64,000 bases of DNA from Thermoplasmatales archaeon (GTDB taxonomy: Archaea; Thermoplasmatota; E2; DHVEG-1): contig JBFYMG010000025.1 in NCBI GenBank assembly GCA_041305025.1, positions 5,590-69,589 of the forward strand, given 5' to 3'. Below are positions 1 through 64,000 of the stretch, piece after piece (the first letter of the stretch is position 1; each line of letters begins with the position of its first letter). The notes below the pieces were generated by a model that saw nothing but the letters and a program-made list of their open reading frames with translations, was not told where the DNA came from and ran no database searches. A program made the translations under genes and the position numbers.

Positions 1-81
1 GTATCATAATCCTAATAAAGTGGTTTCAATATATACAACTTTAGAAAACTATAGTTGTGTATTATATAAAGAATTGATCTT

Positions 82-636
82 ATGGGAAAAATAACTAAAG
101 AAAATCTATTCAATCAGAAGGGTGCTGACTATTACAAGAACATACTGTTTTTTCTAGAGATGTATAAAGATAGGAAACTAGAACTGAAACACTTAAGATA
201 TATGTTAGTAAAATGTGACAAAAAACTATTGCCAAAGAAGTTAAAACAAAACATTAATGATTATCTAGATGCAGAGTTTGAAGACATTATAAGCAATGAC
301 TTGTTTTTAAGGGCATATGATGTTAAATGGATTTGTTTTAAGGAACAGAAGGATAAGAATGGCAATGTTGAAGGGGTTGCCTTTGATAAGGAGATCGATA
401 GTACCAATCTATTAACTTTTTATCTTAACCAGTTAATGAAATTAGAACTTATCTACAAAGTTTATTATAATGCCGATATAGAACATCCAGGTTATGCAAT
501 TACAGAAGATGGCAAGGATCTATTATACAATGCACTATCACACTTCATACTAGATAAGATGTATACTGGTAATGAAGCAAAAAAAGGGTTGATGCGTCTT
601 CTTTCTGGAAAACTAGCTAGTAAATCATATAAATGA
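82..636 (+). CDS. hypothetical protein (184 aa), no recognisable motifs
   Basis: Intact ORF with ATG start. K/E/Y-rich soluble protein with no motif I can assign. Confidence 0.4.
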   Translation: MGKITKENLFNQKGADYYKNILFFLEMYKDRKLELKHLRYMLVKCDKKLLPKKLKQNINDYLDAEFEDIISNDLFLRAYDVKWICFKEQKDKNGNVEGVAFDKEIDSTNLLTFYLNQLMKLELIYKVYYNADIEHPGYAITEDGKDLLYNALSHFILDKMYTGNEAKKGLMRLLSGKLASKSYK

Positions 637-733
637 GGCGTTTTAATAATTCAAATATTTGACCCAAAAGGTAATAAAACATTAAATTATTAGATATATG
701 TCATAGGACAAAGAGTGTTTATGACCTCAGACA

Positions 734-791
734 ACCAGGAGGTTGGCTTAGAAGCAGTCATCCTTTAAAGAAAGCGTAACAGCTCACTGGT
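734..791 (+). ncRNA. Isolated 23S rRNA-like fragment matching the GTPase-associated-centre (L11/L10-binding, helices 42-44) domain
   Basis: accaggaggttggcttagaagcagtcatcctttaaagaaagcgtaacagctcactggt matches my recollection of the minimal 58-nt L11-binding 23S rRNA domain (E. coli 1051-1108) at roughly 53 of 58 positions (identity estimated from memory, not counted). It lies in an intergenic spacer between convergent genes; no other rRNA sequence is nearby. Confidence 0.6.
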
Positions 792-889
792 CGAGGTTAT
801 ATGCCTTGAATTTGAAAAATAAGAATCATCAAGTTATAATGAGTATGGTTTTTACACTGATTTCATTTTAACAATTTTGATTAAATATT

Positions 890-1912
890 CTAAATATCCC
901 AACAGCTGCCTAATTCAGATTTTAGATCAGTTACAACATCATCTACGTTTTTGTTTTCTTCTGCACAATCTTTGAATTCGACGGGCTGAGAAATTAGTTG
1001 CCCTAATTGAGATACTAGGCATTTACCCATCCACTCCAGGTTGTAACCGCCTTCCAAGCTACATACTATTTTAGGTTGTATTTTTTGAAATTTAGATATC
1101 ATTTCTCCGAAAAAATTAGAGGTAATTTTCAGACCGCCGAGAGGGTCAAGATGATGAGAATCAAAACCCGCTGAAATTAATATTATATCAGGTTTAAATT
1201 GGTGAGCAATGGGAAGAAAAACCTCATCAAAGAGTATTGAAACTGCTTTGTCTCCGTTGCCATAGGCAAGAGGGGCGTTTATTGTATATCCAAGTCCTTG
1301 GCCCGTTCCTATTTCCTGTGCATCTCCAGTTCCGGGATAATGGGAAGATAGATGAAACGATTGATACAATACGTCTTTTCTACCGTAAAATATACTTTGA
1401 GTGCCATTTCCGTGGTGAACATCATGATCGAAGATGAGGACTTTTTTTCCGAGTTTTGAAGTCTCATTTGCAGCTATGGCGACGTTATTAAAAAGACAGA
1501 AGCCCATGGATCTATCAGCGGTTGCATGGTGCCCGGGAGGTCTTACCAATGCAAAGGCATTATCTGCTTTTCCCTTGAGTACATCTTTGCTCATCTGAAC
1601 TAGTCCTCCTGCTGCAAGTCTTGCTACATTGTAGGAACATTCGCAAACATAAGTATCCATATCAAGCCACCCACCACCATCGGAACTTATTTCTTTCACT
1701 AGTTGAATCATTTCCTCAGAATGTACTGATTTCAGCACTTCTTCTTGTAAAATCTTTGGTTCAATGAATTCAAGATTTTTGTAAAAAGGTGCTTTTTTAA
1801 TTTCTTTAATTATGGCTTGTAGTCGTTTTGAATTCTCAGGGTGACTTGGATTGTCGTGTCTGTTGTATTTCTCCGAGTAGACTATCTGAGTGGTCATATT
1901 CGAAACCAGCAA
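890..1912 (-). CDS. Histone deacetylase / acetoin-utilisation (AcuC) family deacetylase
   Basis: RPPGHHA motif, FDHDVHHGNGTQ motif, GFCLFNNVAIAA and a glycine-rich C-terminal loop; typical length of 340 aa. Confidence 0.88.
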   Translation of the reverse strand: MLVSNMTTQIVYSEKYNRHDNPSHPENSKRLQAIIKEIKKAPFYKNLEFIEPKILQEEVLKSVHSEEMIQLVKEISSDGGGWLDMDTYVCECSYNVARLAAGGLVQMSKDVLKGKADNAFALVRPPGHHATADRSMGFCLFNNVAIAANETSKLGKKVLIFDHDVHHGNGTQSIFYGRKDVLYQSFHLSSHYPGTGDAQEIGTGQGLGYTINAPLAYGNGDKAVSILFDEVFLPIAHQFKPDIILISAGFDSHHLDPLGGLKITSNFFGEMISKFQKIQPKIVCSLEGGYNLEWMGKCLVSQLGQLISQPVEFKDCAEENKNVDDVVTDLKSELGSCWDI

Positions 1913-2006
1913 ATGAAGTATAATAACCAGATATAAAACTATTCTAATAATTTAAGTATAATATAGTGTATTGTGGGTAATTAATTGAATTGGGGGTAAA
2001 TGATTA

Positions 2007-4874
2007 ATGGATGATATGTTACTTGGCATTTCACCTGAGTTTTTATATTTCCATAAAATGCCTCCAAAAAAAGTATCAGATCTTCATAGACCGTATTTTT
2101 TGGCTTTTTGTCCTAAAGACAAAAATATAGAAAATACTAGAAAGGAACTTTTAAGAAAATGGGAAGCAAAAACATCGGAAGAAGACGCTCTGTCCAAAAT
2201 AGAAGAAATCGGTGAAGTTGAAAACCATAGAAGTTTCTGGGACGTCAAAAGCACAAGGAATGTGTTTAGGGTTTATACTAAAAAATCTTATTTTGTTCCA
2301 GACGTAAGCGATCATTTATTCTTCAACCATGGTTTCTATACAGCAGAGCACGACATACCATATCATCAAAGAGCCCTGGTAGATTTAGCAGTGGAAAACA
2401 AAGCTTGGATTTTTGATACAAGTGGAGAAAAAAAGAAACTCAAAGTTTTAATTTACGACATAGAAATTACGCAATACGAAGAAGGGAAAAAAGATTTACC
2501 GATCGACATAATTGGTTATTCTAACTTTGATATTTTATTTGAATCGGATAAAAATTTAGAAAACGAAGAATTTTATTTTGACATCCTAGACTGCCCGTCT
2601 GGCTGGGAAGATATGGAAGTTAACCAACTTATTTCGCGTAATGTTGACGAAGAGGTAGAAAACCTCCACGCGATGTGTAAACTATTAGGGGAACATGACA
2701 TTATATCTGGGCATAATATCGCAGGTTTTGACAACTTCCATATGTATGGAAGGATAAACTGGATTTTAAGAACTTGTCACGATAAACTTTCTAACGATGA
2801 AAGAAAAACCTTCCAAGAGTTTATAGAAAAATATACTCGCCTAGACAAATCTTTCCATTTCGGTGTCGGTTCAGAAGTTGTACAATTTTATCCATCCAGT
2901 TTTGATACTTATCTTGCGGCAAGAAAATTTTATTCTTTTTTAGATGAATTCAGTCTCAAGACACTAGCTCCTTTTCTAAATGTAATAGTGAAGGATCGTA
3001 TTCTTTTGACTCCATCCCAGATAAAAATAGATGCTAGAACGTTAAAATACAACAAACAAGATGTGCTGGAGCAAATTGGCGTAACGCTTAATCTAATCCA
3101 GCAGGCATTGCCACTTGCATTTACTACATGTATGCCTTTTGATATGCTGCTTCCGTCCGGAGCTGTAAATATTTGGGACCATATGGCGCTTATAAGAGGG
3201 GCCACCCAAAAGAAAATCATGCCACCCATCTGTCGAGTTAAGTCTGTTTCGCAGACATTACTGAGAGATTTTAGGGGATGCAACACAAGGGAAGAAATAG
3301 TAAAATCGGCTAAGAAAAAAAGAGAACAACTTTCTAAAGATTTTTTACGGGTTTTGAAATACGGAGAAGAAATGCCCGAGTGGGTTGAATACCCTTATGT
3401 AATCCATAATGAACGCGCAGAGGATGCAGATGAATCGTTGAATTACCACATGCCTGGCGGCATGACAATAAAACCTGACAAAGAAGCACATTCTCATTTT
3501 ATTCCTTGGTATCATGTAGTTGTCGCCGATGTTGGTGCGATGTATCCGACGATTCTCAAAGCAATGAATGTCGGTGCAGATACGGTACGGCTGGCTACAA
3601 AAGTCGAAAAGCCTGACGATTGGATATGGTTGAAAAAACTTCCTGAGGAATTTTTTAAAAATAGAGACGTGAATTGGAGGAAAGTTACTGAAGATGATTC
3701 ATTTGCAGATAAAGGGTTCATGCTGGGTATAAAAATCGATAGTAATCCAGGAGTGGTAAATCTTGCTATGACTGGTATTATGAACATGATTGCAAAAACA
3801 AAAAAAGAACTTAAGAAAGCAAAAGAAAAGGGAGATAAATTAGAGCTGCAAAGACTGAAGATGATGTATCAAAGTATGAAGGGCGCTCGTAATGCTGGAA
3901 CTCATGGGATTTTAGCTGCACCAACTGTAACTGGACGGCAGTTCAATCTTTGGGGTGCTGCAGCAATTACTACAAAAGGCCAGATGATACTTTCAGATAC
4001 ATTAAATTATCTTGAAAACAGAAATATTCGCGTTGTTTACGGCGATACCGATGGAATTTATTTGGGATGCTCGAGGTCTGCAGGAAACTTACCTGAATTT
4101 TCAAAGGCATTAGGACTTTCCATAAATCAGGATGATAAAACGTGGTTGACCAAACCCGAAGTTGCCATCGCTGCAATTGAGCAGTGCAACAAAAAATGGC
4201 AGAATGATCTTAAGTATCCTGATTTTGAATTAGAACCCGAAATTCATGATGGGATGATCTTTGTCAAACATAAGAATTACCTCATTTTTGATGTAAAAGA
4301 TGGCAAAATTGAGCTGACAACAAAGGGTAACAACTTTAAAGGTTCAGACAAAGCAAATATTGCGCGTAAAGTGCTCGAAAATATAATGATGGGTGTTTTG
4401 AAAGATAATCCTTGTTGGGATGATGAAGAAAAAGCAAGAAAGGCGATAAAAAATAGTATTATGAGTAAAACGAAAGACAGTCTTTTAAAACTAGATTTAT
4501 CACAGGTAGATATCAATGATTTGACATTGATTCAATCCGTTCAACCTTCTAAACGATATAAGACAATTCGAGATGGGTCAACGTCCGTATTTGGTAAACG
4601 CTCTGCAGCATTGGAAAAACTTATTGACCAGCAAATAAAAACCCGTATAAAAATGAAGTTTGTTGTTACGAAAAGACCGCTTCCGGGCATTATGAATCCT
4701 TCAAAGAGTGGTGTTAAACCTATCGATTATATGTATCCGGTGGATCTTTTAAAAGATGTAAAAGAAATCGATCTTGAATGGTACAAAAAGATGATTGAAA
4801 ATTATATAGAGGGAGCATTTGGTCTTTCAGATATTTCAGCAACAGAACAAAAAGGTCTTGATGCTTGGATGTAG
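2007..4874 (+). CDS. polB: Family B DNA polymerase (PolB), no intein
   Basis: Exo I motif LIYDIEI, motif A region DVGAMYPTIL, motif C YGDTDGIYL, KKKY-like region; 955 aa. Confidence 0.85.
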   Translation: MDDMLLGISPEFLYFHKMPPKKVSDLHRPYFLAFCPKDKNIENTRKELLRKWEAKTSEEDALSKIEEIGEVENHRSFWDVKSTRNVFRVYTKKSYFVPDVSDHLFFNHGFYTAEHDIPYHQRALVDLAVENKAWIFDTSGEKKKLKVLIYDIEITQYEEGKKDLPIDIIGYSNFDILFESDKNLENEEFYFDILDCPSGWEDMEVNQLISRNVDEEVENLHAMCKLLGEHDIISGHNIAGFDNFHMYGRINWILRTCHDKLSNDERKTFQEFIEKYTRLDKSFHFGVGSEVVQFYPSSFDTYLAARKFYSFLDEFSLKTLAPFLNVIVKDRILLTPSQIKIDARTLKYNKQDVLEQIGVTLNLIQQALPLAFTTCMPFDMLLPSGAVNIWDHMALIRGATQKKIMPPICRVKSVSQTLLRDFRGCNTREEIVKSAKKKREQLSKDFLRVLKYGEEMPEWVEYPYVIHNERAEDADESLNYHMPGGMTIKPDKEAHSHFIPWYHVVVADVGAMYPTILKAMNVGADTVRLATKVEKPDDWIWLKKLPEEFFKNRDVNWRKVTEDDSFADKGFMLGIKIDSNPGVVNLAMTGIMNMIAKTKKELKKAKEKGDKLELQRLKMMYQSMKGARNAGTHGILAAPTVTGRQFNLWGAAAITTKGQMILSDTLNYLENRNIRVVYGDTDGIYLGCSRSAGNLPEFSKALGLSINQDDKTWLTKPEVAIAAIEQCNKKWQNDLKYPDFELEPEIHDGMIFVKHKNYLIFDVKDGKIELTTKGNNFKGSDKANIARKVLENIMMGVLKDNPCWDDEEKARKAIKNSIMSKTKDSLLKLDLSQVDINDLTLIQSVQPSKRYKTIRDGSTSVFGKRSAALEKLIDQQIKTRIKMKFVVTKRPLPGIMNPSKSGVKPIDYMYPVDLLKDVKEIDLEWYKKMIENYIEGAFGLSDISATEQKGLDAWM

Positions 4875-5120
4875 TTGCCCCCGTTATTTAAAAATTCAAC
4901 AGGAGAAAAATTCAAGAGAAAACTATTTATTCAAAAATGATATTATTATAGCGGGGGACTAGAGAGTATATTGGGGAGGTATCTTTAAGTACCTGCTTTC
5001 CACTTAGAGGCACATTCCTCCTATCAATGCATCCCGTCCCCCACCTATCCATCACTTACTTTTTATTTATAAAATATAGCTATTGTTTTTCTTTTTGTCT
5101 TTAAATAAACTTAAAAATTG

Positions 5121-5134
5121 AAAAATAAAAAAAA
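5121..5134 (-). terminator. Oligo-T tract (on minus strand) downstream of rpl12, inside an 8-bp inverted repeat (5118-5125 / 5142-5149)
   Basis: Plus-strand A-run aaaaataaaaaaaa corresponds to a minus-strand T-run about 80 nt after the rpl12 stop. Archaeal termination typically occurs at oligo-T. Confidence 0.35.
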
Positions 5135-5215
5135 GGTTGTTTTTTCAACAAATAGGAGCAACTTGGTTTTTTTTGTCGCCCAAAATTTGTTGAAACAACA
5201 AATGATGTTAATGCT

Positions 5216-5530
5216 TTATCCGAATAATGCGCCTAGGCCTGCTGCTGCCTCTTCTTCAGAGACTTCTTCTTTCTTTTCTTTCTTTTTTCCTTCGGTTTTT
5301 TTGTCAGCAGACGCTTCTCCAGATGCTGCGGGTGCTGGTGCAGCGGCCACTGGAATTGCAGCTGTCTTGATGGCTTCATCGATGTTTACTCCATCTAAAG
5401 ATGCCACCAATGCTTTAATTCTTGATTCATCTGCTTTCACGCCAGCGGCAGTGAGAACTTTTTTTACATGTTCTTCTGTAATCTTCTGGCCTGCGGAATG
5501 AAGAAGCATTGCGCTGTATATATATTCCAT
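5216..5530 (-). CDS. rpl12: 50S ribosomal protein L12 (P1-type stalk protein)
   Basis: [20 protein letters not shown]... with alanine-rich hinge, acidic KE tail and C-terminal GLGALFG; canonical archaeal L12. Confidence 0.92.
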
Positions 5531-5545
5531 TTCTTTTTCCTCCTG

Positions 5546-6433
5546 TTATGTTATCATTTTCTTTAAATCTTCATCTAATGCATCCTTTGCACTCGATGCC
5601 AAGGCTAGCATGCCTCCATGCGCCTTTGAAACTAAATTTTTAATTGTTTCTTTTGTAATTATATTTCTTTCCATTGCAAGTATAAAAGCGTGGTTATGCG
5701 CCTTATGTAGCAAGGGCTTAATCGTTAGTTTGTTGGTCCAAGCAGATTCTATTGCGAGGTTAAATGCATAGCTTGATGCCTGATGCATTTTTGCTTTGAA
5801 TTCATCAATATTAATGTCCAGAACGTCTGATTTAAAGATACTTCCATTCTCATAAACTCCGTGAAGAGTCATGCCTATTTCTATCGGGTATATCTCAAGT
5901 CTAGTGAGCATTTGTGCAATATCTGCAGGAATCTTTTTTCCAGCAGGAACAAGGACCTTATCGTTTTTAATGACAACTTTTCCCTCTTGAATTGCAGCAG
6001 GAATACCTGCTTTTTGTAATTCTCCAACAATGGGTCCTGGTTTAAACGGCGTATCTCCGGCTTTTACCTCGATATCGTGTGCTGCTGTTTCTCCACCTTT
6101 TGCAGGTGCCATTGTTCGGGTGGCTTTAACATGCCCAAAAAGTTTAAACGGATTCATATCTGTTGCAATAATTGCAGCTTGACCGTTCACCATGCTTTTC
6201 AATTCATTGATGCCTTTTACTTTTTTTTCAGCTTCGTCAAGTGCCCTCAAAATTAGAGTATTTTTTGCCGAACGAATTACTGTTTCAGTCTCATTGAGAT
6301 TTTTCCTCATTCTTTGCATCTGCGGAGATGGAATGCCACCGATTTCGACAATTCCAATTACCTTTTTATTTGTTAAAAGATGGGTAATCTCCTTTACTTC
6401 TCCGTGCTTCCAGTCTGAAACGTGAGCTGTCAT
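5546..6433 (-). CDS. rpl10: 50S ribosomal protein L10 (P0)
   Basis: Position in the L1-L10-L12 operon; 295 aa, N-terminal rRNA-binding-like domain and acidic C-terminus (DEDLKKMIT). Confidence 0.88.
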   Translation of the reverse strand: MTAHVSDWKHGEVKEITHLLTNKKVIGIVEIGGIPSPQMQRMRKNLNETETVIRSAKNTLILRALDEAEKKVKGINELKSMVNGQAAIIATDMNPFKLFGHVKATRTMAPAKGGETAAHDIEVKAGDTPFKPGPIVGELQKAGIPAAIQEGKVVIKNDKVLVPAGKKIPADIAQMLTRLEIYPIEIGMTLHGVYENGSIFKSDVLDINIDEFKAKMHQASSYAFNLAIESAWTNKLTIKPLLHKAHNHAFILAMERNIITKETIKNLVSKAHGGMLALASSAKDALDEDLKKMIT

Positions 6434-6443
6434 TACTATCCCC

Positions 6444-7094
6444 CTAAATTACCCGTTCTGATGGCCCCATTGTGGTCTTAACATGTATAGAGCCTATGTT
6501 CATTCGTCCTTTTTCCAATTTTTGTTCAATTCGTTTGATAATTGCATCTATGTTATCCGCAATGTTTTCTTTGGACATTTCTTCATTACCAACAATTGTA
6601 TGAAAAGTCTTAGTCTTGGCTCGAATCTTTACAGTATTGCGTAGATTTTTCACTAAACCAGAGATATCAGCATTTGGAGGCACTGGCCTGGGCATTTTCC
6701 CCCTTGGACCTAAAACAGTACCTAGTGTTTTACCAATTGTTGGCATGAGAGGGGCTTCGGCTATAAAGAAGTCGTGCGCTTCGGCTATCTTTTTAAACTT
6801 CTTTTTATCTTTGGAAAGATCCCCGATCTCCTCTGGCTTAATTAACAAGTCAACATGAGTCTTTGATTTAACGGCAAGCTCACCACTTGCAAAAAGAGCG
6901 ATTTTTGCCACACTGCCTCTACCATGGGGCAGGATTATTTCTTCCTCAAGACGATTCTTAGGATTATTCAAATCTATGTTTTTCAGGTTTACAACTAGAT
7001 CTACGTTTTGTTTGAATTTTCTTTCAAGCTTCTTAGATTCTTCTAAGATTTTGCTAACTACTTCTACAGTTTTTTTGTCCGTCATAGACATCAT
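6444..7094 (-). CDS. rpl1: 50S ribosomal protein L1
   Basis: 216 aa. Conserved L1 features (HGRG loop, GKTLGTVLGPRGKMP), immediately upstream of rpl10. Confidence 0.9.
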   Translation of the reverse strand: MMSMTDKKTVEVVSKILEESKKLERKFKQNVDLVVNLKNIDLNNPKNRLEEEIILPHGRGSVAKIALFASGELAVKSKTHVDLLIKPEEIGDLSKDKKKFKKIAEAHDFFIAEAPLMPTIGKTLGTVLGPRGKMPRPVPPNADISGLVKNLRNTVKIRAKTKTFHTIVGNEEMSKENIADNIDAIIKRIEQKLEKGRMNIGSIHVKTTMGPSERVI

Positions 7095-7187
7095 CGAGTG
7101 TTTTTATATGCCTTTTTCTCCATAAGAGTGCGGAGAATGTAGTCTTCGGGAATGACAACCCCATTTATAAAAGTTTGGTATAACCTA

Positions 7188-8144
7188 TTAATCGTTTATC
7201 CGTTCTATAATTAAATCAAGTATCTCTTCTGGTCCTCTGATCTTCTTCAACTCTTTTTTAGCAATGAGGGGAGTACCCTCTATATTTTTCTTATTAACTT
7301 CCTTATCTGTAAAAAGAACGGCGTATCTCTCTGTTATTTTAGAGATGCTACTGACAATTTGTGCTTTTTTAATTATTTTTTTGTCGTATTTGTGAACACA
7401 AGTCAATATTATTCTTTCTTTGTCTTTGCTAAGTGCCTCAAAAGGACTTCGTTCCATGGGAATTATCTTGTACCCGACACTTTCCAATATGGAGAATATC
7501 TCCATTTGAAAATCTCTGAGATGTTCTGTTTCTCCATGAAATGATGTTGTCTCTTTTTTATCCGAGAGTGAAGGTTTTAGAATATCTATGGGCGTGGTTA
7601 CAGGGCTACCAAGTAGCTCCTCAATTCGTGAAGCAATATCCACTCGTGCATTCATGCCGTCTTCATACATACTTGCTGTTCTACGCGATACTCGCACATA
7701 TCGTGCAAACGAACCTAGAGAGATATTTTGTTCCTGTCTAAGTTTTTTGAGTTTTTCTCGATCCAGATTAACATACAGACCGCCAGGTGCTGCATATGCC
7801 TTTAGAGGCATTCCTTCAAGAAGATAATCTCTGAGACTGTTTGGCGTTATAGTTTGAATTCCAAATCTATCGTAAACAACATCGTCTTCAAGAAATCCTA
7901 TTCCGCTTCTTTCTCCAATTAATAATGGAGAGCCCCTCAATAGTATAGATAATACTCTTAGTTCCTTGGCAACGTCCTCTGATAAAGCATCTATATTTGT
8001 CAAAACTTTAATTATTAGTAACGAATTGTCCCTTCTTGCAACTAAATCAAAACCTATCGGACGTATAATGCATAGATCAGAGACATAAAACCCTGCTTTG
8101 GTCAAGGTTTCTCTGATGTTTCCTAACAGCTCTGTTCGATCCAT
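7188..8144 (-). CDS. Putative HTH (XRE-type) transcriptional regulator, COG1395-like archaeal family
   Basis: Central HTH_3-like segment ISLGSFARYVRVSRRTASMYEDG within an approximately 320-aa protein, the typical size of the archaeal COG1395 family. Divergent from tiaS. Confidence 0.55.
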   Translation of the reverse strand: MDRTELLGNIRETLTKAGFYVSDLCIIRPIGFDLVARRDNSLLIIKVLTNIDALSEDVAKELRVLSILLRGSPLLIGERSGIGFLEDDVVYDRFGIQTITPNSLRDYLLEGMPLKAYAAPGGLYVNLDREKLKKLRQEQNISLGSFARYVRVSRRTASMYEDGMNARVDIASRIEELLGSPVTTPIDILKPSLSDKKETTSFHGETEHLRDFQMEIFSILESVGYKIIPMERSPFEALSKDKERIILTCVHKYDKKIIKKAQIVSSISKITERYAVLFTDKEVNKKNIEGTPLIAKKELKKIRGPEEILDLIIERIND

Positions 8145-8190
8145 TTGCAGGTGAAGCTAAAGTAAAATTTAATATATAATAATATCGGGA

Positions 8191-9518
8191 GTGAAATTAT
8201 CTGGATAGGAATAGATGATACTGATTCAAAAAGAGGGGGATGCACAACATATGTAGCTCGGGCCATAGTCAAAAAATTAACAAGGGATGGATATGACATT
8301 ATAAGATACCCGCGACTTGTAAGATTAAATCCAAACATACCTTGGAAGACAAGAGGCAATGGAGCAATTTGTATACAATTTGGAAAAGGTATGGGCAAGA
8401 AAATTAAGATAGGAGAAATGGAAAATGAAAATATCTTCTGCTATACCAAAAAGTCATCTGAGAAATACAAAGAAGCCGATATAAAAAAAATAAGGAATCT
8501 CTTAGAATCTATTGTAGATAAGTACGCGAGATTTGAAGATACAAATACAAACCCCGGATTTGTCATTCTGCGGGATCAACCATCTTTTGACATCTATGAG
8601 CAAACGGTAAAAGAAGTCGTTAAAATAAGGGATATCGAAAGATTATTGAAATCAATTGATGCAGTTTATAAGGGTTATAAAAACTGTAGAGGAATCATTG
8701 GAGCTACCGCCGCAATAGCTTGGTCGCCTTTAGAAGATAAGACGTACGAGTTGATTGCTTATAGAGAGAGAAAGAAATGGGGAACAAAAAGAACAGTAGA
8801 TGCAGATTCAGCCAAAAAGATGGATAAAGCCTGTCCATCAACTTTTGACAACTATGATTACAGAAATAAACATAATCGACTCACCCCAAGTTCACCTTGC
8901 CCCATATTATATGGCATAAGAGGCGATGATGCAAAAGAGTTAATACGCGCCAGAGCTCTCATAAAATCTGAGAAAGTTGACTGCTGGATGATTTTTGAGA
9001 CGAATCAGGGTACCGATGATCATCTTTTAAATAGGAACATAAGTGATGTGCAGCCATATCAATCAGTTATAATAGAGGGCACTATAGAAACAAATCATCA
9101 TACAATAAAAGGTGGCCATGTCATATTCACAATTAAAGACGCTACGGGAAAAATTGATTGTGCTGCCTATGAACCTACAAAGGAGTTTAGAAGAGTCATT
9201 AGAGAGCTACGCGTAGGAGATATTGTTGAAGTCTATGGTGGTGTAAGAAAGAAACCTTTAACTGTCAATATTGAAAAAATAAAGATAAGGCATCTAGCAA
9301 AACAGATTGAAAAAATAGAGAACCCCATTTGCCCAAAATGTGGTAAACACATGAAATCAAAAGGAAAAAATCAAGGTTACAAATGTATAATTTGTGGTAA
9401 GACAAGTAAAAAACCATTGATGAAAGAAAAAAAACGGGCAATTAAAAATGGTTTTTATGAGGTTCCGGTGTGCGCTAGAAGACATTTGAGTAAACCATTG
9501 AAGCGAATGGCACCATAA
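8191..9518 (+). CDS. tiaS: tRNA(Ile2) 2-agmatinylcytidine synthetase TiaS; N-terminal frame discontinuity
   Basis: In-frame N-terminus ...IIWIGIDDTDSKRGGCTTYVA... is the TiaS hallmark. C-terminal Zn ribbon CPKCG...CIICG. No ATG/GTG/TTG lies in frame between the stop at 8163 and Met-8391. GTG at 8191 becomes in-frame (V/M-K-I-I-W-I-G-I-D-D) only if the A-run 8194-8196 has one extra A. Confidence 0.75.
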
Positions 9519-9522
9519 GTCT

Positions 9523-9530
9523 TTTTAAGG
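9523..9530 (+). promoter_or_regulatory. Candidate TATA box (TTTTTAAG) for tRNA-Gly
   Basis: AT-rich box about 32-39 nt upstream of the mature tRNA 5' end, implying a short leader. Confidence 0.3.
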
Positions 9531-9561
9531 GGTTTTTGCTACTTGGTTTCTAACATCCATT

Positions 9562-9634
9562 GCGGGTGTAGTGTAGTCTGGTATCACTTAAGCTTGCCAA
9601 GCTTAAAACTCGGGTTCAAATCCCGGCGCCCGCA
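9562..9634 (+). tRNA. tRNA-Gly (anticodon GCC)
   Basis: Manual cloverleaf: acceptor GCGGGTG/CGCCCGC; anticodon stem TAAGC/GCTTA with loop TTGCCAA; T-arm CTCGGGTTCAAATCCCGG; no encoded CCA; 73 nt. Confidence 0.85.
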
Positions 9635-9660
9635 TTTTTAGTAACCTAAGGGAGCATGAA

Positions 9661-10332
9661 ATGTTAAAGCTTGATTTACACGTTCATTCACAATATTCAG
9701 AAGATGGTGCTGGCCATCCTAAAGACATAATGAAACAGCTTCAAATAAAAGGATTGCAAGGGATGGCAATAACTGATCATAATAACATACAAGGATCGCT
9801 CGAAGCTCTCAAACTTAAACCCAAAGATTTCATTATAATTCCCGGTATAGAAATTTCAACTGCTGATGGGCACCTCATAGCATTAGGAGTAAAAGAAAAC
9901 ATCCCTAGAGATCTGTCTGTAGAAGAAACTGTAGATAAAATTATTGATGCTGGCGGAATAGCCATTGTGCCTCATCTTTTTAGAAAAATGTCAGGTATAA
10001 AAAAAGAAAAACTTGAAATAATCTATGAAAAAATCCCCGCAATGGAAGTATTCAACGGCTGCAGTCTACCAGAAACAAACATTAAAACGGCAAAGGTCGC
10101 AAAAGAATTCAAGTTAGGCGGAACAGGTGGCAGTGATGCACATGACCCATCATATGCAGGATATGGCTATACTGTTGTAGAGTCAACAGATATGGAAATA
10201 GATTCCATTCTATCGGAGATTATTGGCAAAAAGACATGGGGTGAGGGAACCACCATACCACTACAAGTAAGACGTGATCGGATGATAAAAGCAATTAAAC
10301 AGTTCTTCGAGCGCGGTTTTAAGCGAATTTAA
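9661..10332 (+). CDS. PHP-domain metal-dependent phosphoesterase (TrpH/YciV-like)
   Basis: DLHVHS...ITDHN...GIEIS...SDAH motifs in PHP-typical spacing; 223 aa. Confidence 0.8.
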   Translation: MLKLDLHVHSQYSEDGAGHPKDIMKQLQIKGLQGMAITDHNNIQGSLEALKLKPKDFIIIPGIEISTADGHLIALGVKENIPRDLSVEETVDKIIDAGGIAIVPHLFRKMSGIKKEKLEIIYEKIPAMEVFNGCSLPETNIKTAKVAKEFKLGGTGGSDAHDPSYAGYGYTVVESTDMEIDSILSEIIGKKTWGEGTTIPLQVRRDRMIKAIKQFFERGFKRI

Positions 10333-10383
10333 TTTCTAATTTAAAGACAAATATTTAAAACTCAGCGCACGATATAATTTTTA

Positions 10384-10599
10384 ATGAGTGATAACGAACT
10401 TGTTGAAGAACTAAAAGAGAAACTCAGCAATATGGAAGAGAGGCTTAATGCGATAGAAAAAGAACAAAGAATGATACGTGAGGATATTTTATCGGGAACA
10501 GCAAAAGAACGTATGCAACAGAGATTACTAGAGAATGACCAAAAAAGGAGCGAAGAATTAAAGAAAAAATTAGATAAAGATATTAAGATTGGAATTTAG
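10384..10599 (+). CDS. Small coiled-coil hypothetical protein (71 aa)
   Basis: Charged heptad-like sequence; convergent with, and slightly overlapping, the rpl11 3' end. May be spurious. Confidence 0.3.
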   Translation: MSDNELVEELKEKLSNMEERLNAIEKEQRMIREDILSGTAKERMQQRLLENDQKRSEELKKKLDKDIKIGI

Positions 10600-11062
10600 A
10601 ATCGTAAGTACCTTCATCAATTGCTTTCTGAATCTCTTGTGGCCTTTTCCCTTCCACAGTTATGCCCATCGACACACAGGTTCCTATGATTTCCTTTGTT
10701 TTCTTCTTAAGATTTTTGCCTAGAAGATTGCTGTGTTTCATCTTGGCAACTTTTATCGCTTGATCCACAGTGAGATTTCCTATTTTTTTGGTGGACGGAG
10801 CACCTGAACCTTTCTCCAGCTTGAGTTCATTAAGAATCAACGATGATGCTGGAGGTGTACCTACCTCGACTTCAAATTTTTTCGTCTTTGGATCAACAAT
10901 AACTTTCACTGGAACTTTCATTCCATCAAATTGCTTGGTTTTTTCGTTGATTGTATTGACGATCTGTATTATGTTTACACCCAGTGGACCAAGTGCTGGA
11001 CCAAGTGGTGGGCCTGCGGATGCTTTTCCTCCGTCAACAAGTGCTTTAATTGTATCTGCCAT
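10583..11062 (-). CDS. rpl11: 50S ribosomal protein L11
   Basis: GGKASAGPPLGPALGPLGVNI signature; 159 aa. Confidence 0.92.
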   Translation of the reverse strand: MADTIKALVDGGKASAGPPLGPALGPLGVNIIQIVNTINEKTKQFDGMKVPVKVIVDPKTKKFEVEVGTPPASSLILNELKLEKGSGAPSTKKIGNLTVDQAIKVAKMKHSNLLGKNLKKKTKEIIGTCVSMGITVEGKRPQEIQKAIDEGTYDSKFQS

Positions 11063-11068
11063 ATTTGA

Positions 11069-11578
11069 TTACGCTCCCTCTTCTTTCTTTTTTTCTTCTT
11101 CTTTTCTTTTGATTACTCGAACTTGTTCACCACGAACAGTAATTGGTATAGGAACAACTGATTCAAAGAGTTCCACGGTGATTTCTTCCTTGGTGTCATC
11201 TATATGTGTAACCTTTGCAGTTTCTCCTCTGAATGGACCTGCAACCATTTCGACCACATCGCCCTCTGCAATCTTTGCAACCGCAGATGCAGGTATCAGA
11301 AAATGCGCTATTTGCTCTATTGGTGTGTCACCTTCAAGCATGTTTCTAGCGTAAGAAACTGTCTTAATCATATCCTTTATACGTTCTATGTCGTAGCTTT
11401 CCAAAAATATGTATCCTCTGAGTTCCGGTGTAACTAGGATTGATGTAATCTTTATTTTCGATTTGTCAGCTCTGCTGTTGATAAGATCAGCCGTGTTTTG
11501 CTCTTTACCAACTTGAGTTTTTATCGCAAATATCTTTGTTTTTTCTTCACTACCTGCTTCAAAATCTGTATTTTGCAT
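11069..11578 (-). CDS. spt5: Transcription elongation factor Spt5 (NusG homologue)
   Basis: NGN domain (IFAIKTQVGKE) plus C-terminal KOW (GDVVEMVAGPFRGETAKV); conserved position between secE and rpl11. Confidence 0.85.
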   Translation of the reverse strand: MQNTDFEAGSEEKTKIFAIKTQVGKEQNTADLINSRADKSKIKITSILVTPELRGYIFLESYDIERIKDMIKTVSYARNMLEGDTPIEQIAHFLIPASAVAKIAEGDVVEMVAGPFRGETAKVTHIDDTKEEITVELFESVVPIPITVRGEQVRVIKRKEEEKKKEEGA

Positions 11579-11587
11579 AATATCACA

Positions 11588-11869
11588 CTATTTTACCAAT
11601 CCAAGAGTTCTTGCCATCCAAGGTGCAACTTCTGTTACTAAAAGGAAAATAAGAAAACCTAATCCACCTATAAGCAAGATTCCGGCTCCAGTTATCATCG
11701 AGGTTTTCGTATATTCTTCATTGGTAGGTTTGCGAGCCATTTTTAAGACTCTGCCGTATTTACCTGATCCCAATCCTTTTTGTTTTGCATCTAGTTTATT
11801 TTGTAATTCTGTTGCTCGTTCTATGAATTTTTTATCGCTTTTAATTTTATCACTTTTAAATAACTTCAC
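11588..11869 (-). CDS. secE: Preprotein translocase SecE (Sec61 gamma); start probably internal
   Basis: RVLKMARKPTNEEY...ITGAGILLIGGLGFLIFLL matches the archaeal SecE consensus with a single C-terminal TM; conserved ftsZ-secE-spt5-rpl11 order. The N-terminal 35 aa of the ORF are probably not translated. Confidence 0.65.
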   Translation of the reverse strand: MKLFKSDKIKSDKKFIERATELQNKLDAKQKGLGSGKYGRVLKMARKPTNEEYTKTSMITGAGILLIGGLGFLIFLLVTEVAPWMARTLGLVK

Positions 11870-11992
11870 TATTTTACACCTCTAATGAGTGTTAATCGTC
11901 AAATAAATAGGTATATATAAAGAATTTGGCTGACTTTATTTCCGTACAGTAACTAGTTCGCCTTTAGATGCTAAAGCTAGTTTGTCTAGTTA

Positions 11993-13147
11993 CTATGCTA
12001 CAAAGTCAATGCCGTACTCTTTATTTTCATATGATCTCTGCGACGGACCTAGAATTTGTTTTGATTTAACGCCCGTTATGACCAACATTGCACGAATGTT
12101 TTTCCTGAGATCTGGATCAATCGTAGTTCCCCATATGATGCGAGCATTTGGATCAACTCTTGAATAAACTTCTTCGACAACTCGTTCGGCTTCACCTATC
12201 GTCATATCTTCGCCTCCAGTCACATTGACCAGAGCGCCAGTGGCTCCAGAGATATCGACCTCGAGTAGTGGCGAGTTGAGTGCTTCTACAACGGCATTTA
12301 CTGCCTTGTTTTCGCCCTCTGCTTCTCCAAGACCAATCATGGCCACTCCACCACGTTTCATAATAGTTTTTAGATCCGCAAAATCTAGATTGACTAAACC
12401 TGGTTTTGTAATCATCTCGGTTATTCCTTTAATTGATCTCATAAGCACTTCATCTGCAACTTTGAATGCAGCATTCAATGAAAGGTTTGGTACAATATCA
12501 AGCAATTTATCGTTTGGTATAACAATAACTGTATCGCAGGCATCTCTAAGTCGTTTCAAACCAGTCTCTGCATTATCCAAACGTACAAGACCTTCAACTC
12601 TGAAAGGAAGGGTGACAACTCCGATCGTTAGAGCACCAGTCTCTTTTGCAATCTGAGCAACAAAGGGAGCAGAACCTGTACCAGTGCCGCCTCCAAGTCC
12701 GCAAGTCACAAAAACCATATCTGCCGGTGCAATCGCATTACGTATGTCGTCTTCGCTTTCCATTGCAGCCTCCTCACCAACTTGGGGAAGAGAACCTGCA
12801 CCAAGACCGCGAGTGAGATGGCGACCAATTAGCACTTTATGCGGTGCAGTGGATATCAGAAGATGTTGGGCATCGGTGTTAAGAGCGATCAATTCTGCCC
12901 CATCTATCTTTGCTTCCATACATCTTGAAATAGTATTGGTTCCGGCACCGCCACAGCCGATAACCTTTATTTTAGTAACTAAGCCCTGCAATACCTCTTC
13001 GAGTTCTTTGTCTTTAATGCCTCTACCAATTGTATCTCTAGTAAGCGAATCTCTCAAAGCATCGTTTTTTTCTTCGCAGTTATTGGCGTTCTTTTCTCTC
13101 TTTTTTCTATTCTCATTGGCGACAACTTCTTCAACTATTTTTCTCAT
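11993..13147 (-). CDS. ftsZ: Cell division GTPase FtsZ
   Basis: GGGTGTG tubulin signature, NTDAQ, T7 loop; 384 aa. Confidence 0.92.
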
Positions 13148-13254
13148 CTAAATCACCATGCCCTCACAACAATAAACCCCACTATTGTGATTATTATTAT
13201 ATTTTTTACAATATTGTAAAGGAATTGCGATTATTAAATATTTCCAAAAAAATA

Positions 13255-14070
13255 CTAAACAATCTCTAAAGAAAAATCTTTATTCTTCGTACTATGTGTT
13301 ATATAACCTAGAGAAATACGATCTGCAAAAGATGCGTATTTGACAATATTGTCTGGAGTAACTCCGCCCGATATTTCAATAATAATATTACTATTCACCT
13401 CTCTAATTTTCTTTGCAATGCCTTTACCTAATTTAGGACTAATATTATCCAGCATTATCACATTGACGTTCATCTTTGCTGCGGTAAGTGCATCAGCCAG
13501 GTTTTCTACTTCAACCTCTATGATTTTATCATGAACCCTCTGTTTTATTCTTTTAATTGCTTCTTCAATCGAACCAATGCATTTGATATGATTATCTTTG
13601 ATTATAACGGCATCGTACAAACCAAATCGATGTGATTCTCCTCCGCCAAGTACAACAGCCTTTTTTTCATATTTGCGGAAACCTGGCGTTGTTTTTCTTG
13701 TAGCAGCTACGGTTACTTTTGGATTTATAGCCCTGCATTTATCCACAAGTTTCTTTGTTTCTGTGGCAATACCACTCATCCTACAGATAAAGTTGAGAGC
13801 CAATCGCTCAGCCTTGAGAATAGAGCGCACAGGTCCATTGATCTTGGCTACAATCGTTTTCTCTTTTACAAAATCACCATCACTGACCTGCAACCTAACT
13901 TCAGCTCCTGACCTTTCAAATACGAGTTTTGCCTCTTCAAGTCCAGCGACGATACAATCTTCTTTTGCAATAATATGTGCTTTAGCCGCTTCATCAGTAA
14001 ACAAGGAATCTGAAGTTACATCTCCTTTTTTATCTAGATCCTCGAGCAGATATTTGTCAATATTATCCAT
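13255..14070 (-). CDS. nadC: Nicotinate-nucleotide pyrophosphorylase (quinolinate phosphoribosyltransferase)
   Basis: QPRTase N-terminal DKKGDVTSDSLF, central ATRKTTPG, C-terminal ISGGVTPDNI; 271 aa. Confidence 0.85.
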   Translation of the reverse strand: MDNIDKYLLEDLDKKGDVTSDSLFTDEAAKAHIIAKEDCIVAGLEEAKLVFERSGAEVRLQVSDGDFVKEKTIVAKINGPVRSILKAERLALNFICRMSGIATETKKLVDKCRAINPKVTVAATRKTTPGFRKYEKKAVVLGGGESHRFGLYDAVIIKDNHIKCIGSIEEAIKRIKQRVHDKIIEVEVENLADALTAAKMNVNVIMLDNISPKLGKGIAKKIREVNSNIIIEISGGVTPDNIVKYASFADRISLGYITHSTKNKDFSLEIV

Positions 14071-14117
14071 AACAATATTTTTTATAGTAATGCCTGTTTT
14101 AAGGTTTTGGGAGAATT

Positions 14118-14882
14118 ATGAAGCTTGGAATTATTGGTTGTGGCGCCATTGGAACTGATGTAGCAAAGGCTGCAGATGAAATGAAAGAAATCGAAAAAAT
14201 CTATCTTTTTGATATTAACAAAGCAGCTTCAGACAAACTGTGTAAGATTCTTAAAAAAGCAGAAATAAAATCAGTAAAAGAATTCTTAGATGACGTTGAT
14301 ATTGCGTTCGAAGCCGCATCACAACAAGCTGTCAGCGAATATGGATTAAAAATCTTGGAATCGCGAAAAGACCTGGTGATTATGAGTATCGGGAGTTTAT
14401 TTGACGATGCTTTTCGAAAAAAAATGGAGGATACAGCACGAAAAAACAAATGCAAAATCTATTTGCCATCTGGTGCCGTCTGTGGAATTGACGGCGTACT
14501 TGCTGCCAGTATAGAAAAACTCGACAGTGTCACTCTTGTTACAACAAAGCCACCCGCATCTCTTGGCAAAAAAGTTGATAAACGAACTATCATTTTTGAA
14601 GGAAGTGCACGTGAAGCGGTTAAACAATTCCCAAAAAATATCAACGTTGCTGCGTGTCTTTCGCTTGCCGGAGTTGGATTTGATGAAACAAAAGTGGAGA
14701 TTGTTGCGGATCCTGTAGAAACTAGGATCAGTCATAAAATATTGGCCCATGGAAAATTCGGTCGACTCAGAGCGGAAGTAGAAAACATGCCCAATCCAAA
14801 AAATCCACAGTCGAGTTACATGGCATCTCTGTCGGCCATTGCCGTATTGAAAAAAATTATTTCACCCATACAAATAGCCTAA
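14118..14882 (+). CDS. nadX: L-aspartate dehydrogenase
   Basis: Close full-length resemblance to Thermotoga TM1643-type NadX: LGIIGCGAIG, LPSGAVCGIDG, TTKPP, FEGSAREA, NINVAA, IVADP...NMPNPKNP. Confidence 0.85.
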   Translation: MKLGIIGCGAIGTDVAKAADEMKEIEKIYLFDINKAASDKLCKILKKAEIKSVKEFLDDVDIAFEAASQQAVSEYGLKILESRKDLVIMSIGSLFDDAFRKKMEDTARKNKCKIYLPSGAVCGIDGVLAASIEKLDSVTLVTTKPPASLGKKVDKRTIIFEGSAREAVKQFPKNINVAACLSLAGVGFDETKVEIVADPVETRISHKILAHGKFGRLRAEVENMPNPKNPQSSYMASLSAIAVLKKIISPIQIA

Positions 14883-15010
14883 ATAAACGTTAAACAGCAA
14901 CTTTGTAAAGGTGTAAAGACAAAACATATGTTTAAATATTGAAACTTTCGGAAAAATGATTTTTTGTGGTAACTAAAAGCTAAATATCCCTCGTTATTTA
15001 CTTCCTCAGA

Positions 15011-16954
15011 ATGAAATTTGAAATTAAAGATAGAGATGCTGCTGGGCGATTGTGCAAATTTACGACAAAACATGGAGTAGTTACTACTCCAAATCTCATG
15101 CCGGTGATTAATCCAAACAAGATGCTCATCACCCCAAAAGAAATGAAGAGGCTCTTTGGCACCGAGATAGTTATCACAAATTCTTATATAATTAACAAAA
15201 GCGAAGAACTTAGAGAAAAAGCACTGAAGAACGGAGTTCACAGGTTGATAGATTTCGATGGCCCCATCATGACGGACTCTGGAACTTTTCAGTCCTACAT
15301 ATACGGAGATGTAAATGTAGACCCTATAGAAATTGTAAAATTTCAAAGAGACATTGGAAGTGACATAGGAACGATCTTGGATATTTTTGGAACTCCAGAT
15401 CAAACTAAGAGAAAAGCAGAACAAGGAATGAAAGAGACCATCAAACGAGCGAAAAAGAGCATACCTTTAAAAAATGATATGCTACTTGCCTGTACTGTTC
15501 AGGGCTCCATTTACCCGGATCTAAGAGAGACATGCGCCAAAGAACTAAGCAGGCTAGATGCAGATTTCTTTCCAATTGGTGGCGTAGTACCTCTAATGGA
15601 AAATCAAAGATATACGGACCTTGTGCGATGCATACTCTCTGCCAAAAGATGCCTAGATCCGTCAAAACCCGTTCATTTATTTGGAGCAGGTCACCCACTG
15701 GTGTTTCCTTTAGCTGTCGCACTTGGTTGTGATTTCTTTGATTCCTCAGCCTATGCAAAATATGCAGATGACGGAAGGATGATTTTACCTGAAGGGACGG
15801 AAAAGCTAGAAGATTTAGAGGAACTTCCATGTTGTTGTCCCGTTTGCACTAAATTTACAGCATCTGAACTTAAAAAGATGGAAAAAAAAGAAGTTGCTCT
15901 ACAGTTAGCAAAGCATAATCTATACGTTAGTTTTGCTGAGATTAAAAAGATTAGAAGTGCCATTGTTGAAGGAAATCTTTGGGAACTTGTAGAAAGAAGA
16001 GCTGGTTCAAATCCATATTTACTCGATGCTTTAAGAGAGTTGAGAAAAAAAGAAAATAAAGAGTGGTTAGAGCGATTTGAACCTGCCAGTAAAAACAAAG
16101 CATTATTTTATACCGGGAGCCAAACCATTCATAGACCGCTTGTACATAGACGCCACAAAAGACTGTTGAATCGATATGAACCTTCATTTGATACTATTGT
16201 TGTTTTTCCGGAAGGAAAGAAACCTTATTCAAGATATTATTTTGAAAAAATAAAGAAGATACTTGGAAAGAGAAATGTAAGTTTATTGGTAAATTCATAT
16301 CTTGGTCCTGTACCAATTGAGCTTGATGAAATGTATCCTTTTGCTCAATCTGTATTTCCTGAAATTATTGATAAAGAGACCGCGGATGAATTGGGCAGGA
16401 TATTTGGTGAATTTACAAAAAATAGAAAAATAATATTTTGGAAAGGCAACAAAACTTTACAAGAATTGTCTGAATCAAAAGATAAACGCAGGGAAGACCC
16501 AGATTTAAGGAGAATTTCTGCTGTTGCAGATATGCAGTTTGGAAAAGGTGCCTCCAAGGCACTATTGGATGGAGATGTAGAGATTGTTAAATCAAAAAAT
16601 ACTGATAAAATACGTAACATTCACGTGGATGGCAATCATGTATTATCTATGCGTGCTGAAGATGGCATGTTTACTTTAAAAATAGATGGGGCACAACTTC
16701 TCCGACGTTTTTTTAAATATCCTAAATTGCGAGTAATTGTAAAGAAAGATGCAGTGCCGTTTATAAAAGAAGGAAAGAGTGCTTTTGCAAAATTTGTAGT
16801 AGACTGTGATCCAAATTTACGTCCATTTGACGAGTGTATTATTGTTGATGAAAAGGACAAGCTATTGGCTGTTGGTAGAACTCTATTAAACAGGGATGAA
16901 ATGCTATCATTTGAGTTTGGCATGGCCGTTAAAACAAGGGAAGCTGTTGTTTAA
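15011..16954 (+). CDS. tgtA: Archaeosine tRNA-guanine transglycosylase with C-terminal PUA domain
   Basis: N-terminus MKFEIKDRDAAGRLCKFTTKHGVVTTPNLMPVINP is diagnostic of ArcTGT. Zn-site CCCPVC. 647 aa including the PUA-containing C-terminal extension. Confidence 0.88.
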   Translation: MKFEIKDRDAAGRLCKFTTKHGVVTTPNLMPVINPNKMLITPKEMKRLFGTEIVITNSYIINKSEELREKALKNGVHRLIDFDGPIMTDSGTFQSYIYGDVNVDPIEIVKFQRDIGSDIGTILDIFGTPDQTKRKAEQGMKETIKRAKKSIPLKNDMLLACTVQGSIYPDLRETCAKELSRLDADFFPIGGVVPLMENQRYTDLVRCILSAKRCLDPSKPVHLFGAGHPLVFPLAVALGCDFFDSSAYAKYADDGRMILPEGTEKLEDLEELPCCCPVCTKFTASELKKMEKKEVALQLAKHNLYVSFAEIKKIRSAIVEGNLWELVERRAGSNPYLLDALRELRKKENKEWLERFEPASKNKALFYTGSQTIHRPLVHRRHKRLLNRYEPSFDTIVVFPEGKKPYSRYYFEKIKKILGKRNVSLLVNSYLGPVPIELDEMYPFAQSVFPEIIDKETADELGRIFGEFTKNRKIIFWKGNKTLQELSESKDKRREDPDLRRISAVADMQFGKGASKALLDGDVEIVKSKNTDKIRNIHVDGNHVLSMRAEDGMFTLKIDGAQLLRRFFKYPKLRVIVKKDAVPFIKEGKSAFAKFVVDCDPNLRPFDECIIVDEKDKLLAVGRTLLNRDEMLSFEFGMAVKTREAVV

Positions 16955-17015
16955 GTTCGTAGGTGTTTTTGGAAACTATTATAAGTTCTAAGATGTTGTA
17001 TTTTTCGGGATAAAA

Positions 17016-17636
17016 ATGACTGAACATAATCCTGATTTTAAACAGCCTCCTTGGGTTTATGGTCCAAAGGAAACTATGGAATGGATAGAAGCGACACACC
17101 CAAGTGAAAAAAGAGATAAAAAATCCCAGAAAAGAGGAGGCAATGTCATTTTGAAAAACATGCATGTTCGATTGGATCTTAACGTAGAACAAACAAAGGC
17201 CGATCCGCCAAATGTTTTTTCAAGATTGTCATCAAAGATTACAGGAAATACATATGTTGAGGAGCATTTTGATCTTCTTTCAATTGCCGATGCCCTCTTG
17301 AGGGCGCTTGCCAAGGCCAAATTTAAACATACTGCCAAGATACTTATTGACAAAAAAATACAACACGATCACCCGGAGATTATTTCGGATTTAAAAAATG
17401 CCATTGATATTTTCAAAGGGCTCTCATTTGATATTAACCAATGCAAAATCCTTGAGATTACTGCTCTTTCAGATGGTGCACATAGATGTACTGCCGAAAT
17501 AAAAATCAAAAAAGTTCATAAGAAAAAGGATCATGCAATTGACATTCTGATGAAAGGGAGAATAAAGGAAGAATCATATCATGTGTTTCTTAATTACTTA
17601 ATTGAGAAATTAAAGGTTAAAAATATCTTAAAATGA
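17016..17636 (+). CDS. hypothetical protein (206 aa)
   Basis: Intact ORF with good coding appearance; no motif recognised. Confidence 0.35.
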   Translation: MTEHNPDFKQPPWVYGPKETMEWIEATHPSEKRDKKSQKRGGNVILKNMHVRLDLNVEQTKADPPNVFSRLSSKITGNTYVEEHFDLLSIADALLRALAKAKFKHTAKILIDKKIQHDHPEIISDLKNAIDIFKGLSFDINQCKILEITALSDGAHRCTAEIKIKKVHKKKDHAIDILMKGRIKEESYHVFLNYLIEKLKVKNILK

Positions 17637-17729
17637 AGTTCGTCAATAGACGTAACTAAAATACACAATTATAAAAACAATAAATTGTTTTCTGGAGAAT
17701 TAAATAAAGGAGGCGCATTAATACGTCGA

Positions 17730-18994
17730 ATGAAAAATCATCCAAAGTTTCTGGTTTCTATAAACTGCCAGTTGAAAAAAGAATAGAATTTGTTGGACAA
17801 TTCTCAGATTTAAGCAAAGATGAGGTAGGTTTGTTTTCATCTTGTCTTAGCATAGAAGTTGCAGATAGGATGATCGAGAATGCTCTAGGAACATTTGAGT
17901 TGCCTCTAGGCGTTGCAGTTAATTTTCTCATCAATGAAAAGGATTATCTTATTCCGATGGCAACGGAAGAATCAAGTGTTATAGCTGCTGCAAGTAACGC
18001 AGCAAAAATCGCCAGGGGCAAAGGTGGATTTAAGACGGAATGCTCAAAGCCTTTAATGATTGGTCAAATTCAAATTTTAGGCATAGATGATATTGCCAGT
18101 GCGGCACAAAAAATCATGGACCACAAAAAAGAAATCTTACGACTTGCAAATGCCCAAGATAAAATTCTTGTAGATTTGGGTGGTGGAGCAAAAGACCTCG
18201 AGGTACGAATACTCAATAGCCCCCTTGGAAAAATGATTGTTGTTCATTTGATTGTTGATGTTCGTGATGCCATGGGGGCAAATGCTGTTAACACAATGTG
18301 TGAGGCATTGGCACCATCTCTTGAGGAAGTAACAGGCGGAAGAGTAAGACTAAAGATTCTTTCAAATCTTGCTGATAAAAGAATATTCAAGGCCAAAGCC
18401 ACCTTTGATAAAGAAACAATGGGTGGAGAGCATGTTGTTGATGCATTTCTTGAATCCTATATACTAGCAACTATTGATCCTTACCGAGCAGCTACACACA
18501 ACAAGGGCATTATGAATGGCATAGATGCACTGATCATTGCAACTGGAAACGACTTCCGCGCAATTGAAGCAGGAGCCCATGCCTATGCGTCACGAAGCGG
18601 GAGCTATTCTTCACTTACCACATACCATAAAGATGAAAATGGAAATCTTGTAGGAGAAATAGAACTGCCTCTCGCAGTAGGCATTGTAGGCGGTGCGGCT
18701 AACATGCATCCTAAGGCAAAGCTTTGCAGAAAGATACTTGGTATAAAAACTGCTCAAGAGCTTGCCGAAGTTGTCGCAAGTCTAGGACTTGCACAGAACT
18801 TTGCTGCAGTATTTGCTCTCTCAACAGTAGGAATTCAAAAAGGACATATGTCGCTGCATGCAAAGAATATTGCGGTAATGGCTGGCGCAGAAGGAAAAGA
18901 AATCGACAGCCTGGCAGAGCAATTAATCAAAGAAAACAAGATAAAACTTGACCGAGCAAAAGAAATACTCGAAAAGATGAGAAAGACTAGATAA
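17730..18994 (+). CDS. hmgA: HMG-CoA reductase, class II type; N-terminal frame discontinuity
   Basis: DAMGANAVNTMCE (class-II DAMGAN), ENALGTFELPLGVA. The in-frame N-terminal extension ...SSKVSGFYKLPVEKRIEFVGQFSDLSKDEV resembles class-II HMGR N-termini but has no in-frame ATG/GTG/TTG. ATG at 17730 joins this frame only if the A5 run 17733-17737 is A6 (giving MKKSSKVSGFY...). An AGGAGG lies upstream at 17708-17713. Confidence 0.85.
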
Positions 18995-19439
18995 TTCCTT
19001 CAGTAATGTCTTCTGGTTCTCTTTCGCAATAGTAGCATTTTATCCTTGGTGGATCTTTGCCAATAACATGAAATCTACTTTCCACGGGTTCCCGAGCATT
19101 GGAAATACACGTGGGATTTGAACATTTGGCAATCCCTACAACTTCATTCGGCAGTACTACCTTGTGTTTTTTGATAACTTCATAATCTCGTATAATGTTT
19201 ATAGTGGCTTTTGGAGCGATTAACGCGATTTTATCGAGTTCTTTTGGATCCAATTCTCGGTTTTCGACTTTGACAATGTCTTTCTTGCCCATTTTACCAG
19301 ATACATTCATCGCAACACTCACGACCGAAGAGGTCGATTCTGGAATTTTTAAGATACGAAGAACCTTTAATGCACGTCCTGGTGTGATGTGGTCGATGAC
19401 CGTTCCATCTTTGATTGGAGTAACTTTTAGTTCTTTCAT
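18987..19439 (-). CDS. pyrI: Aspartate carbamoyltransferase regulatory subunit
   Basis: MKELKVTPIKDGTVIDHI... plus C-terminal Zn domain CSNPTC...CYYC; 4-nt overlap with pyrB. Confidence 0.9.
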   Translation of the reverse strand: MKELKVTPIKDGTVIDHITPGRALKVLRILKIPESTSSVVSVAMNVSGKMGKKDIVKVENRELDPKELDKIALIAPKATINIIRDYEVIKKHKVVLPNEVVGIAKCSNPTCISNAREPVESRFHVIGKDPPRIKCYYCEREPEDITEGII

Positions 19440-20374
19440 AATTTACCTCCCAAGATTAGGGAGAGTAGTGCCATTCTGACAGGAACTCCATTGAATGCTT
19501 GCTTGAAATACAGTGCGTGCCTTGTTTTATCCACCTCGGGATCTATTTCCACAATTCGTGGTAATGGGTGCATAACAATAAGATTCTCTTTTGCCTGTTT
19601 TAAAAGAGTTGAGTCAACCTTATAGATGCCGACAACGCGATTATATTCCTCTGCGTCAGGAAATCGCTCTTTCTGAATTCTTGTTACGTAAAGAACGTCC
19701 GCCTCTTTGATTGCTTTCTCCAAGTTCGTAGTACTTGTCGGTTCTATACCGAGTTCTTTACATTCATTAATCACTTCTTTTGGCATCTTCAAAGAGTCTG
19801 GTGAAACAAAGGTCAAATCTGCTTTAAACATGGACAGCGCATAGGCTAGTGAATGGACAGTTCGACCATACTTCAAATCACCAAGCAGAACTACGTTATT
19901 TCCTTTGATCTTCTTCTTTTCCGTCAAGATGGTAAATAAATCAAGTAAACATTGTGTTGGATGTTGTCCTGCTCCATCCCCTGCATTTAAAACTGGTGCT
20001 TTAGCAAATTCTGCCGCAAGTCTTGCCGCCCCCTCTTGGGGATGTCTTACTACAATTGCATCGCTGTATGAGTCGGCCATTCGTATGGTATCTGCCAGAT
20101 TCTCTCCTTTTTTCTGTGATGTTGCACTGGGTTCTGCGAAACCTATTACTCGGCCACCCAATCTATTCATTGCACTTTCAAAACTAAGCCTAGTGCGAGT
20201 GCTTGGTTCAAAAAACAGTGAACAGAGTATGTTTTCTTTTAAAACATTGGTATGTTTTTCCCCATTGGCATACGGTACCATTTTTTTGGAATAGTCTAGA
20301 AGATACTCAATTTCAGTCTTAGAAAAATCCTTTATCGAGATTATATCTCTTCCCTTGAAATTCATATGAATCAA
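19436..20374 (-). CDS. pyrB: Aspartate carbamoyltransferase catalytic subunit
   Basis: STRTR carbamoyl-phosphate motif, HPLP, HCLP-like region; 312 aa. Confidence 0.9.
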   Translation of the reverse strand: MIHMNFKGRDIISIKDFSKTEIEYLLDYSKKMVPYANGEKHTNVLKENILCSLFFEPSTRTRLSFESAMNRLGGRVIGFAEPSATSQKKGENLADTIRMADSYSDAIVVRHPQEGAARLAAEFAKAPVLNAGDGAGQHPTQCLLDLFTILTEKKKIKGNNVVLLGDLKYGRTVHSLAYALSMFKADLTFVSPDSLKMPKEVINECKELGIEPTSTTNLEKAIKEADVLYVTRIQKERFPDAEEYNRVVGIYKVDSTLLKQAKENLIVMHPLPRIVEIDPEVDKTRHALYFKQAFNGVPVRMALLSLILGGKL

Positions 20375-20565
20375 AAGGATAGAGATGCATAAATGACTTA
20401 ATAACCTTTTTAATTTGCAAAAATTTAAAAAAATAGGCTAAAATTAGGAAAATATATTAATATAATAAAAGTCCTATACTATTATGATAAGAGCTGTCCA
20501 ACAAGTTATATATATGGTAATCGACCAGATAAGATACAAGCAAAAATTGGGAGTATGGTTATATC

Positions 20566-22221
20566 ATGCAAGAAAATATAAAATCCAAGAAGGAGAGATT
20601 AGAAAAATTACGCATTATTCTGGATAATCCTTCCAATGGAAAATTGCATCCTGAAGATGAAAAACATATGGAGGCATTACGTAGAAGATTAATTGGATCT
20701 CCTAAAGAAAGTAAGGTTTATGTTTATAAAAGTTACAAAGAAGATAACAGGGAAGAAATTGACCCTTTGAAACCACGGGTTAAAATTTATCAAAAGGAAG
20801 AAAAAAAGGAATTTATCGCACCAGAAATAAAACATGCAGAACCTGAAGAAAAACAAGAAGAAGTAGCATACAAAGACGAAGAACTGTATGAAGTTGAAAA
20901 AGTTGAGATTAAAGGACCTGAATTTTTGGAAGTTAAACCAAAAGAAGTCACAGAAAAGAAAGAAAGAAGCTCTACGGTGGAAACAGAAGAAAGTCCAAAG
21001 CTTCCAGATTTTGAGACAAGTGATGTCGAAGACGAAAAATTACCTGAATGGGAACAAGTAGACACAAAAAAATCAAAAATTTACGAGGAAGAAACTAAAA
21101 CGGAAATGCCAAAGGAGTTGCCTCCACACGAGCAAGAAAAGGAATGCGAATTGAATGAATTTAGACCAAAAGTTGCTGAAGAAGACTTGAAAAAAAATGA
21201 TTTTGCAGAAAAGGTATTTTTACCGTTAGAAAAGAAAGAAGATGAAGAAGTAGAATTTAAAGAAACAGAAGAAAAATCTGAATTTAAAGAAGAGACTTTT
21301 GAACAAAAAGATGAGATGAGCCTAGGAGAAGAACGCCAAGAAGAAATTTCAACTTTAGACCGATCTGGCAAAATAGATATTTTCAAAGATATAAAAAGTA
21401 TGGATGAGGAAACTGCAGTTTTGTTATATGACAACGGCTTTACTTCCATCGATGCTGTAAAAAAGGCATCTTTGCGAGATTTAACAAGAATAAAGGGCAT
21501 CAGAAAGAAATTGGCCAAAAATATTAAAAAAGAAATAGAACAAGAGCCTAAAGAGTCGGCAATTGAGATCAAGGGCGAGCCAGGCGAATATTTCATTCTT
21601 GATGAAAAATCTGAAGAAGATGATGCTAAAAAGATTGATGAAAATATATCGAATTATGAATTTACAGAGGAAGACAAAGACTTTTTTGGCGATGAGGCTG
21701 AAAGCAAAGACACCAAGAAAGACAAAAAAATAGATGCTTTCAAGGGGATAAGCAATATAGATGAAAAGACAGCCTCGTTGCTCTATGAAAACGGAATTAA
21801 ATCCATTGATGTCTTAAGAGGAAAATCAGTCAGAGAATTGACAAGAATAAAAGGAATTAAAAGAAAACTTGCTAAAAGGATACAAAAAGAGATAGAATGC
21901 ATGGATCGAAAAGCTGAAGAAATGAAAGAGCACGACGAAAAATCGGCCCATGACACAAAGGATGCGCAATTTATTGAAGAAAAAGCACATGATGAAGACT
22001 GGGAATCTTATGGCGCGGATGAGATCCAAAAGCGAGGATATACTTACGAAGATTATACGCTTTATACGAAGAAGATTGAAACCAAATCAGGTAAAAAACG
22101 GTTTGTTCGTTTTTTTAGTAAAGCAGAGCCAGATGAAGGAGAGCCCTCTGAATTGCCTACGGGCTTTGAAGTGAAAGTCAATAAAAAAACTGGTCTGCCC
22201 TATTTAAAGAAGAAAAAATAG
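20566..22221 (+). CDS. Acidic KE-rich protein with two helix-hairpin-helix-like repeats
   Basis: Long E/K low-complexity N-terminal half. Two about 58-aa repeats (…IDAVKKASLRDLTRIKGIRKKLAKNIKKEIE / …IDVLRGKSVRELTRIKGIKRKLAKRIQKEIE) resemble HhH DNA-binding motifs. Confidence 0.45.
   Translation: MQENIKSKKERLEKLRIILDNPSNGKLHPEDEKHMEALRRRLIGSPKESKVYVYKSYKEDNREEIDPLKPRVKIYQKEEKKEFIAPEIKHAEPEEKQEEVAYKDEELYEVEKVEIKGPEFLEVKPKEVTEKKERSSTVETEESPKLPDFETSDVEDEKLPEWEQVDTKKSKIYEEETKTEMPKELPPHEQEKECELNEFRPKVAEEDLKKNDFAEKVFLPLEKKEDEEVEFKETEEKSEFKEETFEQKDEMSLGEERQEEISTLDRSGKIDIFKDIKSMDEETAVLLYDNGFTSIDAVKKASLRDLTRIKGIRKKLAKNIKKEIEQEPKESAIEIKGEPGEYFILDEKSEEDDAKKIDENISNYEFTEEDKDFFGDEAESKDTKKDKKIDAFKGISNIDEKTASLLYENGIKSIDVLRGKSVRELTRIKGIKRKLAKRIQKEIECMDRKAEEMKEHDEKSAHDTKDAQFIEEKAHDEDWESYGADEIQKRGYTYEDYTLYTKKIETKSGKKRFVRFFSKAEPDEGEPSELPTGFEVKVNKKTGLPYLKKKK
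21370..21900 (+). repeat. Two about 175-nt imperfect direct repeats (21370-21545 and 21727-21900) encoding the duplicated HhH-like module
   Basis: The protein-level duplication is obvious; nucleotide identity is partial. Confidence 0.6.
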
Positions 22222-22285
22222 AGATAAAAAATATTATCAAGATTTATAAATCATCTTTTGCATTAGCTTTACTTGTGTAAGAACA

Positions 22286-23752
22286 ATGAAATGGAATGGC
22301 CCGTTAAACAAGATAGACGAGTTTAGATACGAGATTCCTAAAAGTTATAAGGGGGAAAAAAATAATCTTGATATGCGGACATCTGCCGTTATTTACGCAG
22401 ATGAAGCCATGATTTCTTCTATTAGAACTGATAATGCCCCTGAGCAAGCTGCCAATGTGGCTATGCTTCCAGGCATCGTTGGAAAATCGCTTGCCATGCC
22501 AGATATCCATTGGGGGTACGGATTTCCAATCGGTGGAGTTGCTGCAGTAGATGCAGAAGAAGGTGTTATCTCGCCAGGTGGGGTCGGGTATGATATCAAC
22601 TGTGGCGTGCGACTTATAAAAACTAGCTTACGTGCCTCCGATTTAGACGCTGAAAAAATCCATAATCTTATCGATGAGATGTTTCGGAATGTTCCTTCAG
22701 GTCTGGGTTCCAATGCCAAAGTTCGCCTCAGCAGAAAGGAACTGGAAGATGTGCTCAAATTAGGAGCTCGCTGGGCTGTCGAAAACAGTTATGGCTGGGA
22801 TAGAGATCTTGAGTATTTAGAGGAGAATGGATGTTTAAAACATGCTGACGTAAGCAAGGTCTCAGAGATGGCAAAACAGAGAGGAGCGCCACAGCTTGGT
22901 TCACTTGGAGCCGGCAATCATTTCTTGGAGATACAAAAAGTCGCTGAAATTTTCGATGAAAAAGCAGCAAAAGTTTTTGGCATAGACACTATAGGACAAA
23001 TAATGATAATGATTCATACTGGCTCTCGTGGATTTGGCCATCAGGTCTGTACAGATCATCTAAGGGTGCTTGAGCAAGCCGTGAATAAATACAACATTTG
23101 GCTTCCCGACCGACAACTGGCATGCGCTCCTGTAAATTCCAAAGAAGGGCAGGATTATTTGAAAGCGATGGCATGTGCCGCGAATTTCGCCTGGTGCAAC
23201 AGACAAATGATTGTTCATTGGGTGCGAGAATCCTTTGAAAAAATATTGAGGAACAGTGCAGAAAGTATGGACATGAACATCATCTATGACGTTTGCCATA
23301 ACATTGCTAAGCTGGAAGAGCACGAGATTGAAGGCAAGAAAAGAAAGGTATACGTACACAGAAAAGGGGCAACCCGCTCGTTTGGACCGGGTAAAAGCGA
23401 AGTTCCATTAAAATATAGAGATATCGGTCAGCCTGTGTTAATTCCAGGTGATATGGGAACAGAAAGCTACCTACTTCGCGGTACCACGGCAAAGGAGACA
23501 TTTGGTTCCACATGCCATGGCGCAGGGAGAGTAATGTCCAGGAACGAAGCAGTGGGACGATGGCGCGGTGAAACTATTCTTAATGAATTGAAAAAGAAAG
23601 GAATCTACGCGCATCCTGCGAGTTTGAAGGTCATGGCTGAGGAGGCTCCAGATGCATATAAAGATGTGACGCAAGTGGTCAATGTAACACATGGTGCGGG
23701 CCTTTCTCTCAAAGTTGCAAAACTGTTGCCGTTGGGCGTAGTGAAAGGATAA
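22286..23752 (+). CDS. rtcB: RNA-splicing ligase RtcB
   Basis: GAGNHF, HTGSRGFGHQV, CHGAGR motifs; 488 aa. Confidence 0.92.
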   Translation: MKWNGPLNKIDEFRYEIPKSYKGEKNNLDMRTSAVIYADEAMISSIRTDNAPEQAANVAMLPGIVGKSLAMPDIHWGYGFPIGGVAAVDAEEGVISPGGVGYDINCGVRLIKTSLRASDLDAEKIHNLIDEMFRNVPSGLGSNAKVRLSRKELEDVLKLGARWAVENSYGWDRDLEYLEENGCLKHADVSKVSEMAKQRGAPQLGSLGAGNHFLEIQKVAEIFDEKAAKVFGIDTIGQIMIMIHTGSRGFGHQVCTDHLRVLEQAVNKYNIWLPDRQLACAPVNSKEGQDYLKAMACAANFAWCNRQMIVHWVRESFEKILRNSAESMDMNIIYDVCHNIAKLEEHEIEGKKRKVYVHRKGATRSFGPGKSEVPLKYRDIGQPVLIPGDMGTESYLLRGTTAKETFGSTCHGAGRVMSRNEAVGRWRGETILNELKKKGIYAHPASLKVMAEEAPDAYKDVTQVVNVTHGAGLSLKVAKLLPLGVVKG

Positions 23753-23825
23753 TTTTGTATTCTCTTTTTTCACCAATTAATTTTAAATGCTAGAAGCTGT
23801 ATTATAGGTATCGGATGGTGATGCA

Positions 23826-24581
23826 TTGGAAGAAGTTGAAATTTGTGATTTTGAAGAAATAGATCTTAAAGGTGCTACTGTTATCGCTGGTTTTCCTTCA
23901 ATAGGGTTAGTTAGTACTATTGCCGCCAATTATTTAATTGATGCTTTGAATTTAAGACAAATTGGTTGTGTAAATTCTTCACAGTTTCCTGCATTATCAG
24001 TTGTTCACACTGGAGAACCATTATCTCCTGTTCGAATCTATGCAGGAACCGAAAAAAATGGGGAGAAAATCGTTGTTTTCGTTTCTGAATTTAAGCCGAA
24101 ACCTACGCTCATCAACGCTATATCCGAAGCCATCATGAGGTGGGTTGTCAAAAAGGGATGCAAGTTACTTATATCTCCTGAAGGAATGGTTGTCGAAGGA
24201 AAAGAGTCCGAAGGAGGACAAGCGGCCGATGCATATGCGATTGGATCCACTGAGAATGCCAGGCGCATGCTGACGTCAAAGAAGATTTCACAATTCACAA
24301 ATGGCATTATAGCAGGCGTTTCAGGAGTGTTGCTTAATCTGGGCAAGCAGTCTAATTTTGATGTAATATCAATACTTGCGGAAGCGCATCCAAACTATCC
24401 TGATGCGAGAGCTGCCGCAGCATCAATAAATGTTATGGCCCTGATAACAGAAATAGAGATAAACGTGTCTCCACTGTACGAAGAATCAGAACGCATTGAA
24501 AAACAACTCCAGAAATTCCACAAACAGGCAAAACCGATGGTTGCTGCAAACCAAGCACCACAGCCGAACATGTACGGATAA
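23826..24581 (+). CDS. PAC2 (proteasome assembly chaperone 2)-family protein
   Basis: N-terminal ATVIAGFPSIGLVSTIAANYLIDAL matches the PAC2/COG1938 signature; 251 aa. Confidence 0.55.
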   Translation: MEEVEICDFEEIDLKGATVIAGFPSIGLVSTIAANYLIDALNLRQIGCVNSSQFPALSVVHTGEPLSPVRIYAGTEKNGEKIVVFVSEFKPKPTLINAISEAIMRWVVKKGCKLLISPEGMVVEGKESEGGQAADAYAIGSTENARRMLTSKKISQFTNGIIAGVSGVLLNLGKQSNFDVISILAEAHPNYPDARAAAASINVMALITEIEINVSPLYEESERIEKQLQKFHKQAKPMVAANQAPQPNMYG

Positions 24582-24671
24582 ACCAGAGCAGTACAGTATT
24601 TAAGCTTAAAAAAGGTATAATTCTGTCATAACTAAGTTTAAAACACATTTGTACATTATTTTTTATCAGTT

Positions 24672-25421
24672 ATGAAAAAAATACCCAAGAGTCACCCACG
24701 ATACAATTCTCTAATTACTAGAGAGAAAATTTCTCAGGCTACAAAAAAAGGCATTGTCCATGAGACCGGTCTCATTGCTCACGGCAGAGGAGAGGCTTTT
24801 GATTATTTAATCGGTGAAAAGACAATATTGCTTGCAGAGAATGCTGCAAAGGTTGCAGCTGCAGCACTACTTATTGCCAAGAGTCCAGTAATATCGGTTA
24901 ATGGAAACGTTGCTGCTTTAGCAGCAAATCAATGCGTCAGTCTAGCAAGTGCAATTCCTGCGAAACTCGAGGTAAATCTTTTTCATAGGACCGATAAACG
25001 CATAAATAAGATCGTATCCGAATTAAAAAAAAGCGGAGCTAAAGAAGTATATGGTAAGAAAGCAGACGCTAGAATTCCGGGTTTGGATCATGATAGGAGC
25101 TTATGCGACAGGAGAGGTATTTTTTCTGCCGATGTCGTTCTTGTTCCTCTGGAAGACGGCGATAGATGCCAGGCGCTAAGAGATATGAATAAGTTAGTAA
25201 TAGCCATTGATTTGAACCCCATTTCTAGAACAGCTAAAACAGCAAATATAACTATTGTTGATAATGTTGCAAGAGCTGTTCCAAACATTGAAAAATGGGT
25301 TAGAAAATTGAAAAATGAGGATAAAAAAAAGTTAAAAAAAATAGTTCAATCATGGGATAACGAAAAAAATCTACATGAAGTGCTGTCTTTTATTTCAAAA
25401 AGACTAAATTCGTTGTTTTGA
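24672..25421 (+). CDS. Probable archaeal 4-phosphopantoate--beta-alanine ligase (phosphopantothenate synthetase, COG1701)
   Basis: IPKSHPRY...LIAHGRGEAFDYLIGE N-terminal block as I recall it for the archaeal PPS family; 249 aa. Confidence 0.5.
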   Translation: MKKIPKSHPRYNSLITREKISQATKKGIVHETGLIAHGRGEAFDYLIGEKTILLAENAAKVAAAALLIAKSPVISVNGNVAALAANQCVSLASAIPAKLEVNLFHRTDKRINKIVSELKKSGAKEVYGKKADARIPGLDHDRSLCDRRGIFSADVVLVPLEDGDRCQALRDMNKLVIAIDLNPISRTAKTANITIVDNVARAVPNIEKWVRKLKNEDKKKLKKIVQSWDNEKNLHEVLSFISKRLNSLF

Positions 25422-25433
25422 TTAGGTGAAAGT

Positions 25434-26741
25434 ATGCAATCCTATAGAAGTCACTATTCAAAAGATGTAACTAAGGAAGATTTTGGTAAATCTATCACTG
25501 TTGCAGGTTGGGTTGAAGACATACGAAATATTGGTTCTATTGCCTTTGTTATTATTCGCGATAAAAAAGGAACTCTTCAACTTACACTTCTTAAAAAGAA
25601 AGCTCCCGAAATATTTGAAAAACTAATATCCTTTCCAAGAGAATCAATTATATCTGTTAAAGGTCTTTGTAAAGAAAATGAAAAGGTAAGAAATGGATAC
25701 GAAATTCTACCTGAATCTTTTGAGATTTTATCTGTTGCAGAAACGCCGTTACCATTAGGCATAGTAGACAAAGTTGAATCAGATTTTGATACAAGACTGG
25801 ACAACAGAGTTATTGATTTGAGAAAACAAGAAACTCAGGCAATATTCAAAATAAGAAATACTGTTATTGCTGCCGTTCATGAATATCTGCGATCCCAAAA
25901 TTTCATAGAAGTGCATACCCCCAAGATCATTGCGAGTTCTTCTGAAGGCGGAACCGACGTGTTCAAGGTAAAGTATTTTGAAAAAGAGGCTTTTTTGGCC
26001 CAGTCTCCACAACTTTATAAACAGATGTTGATGGCGACAGGTTTGGATCGAGTGTATGAAATTGCATGGTATTTCAGAGCTGAAGAGCACAATACTCGTA
26101 GGCATCTTAATGAATCCACGGCCGTAGATTTAGAAATGGCTTTTATTAAAGACGAAGAAGAGGTAATGAATGTTTTAGAGGGTCTTGTTCATAGTATGTG
26201 GAAGAAGGCAAGTGAATGCAAGCAAGAACTCGAAATTTTAAATAAGAAAATTACTGTACCAAAGTTACCTTTTAAACGAGTAAAATATGATGATGTAATT
26301 AAGAAGTTGAATAAGAAAGGCAACAAGATGGCCTGGGGCCAGGATCTTGGTGCTGAAGAAGAAAAGCTTCTTGGCGAAATAATGATGGAAGAGGGCTACG
26401 ATTTTTACTTTATAACTAAATATCCTCTAGAGGCTAAGCCGTTTTATACAATGCCTGAAGGCGATAAATATTCGCGAGGGTTTGACCTGGAATGTAAAGG
26501 CGTCGAAGTTGCTTCTGGTAGCCAGCGCATACATGATGAAAAACTATTGAAAGAAAGACTAAAGGCGTGCGGTCTTAATCCCATAGATTTTGAGTCATAT
26601 CTAAAGGCCTTTAGATATGGCATGCCGCCCCATGGTGGTTTTGGTTTTGGAATTGAACGATTTTTGATGGAATTGCTAGACATTAAAAATATCAGAGAAT
26701 GTATTTTATTCCCAAGGGATAGAACAAGACTAACGCCTTAG
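25434..26741 (+). CDS. aspS: Aspartyl-tRNA synthetase (archaeal/eukaryal type)
   Basis: OB-fold N-terminus, [22 protein letters not shown] (motif 2), GGFGFGIER (motif 3); 435 aa. Confidence 0.85.
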
Positions 26742-26866
26742 TGTCCAGATAAGCGTATTTTTAAGGTTTTTATACAAAATTTAGCTAAAATCACTCCAAA
26801 CGTAGCAATATTTATATAGTATTAATATTAATATATAAATATATAAATATATCACAAGGTGGAAAA

Positions 26867-28027
26867 ATGAAATATATGCATAGGAAAATATTGATAGCGA
26901 GCTTTTTTGTCGCTTTGATGCTAATTGTACCATTTACAGCGGTTACAAGATCAAGCGATACTTTAACTCAGGAAAAAAATTCGAGCCAAATTGATGAGCA
27001 GATTCGTTCTACAAAAGCTCTTTTAACTACGGCCCAAATGAAAGAACTACAAGACTTAACAAATAGTATAAAGGATAAAGAATTAAGGTCAGTAGCACAA
27101 AATATAATAAATCGGTTGGTTTCAAATAATGGTGAAGTAGATTTAAACACACTAGCTGAGTTCATTGGCTATGATCAATCAGGTCAATTGGTTGTTAAAT
27201 CTACAAGTGGCTATTTTGTTATTGATAATTATGAAAGCCTTGGCATATTTGGTCAAATATTCAGTCGTATAATCGATCAGATAGTATTATGGCTATGGGG
27301 CCAAATACTTGAGTGGATGGGCACTAGACTTGGATGGCTAGCGACTCCTATATTTTATTACCAAAATGTCTCAATAATAATTGCCAAAATAGAAGGCATA
27401 TATGGTGCGATAAATAACGACATTAATACAATCAAAGAGTTAAAAAGAGCGATAGGGAGATTTCTTAATGCTCCAGGCATTATAATAAGAGCCATTTATT
27501 TTTATCAGCTTATTATTGCTACTGTCGAAGCATACCGAGCCGCTATAAGCCTAATGGAGAATATCTCAAATCTCCCAGAAAATATAAGGACATATGTAAC
27601 TGAATTGTATGTTAATACCACAGCGTTTTATCTATGGCTAATACCAGAAAACGGAGACTATCCTTACGAGAGACCAATAGCAATAAATGTCAATTTAATA
27701 GGAATTGATCCAAGTACTGTACAAATATATTGCGATGACATATGGTATACATCTGACGAAAGTACTTTTCAAGTAGCATATAATACTGCAAATAAAGGAA
27801 ACGCCTGGTGGATACACGAGTGCACTATATCGGCTTATACAGATGACGGCAGGCGGCAATCAGTGGGAGGACCATCAACATATGCTCTTTCCATGGGTGT
27901 CTTTGATGTAACATTTGATTTTACAAATGGTCAAGAATACAGCCAACCAAGCGCGGCTCCTCAATCGCAACAAAGCCAGAGCAGCCCACAATCAGCAGGC
28001 AGCTCCAGTACTACACAAAACGAATAA
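26867..28027 (+). CDS. hypothetical membrane-anchored or secreted protein with Q/S-rich C-terminus
   Basis: N-terminal hydrophobic segment, aromatic-rich middle, C-terminal QSQQSQSSPQSAGSSS tail. Confidence 0.35.
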   Translation: MKYMHRKILIASFFVALMLIVPFTAVTRSSDTLTQEKNSSQIDEQIRSTKALLTTAQMKELQDLTNSIKDKELRSVAQNIINRLVSNNGEVDLNTLAEFIGYDQSGQLVVKSTSGYFVIDNYESLGIFGQIFSRIIDQIVLWLWGQILEWMGTRLGWLATPIFYYQNVSIIIAKIEGIYGAINNDINTIKELKRAIGRFLNAPGIIIRAIYFYQLIIATVEAYRAAISLMENISNLPENIRTYVTELYVNTTAFYLWLIPENGDYPYERPIAINVNLIGIDPSTVQIYCDDIWYTSDESTFQVAYNTANKGNAWWIHECTISAYTDDGRRQSVGGPSTYALSMGVFDVTFDFTNGQEYSQPSAAPQSQQSQSSPQSAGSSSTTQNE

Positions 28028-28095
28028 ATTTCAATAGTTAATTAAATTTTCTTTTCTTTTTTATCTAAGTTAATTTCAGATCATTTTATGATTTT

Positions 28096-28581
28096 CTATT
28101 CCTTTTCAATACAACTTGTTGGTAAAAATTTGAATGGATATATATTGAAATTTTTAATAAAGTAGTCCTGGCTTTCCCATTCTTCTGCAAATATTTCCAT
28201 GTCGTAATTTATGTCATTATAGAAAAAAGTCACATGTTTTAAATGTACTGTTATTTCCACTTCATCTCCCTCTTTGTATTTGTCTGTAATATTGCCTTGA
28301 AATGCAACGCCTCTCGTCCCAGATGACCATATAAAACTTATGCCGGTTGCATTAAAGTTTTGGTCGTAGGTGACGTTTGATATTGTATCTTTTATAATCA
28401 GTGTATCTCCATCTTGATACGAAGTATAAAGCATTGAAAAAGTTGTATTGTTATTAACCCATTTTACATCTTCGTTTAATTCTTTGGCAGTTATTGTAAA
28501 AGTTTTTCCACTATTGCATCCACTAATCAACATTACTAAAGCTAAAAACACTGCACATATCAATAATATTGTTTTTTTCAT
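28096..28581 (-). CDS. Putative secreted lipoprotein (161 aa)
   Basis: Signal peptide with lipobox-like LISGC followed by a beta-rich domain. Confidence 0.35.
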   Translation of the reverse strand: MKKTILLICAVFLALVMLISGCNSGKTFTITAKELNEDVKWVNNNTTFSMLYTSYQDGDTLIIKDTISNVTYDQNFNATGISFIWSSGTRGVAFQGNITDKYKEGDEVEITVHLKHVTFFYNDINYDMEIFAEEWESQDYFIKNFNIYPFKFLPTSCIEKE

Positions 28582-28669
28582 ATTTTACGTCAATCAAAAA
28601 AAGAATTTATATGTTTCCACTATTTATTAAATAACTAATAGCATTAAACAGCAAAATGAATAAGATAGT

Positions 28670-28753
28670 GCAGGGGACGAGATTTGAACTCGCGGACCAC
28701 TAAGGACAAGACCCTCAATCTTGCGCCGTTGACCGTGCTTGGCTACCCCTGCA
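28670..28753 (-). tRNA. tRNA-Leu (anticodon GAG), long variable arm
   Basis: Reverse complement folds as acceptor GCAGGGG/CCCCTGC, anticodon stem CAAGA/TCTTG with loop TTGAGGG, a long variable arm and T-arm GCGAGTTCAAATCTCGT; 84 nt. Confidence 0.8.
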
Positions 28754-28797
28754 AAACGAGGAGGGCGTCAAAAGAAAGAATGTTGATTTTGAAAATT

Positions 28798-28965
28798 TAC
28801 AGCGTTATGGCTTCATTTGGGCATTCATCGACGCATGTCCCGCAATCAATGCATTCCTCAGCATTTATAACGGCTTTGTCCTTTAGTTCGATAGCTTCTA
28901 CAGGACAGACTTCAACACACGACCCGCAAGCATCACATTTTTCCAAGTCTACTTTTACAGCCATA
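28798..28965 (-). CDS. 2x[4Fe-4S] ferredoxin (55 aa), absent from the ORF track
   Basis: Minus-strand translation MAVKVDLEKCDACGSCVEVCPVEAIELKDKAVINAEECIDCGTCVDECPNEAITL has two CxxCxxCxxxCP motifs. GGAGGA Shine-Dalgarno-like box 6-12 nt upstream of the ATG. Confidence 0.75.
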
Positions 28966-29038
28966 ATATTCCTCCATAAATCTTTATTTTTTGGGGATTA
29001 AATCCCAGATACCATATTTATCCTTTCTGGTTACAATT

Positions 29039-29560
29039 CTATAAAAGATTGAGATCTATACCACAGATATCGCTTAATTCTTTATGCAGCTTGAGCAGAC
29101 GTTCTGCATATTCCTTATGGCCTTCATTCAAAGCTCGCTCTATTGCATCTTCTATGTTTTGTCGTTCATATTTATCAATTAGATTGTCAGCATGACAAAC
29201 AATCTTTTCTTCTAGTGTTTCAGGTATATAGTCCTTTAGCGGTAGTCCTAGTTTCTTTGCTTCTGTCTTTGATACTCCGGCCCCGATGTGTCTTTCGATG
29301 ATATTTATTATACTTTGAGGCAAACCTAATTTTTGAGCGATTTTGACGCCTTCTAGAGCATGAAGAATATCATGTGTTTTTGATCGACCTATGTCGTGAA
29401 GTAGTGCACCTGCTTCAACTAGTTCAACGTCGGCATGAGCCTTTTTAGCCATCTTAACAGCGACATCTCTAACTGCTTTACAATGCTTAATAACACTCTC
29501 GGAACAGCCAACTTTTTTAAGCAATTCAAGACATTCGTCTGGAGAGGGAATCAAATTCAT
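29039..29560 (-). CDS. HD-domain phosphohydrolase
   Basis: LLHDIGR HD motif and downstream His/Asp residues; 173 aa; 4-nt overlap with upstream aTrm56. Confidence 0.75.
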   Translation of the reverse strand: MNLIPSPDECLELLKKVGCSESVIKHCKAVRDVAVKMAKKAHADVELVEAGALLHDIGRSKTHDILHALEGVKIAQKLGLPQSIINIIERHIGAGVSKTEAKKLGLPLKDYIPETLEEKIVCHADNLIDKYERQNIEDAIERALNEGHKEYAERLLKLHKELSDICGIDLNLL

Positions 29561-30081
29561 GTCAATACCTGGCCTTCTTTTGAGACAACCTTTTTCCCCT
29601 TATTGCTGGGAAGAATTTCTATTTTTCCATTAAATTTTTTATTTATCCATCTTCCAGAGTTATACCTATCTAAAAAAATTGACAGTGCGGCAACTTCAGA
29701 ATGAGGTTGATTACCAACAGAAACATTAAAATCAGCCAATTCATAGACTTGAGGAGGGACTTTTTCTGCTCCAACAACTACAAGTAAATTCTTATTTTTA
29801 TTAATTTTATTAATTGATTTATTCAATTCCTCACCATACATTGTAAGATGAACGATTGCACCCTTCCATTGTTTTATTATTTTTTTATAATCTACACCAG
29901 TTTCTATTTTAAAATCTCCTCCAAAACGTTTGCAAATGGATTGAAGATTTTTTTCAATTTTTTCATCTTTTGTATCGATGATGATTTCATCAGCACCAAA
30001 AGCACGTGCTACCAAAGCAACATGAGTCGTTATACGCTTATCACGAGCAATTCTATGTCCTATTCTTAAAACAGTTATCAT
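29557..30081 (-). CDS. tRNA (cytidine56-2'-O)-methyltransferase aTrm56 (SPOUT)
   Basis: MITVLRIGHRIARDKRITTHVALVARAFGAD...VVGAEKVP...GNQPHSEVAALSIFLDR is near-collinear with characterised archaeal aTrm56. Confidence 0.88.
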   Translation of the reverse strand: MITVLRIGHRIARDKRITTHVALVARAFGADEIIIDTKDEKIEKNLQSICKRFGGDFKIETGVDYKKIIKQWKGAIVHLTMYGEELNKSINKINKNKNLLVVVGAEKVPPQVYELADFNVSVGNQPHSEVAALSIFLDRYNSGRWINKKFNGKIEILPSNKGKKVVSKEGQVLT

Positions 30082-30137
30082 CTAAATCTCAGTCCAACTC
30101 ATTTTTCGAGAATTAAGTTAATTCTTGGGTTAAAATA

Positions 30138-30461
30138 TTATTTTCTTTTTCTCTTAAAAAGTATTCTATCCACTGCTTGATCTAGCTCTTTTGCAGGTTT
30201 TTGTGTGTCTTCTTTATCTATATTGTCCACGTTTTTTTCTATTGATTTAACATCTCGCCAGATTCTTTGGTCATTCATTTCAATACTTTTTTTCTGAACT
30301 ACAGAATGTTTTTTAGGAGCGGTTCCTTCCGAATATAACTTTTCGTTGTATTCTGCCAATACTGGTTTCTTTGATTTTTGTTTAGATTCTACGATCATTG
30401 GTTCTTTGCATTCTGTTTCTTCTTTTGATTTAGACCTGCCAAACAATTTCCAATTAGCCAT
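30138..30461 (-). CDS. Lysine-rich hypothetical protein (107 aa)
   Basis: Intact ORF with basic low-complexity sequence. Confidence 0.3.
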   Translation of the reverse strand: MANWKLFGRSKSKEETECKEPMIVESKQKSKKPVLAEYNEKLYSEGTAPKKHSVVQKKSIEMNDQRIWRDVKSIEKNVDNIDKEDTQKPAKELDQAVDRILFKRKRK

Positions 30462-30623
30462 ATGTTACGTCCCCCAAGAGATATTTATATAGGTTAACGC
30501 TGTTTTTATTGATAAATCTTTTCTCTGTGAAATTAAAATAAAAATTCTTTATAAATTTGACCTTTCGAAAAGCATTTATTCACTACATCTTATTCGATTG
30601 TCTATAAGACTATTAACAAAATT

Positions 30624-30696
30624 GGGCTTATGGTCTAGCGGTTATGACGTCGCTCTCACACAGCGGAGGTCGCCGGTTCAAATCCGGCTAAGCCCA
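30624..30696 (+). tRNA. tRNA-Val (anticodon CAC)
   Basis: Acceptor GGGCTTA/TAAGCCC, anticodon stem TCGCT/AGCGG with loop CTCACAC, T-arm GCCGGTTCAAATCCGGC; 73 nt. Confidence 0.8.
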
Positions 30697-30829
30697 TATT
30701 TAAATCAAAAGAAGCGCAAGGTCTAAGTTTAGGCTGACAAAAGATTTTTGCGGATATTTTCTTTAAAAAAATAATCTTTAACAAAAAATAAAAAAAAGAT
30801 TTTGGGACTAATTAAGTCCCGTTATTCGA

Positions 30830-31309
30830 CTAGACGAAGCCAGACCATTGGTTGTTTAGTTCCCCAAGAATGCCTTCAAAGACATTATTGGTTTCATCTA
30901 ATGTAACAGTAGTATATCGCGGAATCGATCCAGCAAGGCAAATCGGTGAGGAGAATGTCTTTATTTGGCTAGGAAAAACTGGTCCGATAACCAATGGAGC
31001 CCAATCGCCATTAAAAATACCCGTAACATATACGTGTAACCTCCATGGCATCCAAGCACATCCAAGTCCCTGGTTAATTACGTCTACTAAGACTATCTGT
31101 GTGACGGGCCTTCTATAAATAGCGGTCATATATAGATCTGCAGGTATTATTCCCAAGGGTTCTGGGGATTGTGGTTCTGCGTCTGGTACTGCTGGCTGTG
31201 ATTTAACTTCCACTTGGTCCTGTGATGCAGCCAATACTGTCGACATCGAACCTATTAAAAATAGTCCAATGATCGCTACTGCTCCAAATAATTTATACAT
31301 TTTATTCAT
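30830..31309 (-). CDS. Secreted hypothetical protein (159 aa)
   Basis: Clear signal peptide (AIIGLFLIGSMSTVLAAS) followed by a Pro/Gln-rich linker and a compact domain. Confidence 0.35.
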   Translation of the reverse strand: MNKMYKLFGAVAIIGLFLIGSMSTVLAASQDQVEVKSQPAVPDAEPQSPEPLGIIPADLYMTAIYRRPVTQIVLVDVINQGLGCAWMPWRLHVYVTGIFNGDWAPLVIGPVFPSQIKTFSSPICLAGSIPRYTTVTLDETNNVFEGILGELNNQWSGFV

Positions 31310-31529
31310 TTTTTTGTCTCCTTTTTTTGGTTCTTGTATATTATATTTATATTTATCAGTATATAAATATTTCTATAACCTGTTATTTAAACAGGCATAT
31401 GGAGTAAAAACAATATTATATATTAACTTTTCTATTAATATTCTTATAATATTATTAATCTTTTCGAATTTTGATTAAAAATAAAGAAGATTTGTATTTG
31501 GATGCGAAAATAAAAAAATTAGGGGGCAA

Positions 31530-32099
31530 TTATTCTACGTTTACCTTGTAGCCTTCCCCAGGTTTTTTCTTTTCCTTTCGCTTTATTACAACATCGAGAA
31601 TGCCGTTTTTATATGTAGCTTTGGTCGTCTTAGGAATTACATCGCAGGGCAGATTCAGACGTTTATGATATTTTCTTTCAGGATGATTTTTAACTGTTAT
31701 CTCAAGTACATCATCTGTCGCATGCAAGTCAATGTCCTCTTTTTCAACACCAGGAATTTCTACAGTTACTGAAACGTCATTATCGCCTTCTATGATGTCG
31801 GTCAATGGTTCTATTTCATCAGAAATAGCAGGTTTCCCCTTAGGAGATTTTATTGATCGGTTACCGAAATCTTCAATGCGCGGTTTTCCATCAGGGCCGA
31901 CGTGGAGACTAAACCCTCTGACAAATCTCTTATTAGGATCAAAGCCACCACGAATCATGTTTTCAATAATATCTTTAAAATTGTCACCCTCAAACATCTT
32001 TTGCATCTCATCAAATATTTTCTCAAAATCATCGTCGTCTAAAGAATCGAACGGATTTTTTCTTCTTCGGTTTGGCTCTTCGTCATCAAACGGTTCCAT
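31530..32099 (-). CDS. Small heat-shock protein (Hsp20/alpha-crystallin family) with acidic N-terminal extension
   Basis: C-terminal alpha-crystallin-like block DVSVTVEIPGVEKEDIDLHATDDVLEITVK...ATYKNGILDVVI. Confidence 0.65.
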   Translation of the reverse strand: MEPFDDEEPNRRRKNPFDSLDDDDFEKIFDEMQKMFEGDNFKDIIENMIRGGFDPNKRFVRGFSLHVGPDGKPRIEDFGNRSIKSPKGKPAISDEIEPLTDIIEGDNDVSVTVEIPGVEKEDIDLHATDDVLEITVKNHPERKYHKRLNLPCDVIPKTTKATYKNGILDVVIKRKEKKKPGEGYKVNVE

Positions 32100-32152
32100 A
32101 ATTTTCTACCCCCAATAACTATTCTTGATATAATACGTACAATAATTAATAT

Positions 32153-33241
32153 TTAAAGCTTTCCCTTTTCGGCAGCCAATTCCTCCTGTAAATCCTCCAT
32201 CAACGCCCTTGCCTTTTTACTAAGGGACGTTGGTATTTTCACCTGGATTTGAACATATAGGTCTCCATAACCAGAGCCTCGTAGATGGGGCATTCCTTTA
32301 TTCCTTATCTTAAAGGCGTCACCATTTTGTGCTCCTTGGGGAATCTTTAGTTTTTCAACTCCACCACCAAGAATTTCAACATCTACCTTTGCACCTAGGG
32401 CAACCTCAGGAAAAGACAGTTCTTTCAGGCAGTAAAGATCCACCCCATTTCTATTGAATTTCGGGTGCTTCTTGATATGAACCACGATATAGAGAGCACC
32501 ACCTGCTTCGCCTTCCCCAGCCAATCTCAGCTGTGAGCCTTCATCTATTCCCCTTGGGATTTTAAGTTCGATACTTCTAGTCCTTTGTATTGTGCCTCGT
32601 CCATTACAATTGAAACAGTATTCTTCAATAATCTTTCCCTGGCCTCGACATTTGGAACATGTAGAAACCTGAGTAAAAATGCCAAATGGAGTCCTTTTAG
32701 AGATCTTCATCTGTCCGGTGCCATTGCAATGGGCGCATTTTATTGGATTTGTGCCTGGTTTTGCGCCGTTACCATTGCAAACGTCGCATGTCTCGGCCCT
32801 TGGAATGTGTATCTCTGTTTCCAGTCCATTGTAGGCATCTTCCAAACCTATTTCGATATCGTATCTTAGATCTGCACCCCTCCTGCGACCAGTGCTTCTA
32901 CCAAAGTCCGCTCTACGTCCGAAAAATCTCTCAAATATGTCTTCAAAATCAAATCCCGTGCCACCAAAGATGTCTCCGAAGTCAGCTCCCCTAAATATGT
33001 CTTCGTAGTTGTATTTCTGATCTATACCTGCATGTCCATAACGATTATACATCGCTCGCTTTTCATCGTCATAGAGAACTGCATACGCCTCGGAAATTTC
33101 TTTGAATTTTTCTTCAGCGTCTTTGCTTGGATTTTTATCGGGATGAAATTTTAATGCTAGTTTACGGTAAACTTTTTTAATCTCGTCCTTCGAAGCATTT
33201 CGGTCAATACCAAGAATTTCGTAATAGTCTCTTTTGGTCAT
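32153..33241 (-). CDS. dnaJ: Chaperone DnaJ
   Basis: J-domain with HPD (KFHPDKNP), G/F region and four CxxCxGxG zinc-finger repeats; 362 aa. Confidence 0.92.
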
Positions 33242-33302
33242 AATGTAAGTCAGTGTAAATTAAAAGGGAGTATATTTCTTTTACCAAGCGGTTTTAAAGA
33301 CA

Positions 33303-34034
33303 CTATAACATGGATCGGATCGCATTTATCAGATAAAATAAAATATCTCCTAGGACAAAAGAAGCAACAAAGCCGGCCAACAGTGGAATCATAAACGGAA
33401 TCTTTGGTGTGACCCATATCTCTTTCATACCAAGCTTTTCAAATTCTTCTAACTCTTTTTGGGTATCAAAATCCTTGGGCATGTACATAAATTTTCTTTT
33501 TCCATCTTTTATTTTTTCTAAAGGCCAGACAAACTTTTCTTTTGCTTTTGCAATAGTCATCTTGTAACCTAACAGACAATATGGAAATTCTGGGTTTTTC
33601 TTAACGATATTGAAAACTAACAGGCTTAGGGGGATGAAAAGGAATAGTATGACTGAATTTGAAAATATTGTCCAAGGAGTAGGCATAATTGTATATTTCC
33701 ACAGAGGAATATTGTTTATTATGGGTGGCAATGGCACAAGTATTGCCAAGGCCATAAGCGCTTTTGCGTCAGCTCCACCAAAAATAAGCCTCATTTGAAA
33801 TAGGAGATATACAAGAACAATCATGATAGGTATGAAAACAAGGTACATTGTTTTGTCTCCAAAGCCCACAGTAAAATATTGTATAGCCAAAAGAATGCCG
33901 CCGGCAACTCCCATTATAACCCACAGCATGTTTGATGCTCGTCTGGTTTTGATATCTGTATAAGAAGCGTAGGATAGTATTGCTATTCCAACAATAAGTC
34001 GCGTTATGTCAAGTAATGTTCCAGTTTCTGACAT
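33303..34034 (-). CDS. Archaeal type IV prepilin/preflagellin peptidase (FlaK/PibD/EppA family, A24-like)
   Basis: Polytopic membrane protein with two catalytic Asp motifs: SYTDIKTRRASN and GGADAK (compare FlaK GGADVK). Confidence 0.65.
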   Translation of the reverse strand: MSETGTLLDITRLIVGIAILSYASYTDIKTRRASNMLWVIMGVAGGILLAIQYFTVGFGDKTMYLVFIPIMIVLVYLLFQMRLIFGGADAKALMALAILVPLPPIINNIPLWKYTIMPTPWTIFSNSVILFLFIPLSLLVFNIVKKNPEFPYCLLGYKMTIAKAKEKFVWPLEKIKDGKRKFMYMPKDFDTQKELEEFEKLGMKEIWVTPKIPFMIPLLAGFVASFVLGDILFYLINAIRSML

Positions 34035-34371
34035 AATTAGGTGATATTGAAATCGGTAATATTAAGATGATGATAAAGTTGGGATGACAGTAAATTGTTA
34101 ATCGTATTTAACGATTTGATAGTAAAACTGTTAAGTATAGTTAACAACATTGCAGGAAAATATCCAAGAAAATTTACAACCGAAAAACTTTCTAAAGTTA
34201 GTAGGGATAATACATTAAACTATCGTTTACTTAATTAAATGCATGATACGCATGTTGGTCCCTATTTTATTCGTATAACTCCATGGTTTGTTGCATTTAG
34301 TGGTTTGGTTTTTTTGATGTCTAAAAATATAAATAGTGTTTATGTCATAATAGAGCTAAAAATGGTCGATT

Positions 34372-35013
34372 GTGACATATATGAATCAATCAATGATCTG
34401 GAAAAAACTAGTTATCCAGGGAAAAAGGTTTGCTACTTCAGACGATATCAAAGCGCTGTCTAAAGATCTAAACAAAAACTACAATGACGTTATACATTAC
34501 CTACAAAAATACGGTTATATACATCGAATATTCAAAGGTATTTTTTATATAAAAACTCCTAATGAAATCAAATTAAACCGTCTTGATTTTTCACCTTATG
34601 AAATAGTATCGCAGGCATTAACCATAAAAAACGTAAAAAACTGGTATTTCGGTCTTGAGACGGCATTGAAATTTAATGGTATGACTCATGAATACTTTAC
34701 CATAGATTATGTTATCTCAGATCGCCATAGAATTACAAAAGTAATACGTATACTTGATAGAGACTTCAAATTCATAAAATGGTCAAATAAGATAACTAAT
34801 TTCGGAATAACCAAATCTCAAAAATTGTTAAGATATTCTGATAAAGAAAAAACCGTACTAGATATAGCATATAAGGAAAAACTTAAGGGATCAATACACG
34901 GAGCAATTTCAATAATCTCAGAATATTCAGAGGCGATTAACAAAACAAAGATGAAAGAATACCTTGAACATTACCCAAAATCCTTTAAGACATTATTGCA
35001 GGAATATATATGA
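34372..35013 (+). CDS. AbiEi-like antitoxin/transcriptional regulator (type IV TA / abortive infection)
   Basis: 213-aa protein immediately upstream of, and 4-nt overlapping, an AbiEii-family gene. Size and arrangement fit AbiEi; sequence assignment is weak. Confidence 0.5.
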   Translation: MTYMNQSMIWKKLVIQGKRFATSDDIKALSKDLNKNYNDVIHYLQKYGYIHRIFKGIFYIKTPNEIKLNRLDFSPYEIVSQALTIKNVKNWYFGLETALKFNGMTHEYFTIDYVISDRHRITKVIRILDRDFKFIKWSNKITNFGITKSQKLLRYSDKEKTVLDIAYKEKLKGSIHGAISIISEYSEAINKTKMKEYLEHYPKSFKTLLQEYI

Positions 35014-35930
35014 AAGAATTTTTTGAAAAATTGTGCGAACTAAATAATATTGCAAGGCGAGATGTAGTCGAAAAAGATTATTATCTCCATCTGCTGCTCA
35101 ACGAAATAGCGAAAAACAAATACCTGCGATCAAACTTAATATTTAAGGGAGGCACATGTCTCATAAAAGGATATGCAAGTTATTTTCGTTTTTCCGAAGA
35201 TTTAGATTTTTCCTGGAGAAATCAAGAAAACTGGAGAGGCATGAAAACATCTAAAATAAGAAATCAATGCTCCGTTTTTATCGATAGACTTCTACCCATA
35301 TTTTCAAAGATATCTAATAACTTAGATCTAAATTTTGAAGGTGACAAAGAAAATCTTAAGGAGGTTCATATCAGCAGTGGTGGGAGAATGGTAGATTTCT
35401 ATATTCACTATAATTCAGAAATCCTTGGGGTGGTAAGCTCAATTAAAATTCAATTAAACTTTTTAGAAAAATATTTCTATGATTTCAAAACCGTGACATT
35501 GAAACCGTATGCGCCTTATAATGACGAAGAACTGCAATTTATTTTTAAAGATCAGATTGAGAGATACTCGATTCCAATAACTTTGGCTGCCTACGACCCA
35601 AAAGAGATATATATTGAAAAATACAGGGCACTGCTAACAAGAAAAACCTTCAAATTAAGAGATCTTATTGATTTATATTTTTTAGAAAAACAATTTCGAT
35701 ATACTGTAGATAGATTTGAAGATAAAATAATCCAAAAAACACGATTTGCTCTAGAAAACTATGATAGATATCGTAAAAATCTAGAAAAAACTCCGAAACC
35801 AGATTTTTCAAGTGAAGATGAATTAAAACTACTTTTGATTCAACCACCTAACAACTTCAAAGAAAATCTTAAGAGGATATATTTCAATGTAAATGAACTA
35901 AAAATGAAGATATTAGATGATCTTGGGTGA
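35010..35930 (+). CDS. AbiEii/AbiGii-family nucleotidyltransferase toxin (DUF1814)
   Basis: LIFKGGTCLIKGY...RFSEDLDFSW matches the AbiEii nucleotidyltransferase motif; 306 aa. Confidence 0.7.
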   Translation: MKEFFEKLCELNNIARRDVVEKDYYLHLLLNEIAKNKYLRSNLIFKGGTCLIKGYASYFRFSEDLDFSWRNQENWRGMKTSKIRNQCSVFIDRLLPIFSKISNNLDLNFEGDKENLKEVHISSGGRMVDFYIHYNSEILGVVSSIKIQLNFLEKYFYDFKTVTLKPYAPYNDEELQFIFKDQIERYSIPITLAAYDPKEIYIEKYRALLTRKTFKLRDLIDLYFLEKQFRYTVDRFEDKIIQKTRFALENYDRYRKNLEKTPKPDFSSEDELKLLLIQPPNNFKENLKRIYFNVNELKMKILDDLG

Positions 35931-35951
35931 GTTGTTGCTTAACAAGTTAAA

Positions 35952-37046
35952 ATGTTTGCGGAGGAGAAGATGAAATCAAAAATAATATTAGTAAGTTTGA
36001 TTGGCGTTCTTTTGTTAGGTATTTTGATAAGTTTTTCATCAATTGGAAGTTGTGAAGATGAAATTATTCTTTTTGTTGGCGGTACGGGTCCTGGGAACTA
36101 TAGCAGTATTCAAGATGCTGTGGATGCAGCTGGTGTCGGAGATACAATTATTGTGCATAATGGAATTTATTACGAGAATTTAGTTTTGAATAAATCAATT
36201 ACTATTGTTGGTGAAGATAGATTTAATACTATTATTGATGGCAATGGGGTTGGTGATGCCGTTTTTATATTGGCTGATAATGTTTGCATACGTAATTTTA
36301 CAATAAAAAACAAAGGAGCCAGTGGCACTGGTATAAACATTAGAGCTAATCAAAGTACCATAAGTGAGAATCTAATAATTGATAATAACTGGAGTGGTAT
36401 TGAGGCGGGATCGGCTTTTAGAAATTGTACCGTTAGTGAAAATACTATCATGAATAATGGATATGGAATATTTTTTGGTAAAAAAACGACGGGCATTAAT
36501 TTTAGCGTAAATACTATTAGTAACAACAGCTTGGATGGAATATATCTGGATCAGTCTAGCACTGGTATTGTTACTGATAACATTATTGACAAAAGTGGTG
36601 ATGACGGATTAAGTCTTACTTTTAGTAACGGAATTGTCGTTTATAAAAATTTTATTATCAACAGCGTAGACAATGGCATCTATTTGTATTCATCTACGGC
36701 AGTGATAAATGAAAACATAATTGCGGGAAGTAGTGAAGGAGGTATCTTTTTACGAAATTCAAATGAGAGCTGGATAGTTTGGAATAATATACTTGAGAAT
36801 GGGAAAGGAATAGAGGCGACATTTCTAAGTTGTAATAATGTGATAAGTAATAATAATATTACAAGCAACGGTATTGGAATATATTCGTCAGCCGATGCAG
36901 GTAGTAATGATTTTTTAGACAACAGTTTTTCAGATAACAAAGCCGATATTCAAAAGGATTCGTCTAAAACACCGGGTTTTGAAATATTACTTGTATTTAT
37001 TTCAATAGTTTTTGTTATGTTTTTAAAGATTTTTAAAAAGCAATGA
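35952..37046 (+). CDS. Right-handed parallel beta-helix (NosD/PbH1-repeat) cell-surface protein with PGF-CTERM anchor
   Basis: Signal peptide; repeated N/G-rich approximately 22-aa beta-helix turns (NGIYLxxS..., ITSNGIGIYSS). C-terminal SKTPGFEILLVFISIVFVMFLKIFKKQ is PGF motif + TM + basic tail. Confidence 0.65.
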   Translation: MFAEEKMKSKIILVSLIGVLLLGILISFSSIGSCEDEIILFVGGTGPGNYSSIQDAVDAAGVGDTIIVHNGIYYENLVLNKSITIVGEDRFNTIIDGNGVGDAVFILADNVCIRNFTIKNKGASGTGINIRANQSTISENLIIDNNWSGIEAGSAFRNCTVSENTIMNNGYGIFFGKKTTGINFSVNTISNNSLDGIYLDQSSTGIVTDNIIDKSGDDGLSLTFSNGIVVYKNFIINSVDNGIYLYSSTAVINENIIAGSSEGGIFLRNSNESWIVWNNILENGKGIEATFLSCNNVISNNNITSNGIGIYSSADAGSNDFLDNSFSDNKADIQKDSSKTPGFEILLVFISIVFVMFLKIFKKQ

Positions 37047-37171
37047 TAGTTTTTTACTTAGTTAAATCCAATTAGATACTTATTATTTGTTATGATGAAA
37101 AATTGAAAAGGACATCGTTATAAAAGGAATTATAAAAATGTTTATAAATTAAGAATAGTTGAATAGGAAAT

Positions 37172-38299
37172 ATGAGAAAATATGAAAGATGTGATAGATG
37201 TATTATGGATACTTCAGATCCAGATATAACTTTTAATGAAAATGGTTTTTGTAATCATTGCGAAGAATATTTTACAAAAGAAAAAAGATTTGTTTTGAAA
37301 GGCGAAGAAGGAAGAAAGAAATTAGAAAAGATTGTTGAGATGATTAAAGAAGAGGAGAAGGAAAAAAAATATGATTGTGTGCTTGGAGTAAGTGGAGGAA
37401 CAGATAGTAGCTATGTAGCGTACTTGGCAAAAAAATTTGGCTTAAGAGTTCTTTTATTAAATCTTAATAATGGCTATGATACTGAAATAGCTCAGAAAAA
37501 TATTAAAAATATAGTAAATAAAACAGGATTTGATATTTACAACTATAAAGTAGACTGGCAAGAATTTAGAGATCTTCAACTTTCATATTTGAATGCCTCA
37601 GTTGTGGATGTCGAGGTAGCTTCCGATCATGCCATTATGGCAGCAACATATAATATTGCAAGTGAATATAAACTAAGATATATCTTAAGTGGAACAAATA
37701 TCGTTACTGAAGGAATAATGCCAAAATCTTGGAATTACCAAAAAAATGATTTAAGAAATTTAAAAGATATACATAAAAAGTTCGGTAAATTTAAATTAAA
37801 AACTTATCCAACAATGGGTCTGCTCAAATGGTTGTATTACAGAGTCATTAAAAGAATACGATTAATAGAATTTTTAAATTATCTAGATTATAATAAAGAT
37901 GAAGTTAAAAAATTACTCAAGGATGAATTTGATTGGAAAGATTATACAGGAAAACATTATGAATCCAGATTTACTAAATTCTACCAAACTTATATTCTAC
38001 CAAAAAAATTTAACATAGATAAAAGAAAAGCCCATTTTTCTACTTTGATATGTTCTGGTCAGATGACAAAAGACGAAGCGCTCAAAGAGCTACTAAAGCC
38101 ATTGTATAATGAATTAGAACTTAAAAAAGAGAAAAAATTTATCCTAGATAGATTACAAATTTCGGATGAAGAATTTGAAGATTTGATGAAAAAACCTGTT
38201 AAAAAGCATGAAGAATATGCTACTGATAGATTGTTTCGTTCATTTTTATTAAATTTAAGCAACATCCAAAAAAAGTTATTGAAGCAGAAAGAGAATTAG
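37172..38299 (+). CDS. N-acetyl sugar amidotransferase (WbuX/PseA-like, PP-loop ATPase)
   Basis: N-terminal Cys cluster CDRCIMDTSDPDITFNENGFCNHC and PP-loop LGVSGGTDSSY; 375 aa. Confidence 0.75.
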   Translation: MRKYERCDRCIMDTSDPDITFNENGFCNHCEEYFTKEKRFVLKGEEGRKKLEKIVEMIKEEEKEKKYDCVLGVSGGTDSSYVAYLAKKFGLRVLLLNLNNGYDTEIAQKNIKNIVNKTGFDIYNYKVDWQEFRDLQLSYLNASVVDVEVASDHAIMAATYNIASEYKLRYILSGTNIVTEGIMPKSWNYQKNDLRNLKDIHKKFGKFKLKTYPTMGLLKWLYYRVIKRIRLIEFLNYLDYNKDEVKKLLKDEFDWKDYTGKHYESRFTKFYQTYILPKKFNIDKRKAHFSTLICSGQMTKDEALKELLKPLYNELELKKEKKFILDRLQISDEEFEDLMKKPVKKHEEYATDRLFRSFLLNLSNIQKKLLKQKEN

Positions 38300-38317
38300 G
38301 CAAAATATTGTAAAGCG

Positions 38318-39430
38318 GTGAGTGAGAAATATTTGATACGAAAAAAATCTATAAAAATTTGTTTTTTGGCAAATGGGGACGCTAGCGATGTTTTTACACA
38401 GATGTGGATTGATTATTTCGCAAAAAAATATAGTGTTATTTTAATAACGGACAATAAGCCCCACGGAATAGCTTGCAATGTAGAGGTATATTATATCAAA
38501 TGGGTTGGTAAAAATCAGTTTATTGGATTTGTTTTAAAAGTTAGAAAATTAATTAAAAAAATCAATCCTGATGTTATTTATGCTTTATCTCTTAATAAAT
38601 ATGGATTAATAGGTGCTTTATCTGGATTCCATCCATTTTTTGCAAGTCCATATGGAAGCGATATTGCTACATATCCGGACAGATCTGTAATTTCAAAATA
38701 TATAATTAAATACGTTTTAAAGAAAGCAGATATTATACAAGTTCAAGATCCGCTAAGTGCAGATAGAATAATAAGCTTAGGCACTTCTTCTAAAAAAATT
38801 CATACAATCCCGTGGGGTGCAAATATTAATTTGTTTAGACCAACAGATATGGAGAAAGAATATGACGTGATAAATATTCACGGAAATTCTTTCACTCAAC
38901 ATGATGTAGCGACTTTTATAAAATCATTACCAACAGTGATTAATAGATATCCTAATGTAAGATATATTCTACTTGGAAATAAGCAACCTGCATATAAATT
39001 GGCTAAAAAAATTGGAGTTTTAGATAATATAATATTTGGTGGTTTTATAAATCATAAAGATATTCCGTTTTATATTTGCCAATCAAAAATTTTTGTTGAC
39101 TGTTTTTATCCATCTCACAATCATGGAGGTCATACATATGGTGTTGCAGTGCATGAAGCCATGGCCTGTGGTATTCCCACAATCTTAGCAAACAGACCAA
39201 CAGTTAATCAACTCATTGGAAAAGACAAGTGGCACCATGGTAAAACATTTGTTGGTGGTAATTATTTAGATTTGGCTGAAAAAATTATTGAATTATTAGA
39301 TTCTAAAGAGGAACGTAATAGAATTTCGGTTCTTAATAGAAAAATTATTGAAAAAAAATTTGATTGGAATAAAAATATTATTAGTATTGAAAAGATGATA
39401 ATTAAAAATTATAGAGGAAAAAATCAATGA
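38318..39430 (+). CDS. Glycosyltransferase family 4 (GT-B)
   Basis: GT4 architecture with C-terminal EAMACGIPTI-type motif. Confidence 0.7.
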   Translation: MSEKYLIRKKSIKICFLANGDASDVFTQMWIDYFAKKYSVILITDNKPHGIACNVEVYYIKWVGKNQFIGFVLKVRKLIKKINPDVIYALSLNKYGLIGALSGFHPFFASPYGSDIATYPDRSVISKYIIKYVLKKADIIQVQDPLSADRIISLGTSSKKIHTIPWGANINLFRPTDMEKEYDVINIHGNSFTQHDVATFIKSLPTVINRYPNVRYILLGNKQPAYKLAKKIGVLDNIIFGGFINHKDIPFYICQSKIFVDCFYPSHNHGGHTYGVAVHEAMACGIPTILANRPTVNQLIGKDKWHHGKTFVGGNYLDLAEKIIELLDSKEERNRISVLNRKIIEKKFDWNKNIISIEKMIIKNYRGKNQ

Positions 39431-40377
39431 AAAATAAAAGGGAGATATCTAGAGAAATCCATATACAGTACGGAAGATTAAAAATTTTAAGAAATATTTT
39501 TTCCTTAAATTTTCCCATTTCAAATAAAAATAATAGCATTAGTTGCAAACCATTTTTTATTATTGGATCGGGAAGATCGGGAAGTACTCTATTAAGAGCC
39601 ATTTTAGTTAATAATTCTAAGATAGCAATACCACCAGAATCCTATGTATTACCAAATACTGTTCGAATTTTTTGGACGTATAATTTTTTGCCTTGGAAAG
39701 AACTAGTCAAACTAATAATTGGTGAATTTGAATCACATAATGATTTTTGTAGCTGGGATATCAATATGCAAGATGCATATAGCAGAATATTGAATCTCAA
39801 TAAAAAGAACCAAACTTTAGCAAATATTATCGATGAAATTTATTGTTATTATGCAGAATTAAAATTTCCAGATTTTGAGATTTGGGGAGACAAGACCCCA
39901 TACAATACTCTAAAATTAGATTGGATTGATCTCATATTCAGTAATGCAAAATATATTCACATCATAAGAGATGGGAGGGATGTAGTAAGTTCTTATCTAA
40001 AAATGGGTCGTTATAAAACAGTTGAAGAAGCGGCGCATCGTTGGAAAAAAAGTATAGAATTATGTGAAGAATTTAAAAAAAATAAATCAGAAAATGAATA
40101 TATTGAAATTAGATATGAAAAATTAGTTACTGAGCCTGATCACGAGATAAAATGTATTTGTAATTTTTTAAACATAGATTTTGACATATCAATGTTAGAT
40201 ATTAAAAAAATTGTATGTAAATTAGGAGATGTAGATGTTAAGCAACATGAAAACATTAAAAATCCAATAAATGCTAATTCTATAGGAAAATGGGAAAAAA
40301 ACTTGACGGATAAAGAAAAAATTAAAGTAAAAGAATTATTAAACGATACCTTGAGTGAATTAAATTATAGAATATAA
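39427..40377 (+). CDS. Sulfotransferase-family protein
   Basis: PAPS 5'-PSB-like FIIGSGRSGSTLL and 3'-PB-like RDGRDVVSS; 316 aa; 4-nt overlap with upstream GT4. Confidence 0.65.
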   Translation: MKNKREISREIHIQYGRLKILRNIFSLNFPISNKNNSISCKPFFIIGSGRSGSTLLRAILVNNSKIAIPPESYVLPNTVRIFWTYNFLPWKELVKLIIGEFESHNDFCSWDINMQDAYSRILNLNKKNQTLANIIDEIYCYYAELKFPDFEIWGDKTPYNTLKLDWIDLIFSNAKYIHIIRDGRDVVSSYLKMGRYKTVEEAAHRWKKSIELCEEFKKNKSENEYIEIRYEKLVTEPDHEIKCICNFLNIDFDISMLDIKKIVCKLGDVDVKQHENIKNPINANSIGKWEKNLTDKEKIKVKELLNDTLSELNYRI

Positions 40378-40432
40378 TTAAAATTGGAATAAGCTAAACA
40401 ATTATCCTTATGATAACGAATATGGTAATTAA

Positions 40433-41101
40433 ATGAATCTAATCGAATATTGGGATAAGAGAATATCTGAAAATAAACTATCTGGTACAGGAGATATTTC
40501 TCTTCATCCAAAGGTTAATGAACTTATAAAAAATTTAAAAATGAAAACTATTAGTTCCCTTATAGAATTCAAGGGAAAAAAAGTTTTAGATGCTGGATGC
40601 GGGGTAGGCATATATAGCAAATTCGCACAAGAGATGAATGCATCGCAGGTCATTGCAATAGATTTCGCAACTTCCGCAATAAAAATGACAAGATCAATAC
40701 AGATCGAAGGAATAAATGCAGATGTATCATACCTTCCTTTTAAAGACGGTTGTTTTGATGTAGTTATGTGTTTATCTGTGCTGTATCATATAGTTGATGA
40801 TGAACGATGGGAAATAGCAATAAATGAATTAATTAGAGTTTTAAAAACAGATGGGAAAATTCTTTTACAGATAGAGCATGATATCGATACACCAAATCTC
40901 GATCATTATCATAAAAGACCTTTTGAATCATATTTGCAAAAATTTAGAGAGTTAAAACTAAATGTTGTAAAAGTCGAAGATGTATATTCTCCACCCGATA
41001 ACAGTCTATTAAGATTATTACTAAGATTCATGCCAATTTTAAGATTGATTTTGATTAAAAAACGCAAACAAAATTTACTCATTGTTCTTAAACGAAAGTA
41101 A
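40433..41101 (+). CDS. Class I SAM-dependent methyltransferase
   Basis: Motif I VLDAGCGVGIYS; post-I acidic residue; 222 aa. Confidence 0.75.
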   Translation: MNLIEYWDKRISENKLSGTGDISLHPKVNELIKNLKMKTISSLIEFKGKKVLDAGCGVGIYSKFAQEMNASQVIAIDFATSAIKMTRSIQIEGINADVSYLPFKDGCFDVVMCLSVLYHIVDDERWEIAINELIRVLKTDGKILLQIEHDIDTPNLDHYHKRPFESYLQKFRELKLNVVKVEDVYSPPDNSLLRLLLRFMPILRLILIKKRKQNLLIVLKRK

Positions 41102-42535
41102 TGTACTTTTAAAGAAATTAAATTCTTTCATACCAACTGTTTTCGTAAAAAAGAGAATTGAAAAATATAAACCTGTTCCAATCATGATTACTGCCATCAA
41201 ACTCAATATTCTTTCTGGAGAGATCAGATAAATAAAAATAAACATTACAATTGATGCGAAAAGAGATTTTAGGATGGATTTGTAATCAATATTAAAAGTA
41301 AAAAAACGAGATGAATAATATATTGTTAAAATCATTGCTATTGCGTAAGCAATTAAAGTGGTAACAGCTGCACTTATCATACCAAATCTAGGAACAAATA
41401 AAATATTTAAAAAAAGATTAAAAATCGATGCAACAAGCCATATGACGGCAATCAGTTTAGTATTTTTTTTAAGAAAAAGTATCTGCGCATAAAATCTAGT
41501 TATGCCCTGCATAATGACTGCTGCGGCAACAATTGGAGGTATTAAATAAGCATTTTCTGCTATTTCTTTAGTAGTTAATATCTCCAGTAGTGGTCTAGAA
41601 ATTGCAATTAAACCAAAAACACTTGGAATAGTAATTATTAAAAAATATTTTAGACTATGACTTAAAACTCTTTTCACATCATCTATTTTTCCATCTTCGT
41701 AAGATTTAACCGTTATAGGTATTAAAGATACGCCTATCAAACTGACAAATATAAAAATAGTATTACCAATAGTGTATCCTGATGAGTAGTAACCCGTTGA
41801 AGCTACACCAATAAAAAGCGCTATTAAATATCTATCACTATATGAAACAATCCATGTTGTCAAAGAAGAAGGAAGTAGCGGTATGCTGAAAGATAAATAT
41901 TCCTTTGATGAAGAAAAATTTGGCATCGCTATACCGATATCACGGACTACCAGGTAAAACAATATAATAAAAATAAAAAAATTGGCCAAAAAAATTGATA
42001 GAACAGCACCGAAGAGGCCAAATTTTAAATATAACAAGAATACGCATACAAAACCTATTTTTAGGTAAGCCAATAGTATAGAAAAGAAGGAAAATTTATT
42101 GGCCTGCTGTATTGCAAGAAAATAGAACTTAAATAAAGTATTTAAACAGATGAATGGAAGAACCCAAGAAGCAACGATTAGTATCTGGATATGGTTTGGG
42201 TATAAAAGGTTACCAATTATCATAATAATTGATACCATGAAAGTTGAAGATATAGTAATTAAAATTGCTGAAGAATAAATTCCTTCTTGTAGAGTTATCT
42301 TATTTTTTCCATTTGAAAGGAATCTAAGTACGGCCTGTGGTATTTGCAAAAGTGAAAATTCGGGTAGCAGTTCCAGCAAAACTATAATTAGAGACCATAC
42401 ACCATAGTCATATATATCAAGGGATTTTGTTAATAAAGGGAGGAGTATTAGCCCCGATGGAGTGATTAATATTTGCGTTATAAACATTAATCCAAAATTT
42501 TTCCCTACACTCTGATAAAGTTTGTAATTGTTCAT
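41075..42535 (-). CDS. Polysaccharide/oligosaccharide flippase (Wzx/MOP family)
   Basis: 486 aa, about 12-14 predicted TM segments, typical Wzx length and topology, inside a glycosyltransferase cluster. Confidence 0.65.
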   Translation of the reverse strand: MNNYKLYQSVGKNFGLMFITQILITPSGLILLPLLTKSLDIYDYGVWSLIIVLLELLPEFSLLQIPQAVLRFLSNGKNKITLQEGIYSSAILITISSTFMVSIIMIIGNLLYPNHIQILIVASWVLPFICLNTLFKFYFLAIQQANKFSFFSILLAYLKIGFVCVFLLYLKFGLFGAVLSIFLANFFIFIILFYLVVRDIGIAMPNFSSSKEYLSFSIPLLPSSLTTWIVSYSDRYLIALFIGVASTGYYSSGYTIGNTIFIFVSLIGVSLIPITVKSYEDGKIDDVKRVLSHSLKYFLIITIPSVFGLIAISRPLLEILTTKEIAENAYLIPPIVAAAVIMQGITRFYAQILFLKKNTKLIAVIWLVASIFNLFLNILFVPRFGMISAAVTTLIAYAIAMILTIYYSSRFFTFNIDYKSILKSLFASIVMFIFIYLISPERILSLMAVIMIGTGLYFSILFFTKTVGMKEFNFFKSTLLSFKNNE

Positions 42536-42577
42536 TATTTCTGTCCTTTAAAATTTTAATTCATAATTGAATTTTTT

Positions 42578-43765
42578 TCAGTTTAACTGCTTTTTTATTA
42601 TTAAATTTTTACACACTTCTTCAATTTTTTTTGAAACATCTATCCATCGGTTGTAGTTGTTTACATAACGTCTTCCATTTTTTCCCATTTCTAACCTCAA
42701 TTTAGGGGTTTTTAATAGTTTTATAATTGCATTTGATAATTGTAATGAATTATTTGATTCGGTCATTATACCAGCATTTACGTTTTCTATGAATTCCAAA
42801 CCCGGTATTTTTGAAGCAACTATTGGTTTTTCGCATGCCGCATATTCATAAATTTTTAGAGGGGAGAGACCGATTTTTACATTTCTTGTTTCCGTAAATG
42901 GTGCTACACATACGTCCCCCGCATTGATGTAAGTTAGCGTCTTTTCGTGAGGAATTAATCCGGTAAAAATAAAACTGTCAAAAACTTTGTTTTCTATTGT
43001 AAGATTTACAAGATGCTGTTTTATTACACCATCACCAATTATTAAAAATTTTGTATTGGGAATTTCCTTCAAGATGGTTGGAGCTGCTTGAATGAGATAT
43101 TCTATCCCTTGCCATGGCACAAGATTACCTACAAAACAAACGTGATAATCAGTTTCATTCAATTTTAATTCTCTCAAGCATTCCTTCTTATTTTTGGGTT
43201 TAAATAAATCCGGATCAACTCCATTTGGTATTATAGAAATTTTAGATGAATCAATATGGAATTCATTCACTATGTAGTCTTTGATTTCTTTTGTAACTGC
43301 AATTATTGTATTACATAGTCGATAGGATTTTTTTTCAAGTATTAGTAAAAATTTGTACATCAAACTATTTTGTGTTATCAATTTTTTAGAAAGAGCTTCA
43401 TCACTAATAATTCCATGAGATAACATAATGATTGGTATCTTTTTCTTTGAAAAATATTTAAACAACGGTACATAAAAAGTATCAGTTATTATAACATCAA
43501 AATTTTTCGTTTCTTTATTAATTTTTTTTAAAATCTTAATCAATCTAAATAATACTATTGGCGATTTAAAATTCTCTCCATAAATTCTTTCGTTAACAAC
43601 GACATTCTTTTTGATATATGATTTTAATTCCTCATCCAATATAGGATTTGGAGAAATGATGGTAATATTCCAATTTTTTGGAAAGTGTTTAACTCTATTT
43701 TTAATTGAAATAACTCGGACGTTTTTTTTAGTTAAATCGTCAAATGTTATCCAGCATAAATTCAT
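42578..43765 (-). CDS. Glycosyltransferase family 4
   Basis: GT-B fold signatures (EKKSYRLCNTIIAVT, C-terminal E-x7-E region); 395 aa. Confidence 0.72.
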   Translation of the reverse strand: MNLCWITFDDLTKKNVRVISIKNRVKHFPKNWNITIISPNPILDEELKSYIKKNVVVNERIYGENFKSPIVLFRLIKILKKINKETKNFDVIITDTFYVPLFKYFSKKKIPIIMLSHGIISDEALSKKLITQNSLMYKFLLILEKKSYRLCNTIIAVTKEIKDYIVNEFHIDSSKISIIPNGVDPDLFKPKNKKECLRELKLNETDYHVCFVGNLVPWQGIEYLIQAAPTILKEIPNTKFLIIGDGVIKQHLVNLTIENKVFDSFIFTGLIPHEKTLTYINAGDVCVAPFTETRNVKIGLSPLKIYEYAACEKPIVASKIPGLEFIENVNAGIMTESNNSLQLSNAIIKLLKTPKLRLEMGKNGRRYVNNYNRWIDVSKKIEEVCKNLIIKKQLN

Positions 43766-44955
43766 TTTCTATTCTCTCTTAAAATCTTCCGATATATCTT
43801 GAGTGTATTTTTTGCAATGTTTTCCCACGTATAATTCTCTTCCGCGCTTTTTCTATTTTCATTTCCCATCGTTATTCTTTCTTCAGGATGTAGTATGAGA
43901 TAACTTATCTTTTCGGCTAGTTGTTCTACATCTCGTGGTTTAACAAGAAAACCATTTATGCCATCTTTCACTGCATCTGAAATTCCACCAACGTCTGAAG
44001 CGATAATAGGTTTACCAGCTGCCATTGCTTCAGGGATGACCGTAGGAAATCCCTCCGATAAAGAAGTGATTACAAAAATATCTGCTTGTTCCAAATATTT
44101 TGGGATTTCTTCATTTGCAATGGCCCCGACAAATGTAATATTTTTATCTATAGCCAATATACGAGCAAAATTTTCTAGGCTGTTTTTTAGAGGCCCATCG
44201 CCGACTAACATCAGTTGAGATTCTGGATAGATATCTATAATTCTCTTCGTTGCTTTGAGTAAATATTCTAAACCTTTTACTTCAACCATTCTTCCAATCC
44301 AGATGAGAGTCGAACCATAACTCTTCATCTTAGAGGGCGATTTCGGTTTAATCATTGACAAATATACTCCATTGGGTATAACAGTGATAAAATCCTCTTT
44401 TAAACCTAAATTAATCAATCGTTTTTTATTTTCGTTAGAAACAGTTATTATGCTATCTGAATGCGATATAATTTCAATCAACATTTTTTTAAAAAATCCT
44501 TGTTTAGGGATTGTATAGATATCGCTTCCGTGAGCTGTTATAATTAATTTTTTTCCAGTTAATTTTTTAATAAATAATCCAGCGTATCCAGATGGCAAAA
44601 ATTCGGCATGAATAATATCGCATTTTTTGGCAATGCGTAATCCTTTAAAGAAAAAACATACCATAAAGAATATTAGCTGAAATTTGGCTAAAAGAATGCG
44701 AGAAAGGTTGCGAGGTATTCCTCCACCATAAGCAACTTTTTGTCCTTTTTTTGTAAACCAATATTGAAATCTGTAGATTTCAACACCATCGATAAATTCT
44801 TGATCTTTTGTATTCACATCATGAGGAGCAATAACGCTAATACGTACATCGTTTTTTACAAGTTCTTTTGCCAGATTATGAACAAAAATTCCAGCGTAAT
44901 CGCCAGCATATCTTGGATAAGATGTAGTAAGAATGCATATTTTCATATTATTCAT
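43762..44955 (-). CDS. Glycosyltransferase family 4
   Basis: LSEGFPTVIPEAMAAGKPIIASDVGG motif; 397 aa; 4-nt overlaps on both sides. Confidence 0.78.
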   Translation of the reverse strand: MNNMKICILTTSYPRYAGDYAGIFVHNLAKELVKNDVRISVIAPHDVNTKDQEFIDGVEIYRFQYWFTKKGQKVAYGGGIPRNLSRILLAKFQLIFFMVCFFFKGLRIAKKCDIIHAEFLPSGYAGLFIKKLTGKKLIITAHGSDIYTIPKQGFFKKMLIEIISHSDSIITVSNENKKRLINLGLKEDFITVIPNGVYLSMIKPKSPSKMKSYGSTLIWIGRMVEVKGLEYLLKATKRIIDIYPESQLMLVGDGPLKNSLENFARILAIDKNITFVGAIANEEIPKYLEQADIFVITSLSEGFPTVIPEAMAAGKPIIASDVGGISDAVKDGINGFLVKPRDVEQLAEKISYLILHPEERITMGNENRKSAEENYTWENIAKNTLKIYRKILRENRK

Positions 44956-45899
44956 CTGGATAATTCTTTATTTGATTCCATATCAAACATCATGGCAAAA
45001 ATTATTGATTGTAAACCCATAATTAAAAATAACGCAGTTAAAACTACAGTTCCTGTAGAATATCCGCCAGTCAAAATTCTGAAATATAGAACATCGATTC
45101 CGAGTATAAGTCCAAAAGGAAATAATATAAGCCCAACAAGATAAAATAGAAACAATGGATGGAAATTTACTCCACCATATTCCCTCCATATTCTTTTGAA
45201 AAAACCGCTAACTAATAACCCTGTCAATCTAGCAGAATATCTCCCCATCTTTATTTTCGATTTTTCATTGCCATATCTTGGAGACATCTCTACATCTGCG
45301 ATTCGAAATTTACCGACATTTAGCTTTATCAACAAATCATTAGGATAACCATATCCATCATATATATCATCCACATCGATAGTTTCTAATGCTTTTCTTG
45401 AAATAGCAGTATATCCATTTTGTGGATCAATAACATTCCAATATCCTGATGCTATCTTTGTAAGAAATGTTAACATTCCGTTTCCGAATGCTCTAAATTT
45501 TGGCATCTTCATTCTTTCTTTGTGTGTTAGTCTATTTCCTTTTGCATAATCGATTTTCCCTTCGACAATTGGATCAATTAATCTGTGCAGTTCGTTGGGA
45601 TCCATTTGTGCATCACCGGCCATAACTGCAGTAACGTCAATATTCAACTCGAGAGATTTTTTGTATCCCGTTTTGATTGCCGCGCCAACGCCTTTATTTT
45701 TTTCATGCCTAACCAAAATTAATTTATTGGAAAATTTTTCCTGTAATGAATCTACCATCTTTACTGTATTGTCTTTGCTGTTGTCGTCAATAACTATGAG
45801 TTTATCGACAAAATCAGGAATCGTTGTGATTGTTTGCAAGATCAGTTGTTCTTCATTATATGCTGGAACAACAACCGCTATTGTTTTTTCTTTGTACAT
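44952..45899 (-). CDS. Glycosyltransferase family 2 (dolichyl-phosphate sugar synthase-like) with C-terminal TM helices
   Basis: VVVPAYNEE, DDNSKDNT, DAQ motifs (GT-A DxD region) plus two C-terminal TM segments. Confidence 0.8.
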   Translation of the reverse strand: MYKEKTIAVVVPAYNEEQLILQTITTIPDFVDKLIVIDDNSKDNTVKMVDSLQEKFSNKLILVRHEKNKGVGAAIKTGYKKSLELNIDVTAVMAGDAQMDPNELHRLIDPIVEGKIDYAKGNRLTHKERMKMPKFRAFGNGMLTFLTKIASGYWNVIDPQNGYTAISRKALETIDVDDIYDGYGYPNDLLIKLNVGKFRIADVEMSPRYGNEKSKIKMGRYSARLTGLLVSGFFKRIWREYGGVNFHPLFLFYLVGLILFPFGLILGIDVLYFRILTGGYSTGTVVLTALFLIMGLQSIIFAMMFDMESNKELSR

Positions 45900-45994
45900 C
45901 TATAGTCCTCCTCGCCAGCGTTACAATTTACATTATATCATTATTATGGATATTTTTAACTATTAAAGATATACAAAATGAATTACATAAACCT

Positions 45995-48900
45995 TTATTT
46001 CACTTTATAAATATGCCAATCAACCTCAACCTGTTTCTTTATAGGATTGGCAGAGATATGCATATAGATATCGGCTACAGATGGATAATATTGTGTCAGA
46101 TCATGAGTGGAAAGAATGTAATCCGCATTAACATTTCCGGAAAGTATTAGGTTGCTTAGGTTATTTGAATTCTTAAATTCTACATGTGCATCTGGCAACC
46201 AAAAATACATATCCGAATGCATGATTTTCCAATAGCTTAAATCCATCCCGCCTCCAGAAAAGGCACCGAAACCATCTTCAAAAATTATAGATGAATCAGG
46301 GTCATTTTGCATAAACCAACGAGCGGGTTTATTCATTCCATCATTCATAACAAATGCATTCTCACTTATTTGCTCATCGATAATTGGAATGCAAAGCAAT
46401 AATGATAGGAGTAGAGCAACTATTAAAAAAATATTAGCAGATTTGGATGACTTTTTAATAAATGAAAAATTTTTTTTCAAAAACCATTTTAAAGTTATGC
46501 AAATGGTAAATAATATCAAAATGACTCCGAACAAGATACGAAATAAAGTAAAACAATCAACATTAAATATGTAATTCCCACGTAAACCAGTTATCCATAA
46601 GAGATCTATATTGTTAACGATGTGATAATTTTCTATTGGGAAAAAAAGAATGAAAAAAAAGCCAAGTAAAATTAAAATATAACTAATATGGAAATTAACA
46701 TTGCGATTTTTATTTTTTATTCTTTGAAATAAGTTAATGCCGATAACGCCTAACATAAAAATGATTGGCAGGCCCGGAGAAGCATATCTTGTATAAATGC
46801 TATAGTGGGTTGAAAAAATATGAGTGCTTGTAATTATTATAAGAAAGAAAATAGAAGACAGCCCATACAATGTAAAAACAGCTAGAGATTCTTTTTTTTC
46901 ATTTTGGAATTTTTTCCAATTTATGACTAAAAAGACAGAAAACGCTGCGAAAACAATGTAACTCATAACAACAAAATAGTTAATTTCATTTAATACTATA
47001 TGAATAAATCTAGTAAAATTTGATAAATTCGAAAAAACTAAAGAGAGATTGGCAAGATAATAAGAATCAGAATAGCCCATTGTCAATGATTTGCTCTTAT
47101 ACATCATGTATCCAATAACAGGTATGAATGGCAGAAAAATTAACCCGTATTTGATTGCAAAAATTTTCCTATTTTTTATAATTTTGTAGAGAAAAACAAA
47201 AAATAAAGCAGCCAGCATGGCTACACCTATAGATCTAACCATAATAAGAAATCCTACAGAAAAACCGGATAAAAGAGAATAAAATACGAACTTTTTATCA
47301 AAATTATCACACGTAAATGTTTTTAATATCAAAAGGCAGGAAATTAGAAATATGGGATAAAAAGCATTTTCACTCATTGTTACATAGGTGTAAGCAGTTA
47401 TTATTGGTAAAATTGCGATTATTATGGAAGTGACAAAAGATAATTTTTTGCTGACAAAATTTTTCATTATAAAAAAAACGGGAAAAATCACCAGCGAAGA
47501 AAGTACGCAGTTGATAAATAACATAGCACGGTATACTACATCCATGTTGTTTCCCAGAAGATATGTAGGAGCTAAAAAATATGAGTATCCTGCGGGAGGA
47601 TATGCAGTTGAAAAGGGTACATTCCCTATAATCGTAAAGTTACCTTGAAATATGTATTTGGCCAAGACACCATATATAAGCTCGTCACCATATATCCGTG
47701 GAGCGACAAAGAAATAACTTATTAAAAACTTGACGGCAATAAGAACAAAGAAACTTAAAATTATAAGACCGAACCATCCACCCAATTTCATGAAAAAGTG
47801 AAGACATTTGGAACGGTTTAGTATTTGTCTTATCGTTTTGATATTATAAACGATAATTATACTTATTCCTAATAGTATTATGAATATCAAAGCACCGATT
47901 CCTTGAGGCATCTTATTAGATGTAATACCTGCCTGATCTGACGTAACAATTATTTTTCTTAAATCTATGCTACTTGATCCATTATTATCAAAGATTTCAA
48001 GAAATGCATTGTATGAGCCTTCTTTGTTGTAAATATATGTTGTTATTCCAGTGGAATTTGAATTCCAATCGTAGATTCCATCGCCGTTAAAATCCCATCG
48101 AAATATAGTGATCTTTCCATCAGGATCATACCCCGTTCCATTAAAAGATACAATTTTTCCTTCATGAACATTCGCGTCACCGCCAGCATATGCCATTGGT
48201 GACAAATTAATTTCATCGCTAATGTCTTTGTTTGTTTTAATCATAAAAACGTTGTAGCCGTTGGGCCACTGAGTATAACCCACTAGCGTGAATCCACCGC
48301 CATCTGTTCGTATCAAAGAAAGTGCTCGTTCGTCACCATCACCTGAATAATTTTTATTCCATTGCATATAACCATTGGAATCTGTTTTCACAAGAAAAAA
48401 ATCATATGAAAGCAATACTTCAGAGTGCCCTGCGATTGCAAAACCATTGTCCGGGGTTTGAATTAAAGAATATGCACCATCATCCTGCTTTCCACCATAG
48501 GTCCTATTCCACTCCATAGTACCATTTTGATCTGTTTTTACTAACCAGAAGTCACTACTGCCTGAACCATATGAAAGTGTATAACCGGCGAGCGCAAAAC
48601 CGTAATCTTGGGTTTGAATTAAAGAATATGCAAAATCATCTTCTGGCCCACCATATGTTTTACTCCAACATAGGTCGCCGTTAGAATAAATTTTTATTAG
48701 AATAAAATTGTTTTTTTCTTCACCAAATGAATTAGAAATGCCTGCAATGGCGTATCCGCCATCCGGGGTTTTAGTCACTGATGTAGCTTGATCATCTTTA
48801 ATTCCACCATATGTTTTATACCATTCAACACCGCCAGTGGAGTTAGTTTTAATCAAAAGAAAATCATAGTCATTTCCTCCAACAAGTGGTGAGTTTGAAG

Positions 48901-49366
48901 ATCCAACGATCAAATATCCATCATCATCTGTTTGAAGTAAATCATATGCAGAATCATCTCTGCTACCTCCATAAAGTTTATTCCATTCCATAGTACCATT
49001 CTTATCTGTTTTTACCAACCAGAAATCGTATTCGCCTGAACCAAAAGAATCGGTTATTCCTACAAACGCGTATCCTCCATCAATAGTTTGAATCACTTGT
49101 GTCGCAACGTCATAACCTTTCCCACCATATGTTTTATTCCATTTTTCAATCGGATAACTATGCCCAATTGTAGTTGAAAAAAAGGACAGAGTAATAACTA
49201 ACAGAACAATAAAGATAGCCTTTGCATATTTTTTAATTATATCCTCACCGTCTTGCAAACCTAGTATTTTTATATAATATTTATTGTCGAAGATATTCTT
49301 ACATAATAAGGTATAGTAATACCTTTTAAAAACATTGATATAGATGTGAAAAGAAATTTTTTGCAT
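45995..49366 (-). CDS. Large membrane glycosyltransferase (GT-C/ArnT-PMT-like) fused to an N-terminal repeat domain and PKD domain
   Basis: N-terminal about 6 x 48-aa YGG..DD.AYSLIQT.DGG repeats (beta-propeller-like), PKD domain (FNGTGYDPDGKITIFRWDFNGDG), then about 13 TM helices with YPPAGYSYFL-type GT-C motif and a soluble C-terminal domain. Confidence 0.5.
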   Translation of the reverse strand: MQKISFHIYINVFKRYYYTLLCKNIFDNKYYIKILGLQDGEDIIKKYAKAIFIVLLVITLSFFSTTIGHSYPIEKWNKTYGGKGYDVATQVIQTIDGGYAFVGITDSFGSGEYDFWLVKTDKNGTMEWNKLYGGSRDDSAYDLLQTDDDGYLIVGSSNSPLVGGNDYDFLLIKTNSTGGVEWYKTYGGIKDDQATSVTKTPDGGYAIAGISNSFGEEKNNFILIKIYSNGDLCWSKTYGGPEDDFAYSLIQTQDYGFALAGYTLSYGSGSSDFWLVKTDQNGTMEWNRTYGGKQDDGAYSLIQTPDNGFAIAGHSEVLLSYDFFLVKTDSNGYMQWNKNYSGDGDERALSLIRTDGGGFTLVGYTQWPNGYNVFMIKTNKDISDEINLSPMAYAGGDANVHEGKIVSFNGTGYDPDGKITIFRWDFNGDGIYDWNSNSTGITTYIYNKEGSYNAFLEIFDNNGSSSIDLRKIIVTSDQAGITSNKMPQGIGALIFIILLGISIIIVYNIKTIRQILNRSKCLHFFMKLGGWFGLIILSFFVLIAVKFLISYFFVAPRIYGDELIYGVLAKYIFQGNFTIIGNVPFSTAYPPAGYSYFLAPTYLLGNNMDVVYRAMLFINCVLSSLVIFPVFFIMKNFVSKKLSFVTSIIIAILPIITAYTYVTMSENAFYPIFLISCLLILKTFTCDNFDKKFVFYSLLSGFSVGFLIMVRSIGVAMLAALFFVFLYKIIKNRKIFAIKYGLIFLPFIPVIGYMMYKSKSLTMGYSDSYYLANLSLVFSNLSNFTRFIHIVLNEINYFVVMSYIVFAAFSVFLVINWKKFQNEKKESLAVFTLYGLSSIFFLIIITSTHIFSTHYSIYTRYASPGLPIIFMLGVIGINLFQRIKNKNRNVNFHISYILILLGFFFILFFPIENYHIVNNIDLLWITGLRGNYIFNVDCFTLFRILFGVILILFTICITLKWFLKKNFSFIKKSSKSANIFLIVALLLSLLLCIPIIDEQISENAFVMNDGMNKPARWFMQNDPDSSIIFEDGFGAFSGGGMDLSYWKIMHSDMYFWLPDAHVEFKNSNNLSNLILSGNVNADYILSTHDLTQYYPSVADIYMHISANPIKKQVEVDWHIYKVK
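48256..49156 (-). repeat. Tandem array of about 144-nt degenerate repeats encoding the YGGxxDDxAY...DGGY modules
   Basis: At least six consecutive protein-level repeats; coordinates approximate. Confidence 0.5.
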
Positions 49367-49434
49367 ATTTAAATCAAAGAAATAAAAAGATATAAGGCAT
49401 CAATACGCAATATCCTCAATTTGGTGTATAATAA

Positions 49435-50562
49435 ATGATAAAAATTAGAGTTGTTGTTTTAACTGTCACCATTCTACTTTGTTTTTTTATTTTTTCCTTC
49501 ACGGTTGAGAATATCAGAGCAACAGATGAAAACACTATTTTTATTGATGATAACTATGATAACTCTACATATGGTTTCGGAGTAAATCATTTCAATCAAA
49601 TTCAATCTGCCATAAATGCTGCATCTGTTGGTAATACACTATACGTTTATTCTGGAGTATACTATGAAAATTTGTTAATAAATAAATCAATCTCAATTGT
49701 CGGAGAGGATAAAACAATTGTTGACGGTGGTGGTAACGGAGATGTAATTACAATAAAAGCTGATAAAGTATTCATAAACAATTTCTCCATTCAGAATAGC
49801 GGACATAGCGGACAAGATTCGGGTTTAAAAATTTTATCCGGTCAAAACATTATACAAAAAAATAACTTCGACGATAATCAAATAGGCATCTTAATACGAA
49901 ATAGCAAATCAAATTTTGTTTCGGGGAATAATATTACAAACAATACATATGGCATAGGGGTTGAATTTTGTAAAAATAAAAACGACATATACAAAAATTA
50001 TGTTTTCAATAACAAAATTACAGGGATATATCTATCTTATAGTGACAACAATTTAGTAAATCAAAATTATATAGAGAACAATAGCTATGGGATAGCATTG
50101 TCTTTTTGTAACAATACCCGCATTTTAGAAAATAACAACAAAAAAAATAACAACTACGGATTAAGTTTATATTCGTGCAGTAATAATCGTCTCGTTGGAA
50201 ATAGAATCACTGAGAGTAATCATGGAATTGTATTTGAAGAAAGCAATTTTAACAATACAATAGACAATAACAATATCAAAAATTATTCGTTTGGAATTAG
50301 AATAGGGAATAAAAACAAAAATACCACAATAACAAATAACATAATATCAAACGGAGATAATGGAATATACATCTCAGCAAAATCAAAAGAAAACCACATT
50401 TTTAATAATATATTCTCGAACAATGAGATTAAAATTCAAGAAGAGACAACATCTATCGAGAAAGAGATAGATTTTTTATACGTCTTGGTGCCGAGTTTTA
50501 TAATAATGTTAATAATAATGCTGTACGGTCTCTATAAGATACTGCAAAAAAAGATGTCGTAA
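49435..50562 (+). CDS. Right-handed parallel beta-helix repeat surface protein with C-terminal TM anchor (no PGF)
   Basis: Signal peptide; about 12 Asn-rich beta-helix turns (NNxI.GI....S); C-terminal hydrophobic helix LVPSFIIMLIIMLYGLY. Confidence 0.6.
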   Translation: MIKIRVVVLTVTILLCFFIFSFTVENIRATDENTIFIDDNYDNSTYGFGVNHFNQIQSAINAASVGNTLYVYSGVYYENLLINKSISIVGEDKTIVDGGGNGDVITIKADKVFINNFSIQNSGHSGQDSGLKILSGQNIIQKNNFDDNQIGILIRNSKSNFVSGNNITNNTYGIGVEFCKNKNDIYKNYVFNNKITGIYLSYSDNNLVNQNYIENNSYGIALSFCNNTRILENNNKKNNNYGLSLYSCSNNRLVGNRITESNHGIVFEESNFNNTIDNNNIKNYSFGIRIGNKNKNTTITNNIISNGDNGIYISAKSKENHIFNNIFSNNEIKIQEETTSIEKEIDFLYVLVPSFIIMLIIMLYGLYKILQKKMS

Positions 50563-50625
50563 ATATTCTAATCTAGACAAAAAAAATATAAAGAAAAAAG
50601 GGGAATTATTTTATTTAAAATTCTA

Positions 50626-51015
50626 TTATGTAAATTCCCATGTGCCCAATAATGTGTTTGTTGGTACGTATCTCAAGGTGACTGTATCTGGAGAACTTGT
50701 AAATTCGATGTAATCACCTGCCGTAACAGTACCCGTTGGAAAAGCAGAAATTGTTTCTCCTTCAACGAGTTCGATATCACTCCAATCTAAACTTGTCGGA
50801 TCAGCTGAAGATACAAGTAGCCTGTTGGAAATATCATTTTTTGAAAACTGTACGTTTGGTGTTACAGTAGGACTTGTTCCAATCATTCCACTAACGTATA
50901 CATACACTGTTGCTGCTATCGCTACTGTTATTGCAACCATTAAAATAACACCAATAACAGCCGAAACTGCTTCCTCACCTTTTATAAATTTCCTATTTGC
51001 TTTCATCTTTCCCAT
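50626..51015 (-). CDS. Archaeal type IV pilin (class III signal peptide, Pilin_N/DUF361-like)
   Basis: MGKMKANRKFIKGEEAVSAVIGVILMVAITVAIAATVYVYV: basic leader, KG cleavage context and conserved hydrophobic helix; 129 aa. Confidence 0.72.
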   Translation of the reverse strand: MGKMKANRKFIKGEEAVSAVIGVILMVAITVAIAATVYVYVSGMIGTSPTVTPNVQFSKNDISNRLLVSSADPTSLDWSDIELVEGETISAFPTGTVTAGDYIEFTSSPDTVTLRYVPTNTLLGTWEFT

Positions 51016-51290
51016 TCTCTCCTAGCTATATTTCAAGCTATTTCATTTTGACAGTAGATGGTTCACATGGTATATATACTTTTTGACTTTTGCTTTAATC
51101 TACATCTGGGAGTGACAAGAATTTTAAGATAATAAACTTACAAATAATTAAAACTTATAATTTAGAACATAGCAACGAAATGTTTATTATAAGTAAGTAA
51201 GTTTACAGTATTGTAAAAATAATAAAATAATGGGATGCCGCAAGAATAATTGTTGTAGTGCATCTACTAAATCTTTGGAGATTTGGAAGA

Positions 51291-52553
51291 ATGCCTAATG
51301 TAAAAAAGCATAAAGATAAGAAGCCAGTTAAACCAGAATCAGACATCATTCTAAAAAAAGAGATGAAGAATCTTGGTGAAAAAAAGATAAAATCCAATCC
51401 TAAAGCACTTTCTAACAAGAAAAAACAAGACAAAACAAAGAAAAACTCCGTTGATCTTCATTGGGAAATTGTAAAAAAAATTGACTCTCTAATCGCAGAA
51501 CATGAGAAAGAAACGGCATCTGAAGAAGAAGTTTTAGAAGGAATAGTAGAAGTAAGGAAACCTCTTAAGAAAAAGTTAGAGGCATCAGATTTTAAGTCTG
51601 ACATTCGAGCGGAAAATATTTCCAACTACTTAGATTTTGAAAACGAGCAATTTAAAGTAGAGCTTTCGGGTAGGGACAATCCTAGTTTTAAATTTGTTAA
51701 AGCCCTCGAAGAACCAAAAGATATAGTATACATAAGAGATTTGAATCAACTTGAAAAAAATGATGATTTTCATAGCAAAATGTTGGGTGGTTCGGATAAA
51801 ACAAATCAAAAAACTGCCATGGGTCTTGCCCGCATAAAAATTAGAAGTAGAGAAGAAAGAGCAAAGCTTAAAGACGCTGGAAATAAACCTAAGCATGCTT
51901 CTTCACCACAAAATATAAAAAACGTACGAGAAAAGGAAACAAAAAAAGTTAATGGATTTACTGCAGTTAAAAAAGAACTGGAAGAAACAAAAAGGGAAAT
52001 CGAAGAAAAGAAAAAGGAGCTGGAGCTGGCTGAAAAAAGAGCAAAGGAAGAAGCAGAGGAATTAAAGGAAAAAAAGAAAGAAAGATTTGAAAAAGATAAA
52101 GAAGGAAAAAAATTAAAAAGGCTCGAACTTAAACAAGCAAAGACAGAAGCAAAGGAAAGAGAAAAAAAATTAAGAGAAAAGGCCAAGATTGAAGCAAAGA
52201 ATAAAAAATTGGAAGCGAAAACTGCGTTGAAAGAAGAAAAACTCAAAAGAAAACTTGAGGCAAAAAAGAAGGTCGGCAAACCAGAAAAAGAAACAGCAAG
52301 TGTTTTGAAAGCAAAAAAACCAGACGACGAAAAAAGGAAAGAGAAAAGCTCTACAAAAGGTTTGCATCATTTTATTCTTGGTAAGAAAGAAGTAGCCGAG
52401 GAAAATCCAATTTTAGATGAGGACATAATACAGGTTCTCAGGATAGCCGACAATCTGCTAGAAAAGTTACCAAGTGAAGTTATTGATGAATTCGTTCAGT
52501 CTGAAGATTTTACATTGTATGAGAAGGTTATTAGTAAATATAAGATAAAGTGA
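51291..52553 (+). CDS. Lys/Glu-rich coiled-coil protein, candidate pilus-associated component
   Basis: ORF track starts at 51258; ATG at 51291 with GGAGAT 6 nt upstream is more plausible. Extreme KE coiled-coil centre and conserved-looking C-terminal block ENPILDEDIIQVLRIADNLLEKLPSEVIDEF. Confidence 0.4.
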   Translation: MPNVKKHKDKKPVKPESDIILKKEMKNLGEKKIKSNPKALSNKKKQDKTKKNSVDLHWEIVKKIDSLIAEHEKETASEEEVLEGIVEVRKPLKKKLEASDFKSDIRAENISNYLDFENEQFKVELSGRDNPSFKFVKALEEPKDIVYIRDLNQLEKNDDFHSKMLGGSDKTNQKTAMGLARIKIRSREERAKLKDAGNKPKHASSPQNIKNVREKETKKVNGFTAVKKELEETKREIEEKKKELELAEKRAKEEAEELKEKKKERFEKDKEGKKLKRLELKQAKTEAKEREKKLREKAKIEAKNKKLEAKTALKEEKLKRKLEAKKKVGKPEKETASVLKAKKPDDEKRKEKSSTKGLHHFILGKKEVAEENPILDEDIIQVLRIADNLLEKLPSEVIDEFVQSEDFTLYEKVISKYKIK

Positions 52554-52557
52554 GAAT

Positions 52558-54198
52558 ATGGGACTACTGGAAAAAGCACAGCAAAGAAAACAAGACGTAT
52601 TTGAAAAACCAAGGGATTCGGAAATAAGCATATTGAAAGAATTACCAAAAGAGATAAAATCAAAGAAAGGCGCCATCCAAAAGATAAAAATTGAAAAGGA
52701 ATTAAAGAAAGATTTACTTGACGAACGAAAGGGATTTGGATGGAAGGGGCTAGGCAGTAGAAAAATTGCCTTTGACGAAAGCATTAATGAATACAAATAC
52801 AATGTTTCAGAGCCCAGCTTAGATGAAGATGAAATACAAACAAAGAACGAGCTCGTTCGTTTGTTTAAAATGCTTGCCAACATCAACGTTTTCGATGTAG
52901 AGAAAGAAGAGAAAAAAAAATATCTTGAAGAAACATTGAACCAGATAGTAATAGATAACGACTTTAAATTTAAAGCTGGATCAAAGGATAAAATTTTTTA
53001 TCATATTTTTAGGGATTTTATAGGTTATGGCAGGATAGATATTTTGATGGGAGATGAAGGCATCGAAGACATTTCTTGTGATGGGCATCATGTACCAATA
53101 TTTATTTATCACAAGAAATACGATGCGATTTCAACAAATATTCATTTTCAAGATGGAGATGAACTAGATTCTTTTGTCGTACGTCTTTCGCAGATAAGTG
53201 GTAAACAGATATCCATCTATTCACCAATAGTCGATGGTAAACTGCCGGATGGCTCAAGACTTCAGACCACCCTTGCAAAAACTGTTACCAAAGGTTCAAC
53301 TTTTACCATTAGAAGATTCAGAGAAAACCCTCTAACCCCTGTCGATCTCATTAACTTTGGTTCAATGTCTGTTGATATGGCAGCATATTTCTGGATGGCT
53401 ATTGAAAACGGCGCCTCAATTCTCTTCTGTGGAGGAACGGCCAGCGGAAAAACATCTGCATTAAACGCACTGTCACTGTTTATACCAGCCCAGCACAAAA
53501 TTGTATCCATTGAAGATACTCGAGAGGTAAGCCTGCCTCATAAAAACTGGATAGCGGGCACAACAAGGCAAGGTTTTTCATCTTCTGATGACAGCAAAAC
53601 AGGTAAAGACATAGACATGTTTGATCTGATTAGAGCCGCGTTAAGGCAAAGACCTAGAGTCGTTATAGTCGGAGAGGTCAGAGGAAAAGAAGCATACAGC
53701 TTGTTCCAAGCCATGGCAACAGGCCACACATCTTACGCAACGGTTCATGCAAGCACCATACACACACTAATACAGCGATTGGAAAATCCTCCAATATCGC
53801 TACCAAGAGCACTGCTCACATCACTTGACATTATAGTATTTCAAAATGCAATTGATTTATGCGGAAAAACGGCAAGAAGAATGACCAGTGTGACCGAAGT
53901 AGTAAAGTTGGATCCTGATACTAATCAACTTATTTTTATGGAGCCGTTTAGCTGGGTTTCAAAAACAGATGACAGATTTGAAAGCACCGGTACAAGTAAG
54001 ATATTAAACAATATAAAACTACAGAATGACTGGACGGATGAGCATCTCACAAGGGAACTAGATAACAGAAAAATAATGCTTGAATGGATGAGAAAAAAAG
54101 AGATTAAAAACTACAAAGATGTGGGAAAAATCATAGCAGATTATCACAAATATTCTGATGTTTTGTTAAAGAAAGCAAAAGAGGAGATGAAGAAGTGA
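52558..54198 (+). CDS. FlaI/PilB/GspE-family secretion ATPase (archaeal type IV pilus or archaellum assembly ATPase)
   Basis: Walker A GGTASGKTSALNAL, Walker B IVGEVRGKEA, His-box ATGHTSYATVHAS; 546 aa. Confidence 0.9.
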   Translation: MGLLEKAQQRKQDVFEKPRDSEISILKELPKEIKSKKGAIQKIKIEKELKKDLLDERKGFGWKGLGSRKIAFDESINEYKYNVSEPSLDEDEIQTKNELVRLFKMLANINVFDVEKEEKKKYLEETLNQIVIDNDFKFKAGSKDKIFYHIFRDFIGYGRIDILMGDEGIEDISCDGHHVPIFIYHKKYDAISTNIHFQDGDELDSFVVRLSQISGKQISIYSPIVDGKLPDGSRLQTTLAKTVTKGSTFTIRRFRENPLTPVDLINFGSMSVDMAAYFWMAIENGASILFCGGTASGKTSALNALSLFIPAQHKIVSIEDTREVSLPHKNWIAGTTRQGFSSSDDSKTGKDIDMFDLIRAALRQRPRVVIVGEVRGKEAYSLFQAMATGHTSYATVHASTIHTLIQRLENPPISLPRALLTSLDIIVFQNAIDLCGKTARRMTSVTEVVKLDPDTNQLIFMEPFSWVSKTDDRFESTGTSKILNNIKLQNDWTDEHLTRELDNRKIMLEWMRKKEIKNYKDVGKIIADYHKYSDVLLKKAKEEMKK

Positions 54199-55061
54199 GG
54201 TCCACAAAATACACGAGATTTTGTCGACGTCTCTTCGCAAGAATATTTGAGCGATTCAACGTAAGCGAAACCAGCACAAATAGACTACTTGAAAAAGCAG
54301 ATATCAGTATGGTCTACCAAGAATATTACTCGATGGTTTTAATGAATATTATTGTTGGCTACATTGCATCTTTTGTTCCTACGTTGTTGCTATATCTACT
54401 GGTTCCCAACAATATTACGGCGCTGTTTATTCTTGCAATATCTTCGATAGTGCCAATATTTGCTGGATTGTACTATCTGAACTTACCAAGATCTAAAGCA
54501 AAAGCTCGTGGCAAAAAAATAGACCAATATCTACCATACGCTACAAATTTTATCAACACAATGTCGGTTGCAGGCATTTCACCTGCAGAGATATTTGAAA
54601 CATTGTCTACAGTGGAACTGTACGGTGAAATACAAAAAGAGGCGAAGAAAATCGCGATAGAAATCAACATGATGGGAATTGATACGGTTACTGCTCTGAA
54701 AAATTCAATAGCCATATCTCCATCTGCAAAGTTCAAAGAATTTGTTCAAGGCATGCTAGGCGTTATACAAGCTGGAAGTCAACTTGGACCTTACTTTGAC
54801 AGATGCGTTGACAAATATATGATGAATGATTTGATAGACAGAAAAAGAAACTTAGAGTCGCTTGCGGTTATGGCAGAAACTTTTGTGACAACTGTCATTG
54901 CGTTTCCTCTCTTTCTAGTTATTATCATCTCAGTAATGGGAATGACCAGTAGCCAAGGAATATCATTTAGTTTCCTGTTTATCTTGGCTTTTTTAATACT
55001 TCCCATGGCATACTTTGGGTTTTATGTCATGATGAGCTCCGGGATGGGAAAATCGGTATGA
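54195..55061 (+). CDS. FlaJ/TadC-like membrane platform protein, N-terminal T2SSF half
   Basis: T2SSF-domain motifs (LPYATNFINTMSVAGISPAEIFETL) and TM helices; 288 aa; 4-nt overlap with next ORF. Confidence 0.7.
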   Translation: MRSTKYTRFCRRLFARIFERFNVSETSTNRLLEKADISMVYQEYYSMVLMNIIVGYIASFVPTLLLYLLVPNNITALFILAISSIVPIFAGLYYLNLPRSKAKARGKKIDQYLPYATNFINTMSVAGISPAEIFETLSTVELYGEIQKEAKKIAIEINMMGIDTVTALKNSIAISPSAKFKEFVQGMLGVIQAGSQLGPYFDRCVDKYMMNDLIDRKRNLESLAVMAETFVTTVIAFPLFLVIIISVMGMTSSQGISFSFLFILAFLILPMAYFGFYVMMSSGMGKSV

Positions 55062-55957
55062 AGATTGCATTTAGAAAGAAGTACAATGCAAAAAAAATCT
55101 ATGAAAAGGACAAAACCATCCTATTTATTATAGCGATTTCAATGAGTTTTTCCATATTGCTGTTTTTACTAGGTTTTTTTACACTCATAGGAGTTATCGG
55201 ATTTTTCAATGATATAATATCTGGAGTTGATTTCCTTGTTTTTGGTTTATTGTCTATTATTGGACCTGTTGGATTTTATAACCACATGAAAGCTAAAAAG
55301 AAAAGAGATATAGAAGAGCAACTGCCTGATTTTCTTCGCGAAATAAGCAGCTCAACATCTTCAGGCATGACCATTTTTGATGCAATAAAATCTGCCGCAA
55401 GGGGCGACCACGGAAGATTGACCCCTGAGTTGCAAATGATGGCTGCCCAGCTCTCATGGGGCATACCAGTCAAAGATGCTTTGGACAATTTTGCAAAGAG
55501 AGTCGGCACAGACGCTATAAAACGAATGACCATAACAATAAATAAGGCACTGGAAATCGGTGGAAATACCGCGGCTGTTTTTAACGCTGCTGCAAGGGAA
55601 ATTGATCAGGCTAAACGTGTAGAACAACAAAGGAGAGCAGAGATGTCTATGTACGCAATAGTGATTTTCATTAGTTTTTTTGTGTTTTTAGCAGTGATTT
55701 TGATAATTGATAAAACAATATTTGCTGCAATTTTTGATATCCAGGGCAAGATGGCTGGAAAATCCATCGGAAATATGCAGATAGCAAATGTGGATCAAGG
55801 TATGTTAAAAAATACATTCTTTTCTTTTGTTCTCGTTCAAAGTCTAGGTGGAGGTTTGCTTGGTGGTTTCATGATGGATGGCAGGCTTTCATCGGGTGTT
55901 AGATTTGGCTTCATACTTGTTTTAGTCTCATTTTTTGTCTTTAAATTTATGTTCTAA
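55058..55957 (+). CDS. FlaJ/TadC-like membrane platform protein, C-terminal T2SSF half
   Basis: Second T2SSF domain (LPDFLREISSSTSSGMTIFDAIKSAA...LSWGIPVKDAL) and TM helices; 299 aa. Confidence 0.7.
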   Translation: MKIAFRKKYNAKKIYEKDKTILFIIAISMSFSILLFLLGFFTLIGVIGFFNDIISGVDFLVFGLLSIIGPVGFYNHMKAKKKRDIEEQLPDFLREISSSTSSGMTIFDAIKSAARGDHGRLTPELQMMAAQLSWGIPVKDALDNFAKRVGTDAIKRMTITINKALEIGGNTAAVFNAAAREIDQAKRVEQQRRAEMSMYAIVIFISFFVFLAVILIIDKTIFAAIFDIQGKMAGKSIGNMQIANVDQGMLKNTFFSFVLVQSLGGGLLGGFMMDGRLSSGVRFGFILVLVSFFVFKFMF

Positions 55958-56027
55958 GAATTTAGTCATTATGTAAAAATGGCACAAAGAATATAAATAG
56001 GAGAATAAAGAGAATCTTATCTGTGGA

Positions 56028-58376
56028 TTGGGAGAGATGAGAAAGAACGTTTCGTTTATTGATGAGTTTGCAGTATCTGAAGTAGTTGGTGCAATGATTC
56101 TAGTCTTAATTGCCATTGTTGCTTTTGCGGCAATTTACACGTATGTGTTTCCACTCCCAATACCAGCGCCAGAACCTACTGTTAAACTAGCGGGTTATGT
56201 AACTGAAGATGGAACTGCGGTATTGCAACACATGGGTGGAGAATCCCTCCCGGCATACAAAATAGACGTAAGAGCGTTAGATGGTACAATAATTAATACG
56301 GCAACCTATGAAAAAGGGGACGATCCTTGGGAGATAGGTGAATGCAATTATCCACCAACAAATACACCTTTACTCACGGAAAACGACAAAGTAAGTATTG
56401 AAGTTTATGAAATATATGATGACGGAAGCTTCTATCAAGTATTTACTGGCATTTTAGCTGGAAAGGGAAAAGTGGCCCAGCCTTCTGTACCACTGATGCT
56501 GATTTCAAGTCTTATGACCAATACAATTGATGAGGATCTAATATGTTACAATCATACAATTGAACCAAATATCGATGCCTCGACGTACATCTATAACTGG
56601 TCAGTTGGCGGAAATCCCTTAACGAATCTTTTGATGTCTTTTGATATGGACAGCTCAACAATTGCAAAGGATTATTCCGGTGGTAACAACAATGGAACCG
56701 TTATCGGTCCTCTTTGGATAAATGGTGGCGTTGTCGGCGGTGCATATCAATTTGATGGAATAAATGACCGCATTTCCGTCCCATATTGTTTTGATGGTAG
56801 TACTATTGATAAAATCACAGTAGAAACCTGGATTAAGACTACCGCCAATTCGGGGGTTATTGCATCTTTTGATAGAAAAAATTACTTGGAACTTGGATTT
56901 GTAGCTGGAAAGGCGCGATGGAGCACAACCGCAATTGATGGCACCAAGGATACAATTGGAAAAACTAGCATAAATGATGGAATTTGGCATCATATAGCTG
57001 CAACGTACGACGAATCTATAGGGAAATGCGCAATTTATGTTGATGGAAGGCAAGACGTCATTGAAAACGGACATAACCCGGGGATGCCATTAGGTTTAGG
57101 CACCATGCCACAAGGTTCAATAGGCACTGGAACAGGAATAACAAGAGAAACGATATTTTCTACCAGTTTTGAAACACAAAATGAAAAAAATAATTGGAAG
57201 CCAGATAACGAAACCTGGGGTGGTCAAACAGGTACTATAAAATGGGAAACTGTGTTCTATGATAATTTCGAAAGCAGCTATGGGAATTGGAATGACGGTG
57301 GTACGGATTGTATCAGATATACAGGTGGTACATATGCCCATCTTGGAAGCTGTGCAATAGATATACAAGATAACAGTGGATATTCTCAATCAGCAACATA
57401 TTCTAACATTATATCTGCCATTACTAACCAATATTCACAAATATCAATTGATTTCTGGTGGAGAGCAGTATCAATGGGGAGCGGAGAAGATTTTTGGGTG
57501 AATTATTATGATGGAACAACCTCTCATCGATTAGCAACGATTGTAATAGGAACAGGACAGTACGCCAACAATATATTTTATCACACGAGAATTTATGTTA
57601 ATGAAACTGAGTACACGCTTACAGATCAGGCGAGGTTTAGGATACAATGTGATGCCAGTGACGATGATGATGATATCTATTTAGATCAAATATACATCAA
57701 TGCAACTACTGGTGGTAGAACAGATTATGATTTTGATCTTTTTGATTCAACGAAATTAAACCCGAGGACTGGTACATATTCCATTGGTGGAACAGGTGAT
57801 TTTGATCCAGATTATGCGATTTTCAATAGAACTGGCATCGATGTTTCAGGATACAAAAGTGTGAGATTATCTGTATGGTATAGTTACAAAAGTACTGGAA
57901 GCGAGGATAAGGTTGGCCTGTATTACAAAGATGGTAGTGACTGGGCGACTATTTTTGAAGTGTTAAATCCAAATATAGGCATTGGTAATCAATTGCCATG
58001 GGCAAATATGGAAGTTCAGATACCGGACGATGTCGATAATCTTGCCCTTCAGTTCAATTGGTCCACCTCATCTACAAATGAGTATGTTGCTATAGATGAT
58101 CTTGAAATAACAGGAGAACCATTAGGTGCTGGAGACAACTTTAGCGGCATAATCGATGAATTCCGTATCTATAATCGTGCTCTTTCATCAGAGCAAATCT
58201 ATCAGAATTATCTTTGCATGAAAGATGGACATTCCGATAAACGTGTTATCGTATCCGGTGAGATTAAACTAGGCGATATTTGGAAATGTGTCGTAACTCC
58301 AAATGATGGTACTCAGGATGATGCTAGTATAGAATCCAACATCATACAAATTGTTACGTATCCGGGGGGTGTATGA
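56028..58376 (+). CDS. Large pilin-like surface protein with ConA/LamG-like lectin domain
   Basis: N-terminal EFAVSEVVGAMILVLIAIVAFAAIY resembles the archaeal Pilin_N helix. Central LamG-like block (FDGINDRISVP...IWHHIAATYD...AIYVDG). 782 aa. Confidence 0.55.
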   Translation: MGEMRKNVSFIDEFAVSEVVGAMILVLIAIVAFAAIYTYVFPLPIPAPEPTVKLAGYVTEDGTAVLQHMGGESLPAYKIDVRALDGTIINTATYEKGDDPWEIGECNYPPTNTPLLTENDKVSIEVYEIYDDGSFYQVFTGILAGKGKVAQPSVPLMLISSLMTNTIDEDLICYNHTIEPNIDASTYIYNWSVGGNPLTNLLMSFDMDSSTIAKDYSGGNNNGTVIGPLWINGGVVGGAYQFDGINDRISVPYCFDGSTIDKITVETWIKTTANSGVIASFDRKNYLELGFVAGKARWSTTAIDGTKDTIGKTSINDGIWHHIAATYDESIGKCAIYVDGRQDVIENGHNPGMPLGLGTMPQGSIGTGTGITRETIFSTSFETQNEKNNWKPDNETWGGQTGTIKWETVFYDNFESSYGNWNDGGTDCIRYTGGTYAHLGSCAIDIQDNSGYSQSATYSNIISAITNQYSQISIDFWWRAVSMGSGEDFWVNYYDGTTSHRLATIVIGTGQYANNIFYHTRIYVNETEYTLTDQARFRIQCDASDDDDDIYLDQIYINATTGGRTDYDFDLFDSTKLNPRTGTYSIGGTGDFDPDYAIFNRTGIDVSGYKSVRLSVWYSYKSTGSEDKVGLYYKDGSDWATIFEVLNPNIGIGNQLPWANMEVQIPDDVDNLALQFNWSTSSTNEYVAIDDLEITGEPLGAGDNFSGIIDEFRIYNRALSSEQIYQNYLCMKDGHSDKRVIVSGEIKLGDIWKCVVTPNDGTQDDASIESNIIQIVTYPGGV

Positions 58377-58380
58377 TTCC

Positions 58381-60348
58381 ATGATGAAGCACCACAATAA
58401 ACATCTTGGAATAATAGTTGGATGTGTCCTTGTGCTATCGACAATTTTTGCCGTATCTATTTCCGATCGAGCCTCTGCCGGTTCTTATGATGGTCAAGAT
58501 CTTGCACTTGCCATTCTTGAAAATCAATCAACACTAGTAAGTTCATCATATACAGATACTGATGGCTTTGGTCACAGACAAGGAGTTGTTCTTTCATCAC
58601 TTGGTACAATGCTACCAACTAATGGTCCAACATTTGCATTGCTGAGTAACGGCTTTGCAGGTACACCCATAGTTACCACTGGTGCCACAAATCCCGGTGA
58701 TGAAAGAGGGTCGTGGTTTACTGGAGGAAAATATGGCTTACCAAGAGATGAAGCAGCGCTAACAATGACACTTAGAGTACCGCCATTTATGCATTATTTA
58801 TACTATGATGTGCAGTTTTTCAGCACAGAATGTCCTGAGTATATAGGATCACAATATAACGATAAATTTACTGTTACTGTTAATTCGCCATCTAAAGGTA
58901 TTACTACATATCTATTAGATGTAAATAGCGGAAATTTTGTACTGGATTCAAACTATATCGCAGGCACGGGCTTTGACATTTTTGCTAGAAGTGGAAATCC
59001 CAGTGGCCCCAGTTGGGTGGATACAACACCTAGACGGCCAGGGGCAGATGGAGGAGCAACAGCCCTAGTTACGCATGGAGGTCAATTCCATCCTGTGTCG
59101 CCTTATGAACAGATTACAGTAAAATTCGATATGATAGACACTGGAGATAATCAACTTGACAGTGCTGCTTTCATAGACAATCTCTACTTTTCAGGGTTTG
59201 CAAAAACAGAAATAATAGCAAGAAAAACGGTACAAGATTTGAATGGAGAACCTTTGGAATGCGATGACACTTTAAAATATATAATCACCATCAGCAACAC
59301 TGGGGCAGCAAATCAAAACAATAATCCTGGAAACGAGTTTGAAGACATCATACCTATAAATACAACATATGTGCCTAATTCAGCTACAGCAACTTCTGGG
59401 GCAATTAGTTACAGCGGAGGTAAGATAATATGGAATGGCGGCGTACCGTCAGAAAGCAGCGTCGCATTAACATTCAATGTCACTGTAGATGCGGGTGTAG
59501 AAAACGGTACAATAATATCAAATCAAGGAACCGTTTACTGGGATAGCAATGAGGATGGAACAAATGATGCCACTGAACTAACTGATGATCCTGCAGCCGA
59601 TGACGGCATAGACAAAGATGGAGATGGGCAAACAGGAGATGATGATCCTACAGATATATTAGTCATTGTTTTTGAGCCTCCACCAATGGTGACCGAAGAT
59701 TTCTCTGACGACAGTCCAGGAGGAAAAGCAACACAATCATTTTATGGAAGACCTTGGTTTGAAACAAGCCAAGGAGAAACAGAAAGTGTTTTTGAAGTTG
59801 CAGCGGGTTACCATTATTCGACAGCAAACTCTTTCAAAACAAAATTAAGAGCAATAGGCAGCCCACAATATTGGAACTATACTTTATCTGAGCTTGACAG
59901 TGATATGGATTGGTGGGAAGCATGGTTTGCCTGTGGAAATGCAAGTGAAGCATCTGATCTTTATTTAGATTTTAAAAACAACAACGGAAATGATATAGCC
60001 AAAATAAAATTTGAGTACGTGCATATGGGAACTGAGTTACCAATGGACTGGGTTTTACAACTCTATTATGGAGACCAAGCCAGTGGATGGATTCGTTTAT
60101 ACTCCGATTACCAAGGCGGATATCTATTCAACAATTGGTACAAACTAAGAATTGAGAAAAATGATCTTAGCAATATCGAATATTCGTTGTATAGAAACGG
60201 TAGGGGTTTGATTGACTTCAAAACAGACGAACAACTAAGCGCACCTTTCTCCAATTTTGCAAGCGTTAGATGGAGCAGCACAAGAAACCCTGTTGTCAGT
60301 CCCATGTTTTTCTGGGATGAGCACGTCGTTGGACTTACAAGCAACTAG
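58381..60348 (+). CDS. Secreted surface protein with DUF11/CARDB-like repeat and Ca-binding-like Asp cluster
   Basis: ORF track starts at 58351; the signal peptide begins at MMKHHNKHLGIIVGCVLVLSTIFAVS. Contains TLKYIITISNTGAANQN (DUF11-like) and DKDGDGQTGDDDPTD. Confidence 0.5.
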   Translation: MMKHHNKHLGIIVGCVLVLSTIFAVSISDRASAGSYDGQDLALAILENQSTLVSSSYTDTDGFGHRQGVVLSSLGTMLPTNGPTFALLSNGFAGTPIVTTGATNPGDERGSWFTGGKYGLPRDEAALTMTLRVPPFMHYLYYDVQFFSTECPEYIGSQYNDKFTVTVNSPSKGITTYLLDVNSGNFVLDSNYIAGTGFDIFARSGNPSGPSWVDTTPRRPGADGGATALVTHGGQFHPVSPYEQITVKFDMIDTGDNQLDSAAFIDNLYFSGFAKTEIIARKTVQDLNGEPLECDDTLKYIITISNTGAANQNNNPGNEFEDIIPINTTYVPNSATATSGAISYSGGKIIWNGGVPSESSVALTFNVTVDAGVENGTIISNQGTVYWDSNEDGTNDATELTDDPAADDGIDKDGDGQTGDDDPTDILVIVFEPPPMVTEDFSDDSPGGKATQSFYGRPWFETSQGETESVFEVAAGYHYSTANSFKTKLRAIGSPQYWNYTLSELDSDMDWWEAWFACGNASEASDLYLDFKNNNGNDIAKIKFEYVHMGTELPMDWVLQLYYGDQASGWIRLYSDYQGGYLFNNWYKLRIEKNDLSNIEYSLYRNGRGLIDFKTDEQLSAPFSNFASVRWSSTRNPVVSPMFFWDEHVVGLTSN

Positions 60349-60372
60349 ACAACAAAATTATATTTTGTGTTA

Positions 60373-61065
60373 TTAATGGGGTTCTCTAATCGGGTCGAAA
60401 AATAGGTAGCTATTATCGACGTTGTCTTTTAGTTCTTCATAAAATTGAAGTTGCTCAGTGTAATCTTCTTCCGTAAGGTTGAAATTTTCCATAAGCATTG
60501 TTACGTTTTCCATGTTTCCGATTGAAAGATTTTCAACTGCTTGGCGTAAAAAATTACTTGCGTTGTATCTTAACAAAGTTATAATCTGTCCTGCTTGTGC
60601 AAAGCTAATAAAAGAGTTGATTGCATCAAGGTACTTCTCTTTATCAGTATAGTTTTTTGCTTCCATAAAGTATGGTTTTGATTCGCCAAATTTTTGATAA
60701 GATGCCAAATAGCTCATCATTGCATCCGTACAATTTTCAGAGCACCTTTGAATGAAATTCTGGGTTGTATTTACCAAAGCATTACTGTACCAAAACAGCG
60801 CAAAATCAAAATGATAGTTTCCCACCTCCCGTATTTCACGAGCGGAAACCATAGTAATGGATCCTTGCAAAAAGTGATTGGTAAAATTCTCGTTCTTACT
60901 GTTAATATCTTCGATTTCGACAACATGTGCCGTATTTAACGTTTCTATTTTTGAACGATTTACTATATCTGCAACAAAATAAGTTATGATAAAGACGCCC
61001 ACCATTATTGCCACTAGCATTATAAACAAATTTTTAGTAAATTCTCTTGCCATAAACCTCACCAC
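60373..61065 (-). CDS. hypothetical N-terminally anchored membrane protein (230 aa)
   Basis: Single N-terminal TM segment (LFIMLVAIMVGVFIITYFV) and a soluble domain without recognisable motifs. Confidence 0.35.
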   Translation of the reverse strand: MVRFMAREFTKNLFIMLVAIMVGVFIITYFVADIVNRSKIETLNTAHVVEIEDINSKNENFTNHFLQGSITMVSAREIREVGNYHFDFALFWYSNALVNTTQNFIQRCSENCTDAMMSYLASYQKFGESKPYFMEAKNYTDKEKYLDAINSFISFAQAGQIITLLRYNASNFLRQAVENLSIGNMENVTMLMENFNLTEEDYTEQLQFYEELKDNVDNSYLFFDPIREPH

Positions 61066-61251
61066 ACATCACAAATAATTTATCCCTCTTTACTCATCCA
61101 CAGATGACTATCTGTAGTTTTAACTATTTAAATACTTTGTGCAATTTTTACAAATTGTGATTTTGAGAATCTCCTACCTGTAAAATTAAACATACAAATC
61201 TTTAAGGAAAAGATTAAAGAGAGGGATTTATTTACCACTTTACCAAATTAT

Positions 61252-61324
61252 GCCCCGGTAGTGTAGTGGCCTATCATGAAGCCCTGTCGAGGCTTCGACT
61301 TGGGTTCAAATCCCAGCCGGGGCG
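61252..61324 (+). tRNA. tRNA-Asp (anticodon GTC)
   Basis: Acceptor GCCCCGG/CCGGGGC, anticodon stem AAGCC/GGCTT with loop CTGTCGA, T-arm TTGGGTTCAAATCCCAG; 73 nt. Confidence 0.85.
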
Positions 61325-61415
61325 CTTATCCTTTAAAAATATAAAATCTCCATTTTGATATTTTCACACGACAAGTATAAATATTAATATAAACACATAC
61401 TATTATTAGAGTTGG

Positions 61416-63239
61416 ATGGTAATTATGAGGAGTGCTTTTGCGTTAATATTAGTAGGTATTCTATTAGTTGGTTTTACTCTTATCCAACCCATAAAAATAT
61501 GCAAGGCCTCTGGAAATACCATTTATGTTGATGATAGCGGAGGAGCAAATTACACAACCATACAAGAGGCTGTTGAAGTTGCAGAGCCAGGAGATACAAT
61601 ATATGTCTATAGCGGAACATACAATGAAAATTTTGAGATAAATAAGATTTTAACTCTCACTGGCGAAAGTAGAGAAAATACAATTATCAATGGTGCTGCA
61701 ACGGGAAATATTGTAAAAATAACTGCTAACTACGTTAACATTTCCGGATTTACAATACAAAATCCTGTTGGCAGCGAGATGAAATGCATAATGATGGATG
61801 GAGTGGCAAATTGCAAGATTACAAACAATATTATTAAAAACAGTTACGACGGAATATATCTTTTAGGCTCAAACGGAAATAGCTTGATTGGAAATACAAT
61901 AAAAGATAACGATGGATACGGCATATTTGTCTATTCATCTAGTAATAACATCTTAGAAAATAATCAAATTCAATACAATCAGCATGGTATAGGAATAGAC
62001 ACAAATAGTAATAATAACGTGATTTTTAATAACGATATAAGAGGCAAACAAGGGACTTATCCTCAAGGAATTGGCATCTATATAATAAGAGCATCCACCT
62101 CGGGAAATCTTATTTATCATAACTATCTAAATGACTTCGCTCAGAATGCTAAAGATCTAAGCACAGAAAATCTGTGGTATAAGATTTCAACAAATGAAGG
62201 AAACTATTGGGATGATTACCAAGGGGAAGATGAAAACCAAAATGGTATAGGAGATACACCATACAACATCACTGCCGATGGAAGCGTTCAAGACATACGT
62301 CCTCTTGGCTACTTTGAAGGTGTAAACCAGCCACCAGTTGCCATTATTGAATCAATTAGCCCAAATCCAACAACAGAGGGTCAAACTGTATACTTCAGTG
62401 GTCACGGAGTAGATGACGGTACAATAACAGATTTGGAATGGAAATCAAATATAGATGGTATTTTGGATGATTCCGGTAGTTTTAGTTCAACAACTTTGTC
62501 AGAGGGCACACACACCATTAGTTTCAGAGTTAAAGACAATAATGGGGTTTGGTCATCATATGTTTATAGTACTCTTGTAATAAACTCTCAGGGCGGACAG
62601 CAAAACCAGAAACCAACTGCCCAAATTGTTACAATAAGCCCTAACCCAGCTGAATATGGAACTGCGATATATTTCCATGGTGTAGGAATGGGCGATAGTA
62701 CAATTGTTGCCTATAGTTGGCGCTCCGATATAGATGACATCATAAGTGAAAGCTCAACATTTACCAAATCTGATTTATCAGCTGGAACCCATGCTATATC
62801 TTTCAAAGTAAGAGACAGTTTTGGTGAATGGTCCAGTGAAGTTTCTGAAACACTTGTTGTAAATCAAGATTCAACGCCTTCAGACGGATCACCAATTGCA
62901 GATGCTGGTGGACCATATTTAGGATACGCAAATTCAACAATATCATTTGATGGATCTGGAAGTAGCGATGATGAAGAGATTACGTACTATCTGTGGGATT
63001 TTGGTGACGAAACAACAACAATTGAAATGTCACCGACGCACACTTACACGAAGGCTGGAAATTATACGGTCACACTGACAGTAAGAGACAGTAGCGGAAA
63101 AACAGATATAGATACAACATACGCAAATATAAGTATACAAACAAACAATGGAAATAACAAAGGAACGCCTGGTTTTGAAATCATAACTTTCATTATATCA
63201 ATAACACTAATATTGTTGTGGATAAAACGTAGGCTTTAA
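61416..63239 (+). CDS. S-layer-like surface glycoprotein candidate: beta-helix domain + two Ig-like repeats + PKD domain + PGF-CTERM
   Basis: Signal peptide; NosD-like beta-helix turns; tandem about 90-aa Ig-like repeats (ISPNP...); PKD (YLWDFGDETT...YTVTLTVRDSSG). C-terminal GTPGFEIITFIISITLILLWIKRRL is PGF-CTERM. Confidence 0.65.
   Translation: MVIMRSAFALILVGILLVGFTLIQPIKICKASGNTIYVDDSGGANYTTIQEAVEVAEPGDTIYVYSGTYNENFEINKILTLTGESRENTIINGAATGNIVKITANYVNISGFTIQNPVGSEMKCIMMDGVANCKITNNIIKNSYDGIYLLGSNGNSLIGNTIKDNDGYGIFVYSSSNNILENNQIQYNQHGIGIDTNSNNNVIFNNDIRGKQGTYPQGIGIYIIRASTSGNLIYHNYLNDFAQNAKDLSTENLWYKISTNEGNYWDDYQGEDENQNGIGDTPYNITADGSVQDIRPLGYFEGVNQPPVAIIESISPNPTTEGQTVYFSGHGVDDGTITDLEWKSNIDGILDDSGSFSSTTLSEGTHTISFRVKDNNGVWSSYVYSTLVINSQGGQQNQKPTAQIVTISPNPAEYGTAIYFHGVGMGDSTIVAYSWRSDIDDIISESSTFTKSDLSAGTHAISFKVRDSFGEWSSEVSETLVVNQDSTPSDGSPIADAGGPYLGYANSTISFDGSGSSDDEEITYYLWDFGDETTTIEMSPTHTYTKAGNYTVTLTVRDSSGKTDIDTTYANISIQTNNGNNKGTPGFEIITFIISITLILLWIKRRL
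62334..62880 (+). repeat. Tandem about 270-nt duplication encoding two Ig-like domains
   Basis: Protein repeats ISPNPTTEGQTVYFSGHGVDDGTITDLEWKSNIDG... and ISPNPAEYGTAIYFHGVGMGDSTIVAYSWRSDIDD... Confidence 0.55.
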
Positions 63240-63248
63240 ACCAAAGCC

Positions 63249-64000
63249 TCAACCAATTTTCAAACTTGGATCGCCTAAAAGTGTCCACTGCTGAATAGTT
63301 TTACAATCTATGCGATCAGTATGCACAGGGAAATTTTTGGCATAGTCAATTATCACTTGAGTATGGGCTTGGCCAAGTGTTGTTTTTCCTTGAACACCAA
63401 TTTCATAGAAAAATCTTGGGTCAATCCAGCCCTGAAGGCCATTAAGCGTATACTCCCCAGGGTAAATGTAACCTAAGGCAGTATTTCCGATGACTGCAAT
63501 GGCTCCACCATTTCTTTTGCTGGCCATCCGCCAGCTCCAACACTCTGGGCTCCATTCGCCTTTCCAAAAAGCACCAAGGTAATCGTCATTAGATATGAAA
63601 AATTTCAGACGCTCTGCTCTATGATATTTAAAGAAATTTAAAAAAGTGACATTGAACTGGCTGCTATGACAACCGCCAACAACAACGATGGGGAGCATAT
63701 TTCTATTTCTCAGCCTGTACATGTTAAAAGTGTAAAGGCCGTCTACCCATGTCTCGTTATGAGGGGAAAAGGTTGACCAAACCATGGGAGTTCCATGACC
63801 TGAGAGATGAATAAAACCAGCACCCCGATTAATTTCTCGTATAAGGTCTCTTTGAATCTTTAGTGCACCCGTAGATGTCCAAAGCCTTGTGATATCAAAA
63901 CCCAAGGGTTGCATATAGCTTGCCGACAGATTAGTTTCAATCTCTCCCTCATAATAATTATCATCTGTTGGAACTGAGTCGCCTCCCACAAGTATCAATC
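63249..64000 (-). CDS. Caspase-fold cysteine peptidase-like protein (gingipain C25-like), 5'-partial; continues beyond window
   Basis: His-Gly / Cys dyad context: FIHLSGHGTPMVW and PIVVVGGCHSSQF. The reading frame is open to the window edge. Confidence 0.35.
   Translation of the reverse strand, partial: LILVGGDSVPTDDNYYEGEIETNLSASYMQPLGFDITRLWTSTGALKIQRDLIREINRGAGFIHLSGHGTPMVWSTFSPHNETWVDGLYTFNMYRLRNRNMLPIVVVGGCHSSQFNVTFLNFFKYHRAERLKFFISNDDYLGAFWKGEWSPECWSWRMASKRNGGAIAVIGNTALGYIYPGEYTLNGLQGWIDPRFFYEIGVQGKTTLGQAHTQVIIDYAKNFPVHTDRIDCKTIQQWTLLGDPSLKIG

What the first reader, a model, noticed from the sequence alone, without database searches (positions are those of the whole stretch)
50626..60348. 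Compact archaeal type-IV-pilus-like locus with non-canonical components
The locus carries a divergently oriented minor pilin (class-III signal), an about 420-aa Lys/Glu coiled-coil protein with a conserved C-terminal block, a FlaI/PilB ATPase and a two-part T2SSF platform. It also carries a 782-aa protein that combines a pilin-like N-terminal helix with a LamG/ConA-like lectin domain, and a DUF11/Asp-cluster surface protein. There are no FlaF/G/H or FlaCDE homologues, so it is not an archaellum. The LamG-bearing pilin-like protein looks like a tip adhesin. The KE-rich protein has no obvious counterpart in described Aap/Ups/Epd pilus systems. The matching prepilin peptidase is 17 kb away (33303-34034).
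Basis: partly seen in the sequence, partly recalled or inferred. Interest (0 to 1): 0.65.

Follow-up and report, generated by a model that had tools for sequence, protein, structure and literature searches.

The report
Archaeal pilus locus with ATPase adaptor
An uncultured Thermoplasmatota archaeon carries a complete type IV pilus gene set (not a swimming archaellum) that includes a lectin-bearing pilin, and its motor ATPase seems to be tethered by a short N-terminal 'MGLLEKA' tag to a highly charged adaptor protein, a tag-and-domain pairing that recurs in other archaea and next to bacterial signalling enzymes and that I found described in no paper.

Summary
All the genes exist at the stated coordinates, with significant family matches and tight operon spacing. 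The order KE protein, ATPase, two platform halves, LamG pilin and DUF11-like protein is conserved in a dozen related Thermoplasmatota genomes.

It is a type IV pilus-like (TFF) system, not an archaellum. It is nearest to the euryarchaeal 'clade 2 / System 2' ATPases (afGspE/PilB3 type).

- The 129-aa pilin is the only small pilin, so it is more likely the major one.
- The KE region looks like a single charged ER/K-type helix, not a classic coiled coil.
- The DUF11 match is below threshold. That protein has a Sec signal and a choice-of-anchor-L domain.
- A conserved 230-aa membrane protein (60373-61065) also belongs to the locus.
- The peptidase is 17 kb away only because a 16.6-kb low-GC glycosylation island was inserted. 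In relatives it lies beside or within about 3.3 kb of the pilin.

New result: the KE protein's C-terminal three-helix block (Pfam PF27359) is nearly always followed, 0-57 nt downstream, by a protein that starts with MGL(L/R)x(K/R)A. This held for 66 of 74 cases, against 0 of 1,897 other ORFs. The followers include pilus ATPases, GAF/GGDEF proteins and DUF835 proteins. I infer a docking pair that tethers the ATPase. Binding itself is untested.

The parts
33303..34034 (-). Class III (prepilin) signal peptidase, FlaK/PibD type
   Evidence: Peptidase_A24 E=1.6e-8 plus Arc_PepC_II E=2.4e-18. Its orthologue lies 150-1,250 nt from the pilin in L015, L025 and L081, and about 2.5-3.3 kb away in L084 and L009.
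50626..51015 (-). 129-aa type IV pilin, divergent from the operon. It is the only canonical small pilin in the window, so probably the major subunit.
   Evidence: Pilin_N E=1e-11 and TIGR02537 E=3.6e-10. A motif scan of all ORFs finds no other canonical class III N-terminus. The N-terminus AVSAVIGVILMVAITVAIAATVYVYVSGM is nearly identical in 9 relatives.
51291..52553 (+). KE-rich cytoplasmic adaptor protein, 420 aa. Layout: disordered N-region with one conserved helix, a long charged single helix, a linker, and a C-terminal three-helix block.
   Evidence: No TM segment, and 67% charged core. AlphaFold2 with a 19-sequence alignment: helix 55-76, helix 222-328 (pLDDT above 90), three-helix end 373-416. 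Conserved upstream of the ATPase in 18 fetched loci plus the window.
51453..51518 (+). Conserved N-region helix of the KE protein (VDLHWEIVKKIDSLIAEHE motif). Its partner is unknown.
   Evidence: H57, K63 and D65 are invariant in the 19-sequence alignment A7. It is predicted as a helix at residues 55-76.
51954..52274 (+). 107-residue Lys/Glu-rich helix, probably an ER/K-type single alpha-helix spacer
   Evidence: pLDDT above 90 as a monomeric helix. In the best heptad register only 37.5% of a/d positions are hydrophobic, and there are 29 i/i+4 opposite-charge pairs.
52407..52550 (+). C-terminal block: a small acidic three-helix domain, catalogued as Pfam PF27359 'TP_0179'
   Evidence: Precomputed PF27359 labels on homologues. 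AlphaFold2 mean pLDDT 85.8, three helices. 2,578 representative proteins match at E<=1e-3, nearly always at the extreme C-terminus.
52558..54198 (+). Assembly ATPase, 546 aa (T2SSE/VirB11 superfamily, afGspE/PilB3-like)
   Evidence: T2SSE E=1.3e-35, PilB3_C 23.4 bits. Best solved relative is A. fulgidus GspE 2OAP at 383 bits, against FlaI at 289 bits. Walker A GGTASGKT, Walker B VIVGEVRG, Asp box SIEDTRE and His box ATGH are read directly from the sequence.
52558..52590 (+). N-terminal tag MGLLEKAQQRK of the ATPase, the proposed docking peptide for the KE C-terminal block
   Evidence: 19 of 19 ATPases with an upstream block start MGL(L/I)(E/D). None of the ATPase ORFs without an upstream block does (about 110 ORFs in about 60 loci). 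31 of 31 tag-bearing ORFs lie downstream of a block, against 0 of 1,897 other ORFs.
54195..55061 (+). Platform protein, first half (one T2SSF domain), 288 aa
   Evidence: T2SSF E=6.4e-13. It aligns to the N-terminal half of the ArlJ/UpsF models. Its start overlaps the ATPase stop by 4 nt.
55058..55957 (+). Platform protein, second half (one T2SSF domain), 299 aa
   Evidence: T2SSF E=4.8e-21. It aligns to the C-terminal half of the ArlJ/UpsF models. 4-nt overlap with the preceding gene.
56028..58376 (+). 782-aa pilin-like protein. A LamG/ConA-like domain is interrupted by a variable insertion of about 330 aa. Candidate tip or displayed lectin.
   Evidence: Pilin_N E=7e-10, Laminin_G_3 E=6e-17 in two stretches. 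PDB match to an S-layer-domain LamG protein, 4QVS, E=3.9e-8. Residues 1-370 and 700-781 are conserved in all orthologues. The insertion is present in L005, L006, L008 and L009 only. The N-terminus (Y/F/S)A|VSEV(V/I)GG is conserved.
58381..60348 (+). 655-aa Sec-secreted surface protein: choice-of-anchor-L domain, DUF11-like Ig-type repeat (below threshold), Asp-rich TSP3-like cluster, and a C-terminal beta-rich domain
   Evidence: NF038133 scores 32.4 bits against a cut-off of 27. DUF11 scores 21.4 against 24.6. Signal peptide with AxA|GSYDG is conserved in 12 orthologues. No match by sequence to solved structures.
60373..61065 (-). 230-aa bitopic membrane protein (N-terminal anchor plus a probably helical domain).
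   Evidence: 41-62% identical orthologues lie directly after the DUF11-like gene in 8 loci, plus a marginal 22% match in L025. No family match.

Best explanation
The locus encodes a non-motile type IV pilus-like (TFF) machine of an uncultured Thermoplasmatota archaeon.

Shown:
- The locus has a prepilin peptidase, one small pilin, a VirB11-family ATPase with intact catalytic motifs, and a platform split into two one-domain genes.
- It also has a large pilin-headed LamG protein, a Sec-secreted surface protein, and a bitopic membrane protein.
- Apart from the peptidase, these are co-linear in relatives, and most are packed as one operon. The peptidase lies beside or within about 3.3 kb of the pilin in relatives.

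Inferred:
- The peptidase trims the 129-aa pilin and the 782-aa LamG protein.
- The ATPase and the two-part platform polymerise the small pilin.
- The LamG protein is too bulky for the filament body, so it sits at the tip or base as a glycan-binding adhesin.

New element:
- The 420-aa KE protein is a cytoplasmic adaptor.
- I propose that its acidic C-terminal three-helix block (PF27359) binds the basic N-terminal peptide MGLLEKAQQRK at the end of the ATPase's flexible extension of about 75 residues.
- Each ATPase protomer would then be tethered, through a charged single helix about 16 nm long (107 residues at 0.15 nm rise), to whatever the conserved N-region of the KE protein contacts.
- The same block-then-tag gene pair precedes other archaeal pilus ATPases and bacterial GAF/GGDEF and DUF835 proteins. 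It therefore looks like a general docking module that this pilus system uses for recruitment, positioning or control of its motor.
- Binding itself is inferred from co-occurrence and has not been shown.
For: Core machine:
- Family matches.
- The ATPase is nearer afGspE (383 bits) than FlaI (289 bits).

Synteny:
- KE block, ATPase, F1 and F2 occur together in 18 fetched loci plus the window. LamG, DUF11-like and the 230-aa gene follow in 8-12 loci.
- The peptidase lies beside or within about 3.3 kb of the pilin in L009, L015, L025, L081 and L084. In L017, L019 and L022 the DnaJ-peptidase pair lies directly upstream of the KE gene and no pilin was detected.

Adaptor, within ATPase-selected loci:
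- The tag is present in 19 of 19 ATPases with an upstream block. It is absent from all ATPase ORFs without one (about 110 ORFs in about 60 loci).
- That includes L014, L016 and L025, which keep the LamG/DUF11 synteny but lack both the KE gene and the tag.

Adaptor, over all held sequence:
- 66 of 74 block genes are followed at -1 to 57 nt by an ORF starting M(G/S)L(L/R/M/I)x(K/R). This holds in 19 of 24 clusters at 60% identity.
- 0 of 1,897 other ORFs carry the tag.

Independent followers:
- T2SSE ATPases of three further archaeal types (L087; L088, L091 and L092 with ParA/MinD upstream; L097 through a separate 325-aa tagged protein).
- GAF and GAF-GGDEF proteins (L082; L089 from Leptospiraceae, with 4 tag copies).
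- A DUF835 protein (L085) and a 705-aa coiled-coil protein (L090).

Nature of the tag:
- It is encoded by 46 different 21-nt sequences using all Gly and Leu codons, so selection acts on the peptide.
- It recurs internally 1-3 times in ATPase linkers.

Other support:
- Block endings LGI/LNI/LEL pair with MGLR, and KYKIK/RYGVK pair with MGLL/M.
- Predicted structure: three-helix block, net charge -5, pLDDT 86; 107-residue helix; no TM segment.
Against: - No binding evidence exists.
- Exceptions occur. L135 has a block gene with no tagged follower. L133 has only MGLADIG. In L134 the block is not C-terminal.
- Most of the 66 positive cases belong to one Thermoplasmatota clade, so the number of independent events is nearer 10-19.
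- The block has no significant structural neighbour in the PDB (best Foldseek E=6.8), so nothing by analogy says it binds peptides.
- Expression, piliation and adhesin function are untested, because the organism is known only from metagenomes.
- Whether the 129-aa pilin is the major subunit cannot be settled from one 64-kb window.
Confidence: 0.6

Rival explanations
1. The machine is a bindosome-like or 'functionalised TFF' system. It would build only a short pseudopilus whose job is to display the LamG lectin, and perhaps the secreted 655-aa protein, at the surface for substrate capture. It would not build a long adhesive pilus.
For: - The largest class III-type substrate is a carbohydrate-binding-fold protein.
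- Sivabalasarma and Albers 2026 (bioRxiv 10.64898/2026.04.22.720090) argue that binding proteins with class III signals functionalise many archaeal TFF systems.
- The neighbourhood is rich in surface and glycan genes and proteases.
Against: - The locus has its own conserved small pilin with a typical globular part. L025 even has two in tandem.
- The bindosome models BasE and BasF score far below their cut-offs: 200 against 1000 and 30 against 1300.
- No ABC transporter is linked.
Confidence: 0.2
2. The block-tag co-occurrence does not reflect direct binding. Both elements may contact a third factor, such as the membrane or a ParA/MinD-type positioning ATPase. Alternatively the pair may be the remnant of a split gene, kept together for translational coupling only.
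For: - Stop-to-start distances are very short (-1 to 15 nt in most cases), which fits translational coupling.
- A ParA/MinD gene precedes the block gene in the Altiarchaeota-type loci.
- Makarova et al. 2016 (PMC4858521) predicted MinD/FleN involvement in clade 2 systems.
Against: - Internal extra copies of the tag, far from any start codon, are hard to explain by translational coupling.
- Selection acts on the peptide, not the RNA.
- Two bacterial pairs are 46-57 nt apart.
- No top representative of the block family (0 of 139) carries the tag at its own N-terminus, so a simple fission remnant is not obvious.
Confidence: 0.2
3. It is an archaellum (motility) locus, as public annotation of the ATPase ('flagellar protein FlaI') implies.
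For: The FlaI equivalog model is the top NCBIfam hit (E=1.4e-117).
Against: - The score of 393.7 is below the cut-off of 550.
- afGspE is closer than FlaI.
- No ArlF/G/H/C/D/E/X was found among the scanned ORFs.
- The pilin lacks an archaellin domain.
- The platform is split into two genes.
Confidence: 0.02
4. The KE ORF is a low-complexity artefact and not a real gene.
For: - Gene callers often truncate it to a fragment of 36-98 aa.
- The sequence from the ATG at 51291 is not in the protein collection.
Against: - A full-length open frame exists in every fetched locus with intact upstream sequence (13 of 18; the others are cut by the contig end), with conserved N-region motifs and a conserved C-terminal block.
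- 512 representative proteins match at E<=1e-10.
- The predicted fold is confident at both structured parts.
Confidence: 0.01

Closest known systems
Euryarchaeal 'clade 2' / System 2 type IV pili (Haloferax volcanii PilB3-PilC3 with PilA pilins; Archaeoglobus fulgidus GspE, PDB 2OAP)
   Same: - The ATPase is closest to afGspE (383 bits) and has a weak PilB3_C match.
- It has an extended N-terminus.
- The pilin is PilA/DUF1628-type.
- Large adhesin-like proteins sit in the locus, as described for System 2.
   Different: - The platform is split into two genes. Makarova et al. note this for many clade 2 loci, whereas Sivabalasarma and Albers treat it as a System 1 trait.
- The KE adaptor with its PF27359 block, and the MGLLEKA tag, are mentioned in neither paper.
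- The pilin and peptidase are encoded in cis.
CdiP pilus of Cuniculiplasma divulgatum (Thermoplasmatales; ISME J 2025, PMC12448462)
   Same: - Same phylum.
- The platform is split into two genes (CdiPFa/CdiPFb).
- No AapX homologue.
- The more distant Thermoplasmata loci I fetched (L026-L080) mostly show this layout, with two ATPases.
   Different: - The window has one ATPase, not two.
- The pilin is adjacent, not 500 kb away.
- The window adds a KE adaptor, a LamG pilin, a choice-of-anchor-L protein and a 230-aa membrane protein.
Epd pili of Methanococcus maripaludis (System 1) and the bacterial Tad pilus derived from them
   Same: - Two separate platform genes.
- Adhesin-like, class III-signal proteins in the locus.
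   Different: - Epd major pilins lack a globular domain, whereas this pilin has one.
- The CpaF/TadA models score much lower than afGspE (155 against 383 bits).
- No EppA-specific evidence was found.
Cytoplasmic scaffolds of related machines: ArlX / ArlCDE / ArlH of the archaellum, the halobacterial clade 4F coiled-coil protein arCOG07564, bacterial GspL-GspE and TadZ
   Same: - Each is a cytoplasmic accessory encoded next to the ATPase and presumed to dock on it.
- Makarova et al. list a coiled-coil protein as a presumed regulatory subunit in clade 4F.
   Different: - No sequence relation was detected.
- The KE protein has no TM anchor, unlike ArlX.
- It has no ATPase fold, unlike ArlH and TadZ.
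- It seems to use a terminal peptide-domain pair that is also found outside pilus systems.
Pfam PF27359 'TP_0179' (named after a Treponema pallidum hypothetical protein)
   Same: The C-terminal block of the KE protein's homologues carries this label in precomputed annotations.
   Different: - The family is absent from my local Pfam copy, so I could not read its description.
- Papers that mention TP0179 treat it only as a hypothetical, recombining gene.
- I found no paper describing the tag pairing or a link to pilus ATPases.
Sulfolobus bindosome (Bas system)
   Same: A TFF ATPase and platform that handle binding proteins carrying class III signal peptides.
   Different: - The BasE and BasF models are far below cut-off.
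- No linked sugar ABC transporter.
- A bona fide small pilin is present.

Membership tests
Archaeal type IV filament (TFF) assembly system | VirB11/T2SSE-family hexameric ATPase with intact Walker A, Walker B, Asp and His boxes | tested here: met
   T2SSE E=1.3e-35. The motifs GGTASGKT, VIVGEVRG, SIEDTRE and ATGH are read in the sequence.
Archaeal type IV filament (TFF) assembly system | Polytopic platform protein with two T2SSF domains | tested here: met
   Two adjacent genes with one T2SSF domain each (E=6e-13 and 5e-21). They align to the N- and C-terminal halves of ArlJ/UpsF.
Archaeal type IV filament (TFF) assembly system | Filament subunit with a class III signal peptide | tested here: met
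   Pilin_N above cut-off for both the 129-aa and the 782-aa protein. The 129-aa pilin matches the FlaFind-type motif.
Archaeal type IV filament (TFF) assembly system | Class III signal peptidase | tested here: met
   Peptidase_A24 plus Arc_PepC_II at 33303-34034. Its orthologue lies beside or within about 3.3 kb of the pilin in L009, L015, L025, L081 and L084.
Archaellum | ArlI/FlaI-type ATPase reaching the equivalog cut-off | tested here: not met
   NF058587 scores 393.7 bits against a cut-off of 550. afGspE scores higher than FlaI.
Archaellum | Stator and accessory genes ArlF, ArlG, ArlH, plus ArlCDE or ArlX | tested here: not met
   No such family among the locus proteins, or among the roughly 50 larger ORFs scanned, which span most of the 64-kb window. 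The rest of the genome was not seen.
Euryarchaeal clade 2 / System 2 pili (PilB3/afGspE type) | ATPase groups with clade 2 ATPases | tested here: inconclusive
   The best solved relative is afGspE. PilB3_C scores 23.4 bits, below the cut-off of 27. No phylogeny with arCOG reference sequences was possible.
Euryarchaeal clade 2 / System 2 pili (PilB3/afGspE type) | PilA (arCOG02416-type) major pilin and arCOG02911-type minor pilin | not testable with these tools
   arCOG profiles are not available here. Only the generic Pilin_N was tested.
System 1 / Epd pili | Platform split into two genes | tested here: met
System 1 / Epd pili | Short Epd-type major pilin without a globular domain (arCOG06620) and a dedicated EppA peptidase | tested here: not met
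   After the predicted cleavage the pilin is about 112 aa, of which about 85-90 aa are non-helical. EppA specificity could not be tested.
CdiP-type Thermoplasmatales pilus | Two ATPase paralogues beside the split platform, with pilins encoded remotely | tested here: not met
   The locus has one ATPase and an adjacent pilin. Many of the more distant loci L026-L080 have two ATPases.
Aap / Ups pili | AapX or UpsX accessory protein; UpsA, UpsE and UpsF equivalogs | tested here: not met
   UpsA scores 29.8 against 130, and UpsF 37 against 400. No Fe-S or UpsX-like protein is in the locus. UpsX and AapX were not compared directly.
PF27359 (TP_0179) domain proteins | Match to the PF27359 model | tested here: inconclusive
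   The model is absent from the local Pfam copy. 31 of 36 close homologues of the block carry the precomputed PF27359 label. A profile of the block finds 2,578 representative proteins.
Proposed block-tag docking pair (not a described family) | Block at the extreme C-terminus, with the next gene starting with M-G-L-(L/R/M/I)-x-(K/R) | tested here: met
   In the window the block ends at 52550 and the ATPase starts with MGLLEKA at 52558. The rule holds in 66 of 74 cases, against 0 of 1,897 other ORFs.
Proposed block-tag docking pair (not a described family) | Physical binding of the block to the tag | not testable with these tools

The most novel reading that the evidence does not exclude
The PF27359 three-helix block and the N-terminal MGL(L/R)x(K/R)A peptide form an undescribed and widespread docking system. 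Scaffold proteins, often with long charged single helices, would use it to capture the protein encoded immediately downstream. Archaea would use it to tether type IV pilus ATPases in at least four locus types. Bacteria such as Leptospiraceae would use it for GAF/GGDEF signalling enzymes. If so, the window's KE protein is a new class of pilus-motor adaptor, with the ER/K helix acting as a spacer about 16 nm long.
Probability: 0.5. Interest if true: 0.78.

Novelty: new variant of a known kind. Interest (0 to 1): 0.62.

Why it matters
Archaeal type IV filament systems are now being catalogued by their accessory genes. How the motor ATPase is recruited, positioned or switched is known only for the archaellum.

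This locus gives a defined variant, conserved across a Thermoplasmatota clade from sediments, whose ATPase carries a detachable accessory. The accessory has a simple readable signature: a 45-residue domain followed by a 7-residue tag on the next protein.

The same signature links pilus ATPases to bacterial c-di-GMP enzymes. It therefore gives a directly testable hypothesis (peptide-domain binding) for thousands of 'hypothetical' charged proteins.

It also corrects routine annotation. Public pipelines call this ATPase 'FlaI', which would wrongly imply motility in these uncultured archaea.

Finally, the LamG-headed pilin with a swappable nested insertion is a candidate determinant of what these sediment archaea attach to.

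Tried and rejected
1. Fusing the block, a Gly-Ser linker and the tag for AlphaFold2, with a paired alignment of 22 loci.
2. Metagenome scans with broad alignments of divergent blocks. A narrower alignment worked but mostly returned the same clade again.
4. 'Rosetta stone' idea. ATPases of L014, L016, L020, L024 and L025 lack the KE gene and the tag, and I asked whether they carry the KE N-region fused to their N-terminus. The motifs look alike (IHExIDxL, NPSF.F). However, only L020 gives a weak HMM hit (E=1e-3), and hhalign gives 1.7% probability. Not established.
5. Inverted repeats around the inverted 230-aa gene. Only a weak AT-rich 16-nt pair at 75% was found, probably by chance.
6. The bacterial promoter and terminator scan was uninformative for an archaeon.
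7. Pfam, NCBIfam and PHROGs gave nothing for the KE protein or the 230-aa protein.
8. A literature search for GLLEKA, GLLDKA, GLLxKA and PF27359 found no paper.
9. The search for homologous proteins returned only fragments under 100 aa of the KE family. Full-length relatives came from the representative search instead.

Full report
WHAT IS THERE

- **Pilin.** 50626-51015(-) encodes a 129-aa protein with an archaeal pilin N-terminus. Pilin_N gives E=1e-11 and the archaellin/pilin N-terminal model gives E=3.6e-10. The sequence is ...KGEEA|VSAVIGVILMVAITV.
- **KE protein.** The long ORF 51258-52553 most likely starts at the ATG at 51291 (420 aa). It has no family match in my Pfam, NCBIfam or PHROGs copies.
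- **ATPase.** 52558-54198 is a T2SSE ATPase (E=1.3e-35) with readable Walker A, Walker B, Asp and His boxes.
- **Platform.** 54195-55061 and 55058-55957 each hold one T2SSF domain. They align to the first and second halves of ArlJ/UpsF.
- **LamG protein.** 56028-58376 combines Pilin_N (E=7e-10) with Laminin_G_3 (E=6e-17).
- **Surface protein.** 58351-60348 matches DUF11 only below threshold (21.4 bits against 24.6). It passes the choice-of-anchor-L model (32.4 against 27) and contains the Asp cluster.
- **Peptidase.** 33303-34034 carries Peptidase_A24 plus Arc_PepC_II.

Genes from KE to the platform are separated by 4 nt or overlap by 4 nt.

ORGANISM AND SETTING

- A scan of species-representative genomes with the ATPase returned only Thermoplasmatota-type MAGs. 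The best matches are 76-82% identical: L013, L015, L017, L018, L019 and L022. The set includes 'Thermoplasmatales archaeon SM1-50'.
- The rest of the window is archaeal housekeeping: L1/L10, PolB, FtsZ, TiaS, ArcTGT, aTrm56, RtcB and HMG-CoA reductase.
- The exact ATPase, LamG protein and pilin sequences lie on one 77,962-bp NCBI contig. Members of the ATPase cluster are publicly labelled 'flagellar protein FlaI' or 'type II/IV secretion system ATPase'.

NOT AN ARCHAELLUM

- The FlaI equivalog model scores 393.7 bits against a cut-off of 550.
- The nearest solved relative is Archaeoglobus fulgidus GspE at 383 bits, ahead of FlaI at 289 bits and CpaF at 155 bits.
- No ArlF/G/H/CDE/X family appears among the roughly 50 larger ORFs scanned, which span most of the window.
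- The Ups and bindosome models are far below their cut-offs.

The published census of archaeal type IV pili describes a euryarchaeal clade 2. That clade has PilA-type pilins, often two tadC-like genes, S-layer-like or adhesin-like partners, and a predicted MinD/FleN link (PMC4858521).

The 2026 re-classification describes System 2 ATPases with extended N-termini and large adhesin-like proteins. It assigns split platforms to System 1.

The only structurally studied pilus in this phylum is CdiP of Cuniculiplasma. It also has a split platform, but with two ATPases and remote pilins. Many of the more distant Thermoplasmata loci I fetched look like CdiP, with two ATPase ORFs. The window's locus is a separate variant.

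CONSERVATION OF THE WHOLE SET

tblastn of the window proteins against the fetched loci gives the following.

- ATPase, F1, F2, LamG and DUF11-like occur in the same order in L002, L004, L005, L006, L008, L009, L011, L014, L015, L016, L019 and L025.
- A 230-aa protein (window 60373-61065) follows in 8 loci at 41-62% identity, plus a marginal 22% match in L025. It has an N-terminal membrane anchor and no family match.
- That gene is on the opposite strand in the window and in L025, and co-directional elsewhere. It is therefore a conserved member that can carry its own promoter.
- The 129-aa pilin is the only canonical class III N-terminus in the window. Its hydrophobic N-terminus is nearly invariant among relatives, and L025 has two tandem copies. 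It is more likely the major subunit than a minor one.
- The DUF11-like protein has a conserved Sec signal (AxA|GSYDG), not a pilin signal.
- The LamG protein's core (residues 1-370 and 700-781) is conserved in all orthologues. An insertion of about 330 aa is nested in the LamG fold and is present only in the window, L005, L006, L008 and L009. Part of it recurs in other pilin-like proteins of L020, L021 and L023. This is a modular, swappable head, as expected of an adhesin. Tip location is an inference from its size.

WHY THE PEPTIDASE IS 17 KB AWAY

- In L009, L015, L025, L081 and L084 the peptidase lies on the same strand as the pilin and upstream of the divergent KE-ATPase operon, preceded by DnaJ in L009, L015 and L084. 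The gap to the pilin is 150-1,250 nt in L015, L025 and L081, and about 2.5-3.3 kb in L084 and L009.
- In L017, L019 and L022 the DnaJ-peptidase pair lies directly upstream of the KE gene, and tblastn detected no pilin.
- The window has the same DnaJ-peptidase pair at 32153-34034.
- Between that pair and the pilin lie 16.6 kb of low-GC DNA (0.28-0.33 against 0.36-0.40).
- This stretch encodes an AbiEii toxin, several glycosyltransferases, a sulfotransferase, a methyltransferase, a flippase, a PMT_2-type protein and NosD-like proteins.
- It is an inserted surface-glycan island, so the link between peptidase and pilin is ancestral.

THE KE PROTEIN

- Homologues from 18 loci are 310-490 aa where complete.
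- They share short N-region motifs (VDFHLEIVKKIDxL, VExRxPLxKK, NPxFxFV) with invariant H57, K63 and D65.
- The middle is a variable K/E/Q/R-rich stretch.
- The C-terminal block of about 45 residues is strongly conserved: LDEDxxKxLxITDxLLGxLPxEVIxxFxxSxDFxLYEKVxxKYKIK.

AlphaFold2 with a 19-sequence alignment predicts the following:
- disorder over residues 1-220, except a helix at 55-76;
- one continuous helix at 222-328, with pLDDT above 90;
- a linker;
- a three-helix end at 373-416.

The block alone folds with mean pLDDT 85.8. The helix core is 67% charged. Only 37.5% of a/d positions are hydrophobic in the best heptad register, and there are many i/i+4 salt-bridge pairs. There is no TM segment. 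It therefore looks like an ER/K-type single helix rather than a classic coiled coil.

Precomputed annotations label the block PF27359 'TP_0179'. A profile search of 1.84 billion representative proteins finds 2,578 matches at E<=1e-3 and 512 at E<=1e-10. The block is nearly always at the extreme C-terminus of charged proteins of 270-600 aa, and is sometimes duplicated. Occasional fusions occur, including a DnaA ATPase domain and CBM96. Papers that mention TP0179 call it only a hypothetical gene.

THE BLOCK-TAG RULE

Within the ATPase-selected loci:
- Every ATPase preceded by a block starts with MGL(L/I)(E/D)..., usually MGLLEKAQQKK. This holds in 19 of 19 loci.
- None of the ATPase ORFs without an upstream block does (about 110 ORFs in about 60 loci).
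- L014, L016 and L025 keep the LamG/DUF11 synteny but have lost both the KE gene and the tag.

In unrelated contexts, the gene right after a block gene starts as follows:

| Locus | Follower starts | Follower protein |
|---|---|---|
| L082 | MGLRERA | GAF protein |
| L085 | MGLRDKA | DUF835 protein |
| L089 | MGLLDRA, plus three more copies | Leptospiraceae GAF-GGDEF protein |
| L090 | MGLREKA | 705-aa coiled-coil protein |
| L087 | MGLLTKL | T2SSE ATPase with a single 530-aa platform |
| L088, L091, L092 | MGLLTKA / MGLLAKA / MGLMKRA | ATPase of ParA/MinD-block-ATPase loci; L088 is from an Altiarchaeota MAG |
| L097 | MGLLDRV | Separate 325-aa protein, followed by a PilB3_C-type ATPase |

In L087 an earlier block protein is followed by a second block protein that itself starts with MGLLEKA.

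Counts:
- In the 1.32 Mb held, 31 of 1,928 ORFs of at least 100 aa carry the tag. All 31 follow a block, and none of the other 1,897 carries it.
- After the metagenome scan, 66 of 74 block genes with downstream sequence have a tagged follower at -1 to 57 nt. This holds in 19 of 24 clusters at 60% identity.
- The eight cases without a strict tag break down as follows. Two are near-tags (MGLLEQA), one is partial (MGLADIG), and one has a frame problem (L100). One is a clear exception (L135). Three have no scorable follower: L084 and one other lack a downstream ORF, and in L134 the block is not C-terminal.

Nature of the tag:
- It is encoded by 46 different 21-nt strings that use all Gly and Leu codons.
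- It recurs internally in the ATPase linkers. It is therefore a peptide motif, not an RNA signal.
- Block endings LGI/LNI/LEL go with MGLR, and KYKIK/RYGVK go with MGLL/M.
- The block is acidic (net charge -5), and the tag region is basic.

MECHANISM PROPOSED

Shown: a complete, conserved TFF gene set, and a strict genomic pairing of block and tag.

Inferred:
- The block binds the tag. Each protomer of the ATPase hexamer would then be tethered by its flexible N-terminal extension of about 75 residues to a KE adaptor.
- In relatives the extension is longer and carries up to three tags.
- The adaptor's helix of about 16 nm and its conserved N-region would connect to a further partner, such as the platform, a membrane protein or a positioning ATPase.
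- The role could be recruitment, spacing or sequestration of the motor. I cannot choose among these.
- The peptidase processes the small pilin and the LamG pilin. The LamG head and the secreted choice-of-anchor-L protein provide binding specificity.

LIMITS

- There is no binding, expression or filament evidence.
- Most positive cases come from one clade.
- The block has no significant structural neighbour in the PDB.
- Placement in clade 2 rests on similarity scores, not on a tree.
- I could not read the Pfam text for PF27359.
- A literature search for the tag motif and for PF27359 found nothing, but that library does not cover all journals.

VERDICT

As a pilus locus it is a new variant of a known kind. 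The block-tag pairing is the part worth following up.

Noticed in passing
window 34035-50625: A 16.6-kb low-GC island (0.28-0.33) lies between the prepilin peptidase and the pilin. It holds an AbiEii toxin, GT4/GT2 glycosyltransferases, a sulfotransferase, a methyltransferase, a flippase, a 1123-aa repeat+PKD+PMT_2 protein, and two NosD-like beta-helix proteins. It is absent from relatives, where the peptidase lies beside or within about 3.3 kb of the pilin.
   Followed up: partly
window 60373-61065: The conserved 230-aa membrane protein is inverted (- strand) in the window and in L025. It is co-directional with the operon in L004, L005, L006, L009, L011, L015, L019 and L081. Only a weak AT-rich inverted repeat flanks it.
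   Followed up: partly
window 61416-63239: The 607-aa NosD/PKD surface protein ends ...TPGFEIITFIISITLILLWIKRRL. This is a PGF-CTERM-like sorting signal. The NCBIfam Heimdall-CTERM model scores 21.2 bits, below the cut-off of 24. It suggests archaeosortase-type anchoring.
   Followed up: no
window 52558-52790; L081 10151-12301; L094 1019-2128: The ATPase N-terminal linker is hypervariable. The ATPase is 546 aa in the window but 600-760 aa in relatives, through K-rich repeat insertions and one to three GLLEKA copies.
   Followed up: partly
L097 1936-5809: In this locus type the MGLLDRV tag sits on a separate 325-aa protein of no known family. That protein is encoded between a scaffold with two blocks and a PilB3_C-type ATPase.
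   Followed up: partly
L088 4058-9217; L091; L092: In L088, an Altiarchaeota MAG contig, the order is ParA/MinD ATPase, a 59-aa block-only protein, a T2SSE ATPase with winged-helix N-terminal domains, then two T2SSF genes. L091 and L092 show the same first three genes before the contigs end. Here the block protein has no charged helix at all.
   Followed up: partly
L014, L016, L020, L024 and L025 ATPase N-termini: ATPases that lack both the KE gene and the tag have N-terminal extensions of 120-185 aa. Their motifs resemble the KE N-region (IHExIDxL, NPSF.F). Statistics are weak (HMM E=1e-3 for L020 only; hhalign 1.7%), so a fusion origin is not established.
   Followed up: yes
L025 7703-9376: Two nucleotidyltransferase/HEPN-like toxin-antitoxin pairs are inserted between the tandem pilin genes and the ATPase. 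This is the same intergenic zone that took up the island in the window.
   Followed up: no
window 52558-54198: Public pipelines name this ATPase cluster 'flagellar protein FlaI', although it is below the FlaI equivalog cut-off. Motility calls for these MAGs that rest on this gene would be wrong.
   Followed up: yes
window 63249-63998 and 45995-49366: A peptidase C25 (gingipain-type) gene fragment lies at the window end. The island also holds a 1123-aa protein that joins YGG/DGGY-type repeats and a PKD domain to a PMT_2 glycosyltransferase membrane domain.
   Followed up: no
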